A stretch of DNA of 64,000 nt from Thermoanaerobaculia bacterium (GTDB lineage Bacteria; Acidobacteriota; Thermoanaerobaculia; Gp7-AA8), in NCBI GenBank assembly GCA_035525285.1, contig DATLFB010000044.1, positions 108,441 through 172,440 of the forward strand, read 5' to 3'. Numbering within the stretch: the stretch's first letter is position 1; each line of letters starts with the position of its first letter. The notes under the pieces are model-generated. The model was not told the DNA's origin. It saw only the letters and a program-made list of their open reading frames with translations, and did no database searches. Shown here in pieces: positions 1-64,000 of the stretch. The position numbers and the translations under genes are program-made.

Positions 1-475
1 TGCCGGCGAGCACGCGCGCGAGGAAGACGCGCTTCCGCTCGCCGCCGCTCATCTCGTCGAGGTAGCGGTCGGCGAGATGCGACGCGTCGCACATCGCGAG
101 CGCGCGCGAGGCTTCTTCCCAATCGCGATCGGTTTCCCACGCGAAGCGCCCGAGAAACGGCGCCCGGCCCGAGAGAACCACTTCGATCGCGCGCATCGGA
201 AACGCGGGATCGGGATCCTGCGGGAGATATCCGACGCGGCGCGCGTATTCCTTCGCATGCCACTGAGCGAGCGGCTTGTCTTCGAAGAGCACGTCGCCGC
301 CGTGCGGCGCGAGAACGCGCGCGACGAGCTTCAGCAGCGTCGACTTGCCCGAGCCGTTCGGGCCCGTGAGCGCGACGAGCTGCCGCTCGCCGATCGCCAG
401 CTGTACGTCGCGCACGGCGGCAACATCGGCGTAGGCGTACGAGACGGCGCGGAGCTCGAGCATCATCGTCGTCAT
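1..475 (-). CDS. ABC transporter ATP-binding protein (FecE/FepC/BtuD-like), partial; the C-terminus runs off the window edge
   Basis: I translated the minus strand from the ATG at 475-473 by hand: MTTMMLELRAVSYAYADVAAVRDVQLAIGERQLVALTGPNGSGKSTLLK...LDEMSGGERKRVFLARVLAG. This shows a Walker A (GPNGSGKST) and an ABC signature (MSGGERKRV). It is the last gene of an operon with the permease and binding protein upstream. It is absent from the ORF track only because it is truncated by the window edge. Confidence 0.75.
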   Translation of the reverse strand, partial: MTTMMLELRAVSYAYADVAAVRDVQLAIGERQLVALTGPNGSGKSTLLKLVARVLAPHGGDVLFEDKPLAQWHAKEYARRVGYLPQDPDPAFPMRAIEVVLSGRAPFLGRFAWETDRDWEEASRALAMCDASHLADRYLDEMSGGERKRVFLARVLAG

Positions 476-590
476 TGTGGACTGCGGCGACGCCAGTCGC
501 CGCTTTCTAACACGGCAGCAGGGCTGCCGTGCGCCGCGGCCCTGCCGCGGCGTTGGAAAGCGGCGACTGGCGTCGCCGCAGTCCAAAACG
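476..590. repeat. MITE-like element, first copy (TGGACTGCGGCGACGCCAGTCGCCGC ... GCGGCGACTGGCGTCGCCGCAGTCCA), filling the permease-ATPase intergenic gap
   Basis: Read directly in the sequence. Each inverted repeat is itself a hairpin (gcggcgac-nnnn-gtcgccgc). Confidence 0.85.
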
Positions 591-593
591 AGA

Positions 594-1565
594 TCACGAC
601 GACCTCCGCAGGAGCGAGAGGAAGAAGGGCACGCCGAGGATCGCGGTGAAGGCGCCGATGGGAAGCTCGGTCGTGCGCACGATCGTGCGCGAGGCGAGAT
701 CGGCGGCGACCACCAGCGTCGCGCCGCCGAGAGCGCAGAGCGGAAGGAGAAATCGGAAATCGCGGCGCCAGATCAGGCGGATGAGATGCGGCACGAGGAG
801 GCCGACGAAGCCGATGATGCCGCTCACGGCGACCGCGGCGCCGGTGATGATCGACGCGGCCGTGAAGCCGATCAGCTTCACGCGCTCGACGTCGACGCCG
901 CGCGCTTTCGCATCTTCCTCGCCGAAGACGAGCAGGCGCAGATCGTTGGCCACGAACGCGAGCACGATCATTCCGATCACGAGCAACGAGCTCACCAGCG
1001 CGACATTCGTCCACGTCGCTCCGAAGAGCGTTCCCATCATCCACTTCAGCGCGGCGGTGAGATCGCTTTGCGGCGAGAGTGAAAACGAGATGAGGATGAT
1101 CGCGGAGAAGAAGGCGTTGAGCACGAGTCCCGACAACAACAATCGCGTGGGATCGGTGTGATCGCGGCGGCGCGCGAGAGTGAAGACGGCGGCCGTCGCG
1201 AGAAGCGCGCCCGCGAAGGCAACGAGCGGTACGAGGCCGGGAATGCGGCTCCACTGGAACGCCGTCGCGACGGCCGCGCCACACGCGGCGCCGCCGGAGA
1301 CGCCGAGGATGAAGGGATCGGCGAGCGGATTGCGGAGAAGCGTCTGGAACGTGACGCCCGCGACGGCGAGCGTCGCGCCGATCGCGGCCGCGAGGAGCAC
1401 TCGCGGAAGACGCAGACGAAAGAGGATCATGCGCGCGGTCTCGTCGTTGAAGTCGAGCGCCACCGCGCCGAACGACAACGCGAGGACGATGGCGATGAGC
1501 AGGATGAACGTGAGAACGATGAGCGGTTGCGCGGTTGCGCGGTCACGCGGTTGCGCGCTTGCCAT
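594..1565 (-). CDS. FecCD-family ABC permease (BtuC/FhuB-like iron-siderophore/cobalamin importer)
   Basis: The 323-aa product is hydrophobic and multi-pass, with FecCD-like motifs (LLLSGLVLNAFFSA, GIIGFVGLLVPHLIRL). It lies in an operon with a binding protein and an ATPase. Confidence 0.85.
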   Translation of the reverse strand: MASAQPRDRATAQPLIVLTFILLIAIVLALSFGAVALDFNDETARMILFRLRLPRVLLAAAIGATLAVAGVTFQTLLRNPLADPFILGVSGGAACGAAVATAFQWSRIPGLVPLVAFAGALLATAAVFTLARRRDHTDPTRLLLSGLVLNAFFSAIILISFSLSPQSDLTAALKWMMGTLFGATWTNVALVSSLLVIGMIVLAFVANDLRLLVFGEEDAKARGVDVERVKLIGFTAASIITGAAVAVSGIIGFVGLLVPHLIRLIWRRDFRFLLPLCALGGATLVVAADLASRTIVRTTELPIGAFTAILGVPFFLSLLRRSS

Positions 1566-1568
1566 GGC

Positions 1569-1847
1569 TCACCGCAAAACCGCGAGACCGCGAGACTGCG
1601 AAACCGCATCCGGCGGTTGCACCGACTTGAACGTGAATGCCGCCGGCGACGGCCCGCGCTCTTCGAGTTGCGCGAGGCGCGTCTTCGCCTCATCGACGCC
1701 GGGGATGTGCCCCGCGGGAACCCACCACAGCGCGGCGTACGCGCCTTCGAAGTGCTCGAACCACTCCCGGCGCGCGCGCAGCAGATCCGCGTGCGCGGTC
1801 TTGTAGACGTAGTCCTTCAGGTTCACCTGGGCGATGTGATGCGTCAT
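1569..1847 (-). CDS. hypothetical 92-aa protein inside the ABC importer operon
   Basis: It overlaps the stop of the upstream binding-protein gene by 4 nt and sits 4 nt before the permease start, which suggests translational coupling. I recognise no domain. Confidence 0.45.
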   Translation of the reverse strand: MTHHIAQVNLKDYVYKTAHADLLRARREWFEHFEGAYAALWWVPAGHIPGVDEAKTRLAQLEERGPSPAAFTFKSVQPPDAVSQSRGLAVLR

Positions 1848-2710
1848 CGAGTTCTCGCATCCAGTATCGCATTGAGCGCCGCCGCGGCCAGCACCACGCG
1901 CGGGCCGGGACGCTGGAAGACGTCCTCGTCGACGGGGACGACTTCCGCGCGCAGCGACGGGACGCGCTGCATCAGCACCTTCATCTGCTGCGGCGTCACC
2001 GCGCCGCGCGGATAGAGAATGAGATCGGGCGGAGAGGCGGCGAGCGACTCGAGCGAGTACTGCGGCCAGCCCGTGACCTGCACCGCATTTTGTGCACCGG
2101 TGAGCCGCAGCAGATCGTCGGTGAACGTGTTGCGGCCGGCGACGTAGAGCGGATCGGTCCAGACGGCGAAGAGGATGCGCAGCGGGCGCTCGCGCTTGCG
2201 CGACTGGCGGAGGATGTCCTCGCGCAGACGGCGCGGCGCATCGTTTGTTCCGGAGGCGTGCAGCAACTCGCCGAGACGCCGCATGGCCGGCTCGATCTCA
2301 TGCAGGCGATCGGTGCGCACGACGTACAGAGGGATGCCCGCGGCCTCCAGCGCCTGCGCGAGATTCGGATGATTCCCTTCGGTCGATGCGATGATGAGAT
2401 CAGGCTTCAGCGCCGCGATCTTCTCGACGTTCGGCTGCATCCCGCCGACCTTCGGCAGCGCGCGCGCGGGGGGCGGGAAGTTGGAGAAATCGTCGGTCCC
2501 GGCGAGCTTGTCGCCCGCGCCGAGGGCGAAGACGATCTCGGTGAGATTGGGGGCGAGGGAAACGACGCGATGGATTTCATTCGGCAGCGTGACGGCGCGG
2601 CCGAGGTCGTCGTGTGTGGTGACCGCACGCTCAACGCAGGAGGCGAAGAGGACGCAAACGATGAACGATGAACGATGAACGATGAACGATGAGCGCGGGA
2701 CCCGATTCAT
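1844..2710 (-). CDS. periplasmic substrate-binding protein, TroA/BtuF/FecB-like (class III SBP)
   Basis: Contains HRVVSLAPNLTEIVFALGAGDKLAGTDDF, typical of cobalamin/siderophore-binding proteins. A possible lipobox (LFASC) follows the N-region. The N-terminal codons overlap a heptamer-repeat hairpin, so the start codon is uncertain. Confidence 0.8.
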   Translation of the reverse strand: MNRVPRSSFIVHRSSFIVCVLFASCVERAVTTHDDLGRAVTLPNEIHRVVSLAPNLTEIVFALGAGDKLAGTDDFSNFPPPARALPKVGGMQPNVEKIAALKPDLIIASTEGNHPNLAQALEAAGIPLYVVRTDRLHEIEPAMRRLGELLHASGTNDAPRRLREDILRQSRKRERPLRILFAVWTDPLYVAGRNTFTDDLLRLTGAQNAVQVTGWPQYSLESLAASPPDLILYPRGAVTPQQMKVLMQRVPSLRAEVVPVDEDVFQRPGPRVVLAAAALNAILDARTR

Positions 2711-2749
2711 CGTTCATCCTTCATCGTTCATCGTTCATCGTTCATCGTT
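2657..2749. repeat. mirror tandem-array hairpin: (AACGATG)x5, a 16-nt spacer, then (CATCGTT)x6
   Basis: The unit copies can be read directly in the sequence. The same unit family recurs at 22447-22540. Confidence 0.9.
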
Positions 2750-2818
2750 CGCCGCCAGCCACAAACAAAAACCGCGGCCCGAAGCCGCGGTCGTCCGAGA
2801 ACCGGCGAGCGAGGGTGT

Positions 2819-3049
2819 TTACCCTTCACCGCCCTCTTCGTCTTCGAGGTCGTTCGCCACGCCGAGGCGGTTGCAGGCGGCGGCATACATCTGCTTCGAG
2901 GCGTTGATGGCATTCTGAAGATCGGCGATGCGGTCCTTCACCTTCGCGAGCTCTTCCTCGATCTGATCCTTCAGATCGCTGACCTCCTGCCTGGTCACCG
3001 TGAGCGTGGTCTCGTAGAACTTTCGTTGCTGATCCGTCAGAACCGCCAT
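2819..3049 (-). CDS. small coiled-coil protein, 76 aa (ZapB-like in appearance only)
   Basis: A GGAGGGAG Shine-Dalgarno sits 5 nt upstream of the ATG. Coiled-coil heptads are visible (DLKDQIEEELAKVKDRIADLQNAI). It lies immediately downstream of the kinase gene. Confidence 0.5.
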   Translation of the reverse strand: MAVLTDQQRKFYETTLTVTRQEVSDLKDQIEEELAKVKDRIADLQNAINASKQMYAAACNRLGVANDLEDEEGGEG

Positions 3050-3074
3050 CTCGACTCCCTCCAGCGAATTTCTA

Positions 3075-5882
3075 TCATAGCTTGAAGTCCACGGGCACCG
3101 TGATCCACGACTTCACGCGCACGCCATCGACGGTTCCGGGCGTGAACGTGGAGCGGCGCATCGTCTGCTCCGCGGCCTCGTTGAGACCGACCGGGCGATT
3201 GACGCCGCGGATGATGCGCACTTCCATCACCTGGCCGCTCTCCGACACGAGGACGCTCGTCAGCACCGTCCCCTGGACGCGCTGCATGCGCGCGATCGGC
3301 GGATACGGCACGCTGCCGCGGCGCAGAACGCGCGGCGGAGTCAGACCGGCGGTGCCGGCGGCGACGAGCTCTCCTTCGCGAACCGCGGCGCGTGCGGGCG
3401 CCGCGGGCACGGGCGCGGGCTCCTGCTGAGCCGGCGCGGGCGCGGGCTCCTGTTGCACGGGCGCGGGTGCCGGACGCGTCGTCTCTGCCTGTTGCGGCGG
3501 CGGTTGCTGCTGCACGGGCGCCGGAGCGACCGGCTGCGGACGCACGGCAGCGGTCGTCGGCGTCTGCGTCGTTGCACTCGGTTGCTGCGCGCGCGCCTGT
3601 GCTTCGAGCCGCGCACGTTCGGCGGCGAGCCGCTTCTGCACTTCCTGATCGACGAGCGACGGATCGAGCGTCGCGGTTGCGGGCGACGTCGCCGTTGCAT
3701 CGGTCGTTGCCGGCGCAACGCCCGTTGCCGGGGCCGCGGGCGCCTGCGTTCCGGCCGACGCGGTGACCGCGGGTGCAGGCGTCGCGCTCTTGCCTTTCAT
3801 CAGCATCCACGCCACGCCGCCGAGGGCGAGGAGAACGACGGCGCCGATGACGATGATCGGCACCGCCGACGACTTCTTCCGCACCGGCTGTTCCCACGGT
3901 TCCGGCGCGGCGGACGCGGGCTCGACGCGCGCTGCGGCGGCCGGCGCAGCCGCGACGGGCACAGCCGCGATCGGTGCGGGTTTCGGCGCCGGCGCGGGCG
4001 CGGGAGTCGGAGCAACCGGCTCCGGCTCGGGCGCGGGGATCATCACCGGCTCGGTGCTCGACATGCGATGCATGTAGATCGCGAGATCGGCGCTGGTCGG
4101 CGTCGGCTTGAAGGTGTAGAGGATCTGATCGATGTCGCGCGCCATCTCGCCCGCGGTCTGATAACGCGACGCGGAATCTTTCTGCAGTGCCTTGAACACG
4201 ACCGCATCGATTTCCGGCGTGACTTCCTCGTTGAACTGCGAGGGCGGCGTGACGCGCGCCTCGCGCACCTGCTCGAGGATCGAGAGCTCGCTGTCGCCGG
4301 TGAAGAGCTTGCGATTCGTGAGCATCTCGAAGAGCACGGTCGCGAGCGCGAAGATGTCCGAGCGGCGATCGATCGAGCGGCCCCACGCCTGCTCCGGCGA
4401 CATGTACTGCAGCTTGCCCTTCAGCGCCCCGGCCTGCGTATGCGAGGCCTTCGACGCGGCCTTGGCGATGCCGAAGTCGCAGAGCTTGATGTCGCCTTCC
4501 TGCGAGATGAGCACGTTCTGCGGCGAGACGTCGCGATGCACGAGTCCCATCTCGCGCTCCTCGAAGTCCTTCTTGCGATGCGCGTAGTCGAGCGCGGAGG
4601 CGATCTTCGAGGCGATGAAGAGCGCCAGCTCGACGGCCATCGGATGATCGCGCTCTTCGCCGCGGCGCAGGATCGCCTTCAGATCGTACCCGTCGATGTA
4701 CTCCATCGCGATGTAGTACGAGTTCTGAATTTTTCCGAGGTCGTAGATGTGAATGATGTTGTTGTGATTGAGCTGCGCGGCGAGCTTCGCCTCGTCGACG
4801 AACATCTCGACGAAGTCCTGGTTGTCGGAGAGATGCGGAAGGATCTTCTTGATCGCGACGATCTTCTGGAATCCTTCCACGCCGCGCATGCGCGCCTTCC
4901 AGACTTCCGCCATTCCGCCGGTGGCGATCTTCTCGATCAGCACGTACTGGCCGAACTTGACGCCGTCCGTCGGCTCTTCTTCCTCGATGCGCGCGGCCTC
5001 CGGGGCGGCCTGCGGAAACACCGGCTGCGACACCGGCACGCGATCGGGAACGTAGGCCTGCATCCGCGCGGTGTTGAACTTCTTCTCCGGGACCGGCGCG
5101 GGTGGCGCGGCGGGAGGCGGCGCGGGTGCAGGTGCCGGCGGCGCGGGCACGGGCACATTGCCGCCGCTCGTCGTTTTGCGCGCGCTCTTCTCGAGACCGG
5201 AGAGCGTGTCGGAGAGCATCTTGTCGAGACCCGACGTCGATGTGCGCGGCGCTTTCGCCTGCTGCGCCGGCGGCGCGGCAGAGGGCGGCGGTACAGGCGC
5301 GGCCGGCTGCGCTTCCTTCCTCCGCTGCGGCATCAGGCCGGACAGCGTGTCCGCCACCATCTTGTCGACTTCGCTCGTCGATTTGCCCATCATCGTCTTT
5401 CTCGGCGCCGCCGGTTTCTCGTCTTCGAGGAGGTCGCCGAAGATCTCAGTGGAGGTCAGTCCGGGCTCGGCCGGACGAACCGTGAACTCGTCGTGCAGCG
5501 GCGCATCGGCGCGGATGCCGAGCATCTGCTGCACTTTGCCGAGGAACTCACTTTCGGAGTAGGGCTTCGGAAGGATGTCCGACGCGCCGACGCGCTGCGC
5601 GTCCGCCTTCGGACTCTTCCCGTTGTAGCCGGAGACGGTGAGAAGGATCGGCGTCTCCTGCAGCGGCTTGCGGCCGCGGATGTTGCGGATCAACTCCGTC
5701 GTGCTGACTTTGGGGACGACCGAGGAGAGGACGATGAGGCGCGGCGGCGAGCCGTCGAGAACGCGAATCGCCTCCTCTCCGTCCTTCGCGAACGTGGGGG
5801 TGAAGGGCTGGCCCGCCAGGGCCTGCCGCACGCGGTCGGTATAGCGAGGCTCGTACTCGACGACGAGAATGTTTTCAGACAT
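3075..5882 (-). CDS. multidomain membrane Ser/Thr protein kinase: N-terminal pseudo-receiver, Pro-rich linker with a repeated TSTSGLDKMLSDTLSGL motif, Hanks-type kinase, one TM helix, long Pro/Ala/Gln linker, and a C-terminal TonB_C domain
   Basis: Kinase motifs are present (ATGGMAEVWKA, HRDVSPQNVLIS, DFGIAKA). The receiver-like N-terminus lacks the phospho-acceptor Asp (LIVLSS). A hydrophobic helix (VPIIVIGAVVLLALGGVAWMLM) follows the kinase. The C-terminus (PYPPIARMQRVQGTVLTSVLVSESGQVMEVRIIRG...VPVDFKL) matches the TonB C-terminal fold. Confidence 0.85.
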   Translation of the reverse strand: MSENILVVEYEPRYTDRVRQALAGQPFTPTFAKDGEEAIRVLDGSPPRLIVLSSVVPKVSTTELIRNIRGRKPLQETPILLTVSGYNGKSPKADAQRVGASDILPKPYSESEFLGKVQQMLGIRADAPLHDEFTVRPAEPGLTSTEIFGDLLEDEKPAAPRKTMMGKSTSEVDKMVADTLSGLMPQRRKEAQPAAPVPPPSAAPPAQQAKAPRTSTSGLDKMLSDTLSGLEKSARKTTSGGNVPVPAPPAPAPAPPPAAPPAPVPEKKFNTARMQAYVPDRVPVSQPVFPQAAPEAARIEEEEPTDGVKFGQYVLIEKIATGGMAEVWKARMRGVEGFQKIVAIKKILPHLSDNQDFVEMFVDEAKLAAQLNHNNIIHIYDLGKIQNSYYIAMEYIDGYDLKAILRRGEERDHPMAVELALFIASKIASALDYAHRKKDFEEREMGLVHRDVSPQNVLISQEGDIKLCDFGIAKAASKASHTQAGALKGKLQYMSPEQAWGRSIDRRSDIFALATVLFEMLTNRKLFTGDSELSILEQVREARVTPPSQFNEEVTPEIDAVVFKALQKDSASRYQTAGEMARDIDQILYTFKPTPTSADLAIYMHRMSSTEPVMIPAPEPEPVAPTPAPAPAPKPAPIAAVPVAAAPAAAARVEPASAAPEPWEQPVRKKSSAVPIIVIGAVVLLALGGVAWMLMKGKSATPAPAVTASAGTQAPAAPATGVAPATTDATATSPATATLDPSLVDQEVQKRLAAERARLEAQARAQQPSATTQTPTTAAVRPQPVAPAPVQQQPPPQQAETTRPAPAPVQQEPAPAPAQQEPAPVPAAPARAAVREGELVAAGTAGLTPPRVLRRGSVPYPPIARMQRVQGTVLTSVLVSESGQVMEVRIIRGVNRPVGLNEAAEQTMRRSTFTPGTVDGVRVKSWITVPVDFKL

Positions 5883-5934
5883 GGAAGGGACTCATCGGCA
5901 TTTTCGGGGTTGTGAACGGCAATTTTGGCACACC

Positions 5935-6067
5935 GCGAGCCGAAGGTAAAAGGTAAAAGGAAAAAGGTAAAAGTGGCCAAGCCAGGATCCGCGCGTTTCG
6001 AGGCTCTGCCACTTTTGGCCTTTTACCTTTTACCCTTTGCCTTTTACCTTTTACCTTTTACCTTTTA
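5935..6067. repeat. mirror tandem-array hairpin with a GGTAAAA-type unit (about 4 copies), a 42-nt spacer, and TTTTACC-type units (about 7 copies)
   Basis: Read directly in the sequence (aaaggtaaaaggtaaaagg...ccttttaccttttaccctttgcc...). It lies in the rho 5' leader. Confidence 0.85.
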
Positions 6068-6231
6068 CCTCGCCCTCGCTTGCTTTTCCGAAAATCGTTT
6101 TGCATACTGTCGTCCGCACCTCGCGCGACGAACCATCCCGCTCGGCGTTGAGACCTGACTCTCCGCCACGACGTCGTCGGTTCCCAGAGACTCGAGAGGT
6201 GAAAGCTCAGTTGGCAGTTGATTGAGTTCAA

Positions 6232-7590
6232 ATGACACCAGAAGATCGCACTCCGCGTAAGCGGCGCCGGAGAAGACGCCGCGGGGGCGGCGCCGCAGCG
6301 CCGGGGCAATCACCCGCGTCCAACGGCAACGGCCCTTCACCAGGAAACGAAGCCGCTCCGCAGCAGTACGGCGGAGGCGGAGGAGGTCGGCGCCGCCGTC
6401 GCTCGCGCCGCGGCCGCAATCGCGGCGATGACCGTCCGCGGTCGCAGGAGAGCACCGCCTCTCTGCCGCCGCTCGACATCGAGCCGGGACAGCTCGTCCC
6501 CGCCAGCGGCGTGCTCTTCATCAAGCAGAACGGCGCCGGCATCCTCGTCGATCCGGCGAACAACTATCAAATGCAGCCGGGCGACGTGATCGTGCCGCGC
6601 TCGACGATCGAGAAGCTGCATCTGCAGGCGGGCCTGCTGATCGGCGGCACCGCGCGGCGCGCGGGCAACAACCTCGAGCTCGCCGGTCTCGAGACCGTCG
6701 AGGGCGTCGCGCTCGAGGAGTATCGGGAGTCGCGACGTCCCTTCTCCGAGCTCATCTCGATCGATCCGAACGAGATGTTCAAGCTCGAGACCGAGCCCGA
6801 GCGTCTGACCACGCGCGTGCTCGATCTGCTCTCGCCGATCGGCAGAGGGCAGCGATGCCTCGTCGTCGCGCCGCCGAAGGCGGGCAAGACGACCCTGCTG
6901 AAAGACATCGCCCACGGCGTGAACATGAATCACCCCGAGGTGATCCTGTTCGTGCTGCTGGTCGACGAGCGCCCCGAGGAAGTCACCGACTTCCGGCGCT
7001 CGGTCGAGCAGGGCGAGGTGGTCGCGTCGAGCTCGGACGAAACGGCGGACAGCCACATCCATCTCGCCGAGATCATCCTCGAGCGCGCACGCCGGCTCGT
7101 CGAGATCAAGAAAGACGTCGTGATTCTCTGCGACTCCATCACGCGCATGTCGCGCGCGTACAACAACGAGCAGCGAGGATCGGGAAAGATTCTCTCGGGC
7201 GGCATCGACGCGCGGACGATGGAGAAGCCGCGGCGCTTCTTCGGCGCGGCGCGCAATGCCGAGGACTGGGGATCGCTGACGATCGTCGCCACGGCGCTGG
7301 TCGACACCGGCTCGCGCATGGATGAAGTCATCTTCCAGGAGTTCAAGGGAACCGGAAACACGGAGATCATGCTCGACCGCGGATTGTTCGAGCGGCGCAT
7401 CTTCCCGGCCATGAACATCGCGCAGACCGGCACGCGCAAGGAGGAGAAGCTCCTTCCGCCCACCGTGCTGTCGAAGATTCACACGCTCCGCCGCGCGCTC
7501 GCCGGGACCGATCCGATGACGGCGATGAAGATGCTGCTCGAGCGGCTGCAGAAGTTCCCGTCGAACGAGGCGTTTTTGAAGAGCTTTTGA
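6232..7590 (+). CDS. rho: transcription termination factor Rho
   Basis: The RecA-like core is present (GQRCLVVAPPKAGKTTLLKDIAHG, VLLVDERPEEVTD) with the Q and R loops. The N-terminus carries an Arg/Gly-rich low-complexity segment before the OB fold. Confidence 0.9.
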   Translation: MTPEDRTPRKRRRRRRRGGGAAAPGQSPASNGNGPSPGNEAAPQQYGGGGGGRRRRRSRRGRNRGDDRPRSQESTASLPPLDIEPGQLVPASGVLFIKQNGAGILVDPANNYQMQPGDVIVPRSTIEKLHLQAGLLIGGTARRAGNNLELAGLETVEGVALEEYRESRRPFSELISIDPNEMFKLETEPERLTTRVLDLLSPIGRGQRCLVVAPPKAGKTTLLKDIAHGVNMNHPEVILFVLLVDERPEEVTDFRRSVEQGEVVASSSDETADSHIHLAEIILERARRLVEIKKDVVILCDSITRMSRAYNNEQRGSGKILSGGIDARTMEKPRRFFGAARNAEDWGSLTIVATALVDTGSRMDEVIFQEFKGTGNTEIMLDRGLFERRIFPAMNIAQTGTRKEEKLLPPTVLSKIHTLRRALAGTDPMTAMKMLLERLQKFPSNEAFLKSF

Positions 7591-7594
7591 GGGG

Positions 7595-7668
7595 CCGTGC
7601 TGCGTGCTACGTGCTGCGTGCTGAGGGGTTAACGCAGCACGTTGAACGCAGCACGCAGCACTCCAGAT
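7595..7668. repeat. mirror tandem-array hairpin with GTGCTGC units on one arm and GCAGCAC units on the other
   Basis: gtgctgcgtgctacgtgctgcgtgctgag ... acgcagcacgttgaacgcagcacgcagcac. It lies between the rho stop and the TonB-dependent receptor promoter. Confidence 0.85.
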
Positions 7669-7814
7669 TACCGAATCGTTGCTACACATTTTTGAACCCA
7701 ACCTTCTCCTTGACTTAGCCCAAAACCGACATCACCATTCGCACCACAGCCCAGAATCATGAGAGGATCACCCGGTCCGAAGTCTTCATTTTTCAACGTC
7801 CGTCAGGAGGATCT

Positions 7815-10800
7815 ATGTCCGTTTCACGTCGTTTGAGTTTGTTTGTGGTCCTGAGCTTGTTCGTGCTCGCGCCTGCGGCGATCGCCCAGGTCACGACAGG
7901 CAATCTCGGAGGAGAGGTGACCGCAGGGGGAGACGGCAGTGCGCTCCCCGGCGTCACGATCGAAGCAGTCCATGTTCCCACCGGAACGCGTTATGGCACG
8001 GTGAGCGGCGGCAACGGCCGGTACCTGATCCCGAACGTGCGCGTCGGCGGGCCGTACACGGTCACCGCGAATCTGTCGGGATTCCGTCCCGCCGAGGTCA
8101 CGGGCGTGAGCGTTCCGCTCGGCGGCACGACCAATGTTGCGATCAAGCTTCAGCTGGAAGCGGTGTCGGAAGCGATCACCGTGACCGCCGACGTCGATCC
8201 GATCATCAATCCGAACCGGACCGGCGCAACGTCGGCCGTGTCGGAAGAGCAGATCGAATCGCTGCCGACGGTGAATCGCAGTCTGCAGGATTTCGCGCGC
8301 ACGAATCCGTACTTCAACGTCGATCCGATCGACGCGACGTCGACGCGCATGACCGTCGCCGGCAAGAACAACCGCTACAACACCGTTCAGATCGACGGCG
8401 CGGTCAACAACGATCTGTTCGGTCTCGCCGACACGGGCACGCCGGGCGGCCAGGCGGACCTGCAGCCGATCGCGATCGATGCCATTCAGGAACTGCAGCT
8501 CGTCGTTTCACCGTATGACGTCCGCCAGGGCGGATTCACCGGCGGCGGCGTGAATGCCATCACCCGTTCCGGAACGAATGACTTCCACGGCTCCGTCTTC
8601 TACACCAAGCGCGACTCCTCGTACGTCGGCGACGGCCCTAACGAGGTCGAGGTCGACGAATTCGACTTCGAACAGTACGGCGGCCGCCTGGGAGGACCGA
8701 TCCTGCGCGACCGTCTCTTCTTCTTCGTCACCGGTGAAACGACGAAGCGTCAGGAGCCCACGGGCGTTTCCGCGGAGGCTGGCAGCCCCTCGGTGAGCGC
8801 GACGATCGCCGGTCTTGCCGCACAGGCCGCGGCGATCGCGAAGTCGAAGTATGGTTACGATCCCGGATCGCTCGGCGATTTCCCGGAGGCTCGCGACGGC
8901 GACAATCTGTTCGGCCGTCTCGACTGGAACATCGGATCGTCGCACCAACTCACGCTGCGCCACAACTACGTGGAAGGCGCCCGTGACGTCGTCTCCGACC
9001 GTTTCTTCACTCGCTTCCGCTTCGAGAGCTCGACCTACGCGTTCGCCAGCGAGACCAACTCCACGGTCGCGCAGCTGAACAGCACGTTCGGCGCAAACTC
9101 CTACAACGAGGCGCGCGTCGGACTGCAGACCATCAAAGAGCAGCGCGCGGTCCCGACGGTGTTCCCCTCCATCGAGATCGGCGGCGCACCGCGCGCCGCG
9201 CAGATCATCCTCGGCACGGAGCGTTTCTCCGGCGCCAACGCGCTCGATCAGGACATCCTCGAAGTCACCGATGACTTCACCTGGCTGCGCGGCAATCACA
9301 CCATCACCGTCGGCACCCACAACGAGTTCTTCGAGTTCAAGAACCTGTTCATGTCCGATGCGTACGGCTACTACTTCTTCCCGACCATCGCCGACTTCGA
9401 AGCCGGCAGGCCGCGCGAGTACAGCATCACGTTCGCCACGGGCAGCAATCCGCGCCGCCCGACGCAGTTCGAGGTCGCCCAGTACGGAATCTACGTGAGC
9501 GATCAGTGGCGCGTGAACGACGCCGTGGCGCTGACGATGGGCGTGCGCGCCGACATGCCGCGCTTCGCTGACACGCCGAGCCATAACCCGGCCGTCCTCG
9601 CCGCGATCGGTTTCGACACGGCCGAGACAGCGTCGGAGAGCGCAGTGATCTCGCCGCGCTTCGGCTTCAACTGGCAGCCCGGCGGCACCGGTACGCAGCA
9701 GGTTCGCGGCGGCATCGGCGTCTTTACCGGCCGCACGCCGTATGTCTGGATCTCCAACGCCTACGGCAACACGGGCGTCGAACAGGTCGCGCTGAGCTGC
9801 AGTGGCCTGGGCTGCACGCCGTTCGTGACCGATCCGCTGAACCAGCCGAGGGACTTCCCCCCCGGCACGGGCGCGTTCTCGGTCGATCTGATCGATCCCG
9901 ACTTCCAGCTCCCGCGCGTTCTCCGCGCCACGCTCGGCTACGACCGTGAGCTGTTCGCCGGCATCCGCGGCACGGCGGAAGTGGTCTGGACGAAGAACCT
10001 CGAAGATGTCTACTACCACAACGTGAACAAGGTCCAGACCGGCACGAGCCCGCTCGACGGACGTCCGCGGTACGGCAACGTCAGCACTTCCATGCGCGAT
10101 GCGATCCTGCTCACCAACACGGACAAGGGCGAGCAGCGCATTCTCTCGCTGCAGGTCAACAAGTCGTTCAGCCGCGGCTTCGCATTCTCGGCTTCCTACG
10201 CGAATCAGGACGCGAAGTCGGGCTTCGACGGAACGTCCAGCCGCGCCATTTCCAACTGGCAGTTCCACCACACCAAAGGCGACATCTTCAACGCCGAGGA
10301 ATCGCGCTCGGCGTTCGAGATCGAGCATCGCTTCACCGTGTCCACGAGCTGGAACTTCTCGACCGGCCCGGTCGGACACACGCTCGCGTTCTACTACAAC
10401 GCGCAGTCGGGCCGTCCGTACTCGCTGCTCTTCGGCACGGACATCAACGGCGACGGATACTCGACGAACGACCTGCTCTACGTCCCCGCCGCCGGCAATG
10501 TGATCATCCAGAAGAACGCCGGCTCCACGTGGTCGGCGAGCCCCGATCAGCAGTGGCTCAACTATCTCGAAGGCGCGGGGCTCGATGGGGATTGCGATTG
10601 CATTCTCGACCGCTACGCGAGCACCGAGCCGTGGTCGCGTCAGCTCGACCTGCACTACGAGCTCGGTCTCCCGGTGTACCGCGAGTTCCTCACCAACCTG
10701 ACGTTCGACGTGCTCAACGTGTTCAACATGTTCTCGAACGACAGCGGCGTCGTCCGCTTCGTGTCGAACCAGAACTTCCTGCCGGTAACGTATCAGGGTC

Positions 10801-10931
10801 AGGATGCGGCGACCGGCAAGCCGATCTATCGCGAGCGCTTCGCGAATGCTCTCGCGGTCGGCAGCCAGTTCTCGACCGCGGACATCCGCTCGCGGTGGCA
10901 GGCGCGTGTCGGCCTCCGCGTGACGTTCTAG
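7815..10931 (+). CDS. TonB-dependent outer-membrane receptor with an N-terminal carboxypeptidase-regulatory-like domain
   Basis: An AGGAGG Shine-Dalgarno precedes the start. The signal peptide is followed by NGRYLIPNVRVGGPYTVTANLSGF (CarboxypepD_reg-like). The 1038-aa product is beta-rich and ends in a C-terminal aromatic (LRVTF). Confidence 0.9.
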   Translation: MSVSRRLSLFVVLSLFVLAPAAIAQVTTGNLGGEVTAGGDGSALPGVTIEAVHVPTGTRYGTVSGGNGRYLIPNVRVGGPYTVTANLSGFRPAEVTGVSVPLGGTTNVAIKLQLEAVSEAITVTADVDPIINPNRTGATSAVSEEQIESLPTVNRSLQDFARTNPYFNVDPIDATSTRMTVAGKNNRYNTVQIDGAVNNDLFGLADTGTPGGQADLQPIAIDAIQELQLVVSPYDVRQGGFTGGGVNAITRSGTNDFHGSVFYTKRDSSYVGDGPNEVEVDEFDFEQYGGRLGGPILRDRLFFFVTGETTKRQEPTGVSAEAGSPSVSATIAGLAAQAAAIAKSKYGYDPGSLGDFPEARDGDNLFGRLDWNIGSSHQLTLRHNYVEGARDVVSDRFFTRFRFESSTYAFASETNSTVAQLNSTFGANSYNEARVGLQTIKEQRAVPTVFPSIEIGGAPRAAQIILGTERFSGANALDQDILEVTDDFTWLRGNHTITVGTHNEFFEFKNLFMSDAYGYYFFPTIADFEAGRPREYSITFATGSNPRRPTQFEVAQYGIYVSDQWRVNDAVALTMGVRADMPRFADTPSHNPAVLAAIGFDTAETASESAVISPRFGFNWQPGGTGTQQVRGGIGVFTGRTPYVWISNAYGNTGVEQVALSCSGLGCTPFVTDPLNQPRDFPPGTGAFSVDLIDPDFQLPRVLRATLGYDRELFAGIRGTAEVVWTKNLEDVYYHNVNKVQTGTSPLDGRPRYGNVSTSMRDAILLTNTDKGEQRILSLQVNKSFSRGFAFSASYANQDAKSGFDGTSSRAISNWQFHHTKGDIFNAEESRSAFEIEHRFTVSTSWNFSTGPVGHTLAFYYNAQSGRPYSLLFGTDINGDGYSTNDLLYVPAAGNVIIQKNAGSTWSASPDQQWLNYLEGAGLDGDCDCILDRYASTEPWSRQLDLHYELGLPVYREFLTNLTFDVLNVFNMFSNDSGVVRFVSNQNFLPVTYQGQDAATGKPIYRERFANALAVGSQFSTADIRSRWQARVGLRVTF

Positions 10932-10956
10932 TCCTCAGCCAACGCATCGACGGAAC

Positions 10957-10988
10957 GGCCGCCCGGCAACGGGCGGCCGTTTTTGTTT
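10957..10988 (+). terminator. rho-independent terminator after the TonB-dependent receptor gene
   Basis: A GC stem (ggccgcccg gcaa cgggcggcc) is followed by tttttgttt. Confidence 0.7.
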
Positions 10989-10998
10989 AGAGTGCGCC

Positions 10999-11832
10999 AT
11001 GCGCAAGACGATTCTCATCCTCGCACTCGTCGCCTCCGGCTGTGCGACGTCGACACCGCCGCAGGTCCAGCCGCAGCAGCAGTGCAATCCCGGCCACGCT
11101 CTGCTCAACGCAACGGTCTGGGTACAGAGCTCCGCCGAATATCGCGCCGCCGTCCTCGGCACATGGACCTCCGCGCGACGCGCGCTCGATGCGGCACTCG
11201 CCGATCCGTCGTGGAACGTCGAGGAGGGAACGAGCGATCCGGCGCAGCCGCCCGCGATCATCCTCGACGCGGACGAGACGGTCATCGACAACGCTTCCTA
11301 CGAGGCGCGCGTGATCAAGGCCGGAAAGTCGTACGACGCGGAGACATGGAAGCAGTGGGTCAGCGAGTCGGCGGCGCGCGCGGTTCCGGGCGCGGCGGAG
11401 TTCCTCGCCTGGGCGAAGAGCCGCGGCGTGACGCCGTTCTACATCACGAACCGCGATCATCCCGAGGAGGCGGAGGGAACGCTGCGCAATCTGCAGAACC
11501 TCGGCTATCCGCTCGACCCGAACGTCGACACGCTGCTACTGCGCGGCGAGCGTCCGGAGTGGAAGTCCGACAAGGGATCGCGCCGCGCGCACGTCGCGTC
11601 GAGCTATCGCGTGCTGCTGCTCTTCGGCGACGACCTCAATGACTTCGCGAACGCGCGCGACAAGAGCGCGGCCGAGCGCGAGGAGATCGTGCGCAGCAAC
11701 GCGAGCCGCTGGGGCACGCAGTGGTTCATGATCCCGAATCCGATGTACGGCTCGTGGGAACGCGCGATCACCGCAGGCACCGGCACGCCGTGCGAACAGG
11801 TGCAGAAGAAGGTGGATTCGCTGCGGCCGTAG
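10999..11832 (+). CDS. HAD class B acid phosphatase / 5'-nucleotidase, lipoprotein e(P4) family
   Basis: A lipobox (LVASGC) is present, with the HAD motifs DADETVIDN and LLFGDDLNDF. Confidence 0.8.
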   Translation: MRKTILILALVASGCATSTPPQVQPQQQCNPGHALLNATVWVQSSAEYRAAVLGTWTSARRALDAALADPSWNVEEGTSDPAQPPAIILDADETVIDNASYEARVIKAGKSYDAETWKQWVSESAARAVPGAAEFLAWAKSRGVTPFYITNRDHPEEAEGTLRNLQNLGYPLDPNVDTLLLRGERPEWKSDKGSRRAHVASSYRVLLLFGDDLNDFANARDKSAAEREEIVRSNASRWGTQWFMIPNPMYGSWERAITAGTGTPCEQVQKKVDSLRP

Positions 11833-11857
11833 AGCTCTGCATAGGTTGCATTCGCTC

Positions 11858-11965
11858 GTCATCCCGAGCGTGAGCGAGGGACCTGGGGGCTCGGGAGGGC
11901 GCATGAATGTTCGTTTCTCGCCCCGCCCAACCACCCAGGTTCCTCGCTCACGCTTCGGAATGACA
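11858..11965. repeat. large palindromic element of the GTCATYCCGAGCG...CGCTCGGRATGAC family (translates as SLTLGMT)
   Basis: gtcatcccgagcgtgagcgagggacc ... ggttcctcgctcacgcttcggaatgaca. It lies between convergent genes. The same family occurs at 47700-47770 and 60761-60854. Confidence 0.85.
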
Positions 11966-12013
11966 ACTTCTGCAGAGTTCCTTTTTGGCTCCCGAGCTGG
12001 AGCAGGTCGCGCG

Positions 12014-12865
12014 CTAAAGATCTACGCGAGACGCTTCATGAGTTCGCGCCGGCCGCGCCGAAGCGCTTCGGTGATTGCGAGTACGACTTCGCGAAACGAT
12101 CTCCGGCCACACTTCGTGAATCGCGGCCGCCCATCCCGCCGGTCCGGGGAACGGCGCGATGCGCGCGGCGGGCACGTTCGCGAGCAGCTCCGCGTCAGGC
12201 GTGCCTTCCGCGGACGGAACGACGATGGCGATGTCCGCGCGGCTCAGAAACTCGGCATCGACCGGCGTGCCGCCGAGCGCGATGGCTGCCTCGCAACGCA
12301 GTTCTTCGCGAAGGCACAGGAATGCTTTCCCTTCATCGCACGCGCGGCGGAGATGGAAGAACGTTCGTCCGCGGCGGATCGAGAATCCGAGGGACGCCGC
12401 CGCCTGCGCCACTTTCTCGACGTCCCCGCTTTCGATCACGAACGGTTCGCTGAAGCAGCGCCGCGTCGAGCGGCGGAGGATCTCGCCCGAACGGCCTGAG
12501 AGCAGCGCCGCCTCGGCTGCGGGCAACGCCGAGTACACGAGCAATCCGGCGCCGGAAAGCTCTTCGATCTCCCGGATCACATCGAGCAGCGTGTCCGCGG
12601 CGGGGCCGCACTCTTCGACGTCCCACCGGCTGCCGCTCCATCGCGCAATCGCTCCGCCGGCCTCGATGATCATCGCGTCGCGGAATCCGAGCTCCCGCGC
12701 GATGGGCTCGATCTCCTCGAGCGTCATCACCGTCACCGGAACGACCGGAACGCCCGCGCTCTGCAGCCGGCGCAGCGGCGTACGAATCGCACTGCTGTCG
12801 AGGGTGACGGGATCGAGCAGTATGCCGTCGACCGCCGTGAACACGGCGCGACTCGGGATGTCCAT
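12014..12865 (-). CDS. HAD-IIB family hydrolase (mannosyl/glucosyl-3-phosphoglycerate phosphatase-like)
   Basis: The N-terminal motif VFTAVDGILLD matches HAD motif I. It is divergent from otsA. Confidence 0.6.
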   Translation of the reverse strand: MDIPSRAVFTAVDGILLDPVTLDSSAIRTPLRRLQSAGVPVVPVTVMTLEEIEPIARELGFRDAMIIEAGGAIARWSGSRWDVEECGPAADTLLDVIREIEELSGAGLLVYSALPAAEAALLSGRSGEILRRSTRRCFSEPFVIESGDVEKVAQAAASLGFSIRRGRTFFHLRRACDEGKAFLCLREELRCEAAIALGGTPVDAEFLSRADIAIVVPSAEGTPDAELLANVPAARIAPFPGPAGWAAAIHEVWPEIVSRSRTRNHRSASARPARTHEASRVDL

Positions 12866-13018
12866 CCCGGCACGGTAGATCCAGACGGCGCCGGTCTCAA
12901 TCCGGCAAAGGGGGGAGACGTGCCGGGCTCACCTGTGACTTTCACATGGGGCCTCCCCCGCAGACCGGATGTACATCGACGCGGGCCGGTTCTAACGTGC
13001 GCCACGGAGAGAGCGAAC

Positions 13019-14581
13019 ATGTCCGATCCGAGGATTCCGCGAACGCAGCCTGCGCGCCCTGACGGCGCGGCACGTCTGCGCGCGTTCGCGGGGTCGAAAA
13101 TCCCGAAGAGCGCCCTGGTCGTGATCGCGAATCGCGAGCCGTACGCGCACGAATGGAGCGACGACGGCAGCGTCGTCGTGCAGGTCCCCGCCAGCGGTCT
13201 CGTGACCGGAATCGAGCCGATTCTGCGTGCGTGCGGCGGCACGTGGATCGCGCACGCGAGCGGATCCGCGGACCGCGCACACGCGGATGACTTCGGCCGG
13301 CTCTCCGTGCCGCCGGCTGCGCCGGAGTACACGCTGCGCCGGCTGTGGACGGACGAGGAGACCTACGAGCGGTTCTACTCCGGTCTCGCGAACGAAGGGC
13401 TATGGCCGCTCTGCCACACCGCGTATGCCCAGCCGGCGTTTCGCACGGCCGACTGGGCGGCGTATCAGAACGTGAACGAGACCTTTGCGCGCGCGGCGGC
13501 GGACGAGACGACGGCGGAAGGTCTGCTGCTCATCCAGGACTACCATTTCGCGCTCGTGCCGCGCATCGTGCGCGACGAGGCTCCTCACATCGTGACGAGC
13601 CTCTTCTGGCATGTCCCGTGGCCGGGCGCGGAGACGATCGCCATCTTCCCGTGGAAGGAGGCCCTGCTGGAGGGAATGCTCGGCGCCGACATCATCGGCT
13701 TCCACACCCAGCAGTACTGTCTCAACTTCCTCGACACGGCGCAGCGCTATCTCGAATGCCGCGTCGATCGCGAGGAGCTGTCGATCTCGTACGGCGGCCA
13801 CCGCACGCACGTGCGCCGCTATCCGATCAGCGTCGAGTGGCCCTACCGCGGCGCCTCTCGCGCGCAGGGAAACGCTCTGCGCCGCGCCCTCGGCATCCCA
13901 CTCGACACGCACGTGAGCGTCGGCGTCGATCGCGCCGATTACACGAAGGGTCTGATCGAGCGCATCGCCGCCGTCGAGCAGTTCCTCGAAGAGAATCCCT
14001 CGCTGATCGGCCGGTACGTCCTCGTGCAGCTCGCATCTCCCACGCGCACGCGCATTCGCAGATACCGGCAGGTCATGGACGATCTGCTCGAGGCCGTGAA
14101 CGCGATCAACGAGCGCTTCGGCACGGCAGACTGGAAACCGGTCCTGCTGCACATGCGAACCTTCTCTTCCGACGAGGTGAAGGAGCATTACGCGATGGCG
14201 GACAGCGCGCTCGTCACGCCGCTGCATGACGGCATGAACCTCGTCGCCAAGGAATACGCGGCGGCGTGTGAAGACGGCGACGGTGCACTCGTCCTGAGCA
14301 TTTTCGCCGGCGCCGCGAAAGAGCTCGACGGAGCGCTGCTGGTCAATCCGTACGACACGCAGCAGGTCGGCCGCGCGATTCTTCGTGCGATCCGCATGCC
14401 TCTGGCCGAACGACGCGCGCGCATGCAGACGATGCGCGAGCGCATCGCCGCCAGCTCGATCTTCGACTGGTCCGAGCGCCTGCTGACCGACATGCGTGAT
14501 GTGCAGAAGAAGCGTACGCGCTTCTGGCCGCAGCGTCCGCAGGAGGAGGAGAAACGAAGGCGCGTGGTGATCGCGGGATGA
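13019..14581 (+). CDS. otsA: alpha,alpha-trehalose-phosphate synthase (GT20)
   Basis: Contains LWPLCHT, LIQDYHFALVPRIVR, and FWHVPWPG..DIIGFHTQQYCLNFL. The ATG at 13019 is preceded by GGAGAG. The ORF-track start at 12920 is probably an upstream extension. Confidence 0.85.
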   Translation: MSDPRIPRTQPARPDGAARLRAFAGSKIPKSALVVIANREPYAHEWSDDGSVVVQVPASGLVTGIEPILRACGGTWIAHASGSADRAHADDFGRLSVPPAAPEYTLRRLWTDEETYERFYSGLANEGLWPLCHTAYAQPAFRTADWAAYQNVNETFARAAADETTAEGLLLIQDYHFALVPRIVRDEAPHIVTSLFWHVPWPGAETIAIFPWKEALLEGMLGADIIGFHTQQYCLNFLDTAQRYLECRVDREELSISYGGHRTHVRRYPISVEWPYRGASRAQGNALRRALGIPLDTHVSVGVDRADYTKGLIERIAAVEQFLEENPSLIGRYVLVQLASPTRTRIRRYRQVMDDLLEAVNAINERFGTADWKPVLLHMRTFSSDEVKEHYAMADSALVTPLHDGMNLVAKEYAAACEDGDGALVLSIFAGAAKELDGALLVNPYDTQQVGRAILRAIRMPLAERRARMQTMRERIAASSIFDWSERLLTDMRDVQKKRTRFWPQRPQEEEKRRRVVIAG

Positions 14582-15282
14582 TCGCGCAGCCGGTGCTGCT
14601 CGCGTTCGACTTCGACGGCACGCTCGCACCGATCCGCGAAGATCCCGTGGAGGTGCGGATGAACCGTGCCGCCACCGCGCTGCTCGAGGAAGCGTCGCGC
14701 ATGGAAGGAATCGTGGTGGCGATCGTGTCGGGACGCGACGCGGACGATCTCGCCGCGCGCACGCACACGCCCGGCGCGTACCTCATTGCGTCGCATGGCC
14801 TGGAGATCCGCGCGCCGGGCGGCGTGCTCGTGCGCGACGCCCCGCCGCTGCAGGCGGACCTCGATTCCGAGCTCCGCGGCGAGATCGAGGCGAGCGGCCT
14901 GCGGCTCGAGGCGAAGAAGCACGCGCTCGCACTGCACTGGCGCGGAATCCCGTTCCAGGCGATCGCGCCGGTGGCCGAGCTCTTCCGTGCATGGGCGCGC
15001 GAGGCGGATCTCGACGTAATCGAAGGCCGGTGCGTGGTCGAGGCCCGTTGCCGCGGCGGCGGGAAGGAACAGGCCCTGCGCTGGCTGGCGGGCGTCATCG
15101 GCGCCTCACGCGTCATCTACGCCGGCGACGACCTCACCGACTTCGGCGCGCTCCGTTTCGCGGCGGCGCATGGACGGGGCGTCTTCGTCGCCAGCGACGA
15201 GCGCAGCGCACCTCCCGACGTGACCGTCGTCGCGTCCTTTCGCGAGCTCTACCGCGTCATCCGTGAGGAAGTGATGATGTGA
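14578..15282 (+). CDS. otsB: trehalose-6-phosphate phosphatase (HAD-IIB)
   Basis: Contains LLAFDFDGTLAPI and YAGDDLTDF. Its start overlaps the otsA stop. Confidence 0.8.
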   Translation: MIAQPVLLAFDFDGTLAPIREDPVEVRMNRAATALLEEASRMEGIVVAIVSGRDADDLAARTHTPGAYLIASHGLEIRAPGGVLVRDAPPLQADLDSELRGEIEASGLRLEAKKHALALHWRGIPFQAIAPVAELFRAWAREADLDVIEGRCVVEARCRGGGKEQALRWLAGVIGASRVIYAGDDLTDFGALRFAAAHGRGVFVASDERSAPPDVTVVASFRELYRVIREEVMM

Positions 15283-16694
15283 CGAGCCGCGTTACCAGCA
15301 GACGTCACATGCAATTTCTCCGCGGATGGCAAAACAGAGTGTTCCGGACGTGGCCAGTCGCGGCGGCCGCGTTTGCCGGTCTGCTGCTGCTCATCGGGAC
15401 GACCGTACTCTCCACTTCGCGCAAGGCCCAGGAGATCTACACACAGCTCGATCAGCTGAACACCCATCACCGCGAGGTCGAAGGGAAACTGCGCCGGCTT
15501 CGCTCGGACGTCCATCTCTCGGGCATCTACATCCGCGACTATCTGCTCGACACCGATCGCGAGCGCGCTCCCGAGTATCGCGAGCGGCTCACGCAGCTTC
15601 GCCGCAGCCACGAGGTGACGGTGAAGGAACTGCGCGCGCTCTCGCCGCCGGAAGCGGCGCAGCGGATCGATCATCTGGAGGCGCGGCTCGGCGAGTACTG
15701 GCAGGCCTTCGAGCCGCTGTTCGACTGGTCGGTCGTCGAGAAGATCATGCGCAGCGCGCGTTTTCTGCGGCGCGAAGTGCTGCCGCGCCGCGAGGCGGTG
15801 CTGGCCATCACCCGCGACATCGAGATGCTCAACGACTCGAATCTCAGCGCGCAGCGCGCCGAGGCAGCGCGGCGGCAGAAAGCGTTCCGCAACGATCTCC
15901 TGGTGAGCCTCCGGAAAAGCCTGCTCCTCGGCCTCGTCGTCGCGCTCATCGCCGTCCTCCGCCTGCGCGCGCTCGAGCGCCGGTCCGTCGTGCAGCGGCT
16001 GCATGCCGAGCATGCCGAACACGAGATGCGCCTGCTCTCCCAGCAGCTCGTCGCGGCGCAGGAGGAAGAGCGCAAGAAACTGACCCGCGAGCTGCACGAT
16101 CACGTCGGCCAGATGCTCACCGCGCTCCGTCTGGAGCTCGGACGCGCGCAGCGCGAGCGTAGCGGCGACGACACGCGAACGAGCCGCACGCTCGCCGAAT
16201 GCAAGCGCCTCGTCGACACGATCCTGCGATCGGTACGCGATCTGGTGATGGGGCTTCGTCCGAGCATGCTCGACGACTTCGGCCTCCAGCCCGCGCTCGA
16301 ATGGCACGTGCGCGACTTCCGCCGACGCACGAACATCCGTGTCGACCTGCATCTGGACGGAAATCTCGACGCACTCCCCGATCCGCACCGCACGTGCGTC
16401 TACCGGATCGTGCAGGAGGCACTGACGAACTGCGCGCGCCACGCGCGTGCGAAGCTCGCCGGCGTCGCAGTGACGCTCGATGACGAACAGCTGGAGCTGA
16501 TCGTGTCGGACGACGGCGTCGGGCTCCCCTCGGGGCAGGCCCGCGGCGTCGGCCTCCTCGGCATCGAAGAGCGCGTGCGCGAGCTCGAGGGAACATTCGC
16601 CGTGCGCACGCGAGCGGAGGGAGGAACCGAGCTGCGCGTCAGCCTGCCCGTACCGAAATCGGAGGTCATCGAACTTGCGAGTGCTGCTGGCTGA
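15279..16694 (+). CDS. sensor histidine kinase, NarX/DesK-like (HisKA_3 plus HATPase_c)
   Basis: An N-terminal TM helix is followed by a periplasmic/4-helix sensor region. The H-box is ELHDHVGQMLTALRLEL, and the C-terminal ATPase motifs (DDGVGL, GLLGIEERV) are present. The GTG start at 15279 overlaps the otsB stop. An ATG at 15309 is an alternative start. Confidence 0.8.
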   Translation: MTSRVTSRRHMQFLRGWQNRVFRTWPVAAAAFAGLLLLIGTTVLSTSRKAQEIYTQLDQLNTHHREVEGKLRRLRSDVHLSGIYIRDYLLDTDRERAPEYRERLTQLRRSHEVTVKELRALSPPEAAQRIDHLEARLGEYWQAFEPLFDWSVVEKIMRSARFLRREVLPRREAVLAITRDIEMLNDSNLSAQRAEAARRQKAFRNDLLVSLRKSLLLGLVVALIAVLRLRALERRSVVQRLHAEHAEHEMRLLSQQLVAAQEEERKKLTRELHDHVGQMLTALRLELGRAQRERSGDDTRTSRTLAECKRLVDTILRSVRDLVMGLRPSMLDDFGLQPALEWHVRDFRRRTNIRVDLHLDGNLDALPDPHRTCVYRIVQEALTNCARHARAKLAGVAVTLDDEQLELIVSDDGVGLPSGQARGVGLLGIEERVRELEGTFAVRTRAEGGTELRVSLPVPKSEVIELASAAG

Positions 16695-17316
16695 CGATCA
16701 CGCCATCGTGCGCCGCGGCATGCGCGCGCTGCTGGAGACCGAGCCGACGGTCGAGGTCGTGGCCGAAGCCGCGGACGGCCTCGAGGCCGTGAAGTTGTGC
16801 GAGGAACATCGCCCCGACCTGCTGATCCTCGACATCGCCATGCCGAAGCTGAACGGCATCGACGTCGCGATGAGATGCCTCAAACTGCAGCCTTCCGCAC
16901 AGGCGATCATGCTCAGCATGCACGCCGACGAGTCGTACATCATGCGCTCGCTCTACGCGGGGGCGCGCGCCTACCTGCTCAAGGACGCGACCGATGAAGA
17001 CCTGCTGCCGGCCGTGCGCGCGGTGGCCGCCGGCAAGTCGTACTTCAGTCCGACCGTGACGGGCGTGCTCGCCGAGGAGTACGTGCAGCAACTGCAGGAG
17101 CGCGGCCTCACCGATTCGTATCACCTGCTCACGGACCGGGAGAAGGAAGTCCTGCAACTGCTCGCCGAGGGGCGCTCGAACAAGGAAGTCGCGGCGCTCC
17201 TCGACGTCGGCGTGTCGACGGTCGAAACGCATCGCGCGAACCTGATGCAGAAGCTCAATCTGCACAGCACGGCCGAGATCGTGTTGTACGCGGTGCGGAA
17301 GCGGCTGATCGTGTAA
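16675..17316 (+). CDS. NarL/LuxR-family response regulator
   Basis: A receiver domain (LLADDHAIVRRG...LILDIAMP) and a LuxR helix-turn-helix (EKEVLQLLAEGRSNKEVAALLDVGVSTVETHR) are present. Confidence 0.85.
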   Translation: MRVLLADDHAIVRRGMRALLETEPTVEVVAEAADGLEAVKLCEEHRPDLLILDIAMPKLNGIDVAMRCLKLQPSAQAIMLSMHADESYIMRSLYAGARAYLLKDATDEDLLPAVRAVAAGKSYFSPTVTGVLAEEYVQQLQERGLTDSYHLLTDREKEVLQLLAEGRSNKEVAALLDVGVSTVETHRANLMQKLNLHSTAEIVLYAVRKRLIV

Positions 17317-17333
17317 CGCTGTTATCCTTCGAG

Positions 17334-17381
17334 GAGGGCGGACGTCTCGTCCGCCCTGGCGGACGGGACGTCCGCCCTCCA
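17334..17381. repeat. nested palindromic element GGAGGGCGGACGTCYCGTCCGCC-N-GGCGGACGGGACGTCCGCCCTCC
   Basis: An exact inverted repeat. Each arm is itself a palindrome. The element ends 4 nt before the kinase ATG at 17386. Further copies at 50728, 59982 and 62503 lie inside coding genes. Confidence 0.9.
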
Positions 17382-17385
17382 TACC

Positions 17386-20028
17386 ATGATCGCCGCGGGA
17401 ACCCGGCTCGGCCCCTATGAGGTCTCCGCGCGCATCGGCGAAGGCGGAATGGGCGAGGTGTATCGCGCCCGCGACTCGCGGCTCGATCGCACGGTCGCGC
17501 TGAAAGTTCTTCCGTCGCGCTTTTCCTCGAACCCGAGTCTGCGTGAGCGCTTCGAGCGCGAGGCGCGCGCGATCTCTTCGCTCACGCATCCGCACATCTG
17601 CACGCTCTACGACATCGGCAGCGACGACGGCGTCGACTTCCTGGTGATGGAGTATCTCGAGGGCGAGAGCCTCGCCGATCGCATCGAGCGCGGGCCACTG
17701 CCTGTCGAGCAGGTCATCCGCTACGGCGTCGAGATCGCGGAGGCGCTGGACAAAGCGCATCGCGCGAACATCGTCCATCGCGATCTGAAGCCGGGAAACA
17801 TCATGCTCACGAAGAGCGGCGCGAAGCTGCTCGACTTCGGGCTCGCGAAGTTTGCTTCGAACACGCCCAACGATCCGAATGCGGCCACCGCGGCGATGAC
17901 GCAGCAGAAGCCGCTCACCGAGGAAGGCTCGATCCTCGGCACGTTCCAGTACATGGCGCCGGAGCAAGTGGAAGGGCGCGACGCCGACCCGCGCACCGAC
18001 CTCTTCGCCCTCGGCGCGGTGCTCTACGAGATGGCGACCGGGAAGCGTGCATTCGAAGCGAAGAGCCGCGCGAGCCTCATCGCATCGATTCTCGATCGCC
18101 AGCCGCCGCCGATCTCGACGATCGCGCCGCTCACGCCGCGCGCGCTCGAGCGCGTCGTGCAGATGTGCCTCGAGAAGGACCCCGACAACCGCTGGCAGAG
18201 CGCGCACGACGTCGCCGCGGAGCTGAAGTGGATTCGCGACTCGAGCAGCGAGACGATCGGTCCCGGCGCGCGGCGCTCACGCAACAAACGCCTGGCGCAG
18301 GCGGGCGCGCTCGTACTCGCGGGCGTCGTCGCCGGCGGCGCGATCGCGTGGCTCGCGAAGCGCGACGCTCCACCGCCGCGGCCCGTGTCGCGCTTCACGA
18401 TCAATACCACGCCGAATGCGCCGCTTTTCATGGACCGGCGCGCGCTCGCGATCTCGCATGACGGGACGAAGATCGCGTACCTCGGCTATGAATCGAAGAA
18501 GTGGCGAATCTACGTGCGGAACGCCGGAAGCCCGGGAGCTACACCTCTGGCGGGAACGGACCGTGCGCACTCTCCGGCGTTTTCTCCCGACGGGCGATGG
18601 ATCGCGTACCTCGACAACTCGGGGTTGAAGAAGATCCCGGCAAGCGGCGGCACGCCGGTACGGCTCGCACGCGCCGACGAAAGCGGACCGGGCGTGCACT
18701 GGCTCGGAGAAACGATTTTTTACGCTCCGTCGTTCAACGGCGGCCTCTGGAGCGTTCACGAGAACGGCGGAGCTCCGAAGGAAATTGCGAAAGTCGATCC
18801 CGCGAGCGGCGTGCGCGCGCTGCTGTGGCCGCACGCATTGCCCGGCGGCGAGACGGTGCTGGCGACTGCATGGACCGGCAAGTCGTTCGACGAGGCCAGG
18901 ATCGTCGCCTACTCGTTGCGCGACGGCACGTCGCGCGTCGTGGTGGACGGCGGAGCGAGCCCGCGCTACTCGCCGACGGGACATCTGCTCTATGCACGCG
19001 GCACGAATATCCTCGCCGTACAGTTCGATCCGAAGTCGCTGAAAGTGACCGGCGCGCCCGTGACCGTCGCCACCAACGTCGCATACCACCCGATCAACGG
19101 CGATCCGCACTTCGCGCTGGCGGATAACGGCGACATGATCTTCGCTGCGGGCGGCACGATCGAGCTCAAGCACACGCTCGTCTTCTTCGATCGGAAGGGA
19201 AAGTCGACACCGATCGTCCCGACGCTACGCCCTTACTACAGTCCGGTCACCTCCGCCGACGCGAAGACCGTTGCACTGATTTTGATGAGCGTTACGTACG
19301 ACATCTGGCTCCTCGAAGCGGAGCGCGACGTGCTGACGCGTGTCTCCTTCGGCGGCGACGATGTCAGTCCCACGCTCTCGCTCGATGGCCGCTACGTGTA
19401 CTGGTCATCCGGACGTCACGGCGGTTACAGCCTCTATCGCGCGCCAACCGACGGAACCGGCGGCGAGGAGCTTCTTCTCGCGTCGAAGTACGACGACTAT
19501 GCGTCTTCGGAGGCGGCCGATCACAGTTTCCTGATCTTCAATCGTCACGATAAGGGACAAAGCGACATCTGGATGCTGCCCCTCGGCACGCGCCAGCCGC
19601 GTCCGGTGCTCGCAACGGAGCACGCAGAGTGGGCGCAGAACCTCTCCCCCGACGGGCGCTGGCTCGCCTACCGCTCGGACGAGTCGGGCCAGCACGAGAT
19701 CTACGTGCGGCCGGTCCAGGGAAACGGACCGAAGCTCCAGATATCGATCGGCGGCGCGAACGGCGGCGGGTTCACTGGCGACGGGCGGGAAGTCATCTAC
19801 CGCTCGGGCTCGAAGTTCTACGCGGTCGCAATTCAGACTTCGCCCCAGCTTCGCGCGTCGAAGCCGCAGTTTCTCTTCGAGGACAAGACGGTGGAGGGGC
19901 GCTGGGATCCCACAGCGGGCAGCAATCGCATCCTGGTCATCAAATCGGGTCCCGATCCGACGACGTCGCAGATCGAGATCGTCCTGAACTGGGCCGAGGA
20001 GCTGAAGCGGCGCGTGCCTACGCGGTGA
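17386..20028 (+). CDS. Ser/Thr protein kinase with a C-terminal TolB-like (WD40-like) beta-propeller
   Basis: Kinase motifs are present (GEGGMGEVYRA, HRDLKPGNIML, DFGLAK). The C-terminal half carries repeated PD40-like segments (SPDGRWIAY). Confidence 0.85.
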   Translation: MIAAGTRLGPYEVSARIGEGGMGEVYRARDSRLDRTVALKVLPSRFSSNPSLRERFEREARAISSLTHPHICTLYDIGSDDGVDFLVMEYLEGESLADRIERGPLPVEQVIRYGVEIAEALDKAHRANIVHRDLKPGNIMLTKSGAKLLDFGLAKFASNTPNDPNAATAAMTQQKPLTEEGSILGTFQYMAPEQVEGRDADPRTDLFALGAVLYEMATGKRAFEAKSRASLIASILDRQPPPISTIAPLTPRALERVVQMCLEKDPDNRWQSAHDVAAELKWIRDSSSETIGPGARRSRNKRLAQAGALVLAGVVAGGAIAWLAKRDAPPPRPVSRFTINTTPNAPLFMDRRALAISHDGTKIAYLGYESKKWRIYVRNAGSPGATPLAGTDRAHSPAFSPDGRWIAYLDNSGLKKIPASGGTPVRLARADESGPGVHWLGETIFYAPSFNGGLWSVHENGGAPKEIAKVDPASGVRALLWPHALPGGETVLATAWTGKSFDEARIVAYSLRDGTSRVVVDGGASPRYSPTGHLLYARGTNILAVQFDPKSLKVTGAPVTVATNVAYHPINGDPHFALADNGDMIFAAGGTIELKHTLVFFDRKGKSTPIVPTLRPYYSPVTSADAKTVALILMSVTYDIWLLEAERDVLTRVSFGGDDVSPTLSLDGRYVYWSSGRHGGYSLYRAPTDGTGGEELLLASKYDDYASSEAADHSFLIFNRHDKGQSDIWMLPLGTRQPRPVLATEHAEWAQNLSPDGRWLAYRSDESGQHEIYVRPVQGNGPKLQISIGGANGGGFTGDGREVIYRSGSKFYAVAIQTSPQLRASKPQFLFEDKTVEGRWDPTAGSNRILVIKSGPDPTTSQIEIVLNWAEELKRRVPTR

Positions 20029-21382
20029 CGCGGCCGACGAGATCGTACGGATGCGCGTCGGTGATCGTGACGCGCGCGAACGCGGGCAGCGCCTTCGGCA
20101 ACAGCTCGATGCCATCGTTGATCAGCAGTCTTCCGTCGATCTCCGGCGCCTGCCCAACGATGCGTCCCTCGAGCAGGTGCTCGGTCTCTTCGCACGCGCC
20201 GGTGATGAGCGCGTCGAACGTCTGGCCGACTCTCATCTCGTTGCGCGAGAGGGCGATCTTCTGCTGCAGCTCCATCAATTTTGCGCGACGTCTTTCGGCG
20301 GTCTTGCGCGTCGGCGTGTCCGTCATGCGCGCGGCGAGCGTCGAGTCTTCCTGCGAGTAGACGAACGCGCCCATGTTGTCGAACTGCGCCCACTCGACGA
20401 AGTCGTAGAGCTCGCCGAAGTCCTTCGGCGTCTCGCCGGGATGTCCGGTGATGAACGTCGTGCGCAGGGTGATGTCCGGCACGAGCTCGCGCATGCGCGC
20501 GATCATCTCGCGATACTCCTTCGGCGAGCCGGGGCGGCGCATGCGTCCGAGGACGTTCGCGGTCACGTGCTGGAGCGGGATGTCGCAGTACGACGCGAAA
20601 CGCGGCTCGCGGCCCATCAGCTCGAAGAGCGACCAGTCGAGCGAGCCGGGATACGCATAGAGAAAACGGATCCACCGAAAGCCGGTCTCGCGCAGCAGCG
20701 TCTCGACGAGCTTCGTCAGCCCGTTCGCGATGCCGATGTCTTCGCCGTAGCGCGTGGTGTCCTGCGCGACGAGTGCGAGCTCCTTCACGCCGGCCCGCTG
20801 CAGCGTGTGCGCCTCGCGCAGCAGCGAGTCGATGCCACGCGAGCGGAACTTGCCGCGCATCTGCGGAATCGCGCAGAACGTGCACGGATTCGAGCACCCC
20901 TCGGACACTTTCAGATACGCGTGCGCGGTGCCTTGCGTGAGCACGCGCGGGAGGTCTTCGTAAAGCCGCACCGACATCTTCCGGCGCGTTGGCGCGGCGT
21001 CATCGACGACACCCGTGACGGCTTCCGTGATCTTCTCGAGATGATCGAGGCCGACGAAGGCATCGATCTCCGGAATCGACTCCTGCAGGTCGCCGCGGTA
21101 CTTCTGGACCATGCAGCCGGTGACGATGAGACGCTCGACGCCGCGGCCCTTCTTCTCCGCGATCTCGAGGATCGTGTCGATCGATTCCTGCTTCGCCGCG
21201 TCGATGAAGCCGCACGTGTTCACGATCACCACGTCGGCCTCTTCGAGGTCGTTGGTGATGACGACGTGCCCGGCATCCGCCTGCAGCTGCCCGAGCATGA
21301 TCTCGGCATCGACGAGATTCTTGGGGCAGCCGAGGGAGATCATTCCGACACGGCGGACGCGTTCTGCGGGGACTGCGGTCAT
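20018..21382 (-). CDS. rimO: ribosomal protein S12 methylthiotransferase RimO (radical SAM MTTase with TRAM domain)
   Basis: Contains the MISLGCPKNLVDAE motif, a CxxxCxxC radical-SAM cluster (CSNPCTFCAIP), and a C-terminal TRAM domain. Confidence 0.8.
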   Translation of the reverse strand: MTAVPAERVRRVGMISLGCPKNLVDAEIMLGQLQADAGHVVITNDLEEADVVIVNTCGFIDAAKQESIDTILEIAEKKGRGVERLIVTGCMVQKYRGDLQESIPEIDAFVGLDHLEKITEAVTGVVDDAAPTRRKMSVRLYEDLPRVLTQGTAHAYLKVSEGCSNPCTFCAIPQMRGKFRSRGIDSLLREAHTLQRAGVKELALVAQDTTRYGEDIGIANGLTKLVETLLRETGFRWIRFLYAYPGSLDWSLFELMGREPRFASYCDIPLQHVTANVLGRMRRPGSPKEYREMIARMRELVPDITLRTTFITGHPGETPKDFGELYDFVEWAQFDNMGAFVYSQEDSTLAARMTDTPTRKTAERRRAKLMELQQKIALSRNEMRVGQTFDALITGACEETEHLLEGRIVGQAPEIDGRLLINDGIELLPKALPAFARVTITDAHPYDLVGRVTA

Positions 21383-21420
21383 GAGGACGGTCCAACACGG
21401 AAAAGCACCGCCTGCTTCCA

Positions 21421-21480
21421 GTCACGCAGGGGCGGGCTTCAGCCCGCCCTCGACCGGCTAAAGCCGGTCGCTACGTTTCA
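21421..21480. repeat. pair of hairpins GGGCGGGCTTCAGCCCGCCC plus GACCGGCTAAAGCCGGTC (AACGTAGCG/GCGGGCTTYAGCCCGCC family)
   Basis: Related copies occur at 49040-49075 and 56455-56486. Confidence 0.7.
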
Positions 21481-21545
21481 TCACCACCGGATCGTTGTCC
21501 GCGACCTGCACGTTTCCTGCGAATCTGCGCAGGATCGGGTATGCC

Positions 21546-22448
21546 TCATTCCTCGAGAATTTTCCAGATTTTCCCCGCACTTCCGTGCTCCAGGACATTT
21601 CGTCGCAGCGCGTGATTCATGACGATGGAGTCGAGAAGAACGAGCTCATCATCGTCGGTCGGATCGGCGAGCGTGATTCCGAGCGTGCGCGCGACTTCTT
21701 CGACCGTCCGGTCGTGCATCGCGGCGATCGATTCGGAGACCGGTTTCGCGGGATTCACTTCATGCGCGATCGCGAGCGCGTTGCCCCGGAGGATGAACGT
21801 CGCGCAGCGCTGACCGGCGAGCCACTCGAGCGCCGCGGCGAGCGTGACGAGGTGCCAGTTGCGGTGCCGGCGATAGAGCTTCGCGATTCCTCGATTGCGC
21901 TCGCCGGCGGGCTTGTAGACGTTCGGCTGCACTTCCCAGATCAGCGCGACGCCGTGCGCGCTGTCGAACGTGCCCGACGTCTCGCCGACGGATCCGGGGA
22001 TCGTGTGCTGCTGCCCCTCGCTCTGTCCGATCGCGATCGCGTCCTCGAGCTCGCGCGCGACGACGTCGAAGGAGATGGTCTCCGCGCGCCCGCCGAAGTG
22101 CGCGTTGCGTCCGAGGACCAGGATGCCGCGATCCGCGTCGCGCAGAGGAATCGCGGCGCCCGATGCGCGTCCTTCCGCTTCGCGCGGATGCCACAGGCTC
22201 GCCGTCGGCTTTCCCGCGAGCCACAGAGGATGATTACGGCGCAGAAAGCGTTCGACCACACGCGCGCGAATCGTCAGCGTGTCTTCAGGCCGCAGCTCGG
22301 CGACGGATGCCGCGTCCTCGGCGATGTCGGAAAACACCTCGAGGACCTCGTCGCCCAGCCCGAGGTAGAGGTCGTAGAGCGCAGCCTTGGTCGCGGGTTG
22401 GACGCCGTGGGTGTTGAGGATGCGGTCGATGTGAGAGGGGAAAGGCAT
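21546..22448 (-). CDS. conserved hypothetical protein, 300 aa
   Basis: A long ORF in the same orientation between rimO and dusB. No motif recognised. Confidence 0.5.
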   Translation of the reverse strand: MPFPSHIDRILNTHGVQPATKAALYDLYLGLGDEVLEVFSDIAEDAASVAELRPEDTLTIRARVVERFLRRNHPLWLAGKPTASLWHPREAEGRASGAAIPLRDADRGILVLGRNAHFGGRAETISFDVVARELEDAIAIGQSEGQQHTIPGSVGETSGTFDSAHGVALIWEVQPNVYKPAGERNRGIAKLYRRHRNWHLVTLAAALEWLAGQRCATFILRGNALAIAHEVNPAKPVSESIAAMHDRTVEEVARTLGITLADPTDDDELVLLDSIVMNHALRRNVLEHGSAGKIWKILEE

Positions 22449-22540
22449 CAGCGATGAACGATGAACGATGAACGATGAACGATGAATTATGAACGATGAA
22501 TGACGTGCGATCGTTCATCGTTCATCGTTCATCGTCATGC
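22447..22540. repeat. mirror tandem-array hairpin of the GATGAAC/GTTCATC unit family (second copy of the 2657-2749 family)
   Basis: gatgaacgatgaacgatgaacgatgaac...cgttcatcgttcatcgttcatcgtcat. Confidence 0.9.
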
Positions 22541-23551
22541 CGCGATCCGTAGCCGCGCCTCGTCCAGCAACCGCTGCACATCCGAAACCGCGGCAATGTC
22601 CTGCAGCCCCATCCGGATGTCCTTCCCGTGCGGGATGCCTTTCGAGAACCACCCGATCACCGTGCGCGCCTTGTGGAGCTTCCACTTGTCGATCTGCGGG
22701 GCGGCGTCGATCTTCGCGAGATAGCGCTGCATCGCGTCGATGCGGCGGTCGATCTCGTTGTGGAGGACAGGCAATCCTGCCTGTCCGGACGGGCAGGATT
22801 GCCCGTCCTCCACATGCGCGTGAATATCTCGGAAGATGAACGGATTGTGCAGCGCGGCGCGGCCGATCATCACGCCGTCGACACCCGTGGTCTCGAACAT
22901 GCGCAGCGCATCCGCGGGCGACTTCACGTCGCCGTTGCCCCACACCGGAATCGTCAGCTCGCTCTTCACGCGGGCGATGTAGCTCCAGTCGCTCGCGCCG
23001 GTGTAGGCCTCGTTGCGCGTGCGGCCGTGAATCGCGATCGCGGCGACGCCGATCTCTTCGAAGCGCTTCAGCAGCGGGATGACGTCATCGCTCTCCCACC
23101 CCTTGCGCACTTTCACCGTGACCGGGATCTTCACCGCGGCCTTGATCTTCTCCACCACGCGCGCGGCTTTGTCGAAGTCCTTGAGCAGCGCCGATCCCGC
23201 GCCGCTGTTGACGATCTTGCGGACCGGGCAGCCCATGTTCACGTCGACGATGTCGACGCCCTCGGCCTCGACGATCGCGGCCGCGTCGTCCATCCGCTCC
23301 GGATCGCCGCCGTAGATCTGAATCGCGACCGGACGCTCGCTCTCGTTGAAGGCGAGCATCTGATGGCTGCGATCGTTCTTCCGCGTCAGCCCCTCGGCCG
23401 AGACGAACTCGGACACGACGAGTCCCACGCCGCCGAGCTCCTTGATCAGCGACCGGTAATACGTGTCGGTGACCTCGGCCATCGGGGCGAGCGCCAGCGG
23501 CGAGTCGATGTGGACGCCGCCGATCGAGAACGAACGCTTCAGATATTCCAT
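22535..23551 (-). CDS. dusB: tRNA-dihydrouridine synthase (DusB-like)
   Basis: Contains LAPMAEVTD, VAIQIYGGDP, and VDVNMGCP, matching the FMN-binding TIM barrel. Confidence 0.85.
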   Translation of the reverse strand: MEYLKRSFSIGGVHIDSPLALAPMAEVTDTYYRSLIKELGGVGLVVSEFVSAEGLTRKNDRSHQMLAFNESERPVAIQIYGGDPERMDDAAAIVEAEGVDIVDVNMGCPVRKIVNSGAGSALLKDFDKAARVVEKIKAAVKIPVTVKVRKGWESDDVIPLLKRFEEIGVAAIAIHGRTRNEAYTGASDWSYIARVKSELTIPVWGNGDVKSPADALRMFETTGVDGVMIGRAALHNPFIFRDIHAHVEDGQSCPSGQAGLPVLHNEIDRRIDAMQRYLAKIDAAPQIDKWKLHKARTVIGWFSKGIPHGKDIRMGLQDIAAVSDVQRLLDEARLRIAA

Positions 23552-23598
23552 CCTGGAACCGAGTTTAACGTCGGCGGCAGGAGTTACAATCCCGGCTC

Positions 23599-24153
23599 AT
23601 GCGTAAGCTCATCCTCGCCACTACCCTCGTCCTCGCCGCCTCCACCGCCAGCGCCGTGACCGTCGCCGGCGCAAACATCGAAGACTCCGTCAGCGTCAAC
23701 AACCAGAATCTCGTGCTCAACGGCGCTGGACTGCGCAAGAAGTTCGTGGTCAAGGTCTACGTCGGCGCGCTCTACCTGCCTTCAAAGCAGACGAACGCGG
23801 CCGCGATCATCGCCGCCGACACGCCGCGCCGCATGGTCATGCACTTCGTGTACGACGTCGAGAAAGGCAAGATCGCCGAGGCGTGGGGAGAGGGACTGAC
23901 CGCGAACACGCCGAACGCGTCGCCGGAAGTGAAGACCGCGTTCAAGACCCTCGCCTCGTGGATGGAGGACATGAAGGACGGTCAGCGCATCACGATGACC
24001 TACGTCCCCGGCATCGGCACGACCGTCGAGGTGAACGGAAAGAGCAAAGGCACCCTCGGCGGAAAAGCCGTCGCGGACGCGATCCTGAACACGTGGATCG
24101 GCCCGAAGCCGGGCCCGGGCGGGGATTTCAAGAAGGGCGTGCTGGGGCAGTAG
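23599..24153 (+). CDS. chalcone-isomerase-like (CHI-like) family secreted protein
   Basis: A signal peptide is followed by VLNGAGLRKKFVVKVYVGALYL, typical of bacterial CHI-like proteins. Confidence 0.65.
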   Translation: MRKLILATTLVLAASTASAVTVAGANIEDSVSVNNQNLVLNGAGLRKKFVVKVYVGALYLPSKQTNAAAIIAADTPRRMVMHFVYDVEKGKIAEAWGEGLTANTPNASPEVKTAFKTLASWMEDMKDGQRITMTYVPGIGTTVEVNGKSKGTLGGKAVADAILNTWIGPKPGPGGDFKKGVLGQ

Positions 24154-25123
24154 TCCGCGCGCGCAGTCCCTTCTCCCCGCCACGCGGAGAGAAGGTGGCC
24201 CTGAGCGAAGCGAAGGGCCGGATGAGGCGCCCCTCACCCTGGCCCTCTCCCCGCACGCGGGGAGAGGGGACTGGGGGTCGCCACGAAGAACACCTTCGCC
24301 CGAGGATCGCGACGCGCTCGCCGCCGATCTTCGCCCCACCGTGGAACGCCGATTGGAAATCGGCGTTCCTCTCCGGCCGGCAGACGAAGAACATCTTCAC
24401 CCGATCCGATTCGACCCATTCCTGGTCGTGATACGGATCGAAGTCGATCACGTCCACCGGCGTCAGTTGCGCTTCGGCGAGCGAGGAGACGATCTCCCGC
24501 TCGCTGTACGCGCGCTGGCGATGCTGCTCGCGGATCGCGATGCGCTCGCCGCCGATCTTCGCCCATCCGGTCACCATCGCCTTCGCGATCTTCTCGCGCG
24601 CGCGGTACGACGTCGCCATCTCGAGGTGAAAGTCCGGACCGTCGGCGATGAACGGATCGGCGATGCCCCAGATCGCGGGGTAGATGTCGGGATGGTTCAT
24701 GTCGAAGAGCAGCAGCGAGTCGTGGTCCATCACGCCGCGCATCGCGCGGAATGCGGCCACGAGCTCGTTGCGGTCGAGCAGATGATTGAGGCTGTCGTAC
24801 AGACAGGTGATGCGCGCGAAGCGCCGACGCAGCGGCAGGGCGCGGAGATCCGCCGCGATCACCTGTGGCGCGCGCGTGCGCGCGAGCCGTAGCATCGGCA
24901 GCGACGCGTCGATGCCGACGGACATCCAGCCCCGCTCGCGAAACCAGCGCAGCGCGAGTCCCGTTCCGCACGCGACGTCGAGATGCGTGCGTTTCGCCGT
25001 CGGATATTTCGCGAGCACCTGCTCGAGCGTGGCGCGGACAGCCTTGAAGAAACGCTCGCCGAGGGACTGGTCGTACGCGTAGGCAAACGCGCCGTAGGCT
25101 TCACCAGCGGTAGAAGCCTTCAC
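24128..25123 (-). CDS. class I SAM-dependent methyltransferase
   Basis: Contains LDVACGTGLALRWF (motif I) and LLLFDMNHP. The ORF-track start at 25465 is a spurious extension across hbd. The GTG at 25123 overlaps the hbd stop by 23 nt, so the true start and the true C-terminal end are both uncertain (an internal direct repeat and hairpins complicate the end). Confidence 0.55.
   Translation of the reverse strand: MKASTAGEAYGAFAYAYDQSLGERFFKAVRATLEQVLAKYPTAKRTHLDVACGTGLALRWFRERGWMSVGIDASLPMLRLARTRAPQVIAADLRALPLRRRFARITCLYDSLNHLLDRNELVAAFRAMRGVMDHDSLLLFDMNHPDIYPAIWGIADPFIADGPDFHLEMATSYRAREKIAKAMVTGWAKIGGERIAIREQHRQRAYSEREIVSSLAEAQLTPVDVIDFDPYHDQEWVESDRVKMFFVCRPERNADFQSAFHGGAKIGGERVAILGRRCSSWRPPVPSPRVRGEGQGEGRLIRPFASLRATFSPRGGEKGLRARTTAPARPS
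24172..24290. repeat. two tandem GC-rich hairpins (CTCTCCCCGC-ACGCGG-GGAGAG type)
   Basis: cccttctccccgccacgcggagagaagg and ccctctccccgcacgcggggagagggg. They lie in the convergent 3' region of the CHI-like and methyltransferase genes. Confidence 0.7.
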
Positions 25124-25946
25124 CCGTCTTCTTTCCGAGTTTCCCCTGCGCGACGAGATCGCGCAGGAGATGCGGCGGCTCGAAACGCGGTCCGAGAGTG
25201 GAGGCGAGGTATTCGGCGATGCTGAGACGGACGTCGAGGCCGACCAGATCGCTGAGGCGCAGCGGTCCCATCGGATGGTTGTAGCCGAGAACCATCGCGC
25301 GATCGATGTCTTCGGCGGACGCGACACCTTCCTCGAGCATGCGCATCGCCTCGAGACCGATGGCGATGCCGAGGCGCGAGGTCGCGAAGCCGGGGCTGTC
25401 GCGCACGACGATCGGCGTCTTTCCCATCCTTTCGGCGACGTTGCGCACCGTATCGACCGTCGCATCGGCCGTCCGCTCGCCGCGCACGATCTCGACGAGT
25501 TGCATCACGTGCGGCGGATTGAAGAAATGCATACCGAGGAAGCGATCGCGGCGCTCGACGGTGCCGGCGAGCTTCGAGATCGAGAGTGAGGACGTGTTCG
25601 TGGCGAGGATCGTCTCCGGTCCGCAGAAGAGATCCGCCTGCGCGAAGAGATCCTTCTTCAGGTCGAAGCTCTCCGGCACCGCCTCGATGATCAGATCCGC
25701 GCTGTTGACGGCCGGCTCGAGGTCGGGCACGAGCTGCAGGCGCGCCATCGCCTCGCTCGCCGCCGTCTCGGTGATCTTCTCTTTCTCCACGCCCTTTCGG
25801 AGAGTCGAGTCGATCGCGGCCTTCGCCGCGTCGAGCGCGCCCGCGTCGATGTCGAAGACGACCGTGTCGAAGCCGGCGAGCGCGGAGAGGTACGCGATGC
25901 CGCGGCCCATCGTTCCGGAGCCGAGGATGGAGATCTGGCGGATCAT
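25101..25946 (-). CDS. hbd: 3-hydroxyacyl-CoA / 3-hydroxybutyryl-CoA dehydrogenase
   Basis: A Rossmann motif (ISILGSGTMGRGIA) and a C-terminal 3HCDH domain are present. Start placed at MIRQISILG. The upstream 40 codons in the ORF track cross a repeat element. Confidence 0.85.
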   Translation of the reverse strand: MIRQISILGSGTMGRGIAYLSALAGFDTVVFDIDAGALDAAKAAIDSTLRKGVEKEKITETAASEAMARLQLVPDLEPAVNSADLIIEAVPESFDLKKDLFAQADLFCGPETILATNTSSLSISKLAGTVERRDRFLGMHFFNPPHVMQLVEIVRGERTADATVDTVRNVAERMGKTPIVVRDSPGFATSRLGIAIGLEAMRMLEEGVASAEDIDRAMVLGYNHPMGPLRLSDLVGLDVRLSIAEYLASTLGPRFEPPHLLRDLVAQGKLGKKTGEGFYRW

Positions 25947-25965
25947 GAAGGGGGAGTCTATCTCG

Positions 25966-26074
25966 GTTGCCCGGCTGCCCGGTTTCCCGGCGACGCCGTC
26001 CGGGTGGCGGCGCCAGACGTTGCTGAGGCGCCGGCTCCCGCGCGGCGCCGCCGGGAAGCCGGGCAACCGGGAAG
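25966..26074. repeat. octamer mirror-array element (CCGGTTGC-type units on one arm, GCAACCGG-type on the other)
   Basis: ggttgcccggctgcccggtttcccgg ... ccgggaagccgggcaaccgggaagcc. The same family occurs at 27730-27810, 31121-31212, and as a single arm at 59378-59411. Confidence 0.85.
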
Positions 26075-26077
26075 CCT

Positions 26078-26923
26078 CTACTCCTCGCCCGCCGCCCGAA
26101 TCAAATCCGCGTTGTCCTTACACTCCGACCACTCGGCGAGCTGCAGCGCGGTCGCGCCGCCGTCGGACTCGAGATCGGTCTTCGCACCGGCGCGAAGAAG
26201 CGCGCGCACGGCGTCGGTGGCGGTGCACTTGTCGGCGATCCGCATCAGCGCGGTCGTGTGGATGTCGTCCTGCGCGTTCACGTCGGCGCCGGCCTCGATG
26301 AGATACAGAACGATCGCCGGATGGCCGAACATCGCCGCACGGACGATCGCCGGCGCGCCGCCGGCCATCGTGTCCACGTCGTAGCCCGCCTGCACGAACA
26401 GCTTCACCGCGTCGAGATCGCCGGTCACCGCGCTGGAGACGAGGAACTCGGGGCCCGGCGCGGCGAAGCCCATCTCGCGCAGTTTGCGGATCGCCTCGCG
26501 CTGCTTTTCCGTCACCGGCTGAGGCCCCGGCTCCACCGGCGCCTGATCGGGATCGCCGCCGATGTCCCACAGCTCGCTGAGAATCTTCCACTTGCCGTCT
26601 TCACGCACGAACTCGATGTGTCCCGCGGATTCGGTCTCGGCGACGTTCGCAACGACGATCAACGTGGCGTCATCGCCGTCGAAGATCTCCTTGTGCATGC
26701 GGAGATCCTCTTTCGGCGAGATCACGTTCAGCGACGACAGCGCCTCTTCCTTCGACTTGTCGCGCAGCATGCGCGCCTTTCCGGCGGAGAGATGTTTCTT
26801 CGCCGCGGCGAGATCGCCGTCGTCGATCGCCTTCACGTACGACTTGTACAGAGGAAAGAGGACGTCTTCGCCGAGCGCGGGCAGCGCGATCAGAAGCGCG
26901 AGTGCGGCAGCGAGGAGTCTCAC
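26078..26923 (-). CDS. secreted ankyrin-repeat protein
   Basis: A signal peptide (MRLLAAALALLIALPALG) precedes C-terminal ankyrin repeats (TALMRIA...ALLRAGAKTD, ATALQLAE). Confidence 0.7.
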   Translation of the reverse strand: MRLLAAALALLIALPALGEDVLFPLYKSYVKAIDDGDLAAAKKHLSAGKARMLRDKSKEEALSSLNVISPKEDLRMHKEIFDGDDATLIVVANVAETESAGHIEFVREDGKWKILSELWDIGGDPDQAPVEPGPQPVTEKQREAIRKLREMGFAAPGPEFLVSSAVTGDLDAVKLFVQAGYDVDTMAGGAPAIVRAAMFGHPAIVLYLIEAGADVNAQDDIHTTALMRIADKCTATDAVRALLRAGAKTDLESDGGATALQLAEWSECKDNADLIRAAGEE

Positions 26924-27687
26924 ACCGCCTTCATCGCGAGCGAGAGGATCTCGCGGTGCGTGAAGTAGTTCACCGCCGGATCGTCGAGGTGGAACGTGTA
27001 GGTGAAGCGCTCGTCGTTGTCGGCGATGAAGGTGAAGTGGAAGTAGCGGTTCTCCGTCCCTTCACCGAACTCCTTGATGTTCGCCGCGTGCCCGCGATCC
27101 TCCTCGGCCTTCAGCACGCGATAGAGCTTGTGCGCGCTGATCGGCAGGTCGTCCGGCGGGTAGTGGATGAACTGGATCGCATAGATCGACTTCGGATCGA
27201 TCTCGCGCTGCGGGTAGTCCTGCATCGCGTCGCCCGCGACGCCGGTGAACCACGTCTCGTCTTCCTTGAAGAGGACCAAGTTCGCGGAGTTCTCGGTCAT
27301 GGGCAGCGCGCCGCGGTCGAGGTGGATGTGCTGTTCGGGGTCGGTCGCGTCACGCAGCTGCGTGAGGAGATCGATCAGGTACTGGAGGCCTTCCTTCGTG
27401 CCGGTGAAGGCGACTTCGTCGTCCTCGTCGGAGATCCAGATGTCGAGCCACGCATCCTTCGGAAGCTTGACGCGGCCTTCGAGCGCATCGCGCGTGATGG
27501 CGGCAAAGCCGAGGCGCTTCGCGGCGGCGAGCAGGAACTCGTTGCAGTGCGGATCTTCGATCAGATGCTGCCGCGCGTACTCGATCGCCGCCTCATAGGC
27601 GCCCTTGCGGCCGAAGTCGTGGCTCAGATCGAACGGGCCGATGAGCTGGTCGAGAAGCTGCGCGTGGCGCTCTGCGGGTTTGGACAT
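26920..27687 (-). CDS. hypothetical cytoplasmic protein, 255 aa; its stop overlaps the ankyrin gene start (ATGA)
   Basis: A long ORF translationally coupled to the ankyrin gene. No domain recognised. Confidence 0.55.
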   Translation of the reverse strand: MSKPAERHAQLLDQLIGPFDLSHDFGRKGAYEAAIEYARQHLIEDPHCNEFLLAAAKRLGFAAITRDALEGRVKLPKDAWLDIWISDEDDEVAFTGTKEGLQYLIDLLTQLRDATDPEQHIHLDRGALPMTENSANLVLFKEDETWFTGVAGDAMQDYPQREIDPKSIYAIQFIHYPPDDLPISAHKLYRVLKAEEDRGHAANIKEFGEGTENRYFHFTFIADNDERFTYTFHLDDPAVNYFTHREILSLAMKAV

Positions 27688-27729
27688 AGGTCAGCGTGTA
27701 AACCACCGGCAGCGTACCATATGTTCCGC

Positions 27730-27810
27730 GGGTTGCCCGGTAACCCGGTTGCCCGGTTTCCCAGTGTGTTTTTCTCCGGGCAACCGGGCGACTGGGCAAC
27801 CGGGCAACCA
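27730..27810. repeat. octamer mirror-array element (CCGGTTGC/GCAACCGG family)
   Basis: gggttgcccggtaacccggttgcccggtttcccagtgtg...ccgggcaaccgggcgactgggcaaccgggcaacc. Confidence 0.85.
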
Positions 27811-27814
27811 CACC

Positions 27815-28384
27815 TCACCCCACTGTGCGATCCCGCGCCCTCCAGTCCTTTTCCATGTCCGCGAGGAAGCTCGACAGATCGTCCGCGTGCTCCTCTTCGA
27901 CCGCCAGGATCGACTCGAGCATCCGGCGCGTGGTGATGTCGTCGTCGCCGATGTAGCGGATCATTTCCGTGTAGGAATCGATGGCCACGCGCTCGGCGAC
28001 GAGGTCTTCGCGGATCATCTCGACGAGAGTGTTTCCCTCCACGTACTCGGAGTGCGAGCGCGTCAGCAGCCCGTCGGGACTGAAGTTCGGCGAGCCGCCG
28101 AGCTGCACGATGCGCGCGGCGATCTGATCGGCGTGTCCCTGCTCTTCATTCGCATGCGTGAGGAATTCCGAGGCGATCGGATCGGCGTGGATGCCCTGGG
28201 CCATGAAGTAGTGGCGCTTGTAGCGGAGCACGCAGACGATCTCGGTCGCGAGCGCCTCGTTGAGGATCCTGATCACCGTCTCGCGGTTCGCGCGGTAGCC
28301 ATCGGTGACAGCGCCCGTCTCGATGTGCTGCCGGGCCCGGCGGCGCAACTCCTGGACGTCGGTGAGGAACGGCTTGTCGGTCAT
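27815..28384 (-). CDS. bacterioferritin-like (ferritin-like diiron) protein
   Basis: It aligns by eye to Bfr (LNEALATEIVCVLRYKRHYFMAQG, EEQGHADQIAARIVQLGG, ILAVEEEHADDL). Confidence 0.75.
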   Translation of the reverse strand: MTDKPFLTDVQELRRRARQHIETGAVTDGYRANRETVIRILNEALATEIVCVLRYKRHYFMAQGIHADPIASEFLTHANEEQGHADQIAARIVQLGGSPNFSPDGLLTRSHSEYVEGNTLVEMIREDLVAERVAIDSYTEMIRYIGDDDITTRRMLESILAVEEEHADDLSSFLADMEKDWRARDRTVG

Positions 28385-29104
28385 GTACTTCTACCTCCGG
28401 CCGCGTCCGTTGCAAACCTCAATCCGCTCCGCGGGTGCGGGTGGGTGTCGGACGTGATCGCCGCTGCACGACCGCTCGGTCGATCAGGTGCTGCGCGCGC
28501 GGCGGGTCATTGTTTCGACCCCCGGCGTCGTGCTTGGCACCGTCATCTATAATTGTCTGGCGCAACGATGGCTGTATCCCGAAGCGCTCTGGACTGGATG
28601 GCATATTGGCGAACGCAATTCCCTCAGATGTGGACCGGATCTACCGTGACTGGAACTGGTATAGGAAGCTTTGGTGGTTCCTTCATTACCTAATCGGTAG
28701 CATCGGCGTTGTTGCATCGATAACGGCAGCAAATAAGCCTCAGTTCTTGCAGGCGTTTCCTGACGTCCTGAGCGGCATTGCGTGGCTGTCGGCTCTATGT
28801 GTAACGCTGCTTGTCTTTCTGGAGCCGAAGAAGCGTGCGCGCGCTTATGCCGCGGCATGGCGGCTGCTGAATACAGAGACAGGGAGATTCCGTAACGCGC
28901 CAGCCAACACCCCACCAGCTAGCCTTTTTGACGTCATCGCGCAAGGCGAAGAGTTCATCGCGAAGCTCGATGGGTAGTTATTGCGATCATCCGTACCACG
29001 ATCCGAACGGGTCGCGTGTTTCATGGCTACTGAGTTCCGCAGACGTCGGTGAGGAACGGCTGACCAGTCCTCCCCGCCGCGCCTGTTGCAAACCGTCAAT
29101 CCGC
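28354..29104. mobile_element. low-GC islet of about 0.6 kb flanked by imperfect direct repeats of about 65 bp that duplicate the bfr 5' end and upstream region
   Basis: GACGTCGGTGAGGAACGGCT...GTTGCAAACC(T/G)TCAATCCGC occurs at 28354-28427 and again at 29042-29104. The DNA between the copies is visibly more AT-rich than its neighbours (roughly 52% versus about 68% GC). Confidence 0.6.
28603..28977 (+). CDS. small two-helix membrane protein encoded in the low-GC islet
   Basis: Two hydrophobic helices are present (WWFLHYLIGSIGVVASITAA and GIAWLSALCVTLLVFL). The start is uncertain (TTG at 28603 or GTG at about 28627). The ORF-track start at 28435 reads through the duplicated bfr upstream region and is unlikely. 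Confidence 0.4.
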   Translation: MLANAIPSDVDRIYRDWNWYRKLWWFLHYLIGSIGVVASITAANKPQFLQAFPDVLSGIAWLSALCVTLLVFLEPKKRARAYAAAWRLLNTETGRFRNAPANTPPASLFDVIAQGEEFIAKLDG

Positions 29105-30226
29105 GCCGAAGCGAGTGCGGCTCGCATCATATCTGCGCCCGCGCCATTCGAGCCGGCGCCGGACTCCCGTCAGCCAGAGCGAACGCAGCAGTATCCAGCT
29201 CCACACGCAGGTCATGAGCGGGTGGCCCAACATAGCGTTGTCGAGGCGAGAGCACCGTAGCGCGATGAAAAGAATGGAGCGACTGACACCGATGATCAGA
29301 ATCGTCGTGATGGCAACCCAGTCACCAGACAGTGCAAGGACGTATGGCAGCAAGTGAAAGATTCCGGTTAGGACTAGGAAGAAGAGAGCGATCGCGTAGT
29401 TGCGATTGAGAACCGCGAACATGTTCTTCGTGAAGCCGCGGACGATCTCGCCGAGGCCGTGGTACATCCGGACAGAGACGAAGTCGTCCGCGAGCACCAC
29501 TTCTGTGCGGAATCCGCTACGCCGGAAGAGTGAGCCCAACGCGACGTCGTCGACCACAGCCGCCTTCAGCGCTTCGTGCCCGCCGACCGTTACGTAGTCG
29601 TCGCGGCGCATGAGATTGCCCGTGCCGGCGCCAATGCCAAGGAACGGAATGCGGCTGTGGTTGACCAGCCAGAGGGGAATCATCGTGAACGCGAAGACGG
29701 CGAGGTTCGGCATCGCGATGTGCTCCCAGAAACCGTGCATCTCGAAACGCGGGAGGAGCGTGATCATCGGCAGATCGCGCTCCTCGAGGTGCGCGACCGC
29801 CGCCGCGATTGCGTCCGGCTCGTAGATCACATCGGCGTCGATGAACAGCAACAGCTCGCCGCGCGCGCGGGCACTCCCCTGCTGCAGCGCCCATGGCTTT
29901 CCGAGCCAGCCCGCCGGCGTCTCTTCGCCGTGGAGGATTGTGAGGCGCGAGTCTTCCTGGGCAACACGCGCGAGGATCTCGCCGGTCGCGTCGGTCGAGC
30001 GGTCGTCGATCACAATCACCTCGAGCGCGGGGTACGTCTGCGCGAGCAGCGCACGCACGGTGCGCTCGACGGCGCGCTCTTCATTCCGCGCGGGAACGAT
30101 CACCGAGACGAGCGGCGTGCGCTCGGGCATCCGGGGGCGGAGGCGTGGAACGAGGAGCAGATTGAGGATGGTGCGGCCGAGGGCGAGGAGCCAGGTAAAG
30201 AGGATGAGCCAAGCTAGCGCGCGCAT
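29096..30226 (-). CDS. membrane glycosyltransferase family 2
   Basis: Contains VSVIVPARNEE and VIVIDDRSTD (DxD), with multiple C-terminal TM helices. Confidence 0.8.
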   Translation of the reverse strand: MRALAWLILFTWLLALGRTILNLLLVPRLRPRMPERTPLVSVIVPARNEERAVERTVRALLAQTYPALEVIVIDDRSTDATGEILARVAQEDSRLTILHGEETPAGWLGKPWALQQGSARARGELLLFIDADVIYEPDAIAAAVAHLEERDLPMITLLPRFEMHGFWEHIAMPNLAVFAFTMIPLWLVNHSRIPFLGIGAGTGNLMRRDDYVTVGGHEALKAAVVDDVALGSLFRRSGFRTEVVLADDFVSVRMYHGLGEIVRGFTKNMFAVLNRNYAIALFFLVLTGIFHLLPYVLALSGDWVAITTILIIGVSRSILFIALRCSRLDNAMLGHPLMTCVWSWILLRSLWLTGVRRRLEWRGRRYDASRTRFGAD

Positions 30227-30227
30227 G

Positions 30228-30322
30228 AGGTTCGAGGTTCGAGGTTCGAGGTTCGAGGTCAGAATGAAGAGGCAGTCTCTCTCTTCATTCGTCCTTCGAA
30301 CCTCGCACCTCGAACCTCGGCT
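30228..30322. repeat. mirror tandem-array hairpin: (GAGGTTC)x5, a spacer, then GAACCTC units
   Basis: gaggttcgaggttcgaggttcgaggttcgaggtc...ccttcgaacctcgcacctcgaacctcgg. Confidence 0.9.
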
Positions 30323-30328
30323 TCTAGC

Positions 30329-31045
30329 TTACGCTCCTGCTCTTCGCGCCGCTTCGACCGCGTACGGCGAGTCGGGGAACTCGGTCGTGATGCGGCGATA
30401 CGCTTCGCGCGACTTCGCCGCATTGCCCTGCACGTCGTACGCGTGTGCGAGCAGGATCAGCAGCGTGTCGCCCGGCAGCACCGGCTCGCTCTTGCCGATC
30501 TCCGCGTTCAGCTCCGCGGCCACCTGCGCGGCTTCGCCGCTGTCGATGCGCAGCTGATAGAGGCTGTAGCGCGCCGAGCCGGCGAGCACGTGATCGCCGT
30601 GATCGTCGATGAACTCCGTGAGCATCTTCTTCGCGGCGGCGAGGTCGCCCTTCGACGCGGCGATGCGCGCGAGATAGAGGCTCCCGACGTCGGCGGCGTC
30701 GGTGCCGCCGTGCTTCGCCGCGATGTCCTTGAACATCCGCTCGGAGGCCGCGGTGCGCTCCTGCTCGGTCTTGAACTTCGGGCCGGGCTGCGGCTGCTGG
30801 TTCGGCTGCTGCGCCGTCTCGACCGTTGCGTCGGCGGTCTCAATCGCCGCGGCCAGCGCCTGCTGCGCCTTCTCCTCGCGCGAGGAGCGGTAGAAGTAGA
30901 TGCCGTAGACGATCACCGCGACGGCGAGGATGCCGCCCGCGATGCTGTAGAGGAGGCGCTGGTTCTGCTGCGCCCGGGCCGAAAGCGCGCCGATCTCATC
31001 GACGAACTTGTCGTGCTTGAGGTCATGCCGGTGTTGACGATCCAT
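30329..31045 (-). CDS. membrane-anchored tetratricopeptide-repeat protein (YfgM-like)
   Basis: One TM helix (LLYSIAGGILAVAVIVYGIYFY) is followed by TPR-like helices. Start placed at MDRQ. Confidence 0.6.
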   Translation of the reverse strand: MDRQHRHDLKHDKFVDEIGALSARAQQNQRLLYSIAGGILAVAVIVYGIYFYRSSREEKAQQALAAAIETADATVETAQQPNQQPQPGPKFKTEQERTAASERMFKDIAAKHGGTDAADVGSLYLARIAASKGDLAAAKKMLTEFIDDHGDHVLAGSARYSLYQLRIDSGEAAQVAAELNAEIGKSEPVLPGDTLLILLAHAYDVQGNAAKSREAYRRITTEFPDSPYAVEAARRAGA

Positions 31046-31120
31046 GGGAGAGAAAAGCCTCCGTGCGAAGAGCGGGAACTCTGGTTCGTCCGCGCGCAAC
31101 CGTCAACGTCTCAGGAGGAT

Positions 31121-31212
31121 TCCCGGTTGCCCGGTTGCCCGGTTGCCCGGTTGCCCGGTAGCCCGGTAAGCGGCACACTGGGAAACCGGGCGACTGGGCA
31201 ACCGGGCAACTC
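31121..31212. repeat. octamer mirror-array element (CCGGTTGC/GCAACCGG family), in the opposite orientation to the copy at 27730
   Basis: cccggttgcccggttgcccggttgcccggttgcccggtagcccggtaagcggcacactgggaaaccgggcgactgggcaaccgggcaac. The core cacactggg here is the reverse complement of cccagtgtg at 27760. Confidence 0.85.
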
Positions 31213-31251
31213 GTGCCCAAGCGGTACAATCGTTGCACCCGGAGCGAGACT

Positions 31252-32433
31252 ATGACCGCGCCGCGCGCGTTATCGTTCACGATCCTCGCCGTTTTCCTGA
31301 CCGCCAGCGCCTTCGCGGCCCCGCGCCGCGTCGCGGACGAGCATCCGACGGCGACGGTGCTCTGCTATCACATCGTCGAGGCGCCCGCCGCGCCGAAGAT
31401 GCACATCACGCGCGACGTGTTCCGTCAGCATCTCCGCTATCTCGAGATGACCGGCTACAACGTGATTCCGCTGCGCGAGCTGTACGAGTACGTCACCGGC
31501 AAGCGCGCGTCGATTCCGAAGAACGCGGTGGTGATCACGATCGACGACGGCTGGCGCAGTACGTACACGGAGGCCTTCCCCGAGCTGCAGAAGCGCAAAT
31601 TTCCGTTCACCGTCTTCATTTATCCGAAGATCATCGGGAAGACCGCGAACGCCTTGTCGTGGACGCAGATCCGGGAGATGGCCGAGGCGGGCGTCGACAT
31701 TCAAAGCCATTCGCTCTCGCATCCCTATCTGACGAAGCGCCACCATCGCTCGTTCGACGACGAGGGCTACGCGAAGTGGGTGACCCGCGAGCTCGCCGAG
31801 AGCAAGCGCATTCTCGAGAAGGAGACCGGACGGAAGGTGCAGTTCCTCGCCTATCCGTACGGCGACTATGACGCGCGCCTCGCGAAGTACGTGACGAAGG
31901 CCGGCTACTCCGCCGCGCTGACGTGCAACTTCGGGCGGGTGAAGAAAGGCAGCAACCCGCTGGAGATGCGCCGGTTCGTGATCGATGACCGCATGGATTT
32001 CGCCGCCTTCCGCCGTTACCTCGGCGCCTCGCCGCTGCAGATCGCCGCGATGACGCCGAAGCCGGGCCCTCTCCTCGATCCCGGCGTTTCGGTGGTGTCC
32101 GCGAAGATCCCCGCACACGAGGCGCTCGATCCGAAGTCCGTCGGCATGGCTCTGCTCAGCCTCGGCGCCGCGAAGCCGTACTCGTACGACGCGCGCACCG
32201 GCGAGGTCACGCTCACTCTCAGCGACGCGATCGGCTCTCTGCCGTCGAAGTTTCACCGCGCGGTGGTGTGGGGCACGGAGCTGAAGACCGGCAAGCGCGT
32301 GGAAGCGACGTGGGTCTTCCGCGTGGGACCGCCGCCAACGCCGCCGCCTTCCGCACCGCCCGCGGCGCCCGCCGCCGCGGTCACGGCCGCTGCCGCGAGC
32401 GCAGACCCTCTCGGCGGCTCGCCGAAACGCTGA
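31252..32433 (+). CDS. polysaccharide deacetylase (NodB homology) family protein
   Basis: A signal peptide is followed by VLCYHIV, TIDDGW, and a metal-binding HSLSHP motif. Confidence 0.8.
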   Translation: MTAPRALSFTILAVFLTASAFAAPRRVADEHPTATVLCYHIVEAPAAPKMHITRDVFRQHLRYLEMTGYNVIPLRELYEYVTGKRASIPKNAVVITIDDGWRSTYTEAFPELQKRKFPFTVFIYPKIIGKTANALSWTQIREMAEAGVDIQSHSLSHPYLTKRHHRSFDDEGYAKWVTRELAESKRILEKETGRKVQFLAYPYGDYDARLAKYVTKAGYSAALTCNFGRVKKGSNPLEMRRFVIDDRMDFAAFRRYLGASPLQIAAMTPKPGPLLDPGVSVVSAKIPAHEALDPKSVGMALLSLGAAKPYSYDARTGEVTLTLSDAIGSLPSKFHRAVVWGTELKTGKRVEATWVFRVGPPPTPPPSAPPAAPAAAVTAAAASADPLGGSPKR

Positions 32434-32434
32434 G

Positions 32435-32728
32435 TCACTTCGGCAGCTTGATCTTCGGCTTCTCCTCGCGCGCGCGGTAGAGAATCGCGATCTTCCCGAC
32501 CGTCCCCACGAGCTGCGAGTCCGTCTCTCCCGCGAGCTTCTCCGCGAGCGCGCGCCGCGCGTCGCCTTCGTCGAGATCGACGCGAGCCTTGATCAGCTCA
32601 TGCGCCTCGAGCGACTTCTTCGTCTCCGCGATGACAGCCGGCGTGAGGCCACCTTTGCCGAGGCGGACGATCGGCGAGAGCGGATGAGCGAGGCCTTTGA
32701 GGAACTGGCGCTGTCTGGTGGTGAGCAC
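32435..32728 (-). CDS. yhbY: RNA-binding protein YhbY (CRM domain)
   Basis: LTTRQRQFLKGLAHPLSPIVRLGKGGLT...GKIAILYR matches the CRS1/YhbY fold. Confidence 0.8.
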   Translation of the reverse strand: MLTTRQRQFLKGLAHPLSPIVRLGKGGLTPAVIAETKKSLEAHELIKARVDLDEGDARRALAEKLAGETDSQLVGTVGKIAILYRAREEKPKIKLPK

Positions 32729-32775
32729 GGGGGAATCTTATCGAGCTGGCGCGCCGCAGAGATAAAATCCTGCGC

Positions 32776-33009
32776 ATGGGCCGCAAGCTGGAAGAGATCG
32801 CGTCAGAGGCGTTGGGGATGAATATCGAGTCTCGCGCCGCGCTCGCGAAGCAATTGCTCGACAGCCTCGATGACCTCACTGCTGACGAACATGATCGCCT
32901 GTGGGCGGAAGAAGCCGCTCGGCGTTATCAGCAGTTGAAAGCCGGAACCGCCACGTCAACCGCGTCGGAGGATGTCTTCGCGAGACTGGACGCGCGACCG
33001 CGTAAATGA
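32776..33009 (+). CDS. putative addiction-module antitoxin (TIGR02574-like)
   Basis: ESRAALAKQLLDSL...DRLWAEEAARRYQQLKAGTATSTASEDVF matches the putative addiction-module-component family. Confidence 0.55.
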   Translation: MGRKLEEIASEALGMNIESRAALAKQLLDSLDDLTADEHDRLWAEEAARRYQQLKAGTATSTASEDVFARLDARPRK

Positions 33010-33139
33010 AGTCGCGGTTCCACGAAGCCGCTGACGCAGAGCTCACGGAAGCCGTTTTGTACTATGACGGCAAGGCCTCCGGGCTGGGCGACCGGTTTCT
33101 GGCAGAGGTCAAGGCCGCTACTCGGACGATCGAGCAATA
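33008..33139 (+). pseudogene. truncated RelE/ParE-family toxin remnant (44 codons, then stop)
   Basis: MKSRFHEAADAELTEAVLYYDGKASGLGDRFLAEVKAATRTIEQ* matches the N-terminal third of ParE-like toxins that pair with this antitoxin family. The C-terminal two thirds are missing. Confidence 0.45.
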
Positions 33140-33766
33140 ACGCGCAGGACTGGAGCGCGATCGGCGCCGTGGCCGACAGCGTGAAGATCATGGCCTACGA
33201 CTACCACTGGAGCACCAGCGCGCCGGGACCGATCTCGCCGCTCACGTGGCTCGCGGACGTCGCGAAGTACGCCGCAGGCACGCTTCCGGGCGGGAAAGGC
33301 GATCATCGGACTGCCGTGGTACGGCTATGACTGGCTCGGCAACGCCGGCGTGGGAGTGACGTACGCGCAGGCGATGACGCAGGCGCAGGTTGCGGGCGCG
33401 ACCGTGAGCCGCGACGTGAACGGCGAGCAGACGTACACGTACAGCAGCCACACGGTGTTCTTCCAGGATGCGACGAGCTATCGCCGGAAGGTCGACGCGG
33501 TGCTCGCCGCGAATCCCGCCGTCGGCGGCTTCGCGCACTGGCGCGTGGGCGCCGAAGATCCGGCGACGTGGGAGATCGTCGGAACCGTGCAGCGCACGGG
33601 CTCGACGCCGATCGAGGAGCCGGCGAAAGACTTCGCGATCAACGGCCCGAGCGCGATGAGCGTCGAGGCCGGCGCGGAGGCGGCGGCGGGCTTCGGGTAC
33701 AGCGGGATCAACGGATTCGCCGACGCGGTCTCAGTGACACGATGGAGAAATCGAAAGCTGCCGTAG
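33140..33766 (+). pseudogene. 3' fragment of a GH18 (chitinase-like) glycoside hydrolase gene, with a frameshift near 33296
   Basis: KIMAYDYHW...PGGK is read in one frame and AIIGLPWYGYDWLGNAGVGVTYAQ in the next. There is no N-terminal catalytic region and no start codon. It abuts the toxin remnant. Confidence 0.5.
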
Positions 33767-33817
33767 CTCAGCAGCAAGGCCCTGTTCGGGACGTGGTCGC
33801 ACCCTGGTTTGATCCGC

Positions 33818-34447
33818 TCACGGCAGCAGGTGATGCTCGACGAGATACCGCACCAGATCCGCGTTGCTCGACATGTTCATCTTCTCGAGCAGGCGGGCGC
33901 GGTAGGTGCCGACGCTCTTGACGCTCAGCGACATGATCGCGGCGATCTCCTTGAGACTCTTCCCCTGACCGATGAGGCGCAGGACCTCGAGCTCGCGCGT
34001 GGAGAGGCGTTCGTGAAGCTCCCGTGGCTGGTCGGACGACAACGACATCGCGATGCGCTCGGCGACGGAGGCACTGATGTATCTACCGCCATCGCTCACG
34101 CGATCCACCGCCGCGAGCAGGTCGGCCGGCGCCGTGTCTTTCGTTACATAACCGGCTGCGCCGTTGCGCAGCGCGCGCAGCGCATAGTCCTCCTCCTGGT
34201 GCATCGTCAGCACGATCACTGGGATCTCCGGCCAGTCGCGACGGATCTGAACGAGCAGGTCGAGACCGCCGCGATCCGGCAGGGACAGGTCGAGCAAAAC
34301 CAGATCCCACCGCTCGCGGGTCAGACTCTCCAGCGTCTCCCGTGCGCTCGACGCTTCACCGAAATGGAACGGCGCCGCCGATCTGGCGAGGATCTGCCTG
34401 ACACCCTGGCGAAAAATGGCGTGGTCGTCGACACACAGAATTCTCAT
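33818..34447 (-). CDS. NarL/LuxR-family response regulator
   Basis: Receiver domain (ILCVDDHAIFRQG...DLVLLDLSLPD) and LuxR helix-turn-helix are present. Confidence 0.85.
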   Translation of the reverse strand: MRILCVDDHAIFRQGVRQILARSAAPFHFGEASSARETLESLTRERWDLVLLDLSLPDRGGLDLLVQIRRDWPEIPVIVLTMHQEEDYALRALRNGAAGYVTKDTAPADLLAAVDRVSDGGRYISASVAERIAMSLSSDQPRELHERLSTRELEVLRLIGQGKSLKEIAAIMSLSVKSVGTYRARLLEKMNMSSNADLVRYLVEHHLLP

Positions 34448-35811
34448 GACTGGAAAGGGTTCCCCGAAACCGGAAGAATGACTCTGACGAGCGTGCCTTT
34501 TCCCTCGCCGGATTCGATCGACACATGTCCACCGAGGAGAAGGGCCCGTTCGCGGATGCCGACGAGTCCGAGCGACTCCGGCGCGGCCACCCTGGCGGGA
34601 TCGATGCCCCGGCCATTGTCGCGGATTTCGAGCCGGATCGATTGATCGTCGCCACTCAGACGTACCTCGACGGTGGACGCAGCGGCGTGACGGACGACGT
34701 TCGCCAGCGCCTCGCGCACGATGCGCAGGATCGTCGAGGCGGTCAGCTGGTCCACGTCGACCGTTTGCGGCGCAACCAGCGAAGCAGAAAGTCCTGCTTT
34801 CTCATTGAGCCTGCGGACCTGATGCTCCAGCGCGGCTTGCAGACCGAGGTCATCGAGGACCAGAGGGCGCAGCTCGGCCGCGATCCGGCGCACCAACTCG
34901 ATCAGCGAATCGATCGACGAACACAGCGAATTCGCCACCGCCGGTGCGATCCGATCGGCGGGGAAATTCCGGATGTCCATTTTGAGGATCGTCAACGCGT
35001 GCCCCAGCTCGTCGTGAATCTCGCGGGAGATCGTGACGCGCTCCTCCTCCTGCACGGAAAGCAGCTTCCTCGACAGCCGGCGCAGCTCATCATGAGAACG
35101 TTGCAGGTCGGAAGCGCGAAGCTCGACATCATCGATCATCGTATTGAAGGACATCGAGAGCCGCCGGACCTCCGCACTGCCGGCGATCCGGACACGTTCG
35201 CGAGTCCGGCCGGAGGTGATGCTCTCCGCGGTCGCCGCGACCGCTCGCAGCGGCCGCGTCAGGTACGTCGAGATGCCGATCACCGCCAGCACGCCAACCC
35301 CGAGGACCAGGACGCTCATCAGGACCACGGCGATGCGAGCGTTGCGGATCTCCCGTTTCAAACGCTGCAACGACATGCCGACGTAAAGACGGGCGATGGA
35401 CCGGCCGTCGTGAATCGTCTTCATCCCTTCGTACATGGAACCGTCGGCGGAGATTGCCGCACCGTCATTCGTCCTGCGCATTGCCGGCGGCGACGCACGC
35501 TCGCCATGGAACTGGGTGATGATTTCATCCGTGCCGGCGACCACGATGTAAACGACATCCTCGTCGCGCATCGTCGCGCTGAGCGCTTCCTCCAGAGCGT
35601 CGGCGTCCCGGAGGTAGACAGCCGGATGGATCGTGAAGGCGGTCAGATCGAGGATTGCGCTCATCTTGTACGACATCAGCGCGATCGCCTCGCGCTCGAG
35701 ACGCGCGGGGAAATGGAATCCCACGAACGAGAGGAGAATCACCAGAAGCAGTCCCATGGCAACGGACAGCTGTACACGGAACGAAAGCGCCGGCCGCGGA
35801 AGCTGCGTCAC
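34444..35811 (-). CDS. sensor histidine kinase (HisKA_3 / HATPase_c)
   Basis: A TM helix, a periplasmic region and a HAMP-like segment precede the H-box EIHDELGHALTILKMD. C-terminal ATPase motifs are present. Confidence 0.8.
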   Translation of the reverse strand: MTQLPRPALSFRVQLSVAMGLLLVILLSFVGFHFPARLEREAIALMSYKMSAILDLTAFTIHPAVYLRDADALEEALSATMRDEDVVYIVVAGTDEIITQFHGERASPPAMRRTNDGAAISADGSMYEGMKTIHDGRSIARLYVGMSLQRLKREIRNARIAVVLMSVLVLGVGVLAVIGISTYLTRPLRAVAATAESITSGRTRERVRIAGSAEVRRLSMSFNTMIDDVELRASDLQRSHDELRRLSRKLLSVQEEERVTISREIHDELGHALTILKMDIRNFPADRIAPAVANSLCSSIDSLIELVRRIAAELRPLVLDDLGLQAALEHQVRRLNEKAGLSASLVAPQTVDVDQLTASTILRIVREALANVVRHAAASTVEVRLSGDDQSIRLEIRDNGRGIDPARVAAPESLGLVGIRERALLLGGHVSIESGEGKGTLVRVILPVSGNPFQS

Positions 35812-36233
35812 CGCGTCATCTCCACGATCCTGACGGACGCCGGTCGCAATCCCGCGGTAATGTAACCGATGGCCCCGGGATGATCCGCGACAAAGTCGAT
35901 CACGTCATCATCCGACTGCAGCTCGACGGGTGGCACGCCGCGCCCGGAAAAGATCTTGCGATGCCAGTACCGCAGCATGAACGCCGGTTCCTTGTCATAA
36001 ACAGCCTTGAGAAATCGCGCTCGCACCACTGCACGGATGGGCTGGTCCACGGGCAGGATCCGCGTCCCGTCGTCCCATCTGGTCCTGGTCTTGAGATAGA
36101 TCTCCGCCAGCCGTGCCCGGGAGATCGAGGTGACCTTCACGCCCGGATGAACGATGAGCTGAAAACGCGCCGGCGCAGGCACATCGCGCGCTGCGGCCAA
36201 TGGAGCCAGCAGAACCAACAGAGCCCCTGCCAT
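35808..36233 (-). CDS. periplasmic PBP-like (phosphate-binding-like) domain protein
   Basis: Signal peptide is MAGALLVLLAPLAAA. Contains LIVHPGVKVTSISRARLAEIYLKTRTRWDDG. The ORF-track N-terminal extension from 36596 overlaps the outer-membrane protein gene, and I rejected it. Confidence 0.5.
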   Translation of the reverse strand: MAGALLVLLAPLAAARDVPAPARFQLIVHPGVKVTSISRARLAEIYLKTRTRWDDGTRILPVDQPIRAVVRARFLKAVYDKEPAFMLRYWHRKIFSGRGVPPVELQSDDDVIDFVADHPGAIGYITAGLRPASVRIVEMTR

Positions 36234-36259
36234 GGTCGTCCGCAACGCGCTGCCGCTCC

Positions 36260-37342
36260 TCAGAAACTCGCCGCGAGACTCAGGATCGCGTAACGGGTGC
36301 GGTACGGTGGATCCGTGATCGTCACCGGGACGTCCTCGACGAGCAGACCGGAATTCGAATGACCCTCGACCTTCACGACCACGGCCGGTGCGACGGCGTA
36401 GTTGACAGCCAGGGCATAGTCGCGGTCGATCTGGCGATTGACCACGACCCGTCCGGCCGCGAGATAGAGCCTCGACTGCTCGACGCGTGCATGGATGCTC
36501 CAGCGCGGATGAACCTGCGCGCCGGCCTGCACATAGGCAGACCGGTAGGCGCCGATGTCCCCATCGACTTCCAGGGCTTCGGCCGCCACCGACCATCGAT
36601 CGAAGTCCGCCTCGATGGAGGCGTGAGTACCGGAATACACCGCCACCGTTCCGGGCGGCCGGAAGAGCAGATTGCTCACGTCGGCCCGATAGTGACCCGC
36701 GCCGAACCGAAGACCGACGATGGGAGTATTGATCCAGAGCTGGCCGCCGACGGCATCATCGACGTCCGCCCGGGTCTCGAAATCTTCCTGGACGAAGTCC
36801 CACTCTCCGTAGTAGAGATCGGCATCGAAGCTCCACGAGCCGAATGCCGGAATCGAAGCCGACAGGACGGCTCCTTCAACGGTCTCATTGCTGTACTGTC
36901 CTTCGCCGTAAACCCCGGTGGCCGGCCGGTAAAAGGGAAAGGTCGTGCCGGCGTCCCGTGACTCGTTGTAGATGCCGAGAGGAATCGGAATCCGGCCGAC
37001 CTTCAGAGAGAATTTCTCCGTCAGCTCCCGCTGGTAAAAGGCCCAATCGATCTCGACGTCATCCTTGAGCTTCGCCACCGGACTGTCGCCAAGGCGCTCG
37101 TGGCTGAACTGCACGATCAGCACGTTGCGCGGGCTTTGCTGGTAGCGAAACTGGAGGGCCAGATCGCGGTAGTCGCTCGTTCCGTCCTCGCCGATCCCCA
37201 GGATCTGATGACCGTCGCTGCGGGCGTAGGCCTGTGACAGATATCCATGCACGGAGAGTCTCGTCAGCTCCTCTCCTCGCGATACGCGTGCCATCGATAA
37301 CACGGCGATCACCGACATGCACGCCGCACTCATTCGGCTCAT
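36260..37342 (-). CDS. outer-membrane beta-barrel (porin-like) protein
   Basis: A signal peptide and an alternating beta pattern are present, with a C-terminal SLAASF. It is the first gene of a minus-strand operon with the binding protein, kinase and regulator. Confidence 0.55.
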   Translation of the reverse strand: MSRMSAACMSVIAVLSMARVSRGEELTRLSVHGYLSQAYARSDGHQILGIGEDGTSDYRDLALQFRYQQSPRNVLIVQFSHERLGDSPVAKLKDDVEIDWAFYQRELTEKFSLKVGRIPIPLGIYNESRDAGTTFPFYRPATGVYGEGQYSNETVEGAVLSASIPAFGSWSFDADLYYGEWDFVQEDFETRADVDDAVGGQLWINTPIVGLRFGAGHYRADVSNLLFRPPGTVAVYSGTHASIEADFDRWSVAAEALEVDGDIGAYRSAYVQAGAQVHPRWSIHARVEQSRLYLAAGRVVVNRQIDRDYALAVNYAVAPAVVVKVEGHSNSGLLVEDVPVTITDPPYRTRYAILSLAASF

Positions 37343-37584
37343 CGAGCCCTCCTCTCACACGGGTCGACGTGATCACGCATACCACGAAGTTCCACATCAC
37401 CGACACCGGACTTCCTTTTTTCCTACGCAGCGATGCTTCATATTCGCCTGTTCGTGAGATCGTCGCGTCACTATCCTGTCACGACCGGCTCAGAGCGTGA
37501 CCCAAGTGTACCCATTCGCCGGGTCAGTTTCTGATTGCTTCGGTGAGATGAATGCCCACAAGTAAAGAAAGGAAAAAGCTCGCG

Positions 37585-39180
37585 ATGCGTAAGACCCTTT
37601 TGTTCCTTTGTACGGTCCTGCTTGCCGTTCCCATGTTCGCCGCGAACGGAGGCAACCAGGATCTCGAACGTTACATCGTCGTGTTCAAAAACGGGCTCGG
37701 TCCCGACGCGCACGCCGCGCTCCGCGGATCCGGGGCGATCACCGCGCTGGAACTGCCGGATCATCGAGCGGCTGCCGCGTACATGAGGCCGCAGGCGGCC
37801 GAGGCGCTGGCGAGAAACCCGAACGTCGAGCTCGTCGAAGTCGATGCGAAACGGTATCCGCTCGCGTGGACGAACACCAGCTCGGGCGGGGAGACGACGC
37901 CGTACGGCATCAAAGCGGTGGAAGCGAACCTTTTCAGCGCCGGTGCCGGGATCGGCTCGTGTACCGTCTGCATCATCGACTCCGGGTACTTCATTCAGCA
38001 CGACGATCTTCAGGATTCACCAGTCGTCGGAGCCCCGCAGGGGACCGAGAATGTGTTCGAAGATGGTTGCGGTCACGGCAGCCACGTTGCCGGCACGATC
38101 TCGGCGATCACCGGCAATGGCGTGGGCGTGTCGAGCGTCAACGGCGGCCGGAACCTCAATCTGGTCATCTCCCGCGTGTTCGACAACAACTGCTCCTGGG
38201 CCTTCGCCTCGAGCCTGATCAAGGCGCTCGACGCCTGCAAGGCCAAGCGCGGCTCGAACAAGATGGTCGTGAGCATGAGCCTCGGCGGAAGCTTCAAGAG
38301 CCGCACCGAGGATCAGGCGTTTGCGAAGGCCTACAACGAAGGCATTCTCTCCATCGCCGCCGCTGGCAACGGCGGCAACACACAGACCTCGTATCCGGCG
38401 GGCTACACGTCGGTCGTGTCCGTCGCCGCGATCGACGCCAACGAAGCTCTCGCCAGCTTCTCGCAGCGCAACAAGGACGTCGAGATCGCCGCACCCGGCG
38501 TCTCGGTCCTCTCGACCGTTCCCTGGAAGGGATCCTCGATCACCGTTGACTCAGTCAAATACCTCGGCAGCCACATCGCCAGTTCCGCCACCACCGACGG
38601 CGTCTCGGGCGCGCTGGTCAGCGGCGGCCTCTGCGACACGGTCGGAAGCTGGAGCGGGAAAACCGTCCTCTGTCAGCGCGGCACGATCAGCTTCAAGCAG
38701 AAGATCGACAACGTCACCGCCGGCGGCGGCGTCGCGGCTGTGATCTACAACAACGTCTCCGGGGGATTCGCCGGCACGTGCGACGACGGTTCGGGCACGA
38801 CCTGCTCCGGCGTCGGCATCGGCATCAGCAAGGAAGACGGCGAATTTCTGGTGGGGAACAAGCTCGGACTGACGGGTACGACCGTGGCGTCGCTCAGCAC
38901 CGACTGCGGCGACGGCAAGGCGGTCGCTTGCGGTTATGAGGCATGGGACGGGACGTCAATGGCCACCCCGCACGTTTCGTCCGTCGCGGCGCTGATCTGG
39001 AGTCATGACACCTCAAAGACCAACGCCCAGGTCCGCGATACAATGAACAAGACGGCGAAGGATCTCGGCTCCGCCGGCCGCGACAACAGCTTCGGCTACG
39101 GCCTCGTGAAAGCGCTCCGCGCGAGGGATTGCCTGCTGGGCACTGGCCCGTGCACACCGTCCACCGCTCCTCTCCCGTAG
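37585..39180 (+). CDS. secreted subtilisin-like serine protease (S8) with I9 propeptide and PA-domain insertion
   Basis: Signal peptide ends ...FAANG. An I9-like segment (YIVVFKNG) is followed by the catalytic D/H/S motifs ([19 protein letters not shown]). The PA-like insert is at about 360-440 aa. Confidence 0.85.
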   Translation: MRKTLLFLCTVLLAVPMFAANGGNQDLERYIVVFKNGLGPDAHAALRGSGAITALELPDHRAAAAYMRPQAAEALARNPNVELVEVDAKRYPLAWTNTSSGGETTPYGIKAVEANLFSAGAGIGSCTVCIIDSGYFIQHDDLQDSPVVGAPQGTENVFEDGCGHGSHVAGTISAITGNGVGVSSVNGGRNLNLVISRVFDNNCSWAFASSLIKALDACKAKRGSNKMVVSMSLGGSFKSRTEDQAFAKAYNEGILSIAAAGNGGNTQTSYPAGYTSVVSVAAIDANEALASFSQRNKDVEIAAPGVSVLSTVPWKGSSITVDSVKYLGSHIASSATTDGVSGALVSGGLCDTVGSWSGKTVLCQRGTISFKQKIDNVTAGGGVAAVIYNNVSGGFAGTCDDGSGTTCSGVGIGISKEDGEFLVGNKLGLTGTTVASLSTDCGDGKAVACGYEAWDGTSMATPHVSSVAALIWSHDTSKTNAQVRDTMNKTAKDLGSAGRDNSFGYGLVKALRARDCLLGTGPCTPSTAPLP

Positions 39181-39203
39181 TCAGATCCATTCGTGAAATC
39201 GCA

Positions 39204-39234
39204 GACGCCCGGCGGAAACGCCGGGCGTTTTTTG
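39204..39234 (+). terminator. rho-independent terminator
   Basis: gacgcccggcg-gaaa-cgccgggcg followed by tttttt. Confidence 0.8.
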
Positions 39235-39516
39235 TTGGTGCGCTTTCATGGGAGCCGCTGCAACCGCAGCTTCTCGATCGCCGACGATTCACTTCCGATG
39301 TTCCGACAGGAGCGCTTCCAATCGAGGGGTTGCGATATGACCCGCCTGAGCGTGTATTGACCCACTTTTGCGGCTCATTCATGCAAAAAGAATTAACTTC
39401 TGACCCTTGCGGATTTCTTCGTCGCAGCCAAATCGTTTCTTTACAAGCACATGCTTTATGGCGTGATGCTTGCCTCGGGCGGGACCTCGTCTGAAAGTAG
39501 ATGGAGGGTAAAAGGA

Positions 39517-41100
39517 ATGAGAAGGCTTTTCATTACGGTGATCCTGTTGGGCGTCGTTCCGGCAATCGCGCAGAATGGCAACGCGAATGGGCGCGCGCTG
39601 GAGGCGTCGATGGCACACTTCAACGCGAATGCACGGGCGTATGGGCTTACGAATCCGCAGGCGGAGTTGAAGGTGCGTAATGCTCTCCGCGATTCGCTCG
39701 GCCAGACACACGTTCGCTTCGATCAATACTACGAAGGCGTCCGTGTGTTCGAAGGGCAGGCGATCAGTCACGTCGACGGCAAAGGCCGCGTATCCTCGGT
39801 CACGAACGCCATCCGCGGCAACTTGAGAATCAGTACGACGCCGTCGGTCTCGGAATCGACTGCAACGGCGAAGGCGCTTGCAGCGGTCAATGCCCTCGGC
39901 GGAGCGTCGGCCACCGCAACGCTCGAGATTCTGCCCGAGGGACAGCGCAGTTCCATCGACCGCCTGGTCTGGCACGTGGTCGTCGAGGTGGAGAACGACG
40001 CCCAGGACCGCGGCCAGTGGGATTACTTCGTCGATGCAAACAGCGGCGACGTGGTGTGGTCGTTCGACTCGCTCGAGACGAGCAACGCCACGGGAACCGG
40101 CCGCACGCAGTATCTCGGCGACCAGAGCGCCAGCCTCGACCTCGTCAGCGGCACTTATTATCTGCGCGACGTCTCGCGCAGCAGCGGTAACTACACGTGT
40201 GACAAGAACAACAAGACCAACGCGCCGCAGTGCACGGTCTTCTCCAATACGTCGGGCATCTTCGGCGATGGCGTGCTCGATGGAAGCAACCGAGGGACGA
40301 GCGCGGCGGACGCGCACGTCGGCCTGCAGTACACCTGGGACTACTACAAACTGGTCCTCGGCCGCAATGGAATCGACGGTTCCGGCACGAGGAGCTATTC
40401 GCGCGTGCACTACGGCAGCAACTACAACAACGCCTTCTGGAGCGATAGCTGCTTCTGCATGACGTACGGCGACGGCTCGGGCACGCCGGGCGGAACGTCC
40501 GGTTTCCTTCCCCTCGTCTCGATCGACGTCGCCGGGCACGAGATGACCCACGGCGTGACCAGTACGACCGCCGATCTGACGTATTCGGGAGAGTCGGGCG
40601 GTCTCAACGAGTCGACTTCCGATATCTTCGGAACGATCGTCGAGTTCTATGCGAACAGCGCGAAGGACGCTCCCGACTATCTGATCGGCGAAATGATCTA
40701 TCCCTCGAACTGGAACACGGACGGAACCTGGAAGAACCTTTCCTCGCCGAAGGCCCTTCGCTACATGACGCAGCCGTCGCTCGACGGAAAGAGCCCGAAC
40801 TGCTGGTCCAGCGGGATCGGCAGTCTGGACGTCCACTACTCATCGGGCCCGAACAATCACATGTTCTATCTTCTGTCCAAGGGCGGCACCAGCGCCTGCA
40901 ATGGGAACGTCGTGGGCGCCATCGGCAACGACGCCGCGGCCAGAATCTGGTACCGCGCGCTGACCGTGTATATGACTTCGTCGACGAACTATGCCGGCGC
41001 GCGCCAGGCCGCTTTGAAAGCAGCGACCGATCTGTATGGGACGGGCTCGACCCAATACAACGGCGTGGCGGCGGCATTCTCTGCGATCAACGTGAACTGA
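39517..41100 (+). CDS. secreted thermolysin-like metalloprotease (M4) with FTP/PepSY propeptide
   Basis: A GGAGGG Shine-Dalgarno precedes the start. Signal peptide ends ...AIAQNG. Propeptide contains HVRFDQYYEGVRVFEG. The catalytic motifs HEMTHGV and ESGGLNESTSDIFG are present. Confidence 0.85.
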   Translation: MRRLFITVILLGVVPAIAQNGNANGRALEASMAHFNANARAYGLTNPQAELKVRNALRDSLGQTHVRFDQYYEGVRVFEGQAISHVDGKGRVSSVTNAIRGNLRISTTPSVSESTATAKALAAVNALGGASATATLEILPEGQRSSIDRLVWHVVVEVENDAQDRGQWDYFVDANSGDVVWSFDSLETSNATGTGRTQYLGDQSASLDLVSGTYYLRDVSRSSGNYTCDKNNKTNAPQCTVFSNTSGIFGDGVLDGSNRGTSAADAHVGLQYTWDYYKLVLGRNGIDGSGTRSYSRVHYGSNYNNAFWSDSCFCMTYGDGSGTPGGTSGFLPLVSIDVAGHEMTHGVTSTTADLTYSGESGGLNESTSDIFGTIVEFYANSAKDAPDYLIGEMIYPSNWNTDGTWKNLSSPKALRYMTQPSLDGKSPNCWSSGIGSLDVHYSSGPNNHMFYLLSKGGTSACNGNVVGAIGNDAAARIWYRALTVYMTSSTNYAGARQAALKAATDLYGTGSTQYNGVAAAFSAINVN

Positions 41101-41479
41101 TCGCTGCTCTCCGCGAAACGAGGAGGGGCTCCCAATGGGAGCCCCTTGTCGTCTGCGCGTACCGCGCCGGGCGTTTCTCACTTCCCCGCCATGATACTTC
41201 CTGTTTTCTTACACGTGCCGTGATGAGCCCTGACGGCGGCGCTCAGTACGGCGGTCGTGTATTGGCGCACAAATGGACCCACTTGCGCATCCATTGATCC
41301 ACCATATCGTGCATTTTCGGGCCAAATAGCGCAACGCCTGACCCATCTCGCCGACGTCGTGAAAATGCTCGATGCGCCTAAGTGAGTGTGGCTCAATGAG
41401 TTGGATGCTTTTTCACCGAATGGGCGCCGCATCCGCTAAGTCGAATCGCCCGAAAGCAACGTGGAAGGAGCATCAATTC

Positions 41480-43123
41480 ATGAAACGAGTCCTCATCATG
41501 GCCCTGGCAGTATTGATGACGCCAGTTGTATTCGCGTCGAACGGAGAGATCCGGCGGAACAGCCGGGCGATCAAAGATCAGTACATCGTCGTGTTCAGGG
41601 CCGGCGCTGTGCGTGATGTGCCGGCGGCCGCGGCGGAGATGGCGCGGATGAACGGCGGCCGGCTGGGCCATGTGTACAGCCGGGCGTTGCAGGGATTTTC
41701 CGTCGAACTGTCCGAAGGCCGGGCCCGCGCGCTCGCGAAGGATCCCCGCGTGGAGTACGTGGAAGAGGACGGCCAGGTGACGCTCGGGGCGACGCAGAGC
41801 AACGCCACCTGGGGACTCGACCGCATCGACCAGCGCGATCTGCCGCTGAGCGGTAGCTATACGTACAACTACACCGGCTCGGGAGTGAAGGCCTACATCA
41901 TCGACACCGGGATCCTGGCCTCGCACAACGAGTTCGGCGGCCGGGTGGTCAGCGGTTACACCGCCATCAGCGACGGCCGGGGCACGACCGACTGCAACGG
42001 CCACGGCACGCACGTCGCGGGCACGGTGGGCGGCGCGACGTACGGCGTGGCCAGGAGCGTGACTCTCGTTCCGGTGCGCGTGCTGGACTGCAACGGATCG
42101 GGCACGAATTCCGGCGTGATCGCGGGCGTCGACTGGGTCACGTCCAATCACGGCGCGGGCCAGCCCGCCGTCGCGAACATGTCGCTGGGCGGCGGGGCCA
42201 GCTCGGCGCTCGATACCGCCGTCAACAACTCCATCAACGACGGCGTGACCTACGCCGTGGCGTCGGGCAACGACAATAAAGACGCCTGCAACTACTCGCC
42301 GGCGCGCGTGGCTGCCGCGATCACCGTCAACTCCAGCACCTCGTCGGACGCGCGCTCCTCGTTCTCGAACTGGGGCACGTGCACGGACATCTTCGCTCCG
42401 GGCTCGAGCATCACTTCCGCGTGGTACACGAGCAACACCGCGACGAACACGATCAGCGGCACGTCGATGGCCACGCCTCACGTGGCCGGCGTCGGTGCGC
42501 TGTATCTCCAGTCCAACACAAGCGCCTCGCCATCGACGGTCTGGGCGGCGATCCGCGACAGCGCGACACTGAACAAGATCACCAGCGCCGGGAGCGGCTC
42601 GCCGAACCGCCTGCTCTACTCGCTTCTCAGCAGCGGCGGAGGCGGCACGACCACGCAGCTTCTGAGCAACCCGGGATTCGAGTCGGGCAACAACGGCGCC
42701 TGGACCACGACCTCCGGCGTGATCACGAATTCCACCTCGCGCACGCCGCAGGCCGGCTCGTGGTACGCATGGCTCTGCGGCTACGGTTCCTCGCATACCG
42801 ATTACGCCTACCAGCAGATCTCGATCCCGTCGGGTGCCACCGCGGCGACTCTGAATTTCTATCTGAAGATCGACACGGCCGAGACGACCACGAGCACGGC
42901 GTACGACAAGATGTCGGTGCAGATTCTCAACTCCTCCGGGAGCCTTCTGGCGACTCTGGCGACGTATTCGAATCTGAACAAGAGCTCGTCCTATTCGCTC
43001 AAATCCTTCGACCTCCTCGCGTACAAGGGGCAGACCATCCGGGTCCGCTTCTACGCGACGGAGGACAGCATCTACCAGACTTCGTTCCTCGTCGACACGA
43101 CATCACTGAACGTGACCCAGTAA
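41480..43123 (+). CDS. secreted subtilisin-like serine protease (S8) with a C-terminal beta-sandwich domain
   Basis: A GGAAGGAG Shine-Dalgarno precedes the start. Signal peptide ends ...FASNG. I9 segment (YIVVFRAG), then HGTHVAGT and [11 protein letters not shown]. About 170 extra C-terminal residues. Confidence 0.85.
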
Positions 43124-43191
43124 GTCAATCAACAACCGACTGACCCGCCTGAAGCGGCAGTCAACAGTCAACAGCAGGAGGATGTATCGCT

Positions 43192-44451
43192 ATGCACGGG
43201 AAAAAGTCCAGGTTGATCGTCATCTCCATCGTGGTTCTCTCCGCCGTCATCTCATCTGCACTCTGGGCGCAGTCACGTTCCGACGATCGTGAATTCACCC
43301 CGCGTGTCCGTCAGGAAGTGACTCTGCCGGTCATCGTGGTCCTGCGCGACGACGTGACGGTTCAGGCCAGTACGCCAGTCGACGTGATGCTCGATGAACG
43401 GGCCGTCGCCGCGCCCGAGGCCTGGTCCTATCTGAGCGCATCGGTGGTGGGCAGCGTCCGGTCGCTGGAGAATAGTCACGGATTCAAGGCCGAGCACGTC
43501 TACAGCGCGGCCCTGCGCGGTTTCTCGGCCCGGTTGTCGGCCCGGCAGATCGAGGCGCTGGAGCTCGATCCTCGCGTCGATTACATCGAGCCCGATGGAA
43601 CGATGCACATCATCGCCCAGACTCTTCCCTGGGGCATCGACAAGATCGACGCCGACGTCAGCTCCACTCTGGCCGGCAACGGCAGCGGAGCGATCACGAA
43701 CGTCAACGCCTATGTCATCGATACGGGCATCGATACCCACACGGATCTCAACCTGGTCGGGCACGTGAATTTCGCCGGCGGTCCGAACAAGGACTGCAAC
43801 GGTCACGGCACGCATGTGGCCGGAACGGTGGCGGCGAAGGACAACACGCAGGACGTGGTCGGCGTGGCGCCGGGCGCACCGCTGACCGGCGTGAAAGTCC
43901 TCGGCTGCGGCGGGAGCGGCACGACCTCGGGCGTGATCAAAGGCGTCGACTGGGTCACCGCGAACGCCAAAAAGCCGGCCGTGGCGAACATGTCCCTCGG
44001 CGGCAGTGCGAGCACGGCTCTCGATGACGCCGTTCGCAACTCGGCGAACAGCGGCGTGTTCTACGCCCTGGCCGCCGGCAATGACGGTGCCGACGCCTGC
44101 AACTCGTCGCCGGCACGCGCCGGTGCGGGAACCAATAACGGCATCATGACCGTTGCCGCGACCGACAGCGCCGACAAGGAAGCCTCCTGGAGCAACTACG
44201 GCAACTGCGTCGACATCTGGGCGCCCGGCGTGAGCATCCTCTCCACGAAGAAGGGCGGCGGCACCACCACGCTGTCCGGTACGTCGATGGCTTCGCCGCA
44301 CGGCGCGGGCGGCGGCGCGCTGTATCTCTCATCGCATACGGGTGCCAGCCCGTCCACGGTCGAAGGCGCGCTCAAGAGCGCGGCCACGACCACGGCCAAC
44401 AAGAGCAAAGACGGCCGGACCATCACCCGCGAGAATGTCGGCAGCTTCTGA
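43192..44451 (+). CDS. secreted subtilisin-like serine protease (S8)
   Basis: An AGGAGG Shine-Dalgarno precedes the start. A signal peptide is followed by HGTHVAGT and GTSMASPHGAG. Confidence 0.85.
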   Translation: MHGKKSRLIVISIVVLSAVISSALWAQSRSDDREFTPRVRQEVTLPVIVVLRDDVTVQASTPVDVMLDERAVAAPEAWSYLSASVVGSVRSLENSHGFKAEHVYSAALRGFSARLSARQIEALELDPRVDYIEPDGTMHIIAQTLPWGIDKIDADVSSTLAGNGSGAITNVNAYVIDTGIDTHTDLNLVGHVNFAGGPNKDCNGHGTHVAGTVAAKDNTQDVVGVAPGAPLTGVKVLGCGGSGTTSGVIKGVDWVTANAKKPAVANMSLGGSASTALDDAVRNSANSGVFYALAAGNDGADACNSSPARAGAGTNNGIMTVAATDSADKEASWSNYGNCVDIWAPGVSILSTKKGGGTTTLSGTSMASPHGAGGGALYLSSHTGASPSTVEGALKSAATTTANKSKDGRTITRENVGSF

Positions 44452-44591
44452 TTCTGACCACGTCGAATACACGTACCCCATCGAGCGGCGGCTCCCGCGA
44501 AGGAGCCGCCGCAGGGGCCTGTGGATCCGGCGGAAGCGAGGAAGAACGGCGCACCGTGCCGGCTCCCCACAACTGAGAGAGGAGCACATTA

Positions 44592-45731
44592 ATGAAGCGA
44601 TTCACGACCATCGTCCTGACATTTTTCTTCACCGTTCCCATCCTGGCCGGCAACGGCGATTTTCGCCGCGCCGGCGGAAAAGCAATCAAGGGTCAATACA
44701 TCGTAGTGCTCGAAGATCACGTCGCCGACGTTCGCGGTGCGGCGGCCGTGCTCTCGCGCATGCACGGCGGCGACGTCGGCTACGTTTATGAGAGCGCGCT
44801 GCGAGGCTACTCGGTGCGAATGCCGGAAATGGCCGCGCGCGGACTGGCCCACGACCCGTACGTCAAGTACGTCGAAGAGGACGGCGAGGTGTCGATCAAC
44901 ACGACCCAGACGTCGCCCGTCTGGGGCCTGGACCGGATCGATCAGCGCAATTTGCCTTTGAGCAATTCGTTCACGTACACGTACACGGGAAGCGGGGTTC
45001 GCGTGTACGTCATCGATACCGGCATTCGAACGTCTCACGGCGAGTTCGAAGGCCGTGCTTCACGGGTCTACGACGCCTTTGGCGGCAACGGCAGCGATTG
45101 CAACGGTCACGGAACGCACGTGGCCGGGACGGTGGGCGGAAAGACCTATGGCGTTGCCAAGAAGGCCTATCTTCGCGCCGTGCGCGTTCTCGACTGCGGC
45201 GGATCCGGTACGTGGTCTCAGATCATTGCGGGCGTGGACTGGGTGAGGGCCAATCACATCAAGCCGGCCGTTGCAAACATGAGCCTGGGCGGCGGAGCCA
45301 ACAGCTCGGTCGACACGGCCGTCAATAATCTGATCAACGCCGGAGTCACCGTGGTCGTCGCCGCGGGAAACAGCAACGCCAATGCCTGTAACTACTCGCC
45401 CGCTCGCGTAGGAGCGGCAATCACGGTCGGCTCGACTACGTCGACGGACGCCCGCTCTTCGTTCTCCAACTACGGCTCGTGCCTTGATCTTTTCGCACCC
45501 GGCTCGAGCATCAAGTCGGCGTGGTACACGAGCGACACGGCGACGAACACGATCAGCGGAACATCGATGGCATCCCCTCACGCAGCCGGCGTCGCGGCGC
45601 AGTATCTCCACCGTTTCGGCAACCAGTCTCCGTCCACGGTGCGCAATGCGCTGGTCAACAACGCAACGAGCGGAGTTTTATCGAGTATCGGAAGCGGATC
45701 GCCGAACCGCCTTCTCTTCACCAATTACTAA
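44592..45731 (+). CDS. secreted subtilisin-like serine protease (S8), close paralog of 41480-43123
   Basis: Signal peptide ends ...LAGNG. I9 segment (YIVVLEDHV), then GHGTHVAGT and GTSMASPHAAG. Confidence 0.85.
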   Translation: MKRFTTIVLTFFFTVPILAGNGDFRRAGGKAIKGQYIVVLEDHVADVRGAAAVLSRMHGGDVGYVYESALRGYSVRMPEMAARGLAHDPYVKYVEEDGEVSINTTQTSPVWGLDRIDQRNLPLSNSFTYTYTGSGVRVYVIDTGIRTSHGEFEGRASRVYDAFGGNGSDCNGHGTHVAGTVGGKTYGVAKKAYLRAVRVLDCGGSGTWSQIIAGVDWVRANHIKPAVANMSLGGGANSSVDTAVNNLINAGVTVVVAAGNSNANACNYSPARVGAAITVGSTTSTDARSSFSNYGSCLDLFAPGSSIKSAWYTSDTATNTISGTSMASPHAAGVAAQYLHRFGNQSPSTVRNALVNNATSGVLSSIGSGSPNRLLFTNY

Positions 45732-45818
45732 AGCGAGGGCTGCGATGAGCGGCGCGCCCGCGGGCCGCGTCGAGGCGGGGGTTCCCATCGAGAGAGCCGC
45801 CGCCAGGGAGGGGCACTG

Positions 45819-46427
45819 GTGGATCTGATGAATGCGCAAGCGCAGTCCCAGCAGCGCCCCCACAGCGTTCTCGATGTCCGGCTTTCCGCGGGAAGCGACG
45901 AGCGGTATGCCGTGTCCTTCGCCCTGGCGGGCGGGGCCGGCCCGCACGAGCCGGACCATTCCATCGACCTGGCGTGCTTCCGTTTCACGCTGCACTACTA
46001 CGCCCGCGTCCTGTACGAGCTCGTGCGGCACGAGAAGTCCGTCCGAAACCTGCCGCGCATGATGGGACGAATCTCGGCCACGGCCATCGATCCGGCCTCC
46101 AATCTCTTCGAGATCGCCGGCGTTCGGGCGGTGTTGGCGCCGGTCGTCGCCGATCGGATCTCCGCCGTTCTGTCTCTGCGACCCTGTGGTCTGCGCGTGT
46201 ACGAGATCGACGGCGACCTGTCGCGTTTGCGCGGCTCGAAACTGGCCACCTCCGCAGTCGCGGTTTGTCAGGCCGCGCTCCGTCACCTCTCACCGGCGAA
46301 CATCGAAGCATTGCCGGTGGCGCTGGCGAACATGAACGCCTCCTACGAAATGACGCATCGGTTCGGGGATCCGAACAGCCAGTACGAAGTCCCGGGTAAC
46401 GCATATTACGCAACCGCCTTTGTATGA
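45819..46427 (+). CDS. hypothetical cytoplasmic protein, 202 aa, inside the protease island
   Basis: A GTG start is preceded by GGGAGGGG at a 5-nt spacing. There is no signal peptide and no recognised domain. Confidence 0.45.
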   Translation: MDLMNAQAQSQQRPHSVLDVRLSAGSDERYAVSFALAGGAGPHEPDHSIDLACFRFTLHYYARVLYELVRHEKSVRNLPRMMGRISATAIDPASNLFEIAGVRAVLAPVVADRISAVLSLRPCGLRVYEIDGDLSRLRGSKLATSAVAVCQAALRHLSPANIEALPVALANMNASYEMTHRFGDPNSQYEVPGNAYYATAFV

Positions 46428-46494
46428 CTTCCGGCGTCTGTCCGGCTCATCGGCATCAATCACATCGAAACGACCCGGTAGAGAGGAGAAATTG

Positions 46495-47676
46495 ATGACA
46501 ACGCGCTTTTCTGCTCTGGTGGCTTTCGCAGCAGTGTTTTTCGCGGGCAGTGCTTTCGCAGGGGACGTAGGCGGAACTGTCTACTCCAATCCGGGAACCA
46601 TCACGTTGCGGCTGGAGTGGGGCTCGAATTTCGGGAGCTCAAAAGAAATCAACAAGACCGGCGACGGATCGTATGCATTCGGCGTGAACATCCGCAACAA
46701 CACCAAATACCGCGTGATCGGGAAATCGGCGCCGACCGGCTGGGCCTGCAAGGGCAAGCAGATCGACAAGTACATCACCTCCGCGGCAGCGACGAAGACG
46801 CATGTCTATTGCGGATCGTCGAGCTCCGCGGGCATCCGGGTCGGTTCCTGGAATCTCGAGTGGTACGACAGCGCTGATGCCGTCGACAAGAAGAAGGCGA
46901 TCGCCGCGCTCATCAATCAGTACAACTTCGACGTCGTGATCGCCAATGAAGTGCTGGACGAGGCCTCCTGGAACGACTTCATCACCAATTACCTCGGCAA
47001 CGCTTCCAATTGGGATTACCGGATCTCCCAGGCCGGCTGCTCGCTGCGACAGGTCACGATGTGGAAGAAGAGCAGCGTGACGTTCGAGTCGGGGTATGAC
47101 CTGAACTGCGCCACGACGAACTGCATCATCGACGAGAACAGCGCCACGTGGGACGACTGCGGCGGACGGCGACCCTATGTCGCGAATTTCGCGGTGAACA
47201 ATTCAACCGTCAAATTCACCACGGCCACGATCCACTTCAAGGCTTACACGACGACCACCGACTGCCAACTGCGCAAAGACCAGGTGGATACGTTCGTGCA
47301 ATGGGTGGACTGGGCCGGCATGGGCTCGAAGAACTTCGTCGCCGCCGGCGACTACAACGATCAACTTGCCGGCACCGGCAACTGCAGCTCGATCGACACC
47401 CTCGCGTCGATGGAATCGCATTCCGGCTTCTGGTTCGCGACCGCTCAGCCGGGCTATTTCTATTCGCACATGATGGGCAATGGTCTGGTGACCTACGACA
47501 CGAAGAGCTTCCAGAACACCATCGACCACTTCTGGGTGACCAACAGCCTGTTCGATCTTCTCGAGACCACGGTCGACACCTACGGCAACCGGGCCAACGC
47601 CGTGCAGGCGAACATGTATTTTTCGGCGGCGGGAGAGCCGGATCACAACCCACCGTACATCGTGATCAAGAAGTAG
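46495..47676 (+). CDS. secreted endonuclease/exonuclease/phosphatase (EEP) family protein
   Basis: A GAGAGGAG Shine-Dalgarno precedes the start. The signal peptide is MTTRFSALVAFAAVFFAGSAFA. EEP motifs are present (VGSWNLEW, DVVIANEV, DHNPP). Confidence 0.75.
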   Translation: MTTRFSALVAFAAVFFAGSAFAGDVGGTVYSNPGTITLRLEWGSNFGSSKEINKTGDGSYAFGVNIRNNTKYRVIGKSAPTGWACKGKQIDKYITSAAATKTHVYCGSSSSAGIRVGSWNLEWYDSADAVDKKKAIAALINQYNFDVVIANEVLDEASWNDFITNYLGNASNWDYRISQAGCSLRQVTMWKKSSVTFESGYDLNCATTNCIIDENSATWDDCGGRRPYVANFAVNNSTVKFTTATIHFKAYTTTTDCQLRKDQVDTFVQWVDWAGMGSKNFVAAGDYNDQLAGTGNCSSIDTLASMESHSGFWFATAQPGYFYSHMMGNGLVTYDTKSFQNTIDHFWVTNSLFDLLETTVDTYGNRANAVQANMYFSAAGEPDHNPPYIVIKK

Positions 47677-47699
47677 CGCCAGGGAACCTCTGCACGAGT

Positions 47700-47770
47700 G
47701 TCATTCCGCGCCGCGAAGACGGCGAGGAATCCCCCGAATCAGGGGATTCCTCGCTCACGCTCGGAATGAC
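47700..47770. repeat. perfect long palindrome GTCATTCCGCGCCGCGAAGACGGCGAGGAATCCCC-CGAATCA-GGGGATTCCTCGCTCACGCTCGGAATGAC (SLTLGMT family)
   Basis: It lies between convergent gene ends (the EEP gene and dsbD) and is a likely bidirectional terminator. Confidence 0.9.
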
Positions 47771-47789
47771 ACATTGACCCGCCGGTCAG

Positions 47790-49556
47790 CTATCGGGGAG
47801 AGGGGACTGAGCGCACGCGCGCGAGGAAGTCCGCGGGGGGCTCGAAGCCGCTGAGCCGCAGGTCGGTCAGCTCGCGCCCGCTCGAGTCGAGGAAGACGAG
47901 CGTCGGGACGCCGAGGATTCCGTACTCCTTCGTCAATCGCTTCGTGGTCTCGTCGTCGGGTGCGGTGAGATCCGCCTTCACGCGTACGAAGCGATCCAGC
48001 TCCGCCACCACCGCGGCGTCGGTGAACGTATTCGCGTCGAGCTCCTTACACGGCAGGCACCAGTCGGCGTAGAAGTCGATCACCACCGGCTTGTTCGCCG
48101 CCTTCGCGGCCGCGAGCGCTTTCGCGTCGTACTTCTCCCACTGCACTTCGACCGCGTGCTTCTTCGGAATCGCGAATGCCACGCCGGAGACGAGCAGGAG
48201 GATCGAGATCGCGATCCGCCACACGCGCGCGCCCTGCGCACGGCCTGAGAAGAAGAGGAACGCCGCGCCGACGAGCAGGCTCGCGGCGACGCCGTACTGG
48301 AACGCGAAGTCGCCGATGATCGGGCGGACGAAGTAGAACGCCATCGCGATGAGGATGAAGCCCATCGCCTTCTTCACCTGCACCATCCATTCGCCCGAGC
48401 GCGGCAGCGCGGTCATGCCCGATGAGAAGATGCCGAGCAGCAGATACGGCACGCCGAGTCCGAGGGCGAGAACGAAGAACATGAGGAAGCCGAGGAACGG
48501 ACTCTGGAGGCTGCTCACGAGCGCGATCAGCGAGATCACGAACGGTCCGACGCACGGCGCGGCGACGATGCCGATCAGCAGTCCCATGGTCAGCGCGCCG
48601 GCCAGTCCCGCCTGTCCGCCGGAGCGGCTGGTGATGAACTGCGGCACGCGGATCTCGAAGAGCCCGAACATCGACGACGCCATCACGAGCATCAATCCGG
48701 CGAAGAAGAAGAGGACGCCGGGATGCTGCAGCCAGGCGCCGAAGAGTTTTCCGGACAGCGCGGAGAAGACGCCGAGCACGGAGTACGTGACGGCGATGCC
48801 GAGCACGTAGAGCGACGAGAGCGCGGCGCGGCGTCCGGTGCTGCTGCCGCTCTGCGAGCTGAAGTAGCCGATCGTGATCGGGATCAGCGGATAGACGCAT
48901 GGGGTGAGATTCAGCGCGAGGCCGAGGACGAAGATCGCGAGGAGCGTGAGCGGCAGCCCGCGCTCGGCAAGCGTCCCTTTGACGTCGCTCGAGAAAAGGC
49001 TCGATTTCGCCTTCGCACCCTTCGGCGCCGCACTGAGCGGCGTAAACGTAGCGGCGGGCTTCAGCCCGCCGGCGGGCGCCGCGGTGATCTTCGCGAGATC
49101 GATGGTCGCGATCGCATCCGCGGGCGGCAGGCAGACGCGATCGCTGCAGGCCTGATAGCGCAGCTTCGCGGTGAGCGCCGTCGCGCCGGCATCGAGCGTG
49201 GCGGTGAACGGAATCGCGATCGTGCCGTCGTACACCGCGAGCTCTTTTCCGCCGGTGAACTCGAACGCCTTCATCGCGTGCGCCGGGTATTCGAGCTTCG
49301 CGTCGCTCGCGCCGGCGAACGTCAGGACCGTCGGAATCGCGAACTCTTCGAGCGGCGTGGCCGAGTTGACGTGCCACCCCTCCGCGATCTTCGCGGTGAC
49401 GGTTCCCTCGATCGCGTCGCCGTCACGCTTCTGCAGCGCGCCGTCGATCGTCACCTTCGGCGACGCATCGCCGCCGGGAAAATCGAGCTGGGCGGCGGCG
49501 GAGACGGCGGTGAGGAGGAGGAGAAGAAAGACGAGACTTCGGTGTGTCAACGTCAC
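47790..49556 (-). CDS. dsbD: thiol:disulfide interchange protein DsbD
   Basis: An N-terminal periplasmic alpha domain, a cytochrome-c-biogenesis-type TM core, and a C-terminal thioredoxin domain with WCLPCK are present. Confidence 0.85.
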   Translation of the reverse strand: MTLTHRSLVFLLLLLTAVSAAAQLDFPGGDASPKVTIDGALQKRDGDAIEGTVTAKIAEGWHVNSATPLEEFAIPTVLTFAGASDAKLEYPAHAMKAFEFTGGKELAVYDGTIAIPFTATLDAGATALTAKLRYQACSDRVCLPPADAIATIDLAKITAAPAGGLKPAATFTPLSAAPKGAKAKSSLFSSDVKGTLAERGLPLTLLAIFVLGLALNLTPCVYPLIPITIGYFSSQSGSSTGRRAALSSLYVLGIAVTYSVLGVFSALSGKLFGAWLQHPGVLFFFAGLMLVMASSMFGLFEIRVPQFITSRSGGQAGLAGALTMGLLIGIVAAPCVGPFVISLIALVSSLQSPFLGFLMFFVLALGLGVPYLLLGIFSSGMTALPRSGEWMVQVKKAMGFILIAMAFYFVRPIIGDFAFQYGVAASLLVGAAFLFFSGRAQGARVWRIAISILLLVSGVAFAIPKKHAVEVQWEKYDAKALAAAKAANKPVVIDFYADWCLPCKELDANTFTDAAVVAELDRFVRVKADLTAPDDETTKRLTKEYGILGVPTLVFLDSSGRELTDLRLSGFEPPADFLARVRSVPSPR

Positions 49557-50398
49557 CGTCCCATCGCGAGCCGCTTCTCGATCCCCGGGAGTACCGAGTC
49601 GACGGTGCGGATCAGCGGCGAGTTCGGATACGTCGTCTTGAAGCTGCGGAACTCATTCGCCGCGTTGAGCCAGTTGCCCTGCTGCATGTAGATCTGACCC
49701 GCCAGGATGCGCGCGCGCTCGACCGACTCCCCGACCTTGCTGTGCGAAGTCAGCTCGCGGATCGTTTTCAGTGCCTCGTTGAATTTGTTCTGCACCGTGA
49801 ACGAGAGCGCGAGGTGATAGTAGGCTTCGTCGCGAATGACGACCGGGATGTTCTTCTCGGTGATGAGCTTCCGGAGCCGGAGCTCGCCCTTGTCGTACGC
49901 GCCGCGCGTCACGTACTCCTTCGCGAGCGCGAGGCGCTGCACCGGATCCTTCGCGAAGGACGCCTCGTTCTTCGCGCGCTTCAGGAAGTCGTCGTACTTC
50001 GTGCGCGTGTCCTTCAGCGACTTCACGAAGTCGGTCGGCGGCGCGTAGCCGCGGATCAATCCGGCGATGGAGAGGTCGTGTGTGACGAGGACGAAGGTCG
50101 GCAGCGAAGTCACCCCGAACTTGCGCGAGTACTCCGTCCCTTCCTTCCCATCCTCGGTGTCGAGACGGAGGAGGACGATGTCTTTGGTCGCTGCCTGGAA
50201 GACCGCGGAGGGGAAGACTTCACGCTCGAAGCGATGGCACCAGCCGCACCACTGCGCGAACATGTCGATCAGGATGAGCTGATTCTTCTCCCTGGCGACC
50301 TTCTGCGCCGCGGCAACGCTCTTGTGCCACGTGCCGGCAAAGGTCTGCGGCGCGAGCAGGAGCGCGAGTACGGCGGCGAGGGTGATCTTTCGGGTCAA
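49553..50398 (-). CDS. periplasmic thioredoxin-fold protein with a TPR-like C-terminal half
   Basis: Signal peptide present. Contains WCGWCHRFE (CxxC). Its stop overlaps the dsbD start. Confidence 0.75.
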   Translation of the reverse strand: MTRKITLAAVLALLLAPQTFAGTWHKSVAAAQKVAREKNQLILIDMFAQWCGWCHRFEREVFPSAVFQAATKDIVLLRLDTEDGKEGTEYSRKFGVTSLPTFVLVTHDLSIAGLIRGYAPPTDFVKSLKDTRTKYDDFLKRAKNEASFAKDPVQRLALAKEYVTRGAYDKGELRLRKLITEKNIPVVIRDEAYYHLALSFTVQNKFNEALKTIRELTSHSKVGESVERARILAGQIYMQQGNWLNAANEFRSFKTTYPNSPLIRTVDSVLPGIEKRLAMGR

Positions 50399-50456
50399 AC
50401 GAGATCCTCCGTGGCGTCCGAAACGGCCACGATCCTTTCACCTATTCCGCTGAGGA

Positions 50457-51272
50457 TCAGCGACCGACTCCCTGTGACGTTTCGGTCGCTTCTTTTTTCT
50501 TCTCTTTTGCATGTTGCCGCGCGGCGTCGACGAATGCCCCGAACAACGTCGAGGCGCTGCCCTCCCCGCTCATGTCCTCCGGGTGCCACTGCACGCCGAC
50601 GTAGAACGGATGCCGCGGGTCCTCGAGCCCTTCGATGATGCCGTCGGGCGCGTGCGCGGTGACGGTCAGGCCCTCGCCGACGCGGCCGATGGCCTGATGG
50701 TGCGAGGAGTTCACGTTGAGCTCGAGAGGAGGGCGGACGTCCCGTCCGCCGTCGCCCAGGCGGACGGGACGTCCGCCCTCCATTCCGCCGAGGATCTTCG
50801 CCAGCTTCGTGCCGCCCTCGATGATCACGTCGTGCCGCGCGCGGTCTTCCGGCACGCTGGCGTGCGCGATCTCCGTTTCGACCTGCGCGGCGATGTCCTG
50901 CACGAGCGAGCCGCCCGCGGCGACGTTCATGACCTGCACGCCGAGGCAGATGCCGAGGACGGGGATGCCGCGGTCGCGCGCGGCTTTCGCGAGGGAGACG
51001 TCGTTGCTCTGGCGGCGCGGGTCCATCGGCTCGACCGTGGGATGGCGGTCTTCGCCGTACAGCGCGGGGTCGCAGTCGTCGCCTCCCGCGAGCAGCACGC
51101 CGTCGAGCTCGCTCACGAGCTCAGCCGCGTTCTCGGGCTGCGGCGGGATGAGCACAGGAATCGCGCCGGCGCGCCGCAGCGCGTCGACATAGGTGAGATA
51201 GATGAAGGCACGCTCGCGCTTGCCTGGCGGGCTCTGGACGTCGGATCCGATTCCGATGATGGGCTTGATCAT
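50457..51272 (-). CDS. gamma-glutamyl-gamma-aminobutyrate hydrolase family protein (peptidase C26, class I glutamine amidotransferase-like)
   Basis: Contains GICLGVQ (Cys nucleophile) and HHQAIGRVG...VGVQWHPE. An in-frame copy of the 54-bp nested palindrome sits at 50728-50781. Confidence 0.75.
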   Translation of the reverse strand: MIKPIIGIGSDVQSPPGKRERAFIYLTYVDALRRAGAIPVLIPPQPENAAELVSELDGVLLAGGDDCDPALYGEDRHPTVEPMDPRRQSNDVSLAKAARDRGIPVLGICLGVQVMNVAAGGSLVQDIAAQVETEIAHASVPEDRARHDVIIEGGTKLAKILGGMEGGRPVRLGDGGRDVRPPLELNVNSSHHQAIGRVGEGLTVTAHAPDGIIEGLEDPRHPFYVGVQWHPEDMSGEGSASTLFGAFVDAARQHAKEKKKEATETSQGVGR

Positions 51273-51365
51273 GACTTCGATGATATTGCGAAATTCACGC
51301 TGACTCCGAGGCGTTTTCGGAGGCTCAACCAACAATGACGACAACCCAACGTTTCTTCACGAGAC

Positions 51366-52319
51366 TTGCCACCGCTCTGTTCGCCTTCGCCGCTGCTCCA
51401 TGCGGGCGCGACCGGCACGCAGATCCAACTCGACGCGCTGCCGTCGTACGTCGACCGCGTGTTCGTCCCCGTGGTTCCGCAGACGGAGAACACGCTCGCC
51501 ATCGAGAACCTTGCCATCGACCAGGTGCTCGAGGCGCCGCCCGGATTCGACGTGCGCGCGAAGAATGGCGCGGTCGTGATCGCGCCGGCGGCGGGCGAGC
51601 GCTCCGGCTACGCGCGCGTGCGCGGCGGCGGACGCGAGCTCACGCTGACGCTGGTGAGTCTCGTGCCGTACGCGGAGATGAAGAACGGACGTCTCGACGG
51701 CTATCGGGTCGGCGAATACAACGCCGAGCCGCTGCGCGGCCTCGAACAGTACGAGCGGCCGAAGGGATTCATCCGCCTCACCGATGCGAACTCGGCGCTG
51801 TGGGTCTCCGATCACTACCGGATGCGCGATTTCCAGTGCAAGCTCGATGGAACGACGAAGTTCCTCATCCTCCGCTCCGAGGCGCTGGTGAAGCTGGAGA
51901 TTCTGCAGCATGAGCTGGAGACAAAGCACGGACTGGCGTTCGATCGTTTCACGGTGATGTCGGGCTACCGCACGCCGTACTACAACTCGCGCATCGGCAA
52001 CGAGACGAGCTACTCGCGTCATCTCTACGGCGACGCGATGGACATCTACATCGACCAGGACCGCAACGGCAGCATGGACGACGTGAATCGCGACGGCCGC
52101 ATCGACGCCGGCGACGCGCGCTTCATCCTCCGCGTGGCCGAGCAGATCGACAACTCGCGCGAGTGGGGCTGGCTCAAGGGCGGCGCGGGCGTGTATCACG
52201 CAAACGCCGCGCACGGACCGTACCTGCACGTCGACGCGCGCGGCTACGTGGCGCGCTGGGGTCCGGTGGAAGAACCGGCGACGCTGCGCGCGTCGTCGCG
52301 CGCGGCGGCGGCGCGGTAA
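51366..52319 (+). CDS. peptidase M15A / DUF882 (YcbK-like) zinc D,D-carboxypeptidase-like protein
   Basis: Contains SGYRTPYYNSRIGNETSYSRHLYGDAMDI. A signal peptide is encoded in a different frame starting at 51335, so a frameshift is possible (see findings). Confidence 0.65.
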   Translation: MPPLCSPSPLLHAGATGTQIQLDALPSYVDRVFVPVVPQTENTLAIENLAIDQVLEAPPGFDVRAKNGAVVIAPAAGERSGYARVRGGGRELTLTLVSLVPYAEMKNGRLDGYRVGEYNAEPLRGLEQYERPKGFIRLTDANSALWVSDHYRMRDFQCKLDGTTKFLILRSEALVKLEILQHELETKHGLAFDRFTVMSGYRTPYYNSRIGNETSYSRHLYGDAMDIYIDQDRNGSMDDVNRDGRIDAGDARFILRVAEQIDNSREWGWLKGGAGVYHANAAHGPYLHVDARGYVARWGPVEEPATLRASSRAAAAR

Positions 52320-52340
52320 GACGTGCGATAATCGCTCGCG

Positions 52341-52919
52341 ATGACGGTATCGTTCCACGACGTCAGATCCTCGTACGCCGAGTACGTCGCGTTCGAGAAT
52401 TCGAGCAATGTCAGGCACGAATTCCTCGATGGTCGGATCTACGCGATGGCGGGTGGGACGCCGGAGCATGCGGCGCTGGCGATGGCCTTCGGTGGTCAGT
52501 TGTACGCGCAACTCCTCGGCGGGCCCTGCCGTTCCTATCCTTCGGACCTGCGCATCCTCACGCGCTCCAGTCTCGCGACCTACCCCGACCTTGCGGTGAT
52601 CTGCGGATCACCCCTCCGCGATGTCAGCGATACGCTCGCAGCTACGAATCCGACGATGATTGTCGAGGTCCTCAGCCCTAGCACCGAGGAGTACGACACC
52701 ACCGAAAAGTTCGAGCACTACAAAACGCTCCCATCGCTGCAGCAATACGTGCTCGTGTCTCACCGCGAACGCGCCATTGAAGTCTGGACAGGTGAGAGAA
52801 GCGGCACGTGGCAGAAAACCACCGTGCGCGAAGGCGAGATCGCCGATCTCGTCCTCGGCTTGCGCCTCGACGTCCGCGAGCTCTACGACGCAGCCGCCGT
52901 CCTGCCTGCTCGAACGTAA
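52341..52919 (+). CDS. Uma2-family (DUF820) putative endonuclease
   Basis: Contains EFLDGRIYAMAGGTPEHA, PDLAVICG, and TMIVEVLSPSTEEYDTTEKFEHYKTLPSLQQYVLV. Confidence 0.75.
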   Translation: MTVSFHDVRSSYAEYVAFENSSNVRHEFLDGRIYAMAGGTPEHAALAMAFGGQLYAQLLGGPCRSYPSDLRILTRSSLATYPDLAVICGSPLRDVSDTLAATNPTMIVEVLSPSTEEYDTTEKFEHYKTLPSLQQYVLVSHRERAIEVWTGERSGTWQKTTVREGEIADLVLGLRLDVRELYDAAAVLPART

Positions 52920-52930
52920 CCCTGACGTTC

Positions 52931-53626
52931 CTACCCGAGAAACTTGTAGCCGAGTCCGTGCACCGTGACGATGAACGCCGGCCGCGCGGGATTCGACTCC
53001 AGCTTCTGGCGCAGCGAGGCGATGTGCACGTCGACGGTGCGCGTGACCGGCGTCGCGTCGTAGCCCCACACCTTCTCCAGCAGCTCGTCGCGCGAGAGCA
53101 CGGCGCCGCGATGATCGACGAGGTAGCGCAGGAGCTTGAGCTCGAGTCCGGAGAGCTCGATCGGCGCACCGGCGCGCCTCACTTCCGCGCGGCGGAAGTC
53201 AGCTTCGACGTCGCCGAACGCGTAGACGTCCGCGCTGCTCGAGGCGATCGTGCGCGAGCGGCGCAGCAGCGCTTCGATGCGCGCGAGCAGCTCCGCCATC
53301 TCGAACGGCTTGGTCACGTAGTCGTCGGCGCCGAGCTTCAGCCCGAGCACGCGATCGATCACCTGCCCGCGCGCGGTGAGCATGAGGATCGGCGTCTGCA
53401 CGCCGCGCTGGCGGAGATCGCGGCAGACGTCGAAGCCGTTCTTCTTCGGCAGCGCGACGTCGAGCAGGATGCAGTCGAACGAGCGGTTCGTCGCCGTTTC
53501 GAGCGCCGCTTCGCCGTCCGTCGCGACCGTCGTGTCGTAGCCCTCGCTCGCGAGGCGGTCCTGCATCGTGAGGATCAGGCTCTCCTCGTCTTCGACGAGC
53601 AGGATGCGGCGCTGCACTTCACCCAC
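52931..53626 (-). CDS. OmpR-family response regulator
   Basis: A receiver domain (ILLVEDEESL...CILLDVALP) and a winged-helix domain (LLEKVWGYDATPVTRTVDVHIASLRQKL) are present. Confidence 0.85.
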   Translation of the reverse strand: MGEVQRRILLVEDEESLILTMQDRLASEGYDTTVATDGEAALETATNRSFDCILLDVALPKKNGFDVCRDLRQRGVQTPILMLTARGQVIDRVLGLKLGADDYVTKPFEMAELLARIEALLRRSRTIASSSADVYAFGDVEADFRRAEVRRAGAPIELSGLELKLLRYLVDHRGAVLSRDELLEKVWGYDATPVTRTVDVHIASLRQKLESNPARPAFIVTVHGLGYKFLG

Positions 53627-55247
53627 GATGCGTCTCCGCCGGCAGGTGGATCGTGAAGGCCGCGCCGCTGCGCCGTTTGCGATCGACGTCGACGGAGCCG
53701 CCGTGCGCGCGCGCGATCTGCTGCACGATCGCCAGGCCGAGGCCCGCGCCGCGCACGCGGGTGCTGTTGCGGCCGCGATAGAAGGGCTCGAAGAGACGCG
53801 CGGTGTCGCGGCCGTCGATGCCGGGCCCGCGGTCCTCGACGGTGATCGCGACGCCGCTGCCGTTGCGCGACACGCGCACGCCCACCCACCCGCCGCTGCC
53901 GCCGTGACGGATCGCGTTCGCGACGAGGTTCTGGATCGCGCGGGTGAGCGCCTGCGCGTCGCCGCGCACGCGCGGCAAATCCGTTTCGACCTGCGTCTCG
54001 ATGGTCACTTCCGCGTCGAGGGCACGGCATTGCTCCACCGCCTCGCCGACGATCGCCTCGACGTCGACCGGCTCGTGCGACGCGCGCGCGTTGGCGCGCG
54101 CCTGGATGCCCGCGAAATCGAGGACCTGCGCGACCATGTCGCCGAGGCGCGCGGATTCCTTCACGATCACGTCGCCGTAGCGCGTGAGCTTCTCGCCGTC
54201 GGCAACGATGCCGTCCTTGAGGTTCTCGCCCGCCGCGCGCAACGCGGCGATCGGCGTGTTCAGCTCGTGCGTCATCGCCGCGACGAATTGCGCCTGCTGC
54301 GCGCGCAGGCGATCCGCGCGGCGCAGCAGCGCGAGCAGCAGCGCGACGGTGGCCGCGAGAATGAAGAGGATGCCGAAGCTGAGCGCGAGGTTGCGGCGGC
54401 GCGCGGAGGCGACGAGTGTCTCGAGCGCCGCATCGCGCCGGCGCACGAGAAGACGCCACGGCTCCATCGGCGGTCGATTCGGCGCCATCGCGCGCAGCGG
54501 CACGGGGCGCACCGCGGGCTCGAATGCGACGAACGGCACTTCGACGTCAGGCAGCGTGCGTCCGTCGGGCCACGACGGGTCGGAGCGGAACAGCAACTCC
54601 GTGCCGCGCATCACCGCGACGTCGTACGAGTCGGTTCCCGTCGCGAAGTGCTGCGCCGCGAGCTGCGGCAGGATCACGTCGACGAGCTGCGCGCGATCGA
54701 GCTGCACGAAGATCGCCGGGCGATCGTCACGCATCTCCTCGAACCCTGCCGGCGGCGGTCCGCGCCTCGGCGCAATCAACAATCCCGGCACGTCGGCCAC
54801 GAACGGCGGCGGCCAGCGCGCCGGTCCTGCCATCGATTCAATCTGCCGCCGCAAGCCCGCGAGCGCCTCCGGCCACGTGCTCTCGACGAGCTGCAGCGAG
54901 TCGAGATCGAGCATGCGCACGGAGTCCCGCTGGATGACGTAGATGTTCGCGATGAGCCGCGGATGCACGGCGATGCTCGCCCAATCCCCGTAACGCTGCC
55001 CGAGATCGCCGCCCTCGGGACGCGCGAAGCTCTCGAACACCTCCCCGATCTCCGCGCGGAGCTCCTCGGTGAAACGGCGCGCGGCGAAGTCGATGTTCGC
55101 GCGCATCCGCTCGCGCTCCGCGTCGCTGACGCGATCGATCCAGCCGTACTGCAGCACGGCCAGCACGCCGAGGCCGGCGACCAGAAGCACGAGCAGTGCG
55201 GCGAGCAGCGCGTTCGTGCCGCGCGAAGGACCCCCCGATGAACCCAT
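53619..55247 (-). CDS. sensor histidine kinase (HisKA / HATPase_c), Cpx/Bae-like
   Basis: Two TM helices flank a periplasmic region of about 250 aa. The H-box is FVAAMTHELNTPIAAL, and ATPase motifs are present. Confidence 0.8.
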   Translation of the reverse strand: MGSSGGPSRGTNALLAALLVLLVAGLGVLAVLQYGWIDRVSDAERERMRANIDFAARRFTEELRAEIGEVFESFARPEGGDLGQRYGDWASIAVHPRLIANIYVIQRDSVRMLDLDSLQLVESTWPEALAGLRRQIESMAGPARWPPPFVADVPGLLIAPRRGPPPAGFEEMRDDRPAIFVQLDRAQLVDVILPQLAAQHFATGTDSYDVAVMRGTELLFRSDPSWPDGRTLPDVEVPFVAFEPAVRPVPLRAMAPNRPPMEPWRLLVRRRDAALETLVASARRRNLALSFGILFILAATVALLLALLRRADRLRAQQAQFVAAMTHELNTPIAALRAAGENLKDGIVADGEKLTRYGDVIVKESARLGDMVAQVLDFAGIQARANARASHEPVDVEAIVGEAVEQCRALDAEVTIETQVETDLPRVRGDAQALTRAIQNLVANAIRHGGSGGWVGVRVSRNGSGVAITVEDRGPGIDGRDTARLFEPFYRGRNSTRVRGAGLGLAIVQQIARAHGGSVDVDRKRRSGAAFTIHLPAETHRG

Positions 55248-55405
55248 TTGCCGGCGAGTCTAACGCGGTGCGCGCGGCGCCGCGCGGCGTCGCATCCACG
55301 TTTTACGTTTCTTACGAAGTTCTTGCGACGTCATGAAGTTCCCGGCGCGCGATGAGGCCATATTGCGATGCATCCGAAACGGGACAAACGAAAGGAAACG
55401 AAAAC

Positions 55406-55873
55406 ATGAAACGCCTCATCATCCTCACTCTCTCGGTTCTCCTCGTGGCCGCCGGCGCGTTCGCCGCGCCGCCGCCGCCCCAGCAACAGGGCCCGGGCGC
55501 GCCGTCTCCTCCGGGCGGAGGTCCTCGCGGCGATGAGATCCTCGCCGATTACCTCGATCTCACCGCCACTCAGATCGAATCGTGGAAGACGATCCAGACC
55601 GAGCTCCGCGCGGCCGTCGAGCCGCTTCGCGAGCAGGAGCGCGCGCTGCACGAGCAGCTCCGCACCGCGCTCGACGGAACCGACGCGAATGCGATCGGCA
55701 GCCTGATGCTGCAGATCCGCGCGATCGGCGATCAGGTCAAGGCCGCGCGCGAAGCGGCCGACGCAAAGTTCGTGGCGCTGCTGACGACCGAGCAGAAAGC
55801 GAAGTTCGAGGCCTTCCAGGCGGCGGTCGAATTTCTCCGCCAGAATGGGCCGGGAGGTGGCCCGCCCCGCTAA
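55406..55873 (+). CDS. periplasmic Spy/CpxP-like protein (LTxxQ motifs)
   Basis: Signal peptide MKRLIILTLSVLLVAAGAFA. Contains LTATQIESWKTIQ and LTTEQKAKFEAFQ. Confidence 0.7.
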   Translation: MKRLIILTLSVLLVAAGAFAAPPPPQQQGPGAPSPPGGGPRGDEILADYLDLTATQIESWKTIQTELRAAVEPLREQERALHEQLRTALDGTDANAIGSLMLQIRAIGDQVKAAREAADAKFVALLTTEQKAKFEAFQAAVEFLRQNGPGGGPPR

Positions 55874-55948
55874 ACTTCACGGCAATCGTGCGGGCGGCGG
55901 CCGATCGACGCGGATGGCCGCCGCCCGAACGAGGCAGGCATAGACACC

Positions 55949-56458
55949 ATGCGAATCAAATTCGTTCTTCCTCTCCTTTTCATCGCCGTCGGCGCGCTCG
56001 CGCAGCCGATGGAGCCGCCGCGCGGCGGCGGCCGGCGCGGGCCGGAGCTCCTTCCGCCGCCGGGCTGGTGGCACGATCCGTATCTCTCTGAGAGCGTGAA
56101 CCTGACCGACGAGCAGACCGACAAGCTCGACGACCTGCAGGACGCCGCGCGCGCCGAATCCAGACAACTCGAACGAGACGTGCGCAAAGCGGACGACGAG
56201 CTGCGCGCCGCGCTGAATGACCGCAACGCCAGCGTCGAGCGCATCGTCGCCGCTGGCAATCGCGTCGCGACGCTGCGCGATCAGATGCTGCGCAAGCAGA
56301 TCGTGGCGCTCGCCAATCAGCGCGCGATCCTCACGCATGCGCAATGGACCGCGCTGCAGAAGCAACTCGACGAACGGCGCGGCCCGCCGATGCACGATCG
56401 CGGCGGCTTCCGCCCGGGCGGTCCGCCACGCGGCGGAGGCATGCGGCCGCCGCGGTAA
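55949..56458 (+). CDS. periplasmic Spy/CpxP-like protein (LTxxQ motifs), second copy
   Basis: A signal peptide is followed by LTDEQTDKLDDLQ and LTHAQWTALQKQ. Confidence 0.7.
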   Translation: MRIKFVLPLLFIAVGALAQPMEPPRGGGRRGPELLPPPGWWHDPYLSESVNLTDEQTDKLDDLQDAARAESRQLERDVRKADDELRAALNDRNASVERIVAAGNRVATLRDQMLRKQIVALANQRAILTHAQWTALQKQLDERRGPPMHDRGGFRPGGPPRGGGMRPPR

Positions 56459-56459
56459 A

Positions 56460-56805
56460 ACGTAGCGGCGGGCTTTAGCCCGCCTACGGGGCCGACCGGC
56501 TGAAGCCGATCGGAGATCGGCGGACCGGCCGACTGAAAGTCGGCGTTCCGTTTTCGAGTAGCGCGGCCTTCCAGGCCGCCGTGTCGCTGGCTTCCAGCCA
56601 GCGATGTCGCCGGCAGGATGCCGGCGTTACGGCGGGCAGGATGCCCGCGCTACAACTCCCGCTTGGGCAACGGTCATGGAACGCCGACATGCTGTCGGCC
56701 GGTCCGCCGACTTCCAGTCGGCGGGTTTTGACGCCGATCGGAAATCGGCGGACCGGCCGACTGAAAGTCGGCGTTCCGTTTCGAGAAAAAGGTAGGCGGT
56801 CGCTA
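56460..56805. repeat. hairpin-dense non-coding region with two direct copies of about 55 nt
   Basis: GCCGATCGGA(G/A)ATCGGCGGACCGGCCGACTGAAAGTCGGCGTTCCGTTT occurs at 56506-56556 and 56733-56790. At least five more stem-loops lie between them. One (ccgccgacttccagtcggcgg + gttttg) looks like a terminator. Confidence 0.8.
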
Positions 56806-56810
56806 CGTTC

Positions 56811-57701
56811 TCACGCGCGTTTCTTTTTCTTCATCGCCGCGCGTTTGCTCGCGCGGCGCGGCGGCTTGCGGGCGGCCGTGCCGCCGCCGAGGGAGCGGCT
56901 GAGGACGGCGAGGAGATCGACGACTTCCGCGCCCGGCTCTTCCGGCTTCATGCCTTCCGGCGCGCGGATCACGTCCTCGCCCTTGCGTTGCTTCGCGGCG
57001 ACGAGCTTCTCGAGCCGCTCCTCATAGTCGTCGAGCAGCTCCCCCGGATCGAGCTTGCGCGACTTCTTCGCGATCTGGCTCTCGAATTTCTTCACGTCCG
57101 CGGCCGTCGCCTTCGCTTTCTTCGGCAATCCGATCTGCTCCGGCGTGCGGACTTCGTCGTGGAAGCGCAGCGTCTCCGCGCGCAGGATCCCATCCTCGGC
57201 CAGGATCGCCACGAGATACTCCTTCGCGCGCATCACGAACGTCGCGATGCCCGCGTATCCCTTCTTCTCCATCACTTCGGCGAGCAGTCGATACGCTTTG
57301 TTCGAGCCGCCGGAGGGAACGAGGAAATAGCCGCGCTCGAAGTAAACGGGATCGAGCGCATCGGCATCGACGAAGAGCTGCAGATCGATCTCGCGCGACT
57401 TGCGCGGCTCGATCGCCTCGAGCTCTTCATCCGTGACGACGACGTACTTGTCCTTCTCGATCGCGTAGCCGCGCACGATGTCGTCCGCGTCGAGCTCCTT
57501 CTCGTCTTTCGAACAGATGTAGCGCCGCTCGACCGTCGCGCCGTCGGGTCCGACCATGCGCAGCGCGGTGCCGCCGGAACGCGTCGCGGCGTAGAGCGCG
57601 ACGGGAACGGTGACCAGGCCGAACGTGATCGTGCCGGTCCAGAACGAGCGAATGCCGCCCGGTGCGCTGCCTTCTTCGACGTCTTCGAGCTCCTCAGCCA
57701 T
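56811..57701 (-). CDS. ku: Ku protein (non-homologous end joining)
   Basis: FWTGTITFGLVTVPVALY matches the Ku core, with a Lys-rich C-terminal tail. Confidence 0.85.
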   Translation of the reverse strand: MAEELEDVEEGSAPGGIRSFWTGTITFGLVTVPVALYAATRSGGTALRMVGPDGATVERRYICSKDEKELDADDIVRGYAIEKDKYVVVTDEELEAIEPRKSREIDLQLFVDADALDPVYFERGYFLVPSGGSNKAYRLLAEVMEKKGYAGIATFVMRAKEYLVAILAEDGILRAETLRFHDEVRTPEQIGLPKKAKATAADVKKFESQIAKKSRKLDPGELLDDYEERLEKLVAAKQRKGEDVIRAPEGMKPEEPGAEVVDLLAVLSRSLGGGTAARKPPRRASKRAAMKKKKRA

Positions 57702-58482
57702 GTTTCCTCTTTCCCGCGCCCGCGAGACTCGCCTCGAGGACGTCGGCGAGCTGCTCTTCGCGCTTCGGCTTCCGCGGGCGGAAGACTTTCATCTTCACCT
57801 TCCCACCCTCGGCCTTCGTTTCGACGAGCTCCATCACCCGCGCGCGGTACTCATCCCGATATTGCGAGGGATCGAGCTCGCCGTGCAGCGCTTCGAGCAG
57901 CTGCGCGGCCATGTCGAGCTCGCGCTTCTGCATCGGACGTCCGCCCGGCGGCTTCAGCGCGTCGGCGGCGATGATCTCGTCCGCGTGCCGCAGGACGATG
58001 AGCATCAGATGGCCCTCCTCTTCGCGCAGCGCACCCGCGTACGCGCGGTCGCGCATCACCCACTTCGCGATCGCCTGTTTGTTTTTCTTCCTCAGCGCCT
58101 CGGCGAGCGCAAAGTAGGCCTTCGTGTTGCCGTCGGGTCCGAGGTAGTACGCGCGCTCGTACCAGCGTTGATCGACGTCCGCGGGATCGACGAAACGCGT
58201 GATCGCGATGTCGCGCGATTCTTCCGGCTCGAGCGTTTCCAGCTCCTCGTCCTCGAGGACGACCATCCGCCCGCGCGACACCGGATACGCTTTCCTCACC
58301 TCGGCGTACTCGACCGGCTTGCCGCTCTCCGAGCTCACGAGTTGCTGCTTGACGGGTTGCTTGTCGGTCTTGTGCAACAGGCGGAAGTGCACCGTGCGAT
58401 CGGTGACTCCGGAGTAGAGCTTCACCGGCACCTCGATCGAGCCAACATGAATGACGCCTTTCCACATCGCGCGTGCGGCCAT
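57694..58482 (-). CDS. ku: Ku protein, second paralog; its stop overlaps the first Ku start by 8 nt
   Basis: MAARAMWKGVIHVGSIEVPVKLY is the Ku N-terminus. I chose the ATG at 58482. The ORF-track start at 58584 runs into a palindromic element. Confidence 0.8.
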   Translation of the reverse strand: MAARAMWKGVIHVGSIEVPVKLYSGVTDRTVHFRLLHKTDKQPVKQQLVSSESGKPVEYAEVRKAYPVSRGRMVVLEDEELETLEPEESRDIAITRFVDPADVDQRWYERAYYLGPDGNTKAYFALAEALRKKNKQAIAKWVMRDRAYAGALREEEGHLMLIVLRHADEIIAADALKPPGGRPMQKRELDMAAQLLEALHGELDPSQYRDEYRARVMELVETKAEGGKVKMKVFRPRKPKREEQLADVLEASLAGAGKRKHG

Positions 58483-58514
58483 GCCGAGGATCATTGCAAA
58501 TGGAACGCCGCCTG

Positions 58515-58592
58515 TGTGGAGTGCGGCGACGCCAGTCGCCGCTTCTCTACGCGCATACAACAGCGGCGACTGGCGTCGCCGCACTCCACATC
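58515..58592. repeat. MITE-like element with terminal inverted repeats of about 30 bp (TGGAGTGCGGCGACGCCAGTCGCCGC...GCGGCGACTGGCGTCGCCGCACTCCA)
   Basis: The same inverted repeats, with a longer internal spacer, occur at 476-590 between the ABC ATPase and permease genes. Confidence 0.85.
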
Positions 58593-60765
58593 ACTTCACC
58601 CAGATCCGCGAACTGTCCCGCCTGCCCTGCGCGTCGATCGCCGTAATCACGTGCATGCCGGGCGCGAGCGGCCACTCGAGCGAGCCGCCGGGCGATGACG
58701 AGCCGATGCGGCGGTCGTCGATGTGCCAGGCGACGCGCGTCGCGGCAAGCGCGCGGAGGCGCAGGGTCTGGAACTCGCTGCGCAGCGTGGGATCGATCAG
58801 GTACGTCGCGCCGTCCGGCGGATTTGCGATCTCGAGCGGAGCGCGGTGCATCGTCGCGGTCTGCGCGCGCTGCGGCGGCAGCCAGCCGCGATATTCGGCG
58901 GGCCAGTCGATCCAATGGTCGTGATGCCACGAACAGAATCGCGGCGCGGCGTCGACGGGCAGCCATTCCTTGCGCAGCGAGTCGCACCACTGCGTCGGAC
59001 GCGCACCGGAGAGCGCGCAGATCTCGACGGACTCGACATCGGCAGTCGGCGCGACGATCGGCGTCGAGTCGCCGATGGGCAGCGTGCCCCGCGCGCGTTT
59101 CATCGCCGCGAGCATCACCGCGTGAAAGACCGGCGCGGCGCCGGTGACGCCGGTCGAGCCGCGCAGCGGCCGCAGGTCGAAGTTGCCGACCCACACGCCG
59201 ACGGTGACGTCTTTCGTGTAGCCGATCGTCCAGTTGTCGCGATACGACTGCGAGGTTCCCGTCTTCACGGCGACGGGAAACGGGAAGTCGAGACTGCCGC
59301 CGGTGCCGAAGGCGTAGGCGCGCGCTTCGGGGTCGGCGAGGATGTCGGTGATCCAGAACGCGGTGCGCTTCGCGAAGGGTTGCCCGGTTGCCCGGTTGCC
59401 CGGTTGCCCGGCGAAGAGTGAATAGGCTTTGACGAGTTGCTCTAAGGTCACCTCGGCGTCGCCGAGTGTCAGGCCGAGGCCGTAGTAGTCCGCGGTGCGC
59501 TGCAGATCCGTGAATCCCGCGTTGCGCAGCAATCGCAGCAGCGCCTCGGGGCCGAGTTTCGAGAGCATCGCTACCGCGGGGACGTTCTGCGATCCCGCGA
59601 GCGCCGCGCGGATGCGGAGCGGGCCGCGATAGCGGCCGTCGTAGTTGCGCGGCGAGTAGACGATGCCTTCCTCGGCGGTCGGGAAGTGCGAGGGAACATC
59701 GGCGAGGACGGTCGCGGGCGTCTCGCCGCTCTCGAACGCGAGTGCGTACGTGAACGGCTTCAGCGCCGATCCCGGCTGGCGCGGCGTGGTGACGCCGTCG
59801 ATCGCACCGCCGAAGCCCTCGCCGAAGTAGTCGCCGGAGCCTTCCCATGCGAGCCACTCGCCGCTCGCGTTGTCGAGCACGGCGACCGCGACGCTCGACG
59901 CGCCGTGGCGGAGGAGCTCTTTCCTGTGCGCGTCGATGATGCCGATGACGTCGCGTTGCAGGTCTGCGTCGAGCGTGGTGAGGAGGGCGGACGTCTCGTC
60001 CGCCCCGCGGGGGGCGGACGAGGACGTCCGCCCTCCAAGGACACGCTCGACGAAGTGCATCGCCAGCACGGGCTGCGCGCCGCGCACGAACCGCAAGCGC
60101 TCCGCGCGCGCGAGCGCGAGCTCCTGCGGCGTCAACTGCATCCGCGCGAGCACGTGCAGTTGCCTCGCGCGCGCGCGCTGCGCGTCGCGCCGCGGATTGA
60201 ACGCGCCCGGCCGCTGCGGCAGCGACGCGAGAAACGCGGCCTGCGCGGGCGTGAGGTTCTCCGGCGCGCAGCCGAAGTACGCGCGGCTCGCGCGCGCGGC
60301 GCCGGTGATGCGGTTTCCGTACGGCGCGAGGTTGAGGTACATCGCGAGGATCTCGCGCTTCGTGTAGCGATGTTCGAGCCGGAGGGCGACGACGCTTTCG
60401 CGCCACTTCGAGCGCAGCGAGCGGTCGCGCGATTGCAGGATCAGCTTCGCGACCTGCTGCGTGATCGTCGAGCCGCCTTCGACGACGCGCATCGCGCGCA
60501 CGTTGTGTGCCGCGGCGCGGGACACCGCAATCGGATCGATGCCGATGTGCGAGAAGAATCGCCGATCCTCGGCCGCGAGCGTCGCGTCGACGATGCGCGG
60601 AGGGAGCGCATCCGCGCTCAGCCATTCCGTCCGGTTGCCGCTCGCGCCGAGGGACTCGTAGAGGACTTCGCCGTGACGGTCGACGATCGTGACGTGACGC
60701 GGAGTTTCGATGTGCGGGATCGGGCCGAGGCGGAGCCACGCCACGAACGCGATCACCGCTGTCAT
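58591..60765 (-). CDS. pbpC: penicillin-binding protein 1C (GT51 transglycosylase, transpeptidase, PbpC C-terminal domain)
   Basis: Contains EDRRFFSHIGIDP...GGSTITQQVAK (GT51) and a transpeptidase core. It lies directly downstream of the alpha-2-macroglobulin gene. Start placed at MTAVIAFV (60765). In-frame repeat copies sit at 59378-59411 and 59982-60036. Confidence 0.85.
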   Translation of the reverse strand: MTAVIAFVAWLRLGPIPHIETPRHVTIVDRHGEVLYESLGASGNRTEWLSADALPPRIVDATLAAEDRRFFSHIGIDPIAVSRAAAHNVRAMRVVEGGSTITQQVAKLILQSRDRSLRSKWRESVVALRLEHRYTKREILAMYLNLAPYGNRITGAARASRAYFGCAPENLTPAQAAFLASLPQRPGAFNPRRDAQRARARQLHVLARMQLTPQELALARAERLRFVRGAQPVLAMHFVERVLGGRTSSSAPRGADETSALLTTLDADLQRDVIGIIDAHRKELLRHGASSVAVAVLDNASGEWLAWEGSGDYFGEGFGGAIDGVTTPRQPGSALKPFTYALAFESGETPATVLADVPSHFPTAEEGIVYSPRNYDGRYRGPLRIRAALAGSQNVPAVAMLSKLGPEALLRLLRNAGFTDLQRTADYYGLGLTLGDAEVTLEQLVKAYSLFAGQPGNRATGQPFAKRTAFWITDILADPEARAYAFGTGGSLDFPFPVAVKTGTSQSYRDNWTIGYTKDVTVGVWVGNFDLRPLRGSTGVTGAAPVFHAVMLAAMKRARGTLPIGDSTPIVAPTADVESVEICALSGARPTQWCDSLRKEWLPVDAAPRFCSWHHDHWIDWPAEYRGWLPPQRAQTATMHRAPLEIANPPDGATYLIDPTLRSEFQTLRLRALAATRVAWHIDDRRIGSSSPGGSLEWPLAPGMHVITAIDAQGRRDSSRIWVK

Positions 60766-60925
60766 CCCGAGCGCAGCGAGGGACCTGGGGGTCAGGGCGG
60801 CGCGAGCACGGCGCCACCCGCCCGCCCGGGTCCCTCGCTCACGCTCGGGATGACGTGGGGTCACTTCTCCACCTCCACCGGGGTCACTTCTCCACCTCCA
60901 CGTGGGGTCACTTCTGCACCTCCAC
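60761..60925. repeat. SLTLGMT-family palindrome (60761-60854) followed by 3 tandem copies of a GGGGTCACTTCTCCACCTCCAC unit of about 23 bp (60855-60925)
   Basis: gtcatcccgagcgcagcgagggacc...ggtccctcgctcacgctcgggatgac, then gtggggtcacttctccacctccaccg repeated three times. Confidence 0.85.
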
Positions 60926-63900
60926 CGTCACCGTGCCCGTCCTTCCGAATACCTCCGGCTCGTACATTTCCTCCGCGTGCGTCGGGGCGGTGATGAAAGT
61001 GCCCGCGGTCGTGGCGCGCACGAGGTACGAGTATTCGTGCTCGCCTTCGCCGAGGCGGGTGGCGAAGAGGTTGACGCGATCGTCGTGGCGCTCGACGTGA
61101 TCGAAGCCGCCGCGCTCCCACCAGGTCCACCAGTCGCCGCCCCCGTCCGACCGCATCTGCGTTTCCGCGAGCTGCGCAGCGGTCGTCGCGAACCACGTTT
61201 CCACCGGCTCGGTGCCCGCGGGAATCGGATCGGTCACCGCGACGTAGCGGCGCTCCTTCGTGTTGCGGATGCGCAGCGTGACGAGGATCAGATCGCCCGC
61301 CTTGAACGTCGTCGACGGTTCGCCGCCGCTCTGCAGCGCGTACGAACGCTCGACGCGGAAACCGCTGTCGAGCGCCTGCAGGCACTGGATGTTTCGCGCG
61401 TAGCGCAGCCGCAGCATGTAGAAGAGCGTGCCCGTGCCTTCGCGCGTGAAGACGACGGGAAGCGTTCCGCTGCGACGCAGCACGTCCTGCATCGAGAACT
61501 CTTTCCGCCTCGCCTCGGTCGAGCGGCCCTTGAACGTCTCGGTCGCGATCGTTTCGGTTCCGAGCGCAACGGTCGCGACGAAGTCGGGGATCTCTGACTC
61601 GTACTTGCGGTAGTAGTCGACGAGCGCTTCCATCGCCCACGCGTTTTCCTGCGTGTTGCCCCACCGCCCTTCCTTCCGCACGCGCATCATCCAGCGCACC
61701 ATGCGCTTCACCATCTCTTCTTCGGATCCATGACGCACCAGCGTGCCGAGAGTCATCGCGGTCGAGCGCACGTTCGAGTTCCAGAACCAGAGCAGATACG
61801 GATCGCTGAGCTCGTTCACGAACGCGTGTCCTCCCTCGGGGAGGATCGAGTTCATGATGCGGCGCTTCAGATCCGTCACGCGCGGACCGCTCGTCTCCTT
61901 TTTGGCAATCATCGCGTCGAGTAGATGCGTGAGTCCGAACACCGGCATCCGATCGCGATACTCGTAGATGCGATTGAGGTTGCTGTCGACGTTGCGCCCG
62001 CCCTCGGCGAGCACCTTCAGCGCGAACGCCTGCCACGCGTTGTATGCCGGACGCCACCCCTCGTTGTTCGGCGGCGCCTGTCCAAGGACTCCTTCGAGGA
62101 ACGCGTAGGCCCGATCCATCATCGTCTGGTCGACGCGATAGCCGAGCTTCGCGCCGCGCTGGAAGACGTGCATCACGTAGCTCGTGAGATACGGCGGGGA
62201 CGGACCCCAGCACTCGCCCGGCCAGAACGAGAACCCGCCGTCGCCGCACTGGAACTTGCGCAGCTCGTCGAGATTCGTCTGGACGGCCTCTTTTTGTTTG
62301 GCCGGATCGATTCCCGGCAGCGAGAACGCATCGCCGAGATCGGTGACGAGCATCAACGCCAGCGCGCGCGACGAGCGCTGCTCCGCGCAGCCGTACGGAT
62401 ACTCGACGAGATACTGCGCGCCTTCGGCGAGACCGACCATCGCGGTCGACGAGAGATCCACGCGCAATCCGCCGAAGCCGGGAACGACGTCCGTCGGAAT
62501 CTGGAGGGCGGACGTCCCGTCCGCCAAGCGGACGGGACGTCCGCCCTCCGGGACTTCGCCATACGCGGCAACGGTCTCCGGCGACACGATCACGCGCACC
62601 GGGATCACGTCTTCGAACGCGTCGGCCTCGCGCCCCATCTTCACGCGCATGCGAATGCGCGCGACGCCGACGCTCTTCGCTTCGGCATCGAAGCGGACTT
62701 CGTTTGCGGAGCCGGGCTTCACGTCGACCGTCGAACTGCCACCGATCGCGATCACGTTCGGATCGAGCGACTCGATCGTGACAGTCGCCTTGCCGCCCTT
62801 TTTGAGCTGGTTGTGCACGACCGCGCCGAAATGCGCTTTGTCGCCGGCGGTGAGGAACCGCGGCCAGGCCGGCGTGAGCATCAGCGGCTTGTTGACGCGG
62901 ATCTCGTTCGACGCCCAGCCGAAGCGCGACTCGCGGTCGCCGGCAACGGCCATGATGCGATACGTCGTGAGCGACTCGGGGAGCGTGACTTCGGTGCGCG
63001 CGCGGCCCTTCGCATCGGTGATGAGCGATCCGAGCCAGAACGCGAGCACGCGGAAGTCCTTGCGCACCACGCCCGGACCCGCGTCGCGTCCGCCGCCACC
63101 GCCCTCGCCCCCACCCTTCGGCGTGAGCACGCGGCGGCTGACGATGCGCTGGCGCGAGTCTTCGTTCGCGACCTGCAACGCCTTGTCGAGATAGATCGAC
63201 TCGAGCACGTCGGGCGTCCTGTAGTTCGTCAGCGACAGCACGCCGTAGTCGACGGCCCACAACGTGACCTCCGACTGCGATGGCTTGCCGCCCGCGTCGC
63301 GCACGTTGACTTCGATCTTCGCCTTCGACGCGGGACGGAACTCGTCGCGATCGGCTTTCACGTTCACGGCGAGACGCTTCGATGCGTCTTCGACCTGCAA
63401 TTCGACATAGCCGAGGCGGAACGCGGGCTTGCCGGGATCGCTGCCGTCCTTCCCATCATTAATATCCGGATCTTTCTTCGTGCGTCCTTTGACGAGCAAC
63501 ACCGAGACGAACACGTTCGGGATGTCGCGCTCGGTGAGCGGCACGCTCACCGTTTGCTGCGTCGAGGTCAGCGTGAATGTCGTCCACGTGCGGACGCCTT
63601 CGCGCTCGGTGGTGAGCAGCGCGGTCGCCGTTTCCCACGGCGACTTGATCATGATCCGCGCGGTCTCGCCGGGGCGATACGTCGTCTTTTCGGGCACGAG
63701 ATCGATGCGGTTGTGATCGAAGCGCTCCCAGGCGGTGTAGCCCTCGCCGAGGGCGTAGAAGCCGACGCGCGTCGTCGTCGAGCGCCCGGCGTTCTCCGCG
63801 TGCCCGATGATCACGTAGCGGCCGCCTTCCTTCAGCGGGATGTGCAGCGGCACGGGCTTCGTCTCGCTGGTGATCGTCCACTCACCCGCGGGAATCTCTT

Positions 63901-64000
63901 TCCGCTCCGTTTCCCATTCGTAGAATCCGTGCCCCTCGGCCCTGCGCACGCTGACCCACTGGATGCGCTTGAGCTCCACGGTGACCTTCACGCCCGCATC
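60908..64000 (-). CDS. bacterial alpha-2-macroglobulin (YfhM-like), partial; the N-terminus lies beyond the window
   Basis: The thioester motif GCAEQ is present (EYPYGCAEQRSS), with MG-domain-like repeats. There is no stop before position 64000. It sits in the conserved pairing with pbpC. Confidence 0.85.
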   Translation of the reverse strand, partial: DAGVKVTVELKRIQWVSVRRAEGHGFYEWETERKEIPAGEWTITSETKPVPLHIPLKEGGRYVIIGHAENAGRSTTTRVGFYALGEGYTAWERFDHNRIDLVPEKTTYRPGETARIMIKSPWETATALLTTEREGVRTWTTFTLTSTQQTVSVPLTERDIPNVFVSVLLVKGRTKKDPDINDGKDGSDPGKPAFRLGYVELQVEDASKRLAVNVKADRDEFRPASKAKIEVNVRDAGGKPSQSEVTLWAVDYGVLSLTNYRTPDVLESIYLDKALQVANEDSRQRIVSRRVLTPKGGGEGGGGGRDAGPGVVRKDFRVLAFWLGSLITDAKGRARTEVTLPESLTTYRIMAVAGDRESRFGWASNEIRVNKPLMLTPAWPRFLTAGDKAHFGAVVHNQLKKGGKATVTIESLDPNVIAIGGSSTVDVKPGSANEVRFDAEAKSVGVARIRMRVKMGREADAFEDVIPVRVIVSPETVAAYGEVPEGGRPVRLADGTSALQIPTDVVPGFGGLRVDLSSTAMVGLAEGAQYLVEYPYGCAEQRSSRALALMLVTDLGDAFSLPGIDPAKQKEAVQTNLDELRKFQCGDGGFSFWPGECWGPSPPYLTSYVMHVFQRGAKLGYRVDQTMMDRAYAFLEGVLGQAPPNNEGWRPAYNAWQAFALKVLAEGGRNVDSNLNRIYEYRDRMPVFGLTHLLDAMIAKKETSGPRVTDLKRRIMNSILPEGGHAFVNELSDPYLLWFWNSNVRSTAMTLGTLVRHGSEEEMVKRMVRWMMRVRKEGRWGNTQENAWAMEALVDYYRKYESEIPDFVATVALGTETIATETFKGRSTEARRKEFSMQDVLRRSGTLPVVFTREGTGTLFYMLRLRYARNIQCLQALDSGFRVERSYALQSGGEPSTTFKAGDLILVTLRIRNTKERRYVAVTDPIPAGTEPVETWFATTAAQLAETQMRSDGGGDWWTWWERGGFDHVERHDDRVNLFATRLGEGEHEYSYLVRATTAGTFITAPTHAEEMYEPEVFGRTGTVTVEVQK

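Follow-up and report, generated by a model that had tools for sequence, protein, structure and literature searches.

A Cpx-like two-component module with two LTXXQ proteins of different clades in the Thermoanaerobaculia

In DNA from an uncultured soil acidobacterium, genes for a membrane histidine kinase and a response regulator on the minus strand were found to face two genes for secreted LTXXQ proteins, here called A and B, on the plus strand. We read this locus, with a probability of roughly 0.6, as a lineage-specific envelope-surveillance circuit of the Thermoanaerobaculia, a two-component system that would regulate its own expression in a Cpx-like manner through parts that are not orthologous to those of Cpx, and to which protein B would have been recruited.

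Gene content and conservation of the locus

An open reading frame check of the window (the whole 64 kb stretch of DNA that was analysed) placed all four genes within 52931-56458, at the positions given in a preliminary description of the locus. The gene content and the Pfam domains bore out its account of an OmpR-type regulator and a kinase on the minus strand, divergent from two LTxxQ genes on the plus strand.

52931..53626, minus strand: OmpR/PhoB-family response regulator, 231 aa, second in its operon after the kinase gene (Pfam)
53619..55247, minus strand: membrane histidine kinase, 542 aa, with HisKA and HATPase_c (Pfam)
55406..55873, plus strand: LTXXQ protein A, 155 aa, with Pfam LTXXQ and Metal_resist
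55949..56458, plus strand: LTXXQ protein B, 169 aa, with Pfam Metal_resist and LTXXQ

Comparison with Thermoanaerobaculia MAGs and soil metagenomes gave 15 distinct related loci in which a site in the divergent spacer (described below) was shared and lay beside an A-like gene. The arrangement of an LTXXQ gene opposite the kinase-regulator pair was kept in 14 of these 15 with flanking genes that varied, which argues that the adjacency of the module genes is not due to chance; at the remaining locus, L022, the site remains with an A-like gene and the kinase is no longer adjacent. Across the 15 loci, identity dropped to 37-43% for A and to approximately 40% for the kinase sensor, and held at 77-91% for the regulator. 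Twelve other module loci carried A alone, without B, and the four-gene layout, with A and B in tandem beside the kinase and regulator, was seen again in two loci, L037 and L011. Searching the 64 kb window with an HMM made from LTXXQ proteins revealed no further LTXXQ genes beyond A and B. Distant A-like proteins (L023-L036, 33-47% identity) were observed in other contexts, without the site. In our search of the literature on Acidobacteriota and Thermoanaerobaculia, the best-ranked matches gave no account of such a module and left CpxP unmentioned.

The regulator matched Response_reg (1.4e-29) and Trans_reg_C (2.9e-27) in Pfam, the latter a winged helix in place of an AAA+ / sigma-54 activation domain, which is absent, and was 42% identical to E. 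coli CpxR. It reached none of the NCBIfam equivalog cutoffs, scoring 183.7 bits with the CpxR model against a cutoff of 341, and higher with the RpaB, MtrA, YycF, CreB, PhoB and CseB models. The kinase gene, which overlaps that of the regulator by 8 nt, encodes HisKA (1.9e-13) and HATPase_c (2.2e-28) domains, and its product runs from a first transmembrane segment (TM1) through a periplasmic sensor of approximately 245 aa (residues 36-280) and a second transmembrane segment (TM2) directly into the DHp and ATPase domain, with no HAMP match and a gap of only about 10 residues between TM2 and HisKA. With the CpxA model the kinase scored 101.3 bits against a cutoff of 486, in a match that covers the catalytic core only.

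The sensor domain is acidic and is predicted to be of the double-PDC (dCache-like) kind. A word-index search with 11 matches had made it look like an "orphan" domain; this was an artefact of the index, with an exhaustive search finding 1277 representatives. As the ligands of most solved double-PDC sensors are small molecules, the predicted fold points to a chemical signal rather than to misfolded protein.

Proteins A and B

Both A and B exceeded the Pfam gathering scores for LTXXQ (PF07813, 24.3) and Metal_resist (PF13801, 29.2), with 45.2 and 42.8 bits respectively for A and 37.7 and 43.9 bits for B, so that the profile search proposed with the preliminary description upheld its naming of the two as LTxxQ proteins. 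Each has two LTxxQ motifs (LTATQ at 55559-55573 and LTTEQ at 55781-55795 in A; LTDEQ at 56102-56116 and LTHAQ at 56330-56344 in B), and across 45 aligned sequences the L and Q of the first motif and the L, T and Q of the second were invariant. By their profiles, A and B belong to the LTXXQ / Spy-CpxP-ZraP superfamily (PF07813, with PF13801), and both were predicted to form a long alpha-helical hairpin, a fold in keeping with that membership. Among solved structures, Spy (3oeo) was the top sequence match for the profiles of both (E = 0.031 for A and 0.006 for B), and the model of B had ZraP as its best structural match, with CnrXs at 22% identity. The NCBIfam Spy model was the top match for A, but its 23 bits fall well short of the cutoff of 174 and A is not a Spy equivalog.

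The start of A was set at MKR at 55406, as in its homologues and in the gene call of L001, the mechanical open reading frame beginning at 55352. Sec-type leaders were read from the sequence of both proteins, with MKRLIILTLSVLLVAAGAFA preceding A in protein A (cleavage motif AFA/A) and MRIKFVLPLLFIAVGALA preceding Q in protein B (cleavage motif ALA/Q). The mature proteins differ in charge, A being acidic (pI 5.0), as is its family (65 homologues; median mature pI 5.9 over the 64 that are full-length), and B basic (pI 9.8), as is the B family. A shared 49-61% identity with the single LTXXQ gene of the loci L002-L008 and is, as judged from sequence, the conserved partner of the two-component system.

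The preliminary description had also held that a CpxP-like gene was duplicated and had diverged, and this proved wrong. Identity between A and B is 26% (E = 0.007), B scored 75.7 bits with an HMM built from LTXXQ proteins that are encoded behind ECF sigma/anti-sigma pairs versus 23.0 bits on the A-family HMM, and B is missing from the 12 module loci with A alone, which together rule out a recent tandem duplication of A into B. Outside its own small group, the nearest relatives of B were encoded as the third gene after an ECF sigma factor and a putative anti-sigma factor in 7 of 7 acidobacterial loci (L012-L018), and share with B a WW(H/D/N/E)xP motif, which in B reads WWHDP and precedes the first LTxxQ. 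The tandem layout of B after A was found in two lineages only. At two further loci (L009 and L010), the regulator is 81-86% identical to that of the window and its gene has a B-like gene in convergent orientation; in L009 the sequence upstream of this B-like gene differs and is without the site. The link of B to this two-component system extends to three independent lineages only. On these scores and gene neighbourhoods, B is best described as a lineage-specific accessory paralogue, closer to the ECF-linked LTXXQ clade than to A.

The divergent spacer and RNA elements

The kinase and A genes are separated by a divergent spacer of 158 bp containing a conserved, CpxR-box-like site, GCAAG-N6-GTAAG-N4-GTAAA, and a conserved hexamer nearer to the kinase gene. 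Two hairpins follow the LTXXQ genes.

55257..55262, minus strand: TAGACT, conserved hexamer resembling a -10 element, 9 nt before the kinase ATG
55302..55338, minus strand: putative regulator-site block, with CTTCATG at 55338-55332, CGCAAG at 55327-55322 and GTAAGAAACGTAAA at 55315-55302
55886..55932, plus strand: GC-rich hairpin between A and B, found by folding, without a U-tract
56467..56484, no strand assigned: GC hairpin just 3' of the B stop codon, found by terminator scan and folding

The site block comprises three direct G(T/C)AAR half-sites, with spacings of 11 and 9 bp, and one inverted copy. Its 14-mer was identical in 14 of the 15 distinct loci, with L005 showing one A-to-G change, and has a single occurrence in the 64 kb window even when 3 mismatches are allowed; the pattern GTAAR-N4-6-GTAAA was observed once in the window versus 0.02 expected. 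GTAAG-N4-GTAAA is one mismatch from the CpxR consensus, GTAAA-N4-8-GTAAA (PMC5063474), and gene A thus appears to have a promoter of the CpxP type, with a CpxR-box-like site facing the two-component operon. A second regulator site was found neither ahead of B, nor in the B-only loci, nor elsewhere in the 64 kb window.

The hexamer lies within a block, gcgTTAGACTC, that was retained in 14 of the 15 related spacers, in every case 7-10 nt ahead of the kinase start and without a Shine-Dalgarno sequence. This suggested that TAGACT is a promoter element of the kinase gene, in which case the kinase mRNA would be leaderless or nearly so. A promoter scan found no sigma-70 consensus promoters in 52.5-57 kb, and the promoter assignments are therefore made from conservation only.

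The A-B hairpin (z = -3.8, the stretch 55866-55955 folding at -44.8 kcal/mol) was near-identical in L011 and L037, where the locus DNA overall is only 81% identical, and strong hairpins also lay just 3' of the A gene in most of the A-only loci folded. The 3' end of gene A was itself unusually conserved. We infer that the hairpin acts as a terminator or attenuator of gene A, and termination there could be full. Neither a conserved -10 element nor a regulator site was found in the A-B gap, and an RNA family search with the hairpin and the downstream palindromes gave only sub-threshold miRNA-like matches, on the palindromes. The hairpin 3' of B has its T-run on the minus strand and so may also terminate the convergent Ku genes.

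Proposed circuit and comparison with known systems

We propose that the kinase, with its predicted double-PDC sensor joined straight to DHp, would phosphorylate the OmpR-type regulator, which would in turn bind the direct-repeat array of G(T/C)AAR half-sites in the 158-bp spacer and from there drive both its own kinase-regulator operon and gene A, so that these would be induced together. On the model of CpxP, Spy and ZraP, A would act as a holdase for damaged proteins in the periplasm, and it may exert feedback on the kinase. B, from the ECF-linked clade, would have been added downstream of A in the lineage of the window, where it would contribute either another range of clients or another input for the acidic sensor domain; since it lacks its own regulator site and follows a strong hairpin, B is probably produced in smaller amounts, through read-through.

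The locus could also serve in metal stress, as a module resembling ZraPSR or CnrX in which A and/or B would bind periplasmic metal and report to the kinase or act as a buffer, and such a module would be in line with the Metal_resist scores of both proteins, the NCBI name of B ('periplasmic heavy metal sensor'), the structural match of its model to ZraP, the 22% identity to CnrXs, and the position of distant B relatives at +2 of ECF sigma operons in a context linked to heavy metals (PMC7826278). We consider this unlikely. No conserved His or Cys is available here for metal binding, unlike in ZraP. The metal ligands of CnrXs are His42, His46, Glu63, His119 and Met123, and when the B profile was aligned to 2y3h with HMMER (H42 lying outside the alignment), H46, E63 (Q in 2y3h), H119 and M123 corresponded in B to S, Q, A or L, and Q. 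By this alignment the CnrX metal ligands are not conserved in B, and its automatic name is probably not justified. A different and still doubtful reading, to which we give a little more weight, takes its lead from the small ligands of most solved double-PDC sensors: the kinase would sense a small molecule through this domain, and A would be a mere output, a Spy-like chaperone without feedback on the kinase, in place of the feedback by A proposed above.

The place of B is subject to alternatives of its own. It may be a passenger, brought beside A by rearrangement, with its own transcription and serving another pathway such as an ECF sigma/anti-sigma pair elsewhere, as its ECF-linked clade, the strong hairpin that parts it from A, the missing upstream regulator site, the 12 module loci without B, and the different upstream region that the B-like gene of L009 has for itself would all allow. 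B-like genes nevertheless adjoin the same two-component system in two layouts, tandem (the window, L011 and L037) and convergent (L009 and L010), no ECF sigma gene was found by B in the 49.5-60.9 kb stretch, and the A-B gap is without a conserved -10 element, and we regard the passenger explanation as rather improbable. A bolder scheme, and in our estimate a long shot, would have LTXXQ proteins acting as plug-ins that swap between ECF and kinase signalling, the two principal architectures of signalling at the envelope, with B rewired, the kinase reading both A (acidic) and B (basic), perhaps as a heterodimer, the hairpin setting their ratio, and a 3' UTR small RNA possibly arising from the hairpin and the conserved 3' end of A; the 3' UTR of cpxP yields the small RNA CpxQ.

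Read as an autoregulated envelope-surveillance circuit, the module would extend the Cpx/Zra design, a two-component system and a divergent LTXXQ gene sharing one regulator site, to the Acidobacteriota, an abundant soil phylum in which we know of no characterised envelope stress response and for which the literature searched yielded none, and it offers a defined set of parts with a precise candidate cis-element. It also illustrates that LTXXQ genes lying in tandem are not necessarily duplicates, as the second copy comes from a clade usually associated with ECF sigma factors, a hint that small LTXXQ proteins move between signalling systems.

Among known systems, LuxQ/LuxP, in which a periplasmic sensor of the double-PAS type reads out a partner protein, resembles the module in fold only (sequence identity 4-7%); LuxQ is a kinase of the hybrid type, and LuxP is a periplasmic binding protein with no relation to LTXXQ. 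ZraR is an NtrC-type sigma-54 activator, whereas the regulator here is OmpR-type. The surfaces of Spy and CpxP are basic, whereas A is acidic, which counts against the proposed circuit, and Spy is not known to be encoded beside its regulators. The relatives of B that follow ECF sigma and anti-sigma genes match the context published for ECF281/ECF290 sigma operons with a PF13801 protein at +2, a context linked to heavy-metal stress (PMC7826278), but unlike CnrX of CnrYXH, B adjoins a two-component system and no sigma/anti-sigma pair.

The preliminary description had likened the locus to cpxP/cpxRA, and this holds for the divergent layout and the CpxR-box-like site, and fails for the gene order, the NCBIfam cutoffs, and the sensor and HAMP domains. 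CpxA has a single PAS-like periplasmic domain followed by HAMP, in contrast to the predicted double-PDC sensor without HAMP of the kinase here, and E. coli has cpxR then cpxA where the order here is kinase then regulator. Two accessory proteins from different clades also set this module apart from Cpx. The CpxP-family model PRK12750 gave 18.4 bits for A and 16.6 bits for B against a cutoff of 148, and BLASTP against E. coli CpxP gave E = 0.11 and E = 0.003, respectively. Orthology to CpxRA, CpxP, Spy or ZraSR was ruled out by the NCBIfam cutoffs together with comparison with the E. coli genes, and the two-component system, by its sequence scores, is not CpxRA proper. As the RpaB, MtrA and PhoB models fit the regulator at least as well as that of CpxR, the resemblance between the sites could have arisen by convergence. 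As in E. coli Cpx, a periplasmic LTXXQ gene is divergent from an OmpR-type operon across a spacer of comparable length (149 bp in E. coli versus 158 bp here), with a direct repeat of the GTAAA type on the same strand as the two-component operon, at 56-70 nt from the operon start codon in E. coli versus 55-68 nt here, and at 80-94 nt from cpxP versus 91-104 nt from A. In that system CpxR induces CpxP, which is believed to inhibit CpxA through direct contact (PMC6737893). The shared layout and the CpxR-box-like site make the Cpx analogy a reasonable description of how the module would work.

Gene content and surroundings

The region at 52931-56458 was found to hold four genes, as the preliminary description had stated: a histidine kinase and an OmpR-type regulator on the minus strand, and two LTxxQ genes, here called A and B, on the plus strand. 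The genes, the elements between them and their nearest neighbours are as follows.

52341-52919, plus strand: Uma2-family nuclease gene (Pfam 5.8e-31), upstream neighbour
52931-53626, minus strand: OmpR-type regulator, 231 aa (Response_reg and Trans_reg_C), downstream of the kinase
53619-55247, minus strand: histidine kinase, 542 aa (HisKA and HATPase_c)
Within 55248-55262, minus strand: TAGACT, a -10-like block placed 9 nt ahead of a kinase ATG that lacks a Shine-Dalgarno sequence; same arrangement in 14 related loci
55302-55315, minus strand: 14-mer GTAAGAAACGTAAA, sole match in 64 kb even at three mismatches
55406-55873, plus strand: gene A, 155 aa
55886-55932, plus strand: A-B hairpin (fold of 55866-55955: -44.8 kcal/mol, z = -3.8)
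55949-56458, plus strand: gene B, 169 aa
56811-57701 and 57694-58584, minus strand: tandem Ku genes, both matching Pfam Ku, with an 8-nt overlap

The kinase and regulator genes overlapped by 8 nt, and the divergent spacer from kinase to A measured 158 bp. In a profile search A and B both exceeded the Pfam gathering scores for LTXXQ and Metal_resist, which bore out the family assignment proposed earlier; each carried two literal LTxxQ motifs and a Sec-type leader, and both are genuine members of the LTXXQ family. Across the 64 kb window, an HMM built from LTXXQ proteins matched only these two. A mechanical call gave A a longer ORF from an ATG 54 nt upstream, at 55352 (55352-55405, plus strand); the 155-aa product was preferred because of the homologues, the gene call at the related locus L001 and an AGGA 11 nt before 55406.

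The neighbours of the module appeared unrelated to it and differed in every relative. Upstream lay an M15 peptidase gene and the Uma2 gene, which converges on the regulator gene with 12 nt between its end and the regulator stop, and which adjoined the module in no relative. Downstream lay the two Ku genes, with no adjacent ligase D gene and followed by a PBP1C-like gene; the Ku paralogues could form a heterodimeric bacterial Ku. The gap between B and Ku (56501-56781) was packed with nested palindromic repeats, comprising two direct 53-nt copies at 56501 and 56729 and inverted arms of 45-47 nt, which look like REP or MITE elements; a 'miRNA' identity was rejected, as the Rfam matches were sub-threshold hairpin artefacts.

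Conservation of the module and its control region

The named relatives are Thermoanaerobaculia MAGs of the phylum Acidobacteriota. A spacer site beside an A-like gene was found in 15 distinct loci (the window, L002-L005, L007, L008, L019-L022, L030, L031, L037 and L038). In 14 of these the A-like gene faced the kinase, with the regulator next wherever the contig reached, and flanking genes varied across all 14; the conserved unit is therefore the three genes A, kinase and regulator, and chance adjacency is excluded. Identity across the 15 loci was 77-91% for the regulator, 37-75% for A and only 39-75% for the kinase sensor. The kinase was split into two ORFs in two relatives, between sensor and catalytic core in one (L005 6001-7631) and inside the catalytic core in the other (L007 6001-7588), which could reflect frameshift, pseudogene or assembly error. 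A third kind of LTXXQ gene, matching DUF4890, faced a LytTR-type two-component system at L003 9741-12128 and L008 10462-12882, followed in L003 by an RND pump adaptor gene; the pairing of an LTXXQ gene with a signalling system recurs in Thermoanaerobaculia.

Alignment of the spacers gave a sharp conserved footprint on the kinase strand, CTTCATg-N4-cGcAAG-N6-GTAAGaAACGTAAAac, followed by about 35 variable bases and then gcgTTAGACTC, 7-10 nt before the kinase start codon. The 14-mer was invariant in 14 of the 15 loci, with a single A-to-G change in L005, and was not found in loci carrying a B-like gene alone or in the ECF-type loci described below. This layout, in which direct repeats are spaced by roughly one helical turn, is typical of OmpR/PhoB regulators. 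The looser pattern GTAAR-N4-6-GTAAA matched once, against 0.02 expected. The site differed by one mismatch from the CpxR consensus, GTAAA-N4-8-GTAAA (PMC5063474).

In the exception among the 15 loci (L022 1-1007), the divergent neighbour of the A-like gene was an NtrC-like receiver protein and not a kinase; the regulator site was kept, the kinase no longer adjoined and the TAGACT block was absent. This fits a reading of TAGACT as the kinase promoter, with the repeats serving A. The L022 locus is rearranged, and A there is presumably still controlled in trans. We infer that the phosphorylated regulator would bind the spacer repeats and control both promoters. The kinase-regulator mRNA is probably leaderless or nearly so, because no Shine-Dalgarno sequence precedes it.

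Origin of B and its possible place in the circuit

The preliminary description took A and B for a duplicated and diverged CpxP-like gene, a view that did not survive comparison of the two. Their profiles were clearly homologous (hhalign 97%) and the proteins shared 26% identity (BLASTP, E = 0.007). A was the orthologue (49-61% identity) of the sole LTXXQ protein at the related loci L002-L008. A word search with B returned only three non-self homologues, and a scan with a B alignment, one genome per species, found seven loci, from Bryobacterales and Terriglobia. Each of the seven had the B relative as the third gene of an operon, after an ECF sigma gene (Pfam-confirmed in 3 of 3 tested) and a gene whose small membrane product bore a CxxC motif, matched no Pfam model and is a putative anti-sigma factor. 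This context matches the published one of groups ECF281 and ECF290, in which position +2 encodes a heavy-metal resistance protein (PMC7826278). An HMM of the seven ECF-linked proteins scored B at 75.7 bits and A at 18.0, and an HMM of the A family scored A at 210.3 bits and B at 23.0; WW(H/D/N/E)xP before the first LTxxQ was common to B and its ECF-linked relatives. B therefore falls in a clade distinct from A and arrived by recruitment rather than by duplication in situ.

A rival reading, in which B is an unrelated passenger beside the module, was weighed against its distribution. The link was seen in only three lineages, and 12 other module loci carry A alone, as a passenger would have it. 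The four-gene layout recurred in L037 and L011, which share a single B-like protein and look like one lineage (A 75% and B about 78% identical to the window proteins). Two further loci, L009 and L010, had a B-like gene (about 49% identical) in another position, facing the 3' end of a convergent regulator gene whose product was 81-86% identical to the window regulator. Two different layouts thus touch the same system, which argues for a functional link between B and the two-component system.

L011 and L037 carried an almost unchanged A-B hairpin, and identity was 100% over the last 60 nt of A, where locus DNA was 81% identical overall; against L037, 55810-55932 (plus strand; A 3' end and hairpin) reached 93-100%, which places it with the best-conserved DNA at this locus. 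Strong hairpins lay directly 3' of A in most of the A-alone loci folded, and the A-B hairpin is therefore read as a terminator or attenuator of A. The conserved A 3' end with its hairpin also recalls CpxQ, annotated in the E. coli cpx record as a small RNA released by cleavage from the cpxP 3' UTR; no Rfam family matched it. Since the A-B gap held no regulator site and its sole -10-like hexamer was not conserved, expression of B probably depends on read-through and is probably lower.

Sensing, function and comparison with known systems

No HAMP domain was found in the kinase at E<=1, and TM2 and the HisKA match lay only about 10 residues apart. Residues 1-301, modelled with AlphaFold2 (mean pLDDT 80, pTM 0.70), formed a long N-terminal helix, then two alpha/beta modules in succession, and TM2. 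Eleven matches in a word-index search had suggested a tiny sensor family, which an exhaustive search overturned (1277 cluster representatives at E<=1e-3; 288 at E<=1e-10); judged by these homologues, the sensor belongs to a sizeable family matched by no Pfam model.

We favour, at a probability of about 0.6, an autoregulated two-component circuit that would watch the cell envelope, a figure that applies chiefly to the regulatory wiring; any specific biochemical role for the module proteins is held with far lower confidence. A would be the principal, perhaps the only, local output and, by family analogy, a stress-induced periplasmic holdase. A rival is that the kinase senses a ligand and A is a pure output; in the envelope-watching circuit that we prefer, A may in addition restrain the kinase, in the way proposed for CpxP and CpxA (PMC6737893). 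B may be a later addition with a second specificity. Mature A was acidic (pI 5.0; median of 64 family members 5.9), the B group basic (pI 8.4-10.1) and the kinase periplasmic domain acidic (pI 5.1), and one may speculate that B is the more plausible electrostatic partner of the sensor.

A further rival, a metal-responsive Zra/Cnr-like module, draws on the automatic name of B, 'periplasmic heavy metal sensor'. By sequence profile both families reached Spy (3oeo) only marginally, and B also reached CnrX. The B model formed a long helical hairpin with a confident core (pLDDT above 90). Positions H46, E63, H119 and M123, which we take from CnrXs structures to be the CnrX ligands, aligned with S, Q, A or L, and Q in B, and neither family had a conserved His or Cys; this counts against a CnrX-type metal site and against the automatic name.

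An LTXXQ gene adjoining a two-component system will not surprise specialists, and none of the top-ranked literature matches mentioned CpxP alongside Acidobacteriota; what merits follow-up is that the control sites look alike across phyla and that a kinase has recruited an LTXXQ protein of the ECF type. By its way of working, the closest system by analogy is Cpx, with which the locus shares accessory-protein family, divergent layout, OmpR-type regulator, and site type, strand and position. In the E. coli cpx locus the box GTAAAACAACGTAAA lies on the strand of the two-component operon, 56-70 nt from the cpxR start and 80-94 nt from the cpxP start, compared with 55-68 nt (kinase) and 91-104 nt (A) in the window. 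The cpxP/cpxRA-like arrangement proposed earlier thus holds for layout, regulator type and promoter box, but not for equivalog scores, kinase architecture or gene order: every Cpx-specific membership test run, the promoter box excepted, was negative, and the kinase aligned with E. coli CpxA in the catalytic core only (31% identity). ZraPSR differs in regulator type, and for CnrYXH both partner genes and metal ligands fail. We class the locus as a circuit of the Cpx/Zra type whose sensor is different and whose two accessory proteins did not arise as sister copies.

Follow-up and report, generated by a model that had tools for sequence, protein, structure and literature searches.

A probable cluster of REP-type palindromic units, arranged as a tandem run of REPIN-like elements, between convergent cpxP-like and ku genes in a Thermoanaerobaculia genome

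Between a cpxP-like gene and ku, in the genome of an uncultured soil Thermoanaerobaculia bacterium (Acidobacteriota), lies a spacer crowded with hairpins. A sequence-only reading of this DNA had proposed a discrete structured RNA or stacked terminators, with clustered REP-like elements as the fallback, and the question is which of these the tract represents. It was analyzed within a window of 64,000 nucleotides, the whole stretch of DNA available around it, from whose first letter positions are counted. The best matches of Ku are from Thermoanaerobaculia MAGs, at 73-77% identity. NCBI lists a protein identical to the one encoded upstream of the tract under the name 'periplasmic heavy metal sensor [Thermoanaerobaculia bacterium]'; the stop codon of the upstream gene (TAA) occupies positions 56456-56458. 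The tract fills the spacer of two convergent genes, beginning 2 nt past one stop codon and ending 1 nt before the other. The flanks named earlier, a second CpxP-like gene and ku, are borne out by Pfam matches.

The tract (56461-56809) holds about 12 G+C-rich hairpins with perfect stems of 7 to 9 bp. The earlier count of at least seven stem-loops was too low. Together with the two flanking genes, its parts are as follows.

55949-56458, + strand: upstream gene, the second of two for a CpxP/Spy-like periplasmic protein (LTXXQ / Metal_resist; Pfam PF13801, PF07813).
56461-56488, + strand: U0, a hairpin of a second repeat family, (A)CGTAGC-GGCGGGC-TTTA-GCCCGCC-TACG, tags GTAG/CTAC; recognized from its sequence and near-copies in the window.
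56494-56511, + strand: U1, GACCGGC-TGAA-GCCGATC, which together with U0 makes up a doublet; the same doublet architecture occurs at 21430-21478.
56505-56550, - strand: module M1, made of U2 (GCCGAT-CGGAG-ATCGGC-GGACCG) and U3 (GCCGAC-TGAAA-GTCGGC-GTTCCG); recognized from the direct repeats and from unit model scores of 32.4 and 34.9 bits.
56558-56653, no strand assigned: element B, REPIN-like, doublet U4-U5 against inverted doublet U6-U7; 47-nt arms, complementary at 37 of 47 positions, with a 2-nt gap.
56654-56677, no strand assigned: spacer of 24 nt between elements B and C (AACTCCCGCTTGGGCAACGGTCAT).
56678-56778, no strand assigned: element C, REPIN-like, inverted module U8-U9, a 10-nt spacer, and module M2 (U10-U11); 46-nt arms, complementary at 40 of 46 positions, with an 8-nt gap.
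56793-56809, no strand assigned: remnant TAGGCGGTCGCTACGTT, which looks like the decayed, degenerate partner of the left-hand ACGTAGC element (U0) and closes the outer inverted repeat; compared with intact head-to-head dimers after ku in loci L012 and L024.
56811-57701, - strand: ku (Pfam PF02735), which forms a tandem pair with ku2 and comes second in it; it converges with the CpxP-like gene.

The two nearly identical modules of about 55 nt that had been reported are direct repeats at 56501-56553 and 56729-56781, 53 nt long and 96% identical; allowing one indel, the match extends to approximately 57 nt, through GTTCCGTTT(T)CGA. The earlier description missed a third copy of the two-hairpin module, present in inverted orientation at 56678-56723; the arms of 46 nt are 87% complementary. 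Four hairpins at the center of the tract (56558-56653) make up an imperfect palindrome of 96 nt, with 47-nt arms that are 79% complementary, and the tract as a whole is enclosed by an outer inverted repeat, ACGTAGCG...CGCTACGT. M1, the first direct-repeat copy, is a solitary doublet whose minus-strand tag reads GGAAC/GGTCC; U1 is fused to it, as the 3' arm of U1 doubles as the 5' arm of U2. In element B, U4 (GTAGC-GCGGCC-TTCCA-GGCCGC) and U5 (CGTGTC-GCTGGC-TTCCA-GCCAGC) face U6 and U7, with GTAGC...GCTAC as outer ends. U6 and U7 are the twins with AGGAT loops noticed before, GCCGGC-AGGAT-GCCGGC at 56609-56625 and GCGGGC-AGGAT-GCCCGC at 56632-56648, and carry the tags GTTACG and GCTAC. In element C, bounded by GGAAC...GTTCC, the U8-U9 half has the tags GGAAC and CGGTCC, and M2 is the second direct-repeat copy. 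The stem followed by a U-run is found here as well, at 56704-56724, and continues into GTTTT.

Ten of the hairpins can be aligned gap-free and represent one 23-nt unit, GC-NNNN-N-GGA-N-NNNN-GC plus a 6-nt tail. It consists of a G+C-rich stem of 6-7 bp, a loop of 3-5 nt (N-GGA-N, read as N-TCC-N on the opposite strand) and a tag of 6 nt. The stems vary by paired changes (GCCGAT, GCCGAC, GCGGCC, GCTGGC, GCCGGC, GCGGGC). Across the alignment, pairing extends to 98.6% of cells, and both sides change in four of the seven pairs, a result reached by none of 500 shuffles. Read on the opposite strand, the tail becomes a head tag: GTAGC (U4, U7), GTAAC (U6) or GTGTC (U5), and elsewhere GGAAC (U3, U8, U11 and a copy at 24348) or GGTCC (U2, U9, U10). 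The canonical GTAG is thus present in only two of the ten units, U4 and U7, with GTAAC in U6 as a variant. Units pair in tandem to form a 46-nt module, giving five doublets of alternating orientation (<<, >>, <<, >>, <<). Inverted modules in turn form long hairpins of approximately 100 nt with the tags outermost, so that the tract comprises two such elements and a half element.

Compared with dinucleotide shuffles, the tract folds with z-scores of -13.0 on the + strand and -12.4 on the - strand. The 500-nt bin at 56500 contains 15 perfect hairpin calls, against at most 7 in every other bin of the window, and the tract is the top cluster of strict hairpins in approximately 990 kb (the window and related loci), with 11, followed by clusters of 8 and 5. 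The hairpin density is far above chance. When the mismatches in the long arms are read on the + strand, three are of the G:T type and three of the A:C type, so neither strand is favored as RNA. Near-equal folding of the strands and unbiased mismatches are as expected for palindromes maintained at the DNA level.

A covariance model of the unit recovers the ten tract units at 30.8-35.3 bits and identifies one further copy within the 64 kb, a perfect match outside the tract (24348-24370, 34 bits). The same model finds matches of 29.9-34.9 bits in eight other loci of Thermoanaerobaculia type (L009, L014, L025, L016, L116, L121, L105 and L123). These belong to different genomes, in which the copies occupy varying positions relative to ku, and four-hairpin elements with GGAAC...GTTCC ends also occur in L016 and L121. 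As judged from these matches, the copies in eight other MAG loci show that the units are dispersed within the lineage. The covariance search over related DNA, a check suggested earlier, gave unit copies at unrelated loci. The exact two-hairpin module (TCGGCGGACCGGCCGACNNNNNGTCGGCGTTCC) has no match among GTDB species representatives or JGI metagenomes, which indicates that the source genome and near-identical strains are absent from these collections.

The single outlying copy sits in an unusual place. At 24344-24370, its perfect 11-bp stem (GGAACGCCGAT-TGGAA-ATCGGCGTTCC) coincides with the stop codon position of the orthologue (in L035, the protein ends ...FFVCRPK*). In this region (24128-24560), the copy abolishes the stop codon, and a decayed second version of the gene's 3' end comes after it; together, the lost stop and the duplicated end extend the open reading frame by approximately 80 codons.

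The second, ACGTAGC-tagged family is present at three loci in the window, namely U0 in the tract and near-copies at 21430-21478 and 49046-49071, the latter two being hairpins of the ACGTAGC-tagged GGCGGGC/GACCGGC type. The copy at 49046-49071 lies in the dsbD linker and was not retained as a proven insertion, the protein being merely 4 aa longer than its orthologues. In the related MAG L012, five ACGTAG-tagged inverted dimers are found within 20 kb, one of them directly 3' of ku. Another palindromic family, with ends GGAGTGCGG...CCGCACTCC around inner hairpins, occurs at 484-579 and 58523-58542 and is common to several Thermoanaerobaculia MAGs (L010 700-810, L013 432-537, L087 after ku, L099 5100-5187).

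The tract is likely a cluster of REP-type palindromic units that resembles a BIME or several REPINs in tandem. The fallback of clustered REP-like elements is the part of the earlier proposal that fared best, supported by the unit alignment, the alternating doublets, the dispersal and the non-conservation at the orthologous site. The tract would thus probably be a known kind of repetitive, probably mobile DNA rather than a dedicated structured RNA gene. According to Di Nocera et al. (2013, PMC3733652), GTAG-tagged REP families have stems of 6-9 bp, loops of 2-3 nt and degenerate tags (GYAG/GTRG/GTMG), and their subfamilies differ by complementary stem changes. REP dimers are described there as head-head, tail-tail or, rarely, head-tail, large clusters as reiterated dimers, and the spacers of convergent ORFs near 3' ends as favored sites. 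The resemblance of the tract to REPs and BIMEs (that survey; Nunvar et al. 2010, PMC2817692) lies in G+C-rich palindromes of 20-40 nt with short loops and an unpaired end tag, in some cases GTAG. It extends to stem variants with complementary changes, to dimers and a large alternating cluster, to the extragenic position near convergent 3' ends and, through a sister subfamily described below, to occasional in-frame copies inside genes.

The likeness is not complete. Most tags of the tract are GGAAC/GGTCC and fall outside the degeneracy described for such families (PMC3733652), although tag position and length fit and the U0 family carries a clean ACGTAG. Its repeating block is a tandem head-to-tail doublet, an arrangement reported there as rare, and conservation within the unit is highest in the loop (N-GGA-N). 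The host is an uncultured Thermoanaerobaculia bacterium, and neither a RAYT gene nor an IS200-like transposase was seen in the window or in approximately 1.7 Mb of related loci by tblastn with an approximate E. coli YafM query and by a scan for the HUH...Y motif, a weak search in DNA where a single-copy gene is rarely sampled. REPINs are inverted pairs of REPs that form long hairpins, and the hairpin of approximately 100 nt is regarded as their mobile unit (Bertels and Rainey 2011, PMC3116915). Like them, the tract has paired REP arms in opposite orientation with a short spacer between, long hairpins of this length and tandem clustering; it differs in that each arm holds two hairpins instead of one.

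Several other classes were set aside. The GGAAC...GTTCC ends do not, on inspection, fit the RYYYAAC/GTTRRRY ends of an integron attC site, and cassettes are absent. Inspection likewise gave no CRISPR array, since a 23-nt period leaves no spacers, and no retron noncoding RNA, there being no reverse transcriptase nearby. A small-protein reading was rejected too: the overlapping ORFs at 56484-56690 (- strand) and 56604-56795 (+ strand) have no record anywhere and run through the palindromes.

A sister subfamily of inverted doublets, GGAGG-GCGGAC-GTCYC-GTCCGC, has four copies in the window. Three were found by the unit model at 22-23.5 bits (17332-17381, 50727-50782 and 62502-62550), and the fourth (59985-60033) was recognized by eye. 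The copy at 17332-17381 is intergenic, and the other three lie in frame inside genes that are all on the - strand.

50727-50782: sister doublet in the peptidase C26 gene (50457-51344, - strand), adding 19 aa (MEGGRPVRLGDGGRDVRPP).
59985-60033: sister doublet in pbpC (58591-60864, - strand), adding 12 aa.
62502-62550: sister doublet in the alpha-2-macroglobulin gene (60908-63991+, - strand), adding approximately 8 aa net.

In each of the three genes, the insert is missing from approximately 17-30 orthologues. These alignments show that members of the sister subfamily were inserted recently; for the tract's own units, it is dispersal that points to mobility. In-frame intragenic REP copies are described for Opitutus terrae, Thauera and the Rickettsia RPEs by Di Nocera et al. 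(PMC3733652). The sister copies are like these in that they occupy three conserved genes and add 8-19 residues with the frame intact. They differ in belonging to a subfamily other than that of the tract, in occurring in a soil bacterium that is free-living and in being smaller than RPE-1.

At the position after ku equivalent to that of the tract, the tract is absent from 56 related genomes, a comparison made with relatives whose Ku is at best approximately 73-82% identical and hence not at strain level. For the closest CpxP-like homologue (78% identical), the contig is 1 kb long and extends just 32 nt past the stop codon, and no cpxP-like gene adjoins ku in approximately 40 related genomes. 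Several relatives have the peptidase C26 gene directly after ku, whereas here approximately 5.4 kb separate the two (51345-56810), which places the tract at an indel junction or synteny break. This interval is a variable island that has the repeat cluster at one edge; it encodes an M15 peptidase-like protein, a Uma2 nuclease, a histidine kinase and two CpxP-like proteins.

Hairpins after ku are nevertheless frequent among the relatives. The 120 nt following the gene have a folding z-score below -3 in 23 of 56 distinct relatives (41%) and below -5 in 15, compared to 1 of 56 for controls inside ku. The elements responsible vary by genome, being either REP-type dimers or inverted arrays of 7-10-nt tandem repeats, so that a strong hairpin at the 3' end of ku is recurrent while its sequence turns over. 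Such recurrence with turnover fits palindromic elements settling where a hairpin at the transcript end is tolerated or useful.

These hairpins bear on the proposal that the tract consists of stacked bidirectional intrinsic terminators, evolved in place under selection to insulate the cpxP-like and ku operons and unrelated to any repeat family. Its position between convergent genes, the strong hairpins after ku in relatives and three terminator-like sites (56528-56544 and 56756-56772 on the + strand, 56484-56467 on the - strand) resemble what Rho-independent termination would call for, namely G+C-rich hairpins with T-rich tails at gene 3' ends. However, with a loose consensus, terminator-like sites number 4 against 1.6 +/- 1.4 in shuffles and are not enriched, and 9 of the approximately 12 hairpins have no T-run. 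One or two hairpins would suffice, in contrast to twelve with internal duplication; the 96%-identical duplication and inverted modules are signatures of repeat amplification; and related units within coding sequences cannot terminate transcription. We therefore regard this origin as unlikely. What is plausible of the stacked terminators is a secondary role, which is compatible with the repeat-cluster reading. A discrete regulatory RNA with many hairpins, such as a sponge sRNA that offers loop GGA motifs to CsrA/RsmA-like or other RNA-binding proteins, would resemble CsrB and RsmY/Z/W in having GGA in the loops of several hairpins. Seven of the ten units have such a loop, each on the appropriate strand, and two CAGGATG loops resemble the high-affinity CsrA core, ANGGA presented in a loop. 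The GGA loops are split between the strands, though, with U2, U6, U7 and U10 on the + strand and U4, U5 and U9 on the - strand, leaving at most four per transcript. The comparison with Rfam, also proposed earlier, returned no match at gathering thresholds over the whole window. Below threshold, RsmW reached 17.8 bits against a gathering score of 52 (E = 6), miRNA-precursor models 32-39 bits against thresholds of 84-100, as long hairpins will produce, and epsC was noise. No sigma-70-like promoter was found in the tract, the two strands fold alike, the tract is not kept at the orthologous site in the 56 relatives, and units of this type occur as a dispersed DNA repeat in coding sequences and unrelated loci, in either orientation. 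A small sample of available DNA yielded no csrA by tblastn. The discrete structured RNA is thus not supported, and a sponge sRNA seems very improbable.

It could also be asked whether the array, or the junction of cpxP and ku, arose by mis-joining or looping through short repeats in the metagenome assembly. An independent Logan assembly of the same sample reproduces both tract ends exactly, up to approximately 56532 and from approximately 56754 (including U0-U2 and U11). Its contigs stop inside the repeated module on both sides, so that the middle, 56533-56753, comes from the MAG assembly alone, and the absence of cpxP-like genes beside ku in every relative would suit an artefact as well. On the other hand, assembler loops would give identical copies, whereas here two positions and one indel distinguish the modules and the inverted copy shows 6 differences in 46 positions. 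Typical reads, like the final k-mers of MAG assemblers, are longer than the repeats (at most 57 nt), and similar four-hairpin elements are present in contigs of long-read-derived MAGs, such as L016. An assembly artefact is exceedingly improbable on this evidence.

For the cluster of REP-type units, a history can be sketched. Intact ACGTAG...CTACGT inverted dimers lie directly 3' of the ku stop codon in L012, L013, L024 and L027, which suggests that GGA-loop elements were inserted or amplified within an older dimer of this kind; the REPIN-like elements would then sit inside an older ACGTAGC-tagged inverted dimer. The cluster may have grown by insertion of elements, by local duplication or by both, the likeliest agent being a HUH (RAYT-like) transposase acting on single-stranded DNA or template switching associated with replication. 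Both convergent transcripts, of the cpxP-like gene and of ku, would end in very stable hairpins. These could act as transcription barriers and as blocks to 3' exonucleases, either as a by-product or in a co-opted role, and the tract probably doubles as a putative bidirectional transcript-end structure.

A bolder proposal would be that Thermoanaerobaculia possess a lineage-specific superfamily of hairpin repeats conserved in the loop (N-GGA-N), with neither a canonical GTAG nor a RAYT, that propagate in an undescribed manner, colonize genes in frame and build arrays whose transcripts show their GGA loops to an RNA-binding protein. We consider this combination quite unlikely; were it true, the density of in-frame colonization would rival that of Rickettsia, with three insertions in 64 kb. 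The tract itself is ordinary, another cluster of REP/BIME type. Its modest value is to record REP-like families from an acidobacterial class that is uncultured, along with their unusual module of tandem doublets and their tags, most of which are not GTAG, and to mark a synteny breakpoint beside the conserved ku2-ku pair. No prior description of such repeats in this class was found in the literature searched, and in the available text of the REP survey (PMC3733652), Acidobacteria are mentioned only for tyrosine transposases flanked by long inverted repeats. For annotators, the locus is a warning: short-read assemblies break at tracts of this type, and sister elements add residues in frame to real proteins.

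Two side observations may be of greater interest than the tract, namely the three in-frame insertions in adjacent genes and the many inverted-array hairpins built from 7-8-nt units between genes. The insertions resemble the behavior of Rickettsia RPEs, here in a free-living soil bacterium. Within pbpC, a fourfold repeat at 59378-59411 ((GGTTGCCC)x4) was considered as a further new insertion and rejected, since the encoded GQPGNRATGQP has a similar peptide in orthologues; the protein also lacks, compared with orthologues, the 13 residues immediately before this peptide. At the junction of the alpha-2-macroglobulin gene and pbpC, a unit of 23-24 nt (GGGGTCACTTCTCCACCTCCACC) is repeated three times in tandem (60853-60927).

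On the same strand, downstream of these two genes, lie two tandem Ku paralogues (56811-58584) that are approximately 31% identical to each other. The ku2-ku pair is kept in all relatives examined (L003-L058), which include Thermoanaerobaculia, Gemmatimonadota and other soil lineages. This conservation suggests a heterodimeric bacterial Ku.

The inverted arrays may be more unusual than the tract itself, and no named class for hairpins of this build was found in the literature searched. In many intergenic spacers, a long hairpin is formed by a tandem array of a 7-8-nt unit facing an array of its inverted complement. Within the window, such hairpins are located at 1523-1607, 2657-2750, 5943-6070, 7596-7661, 22452-22535, 25964-26076, 27731-27809, 30227-30319 and 31122-31211, and they also occur just after ku in L004, L007, L015, L032, L084, L088 and L099. 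Examples are (AACGATG)5...(TTCATCG)6 and (CCCGGTTG)6...(CAACCGGG)n, the unit changing from spacer to spacer.
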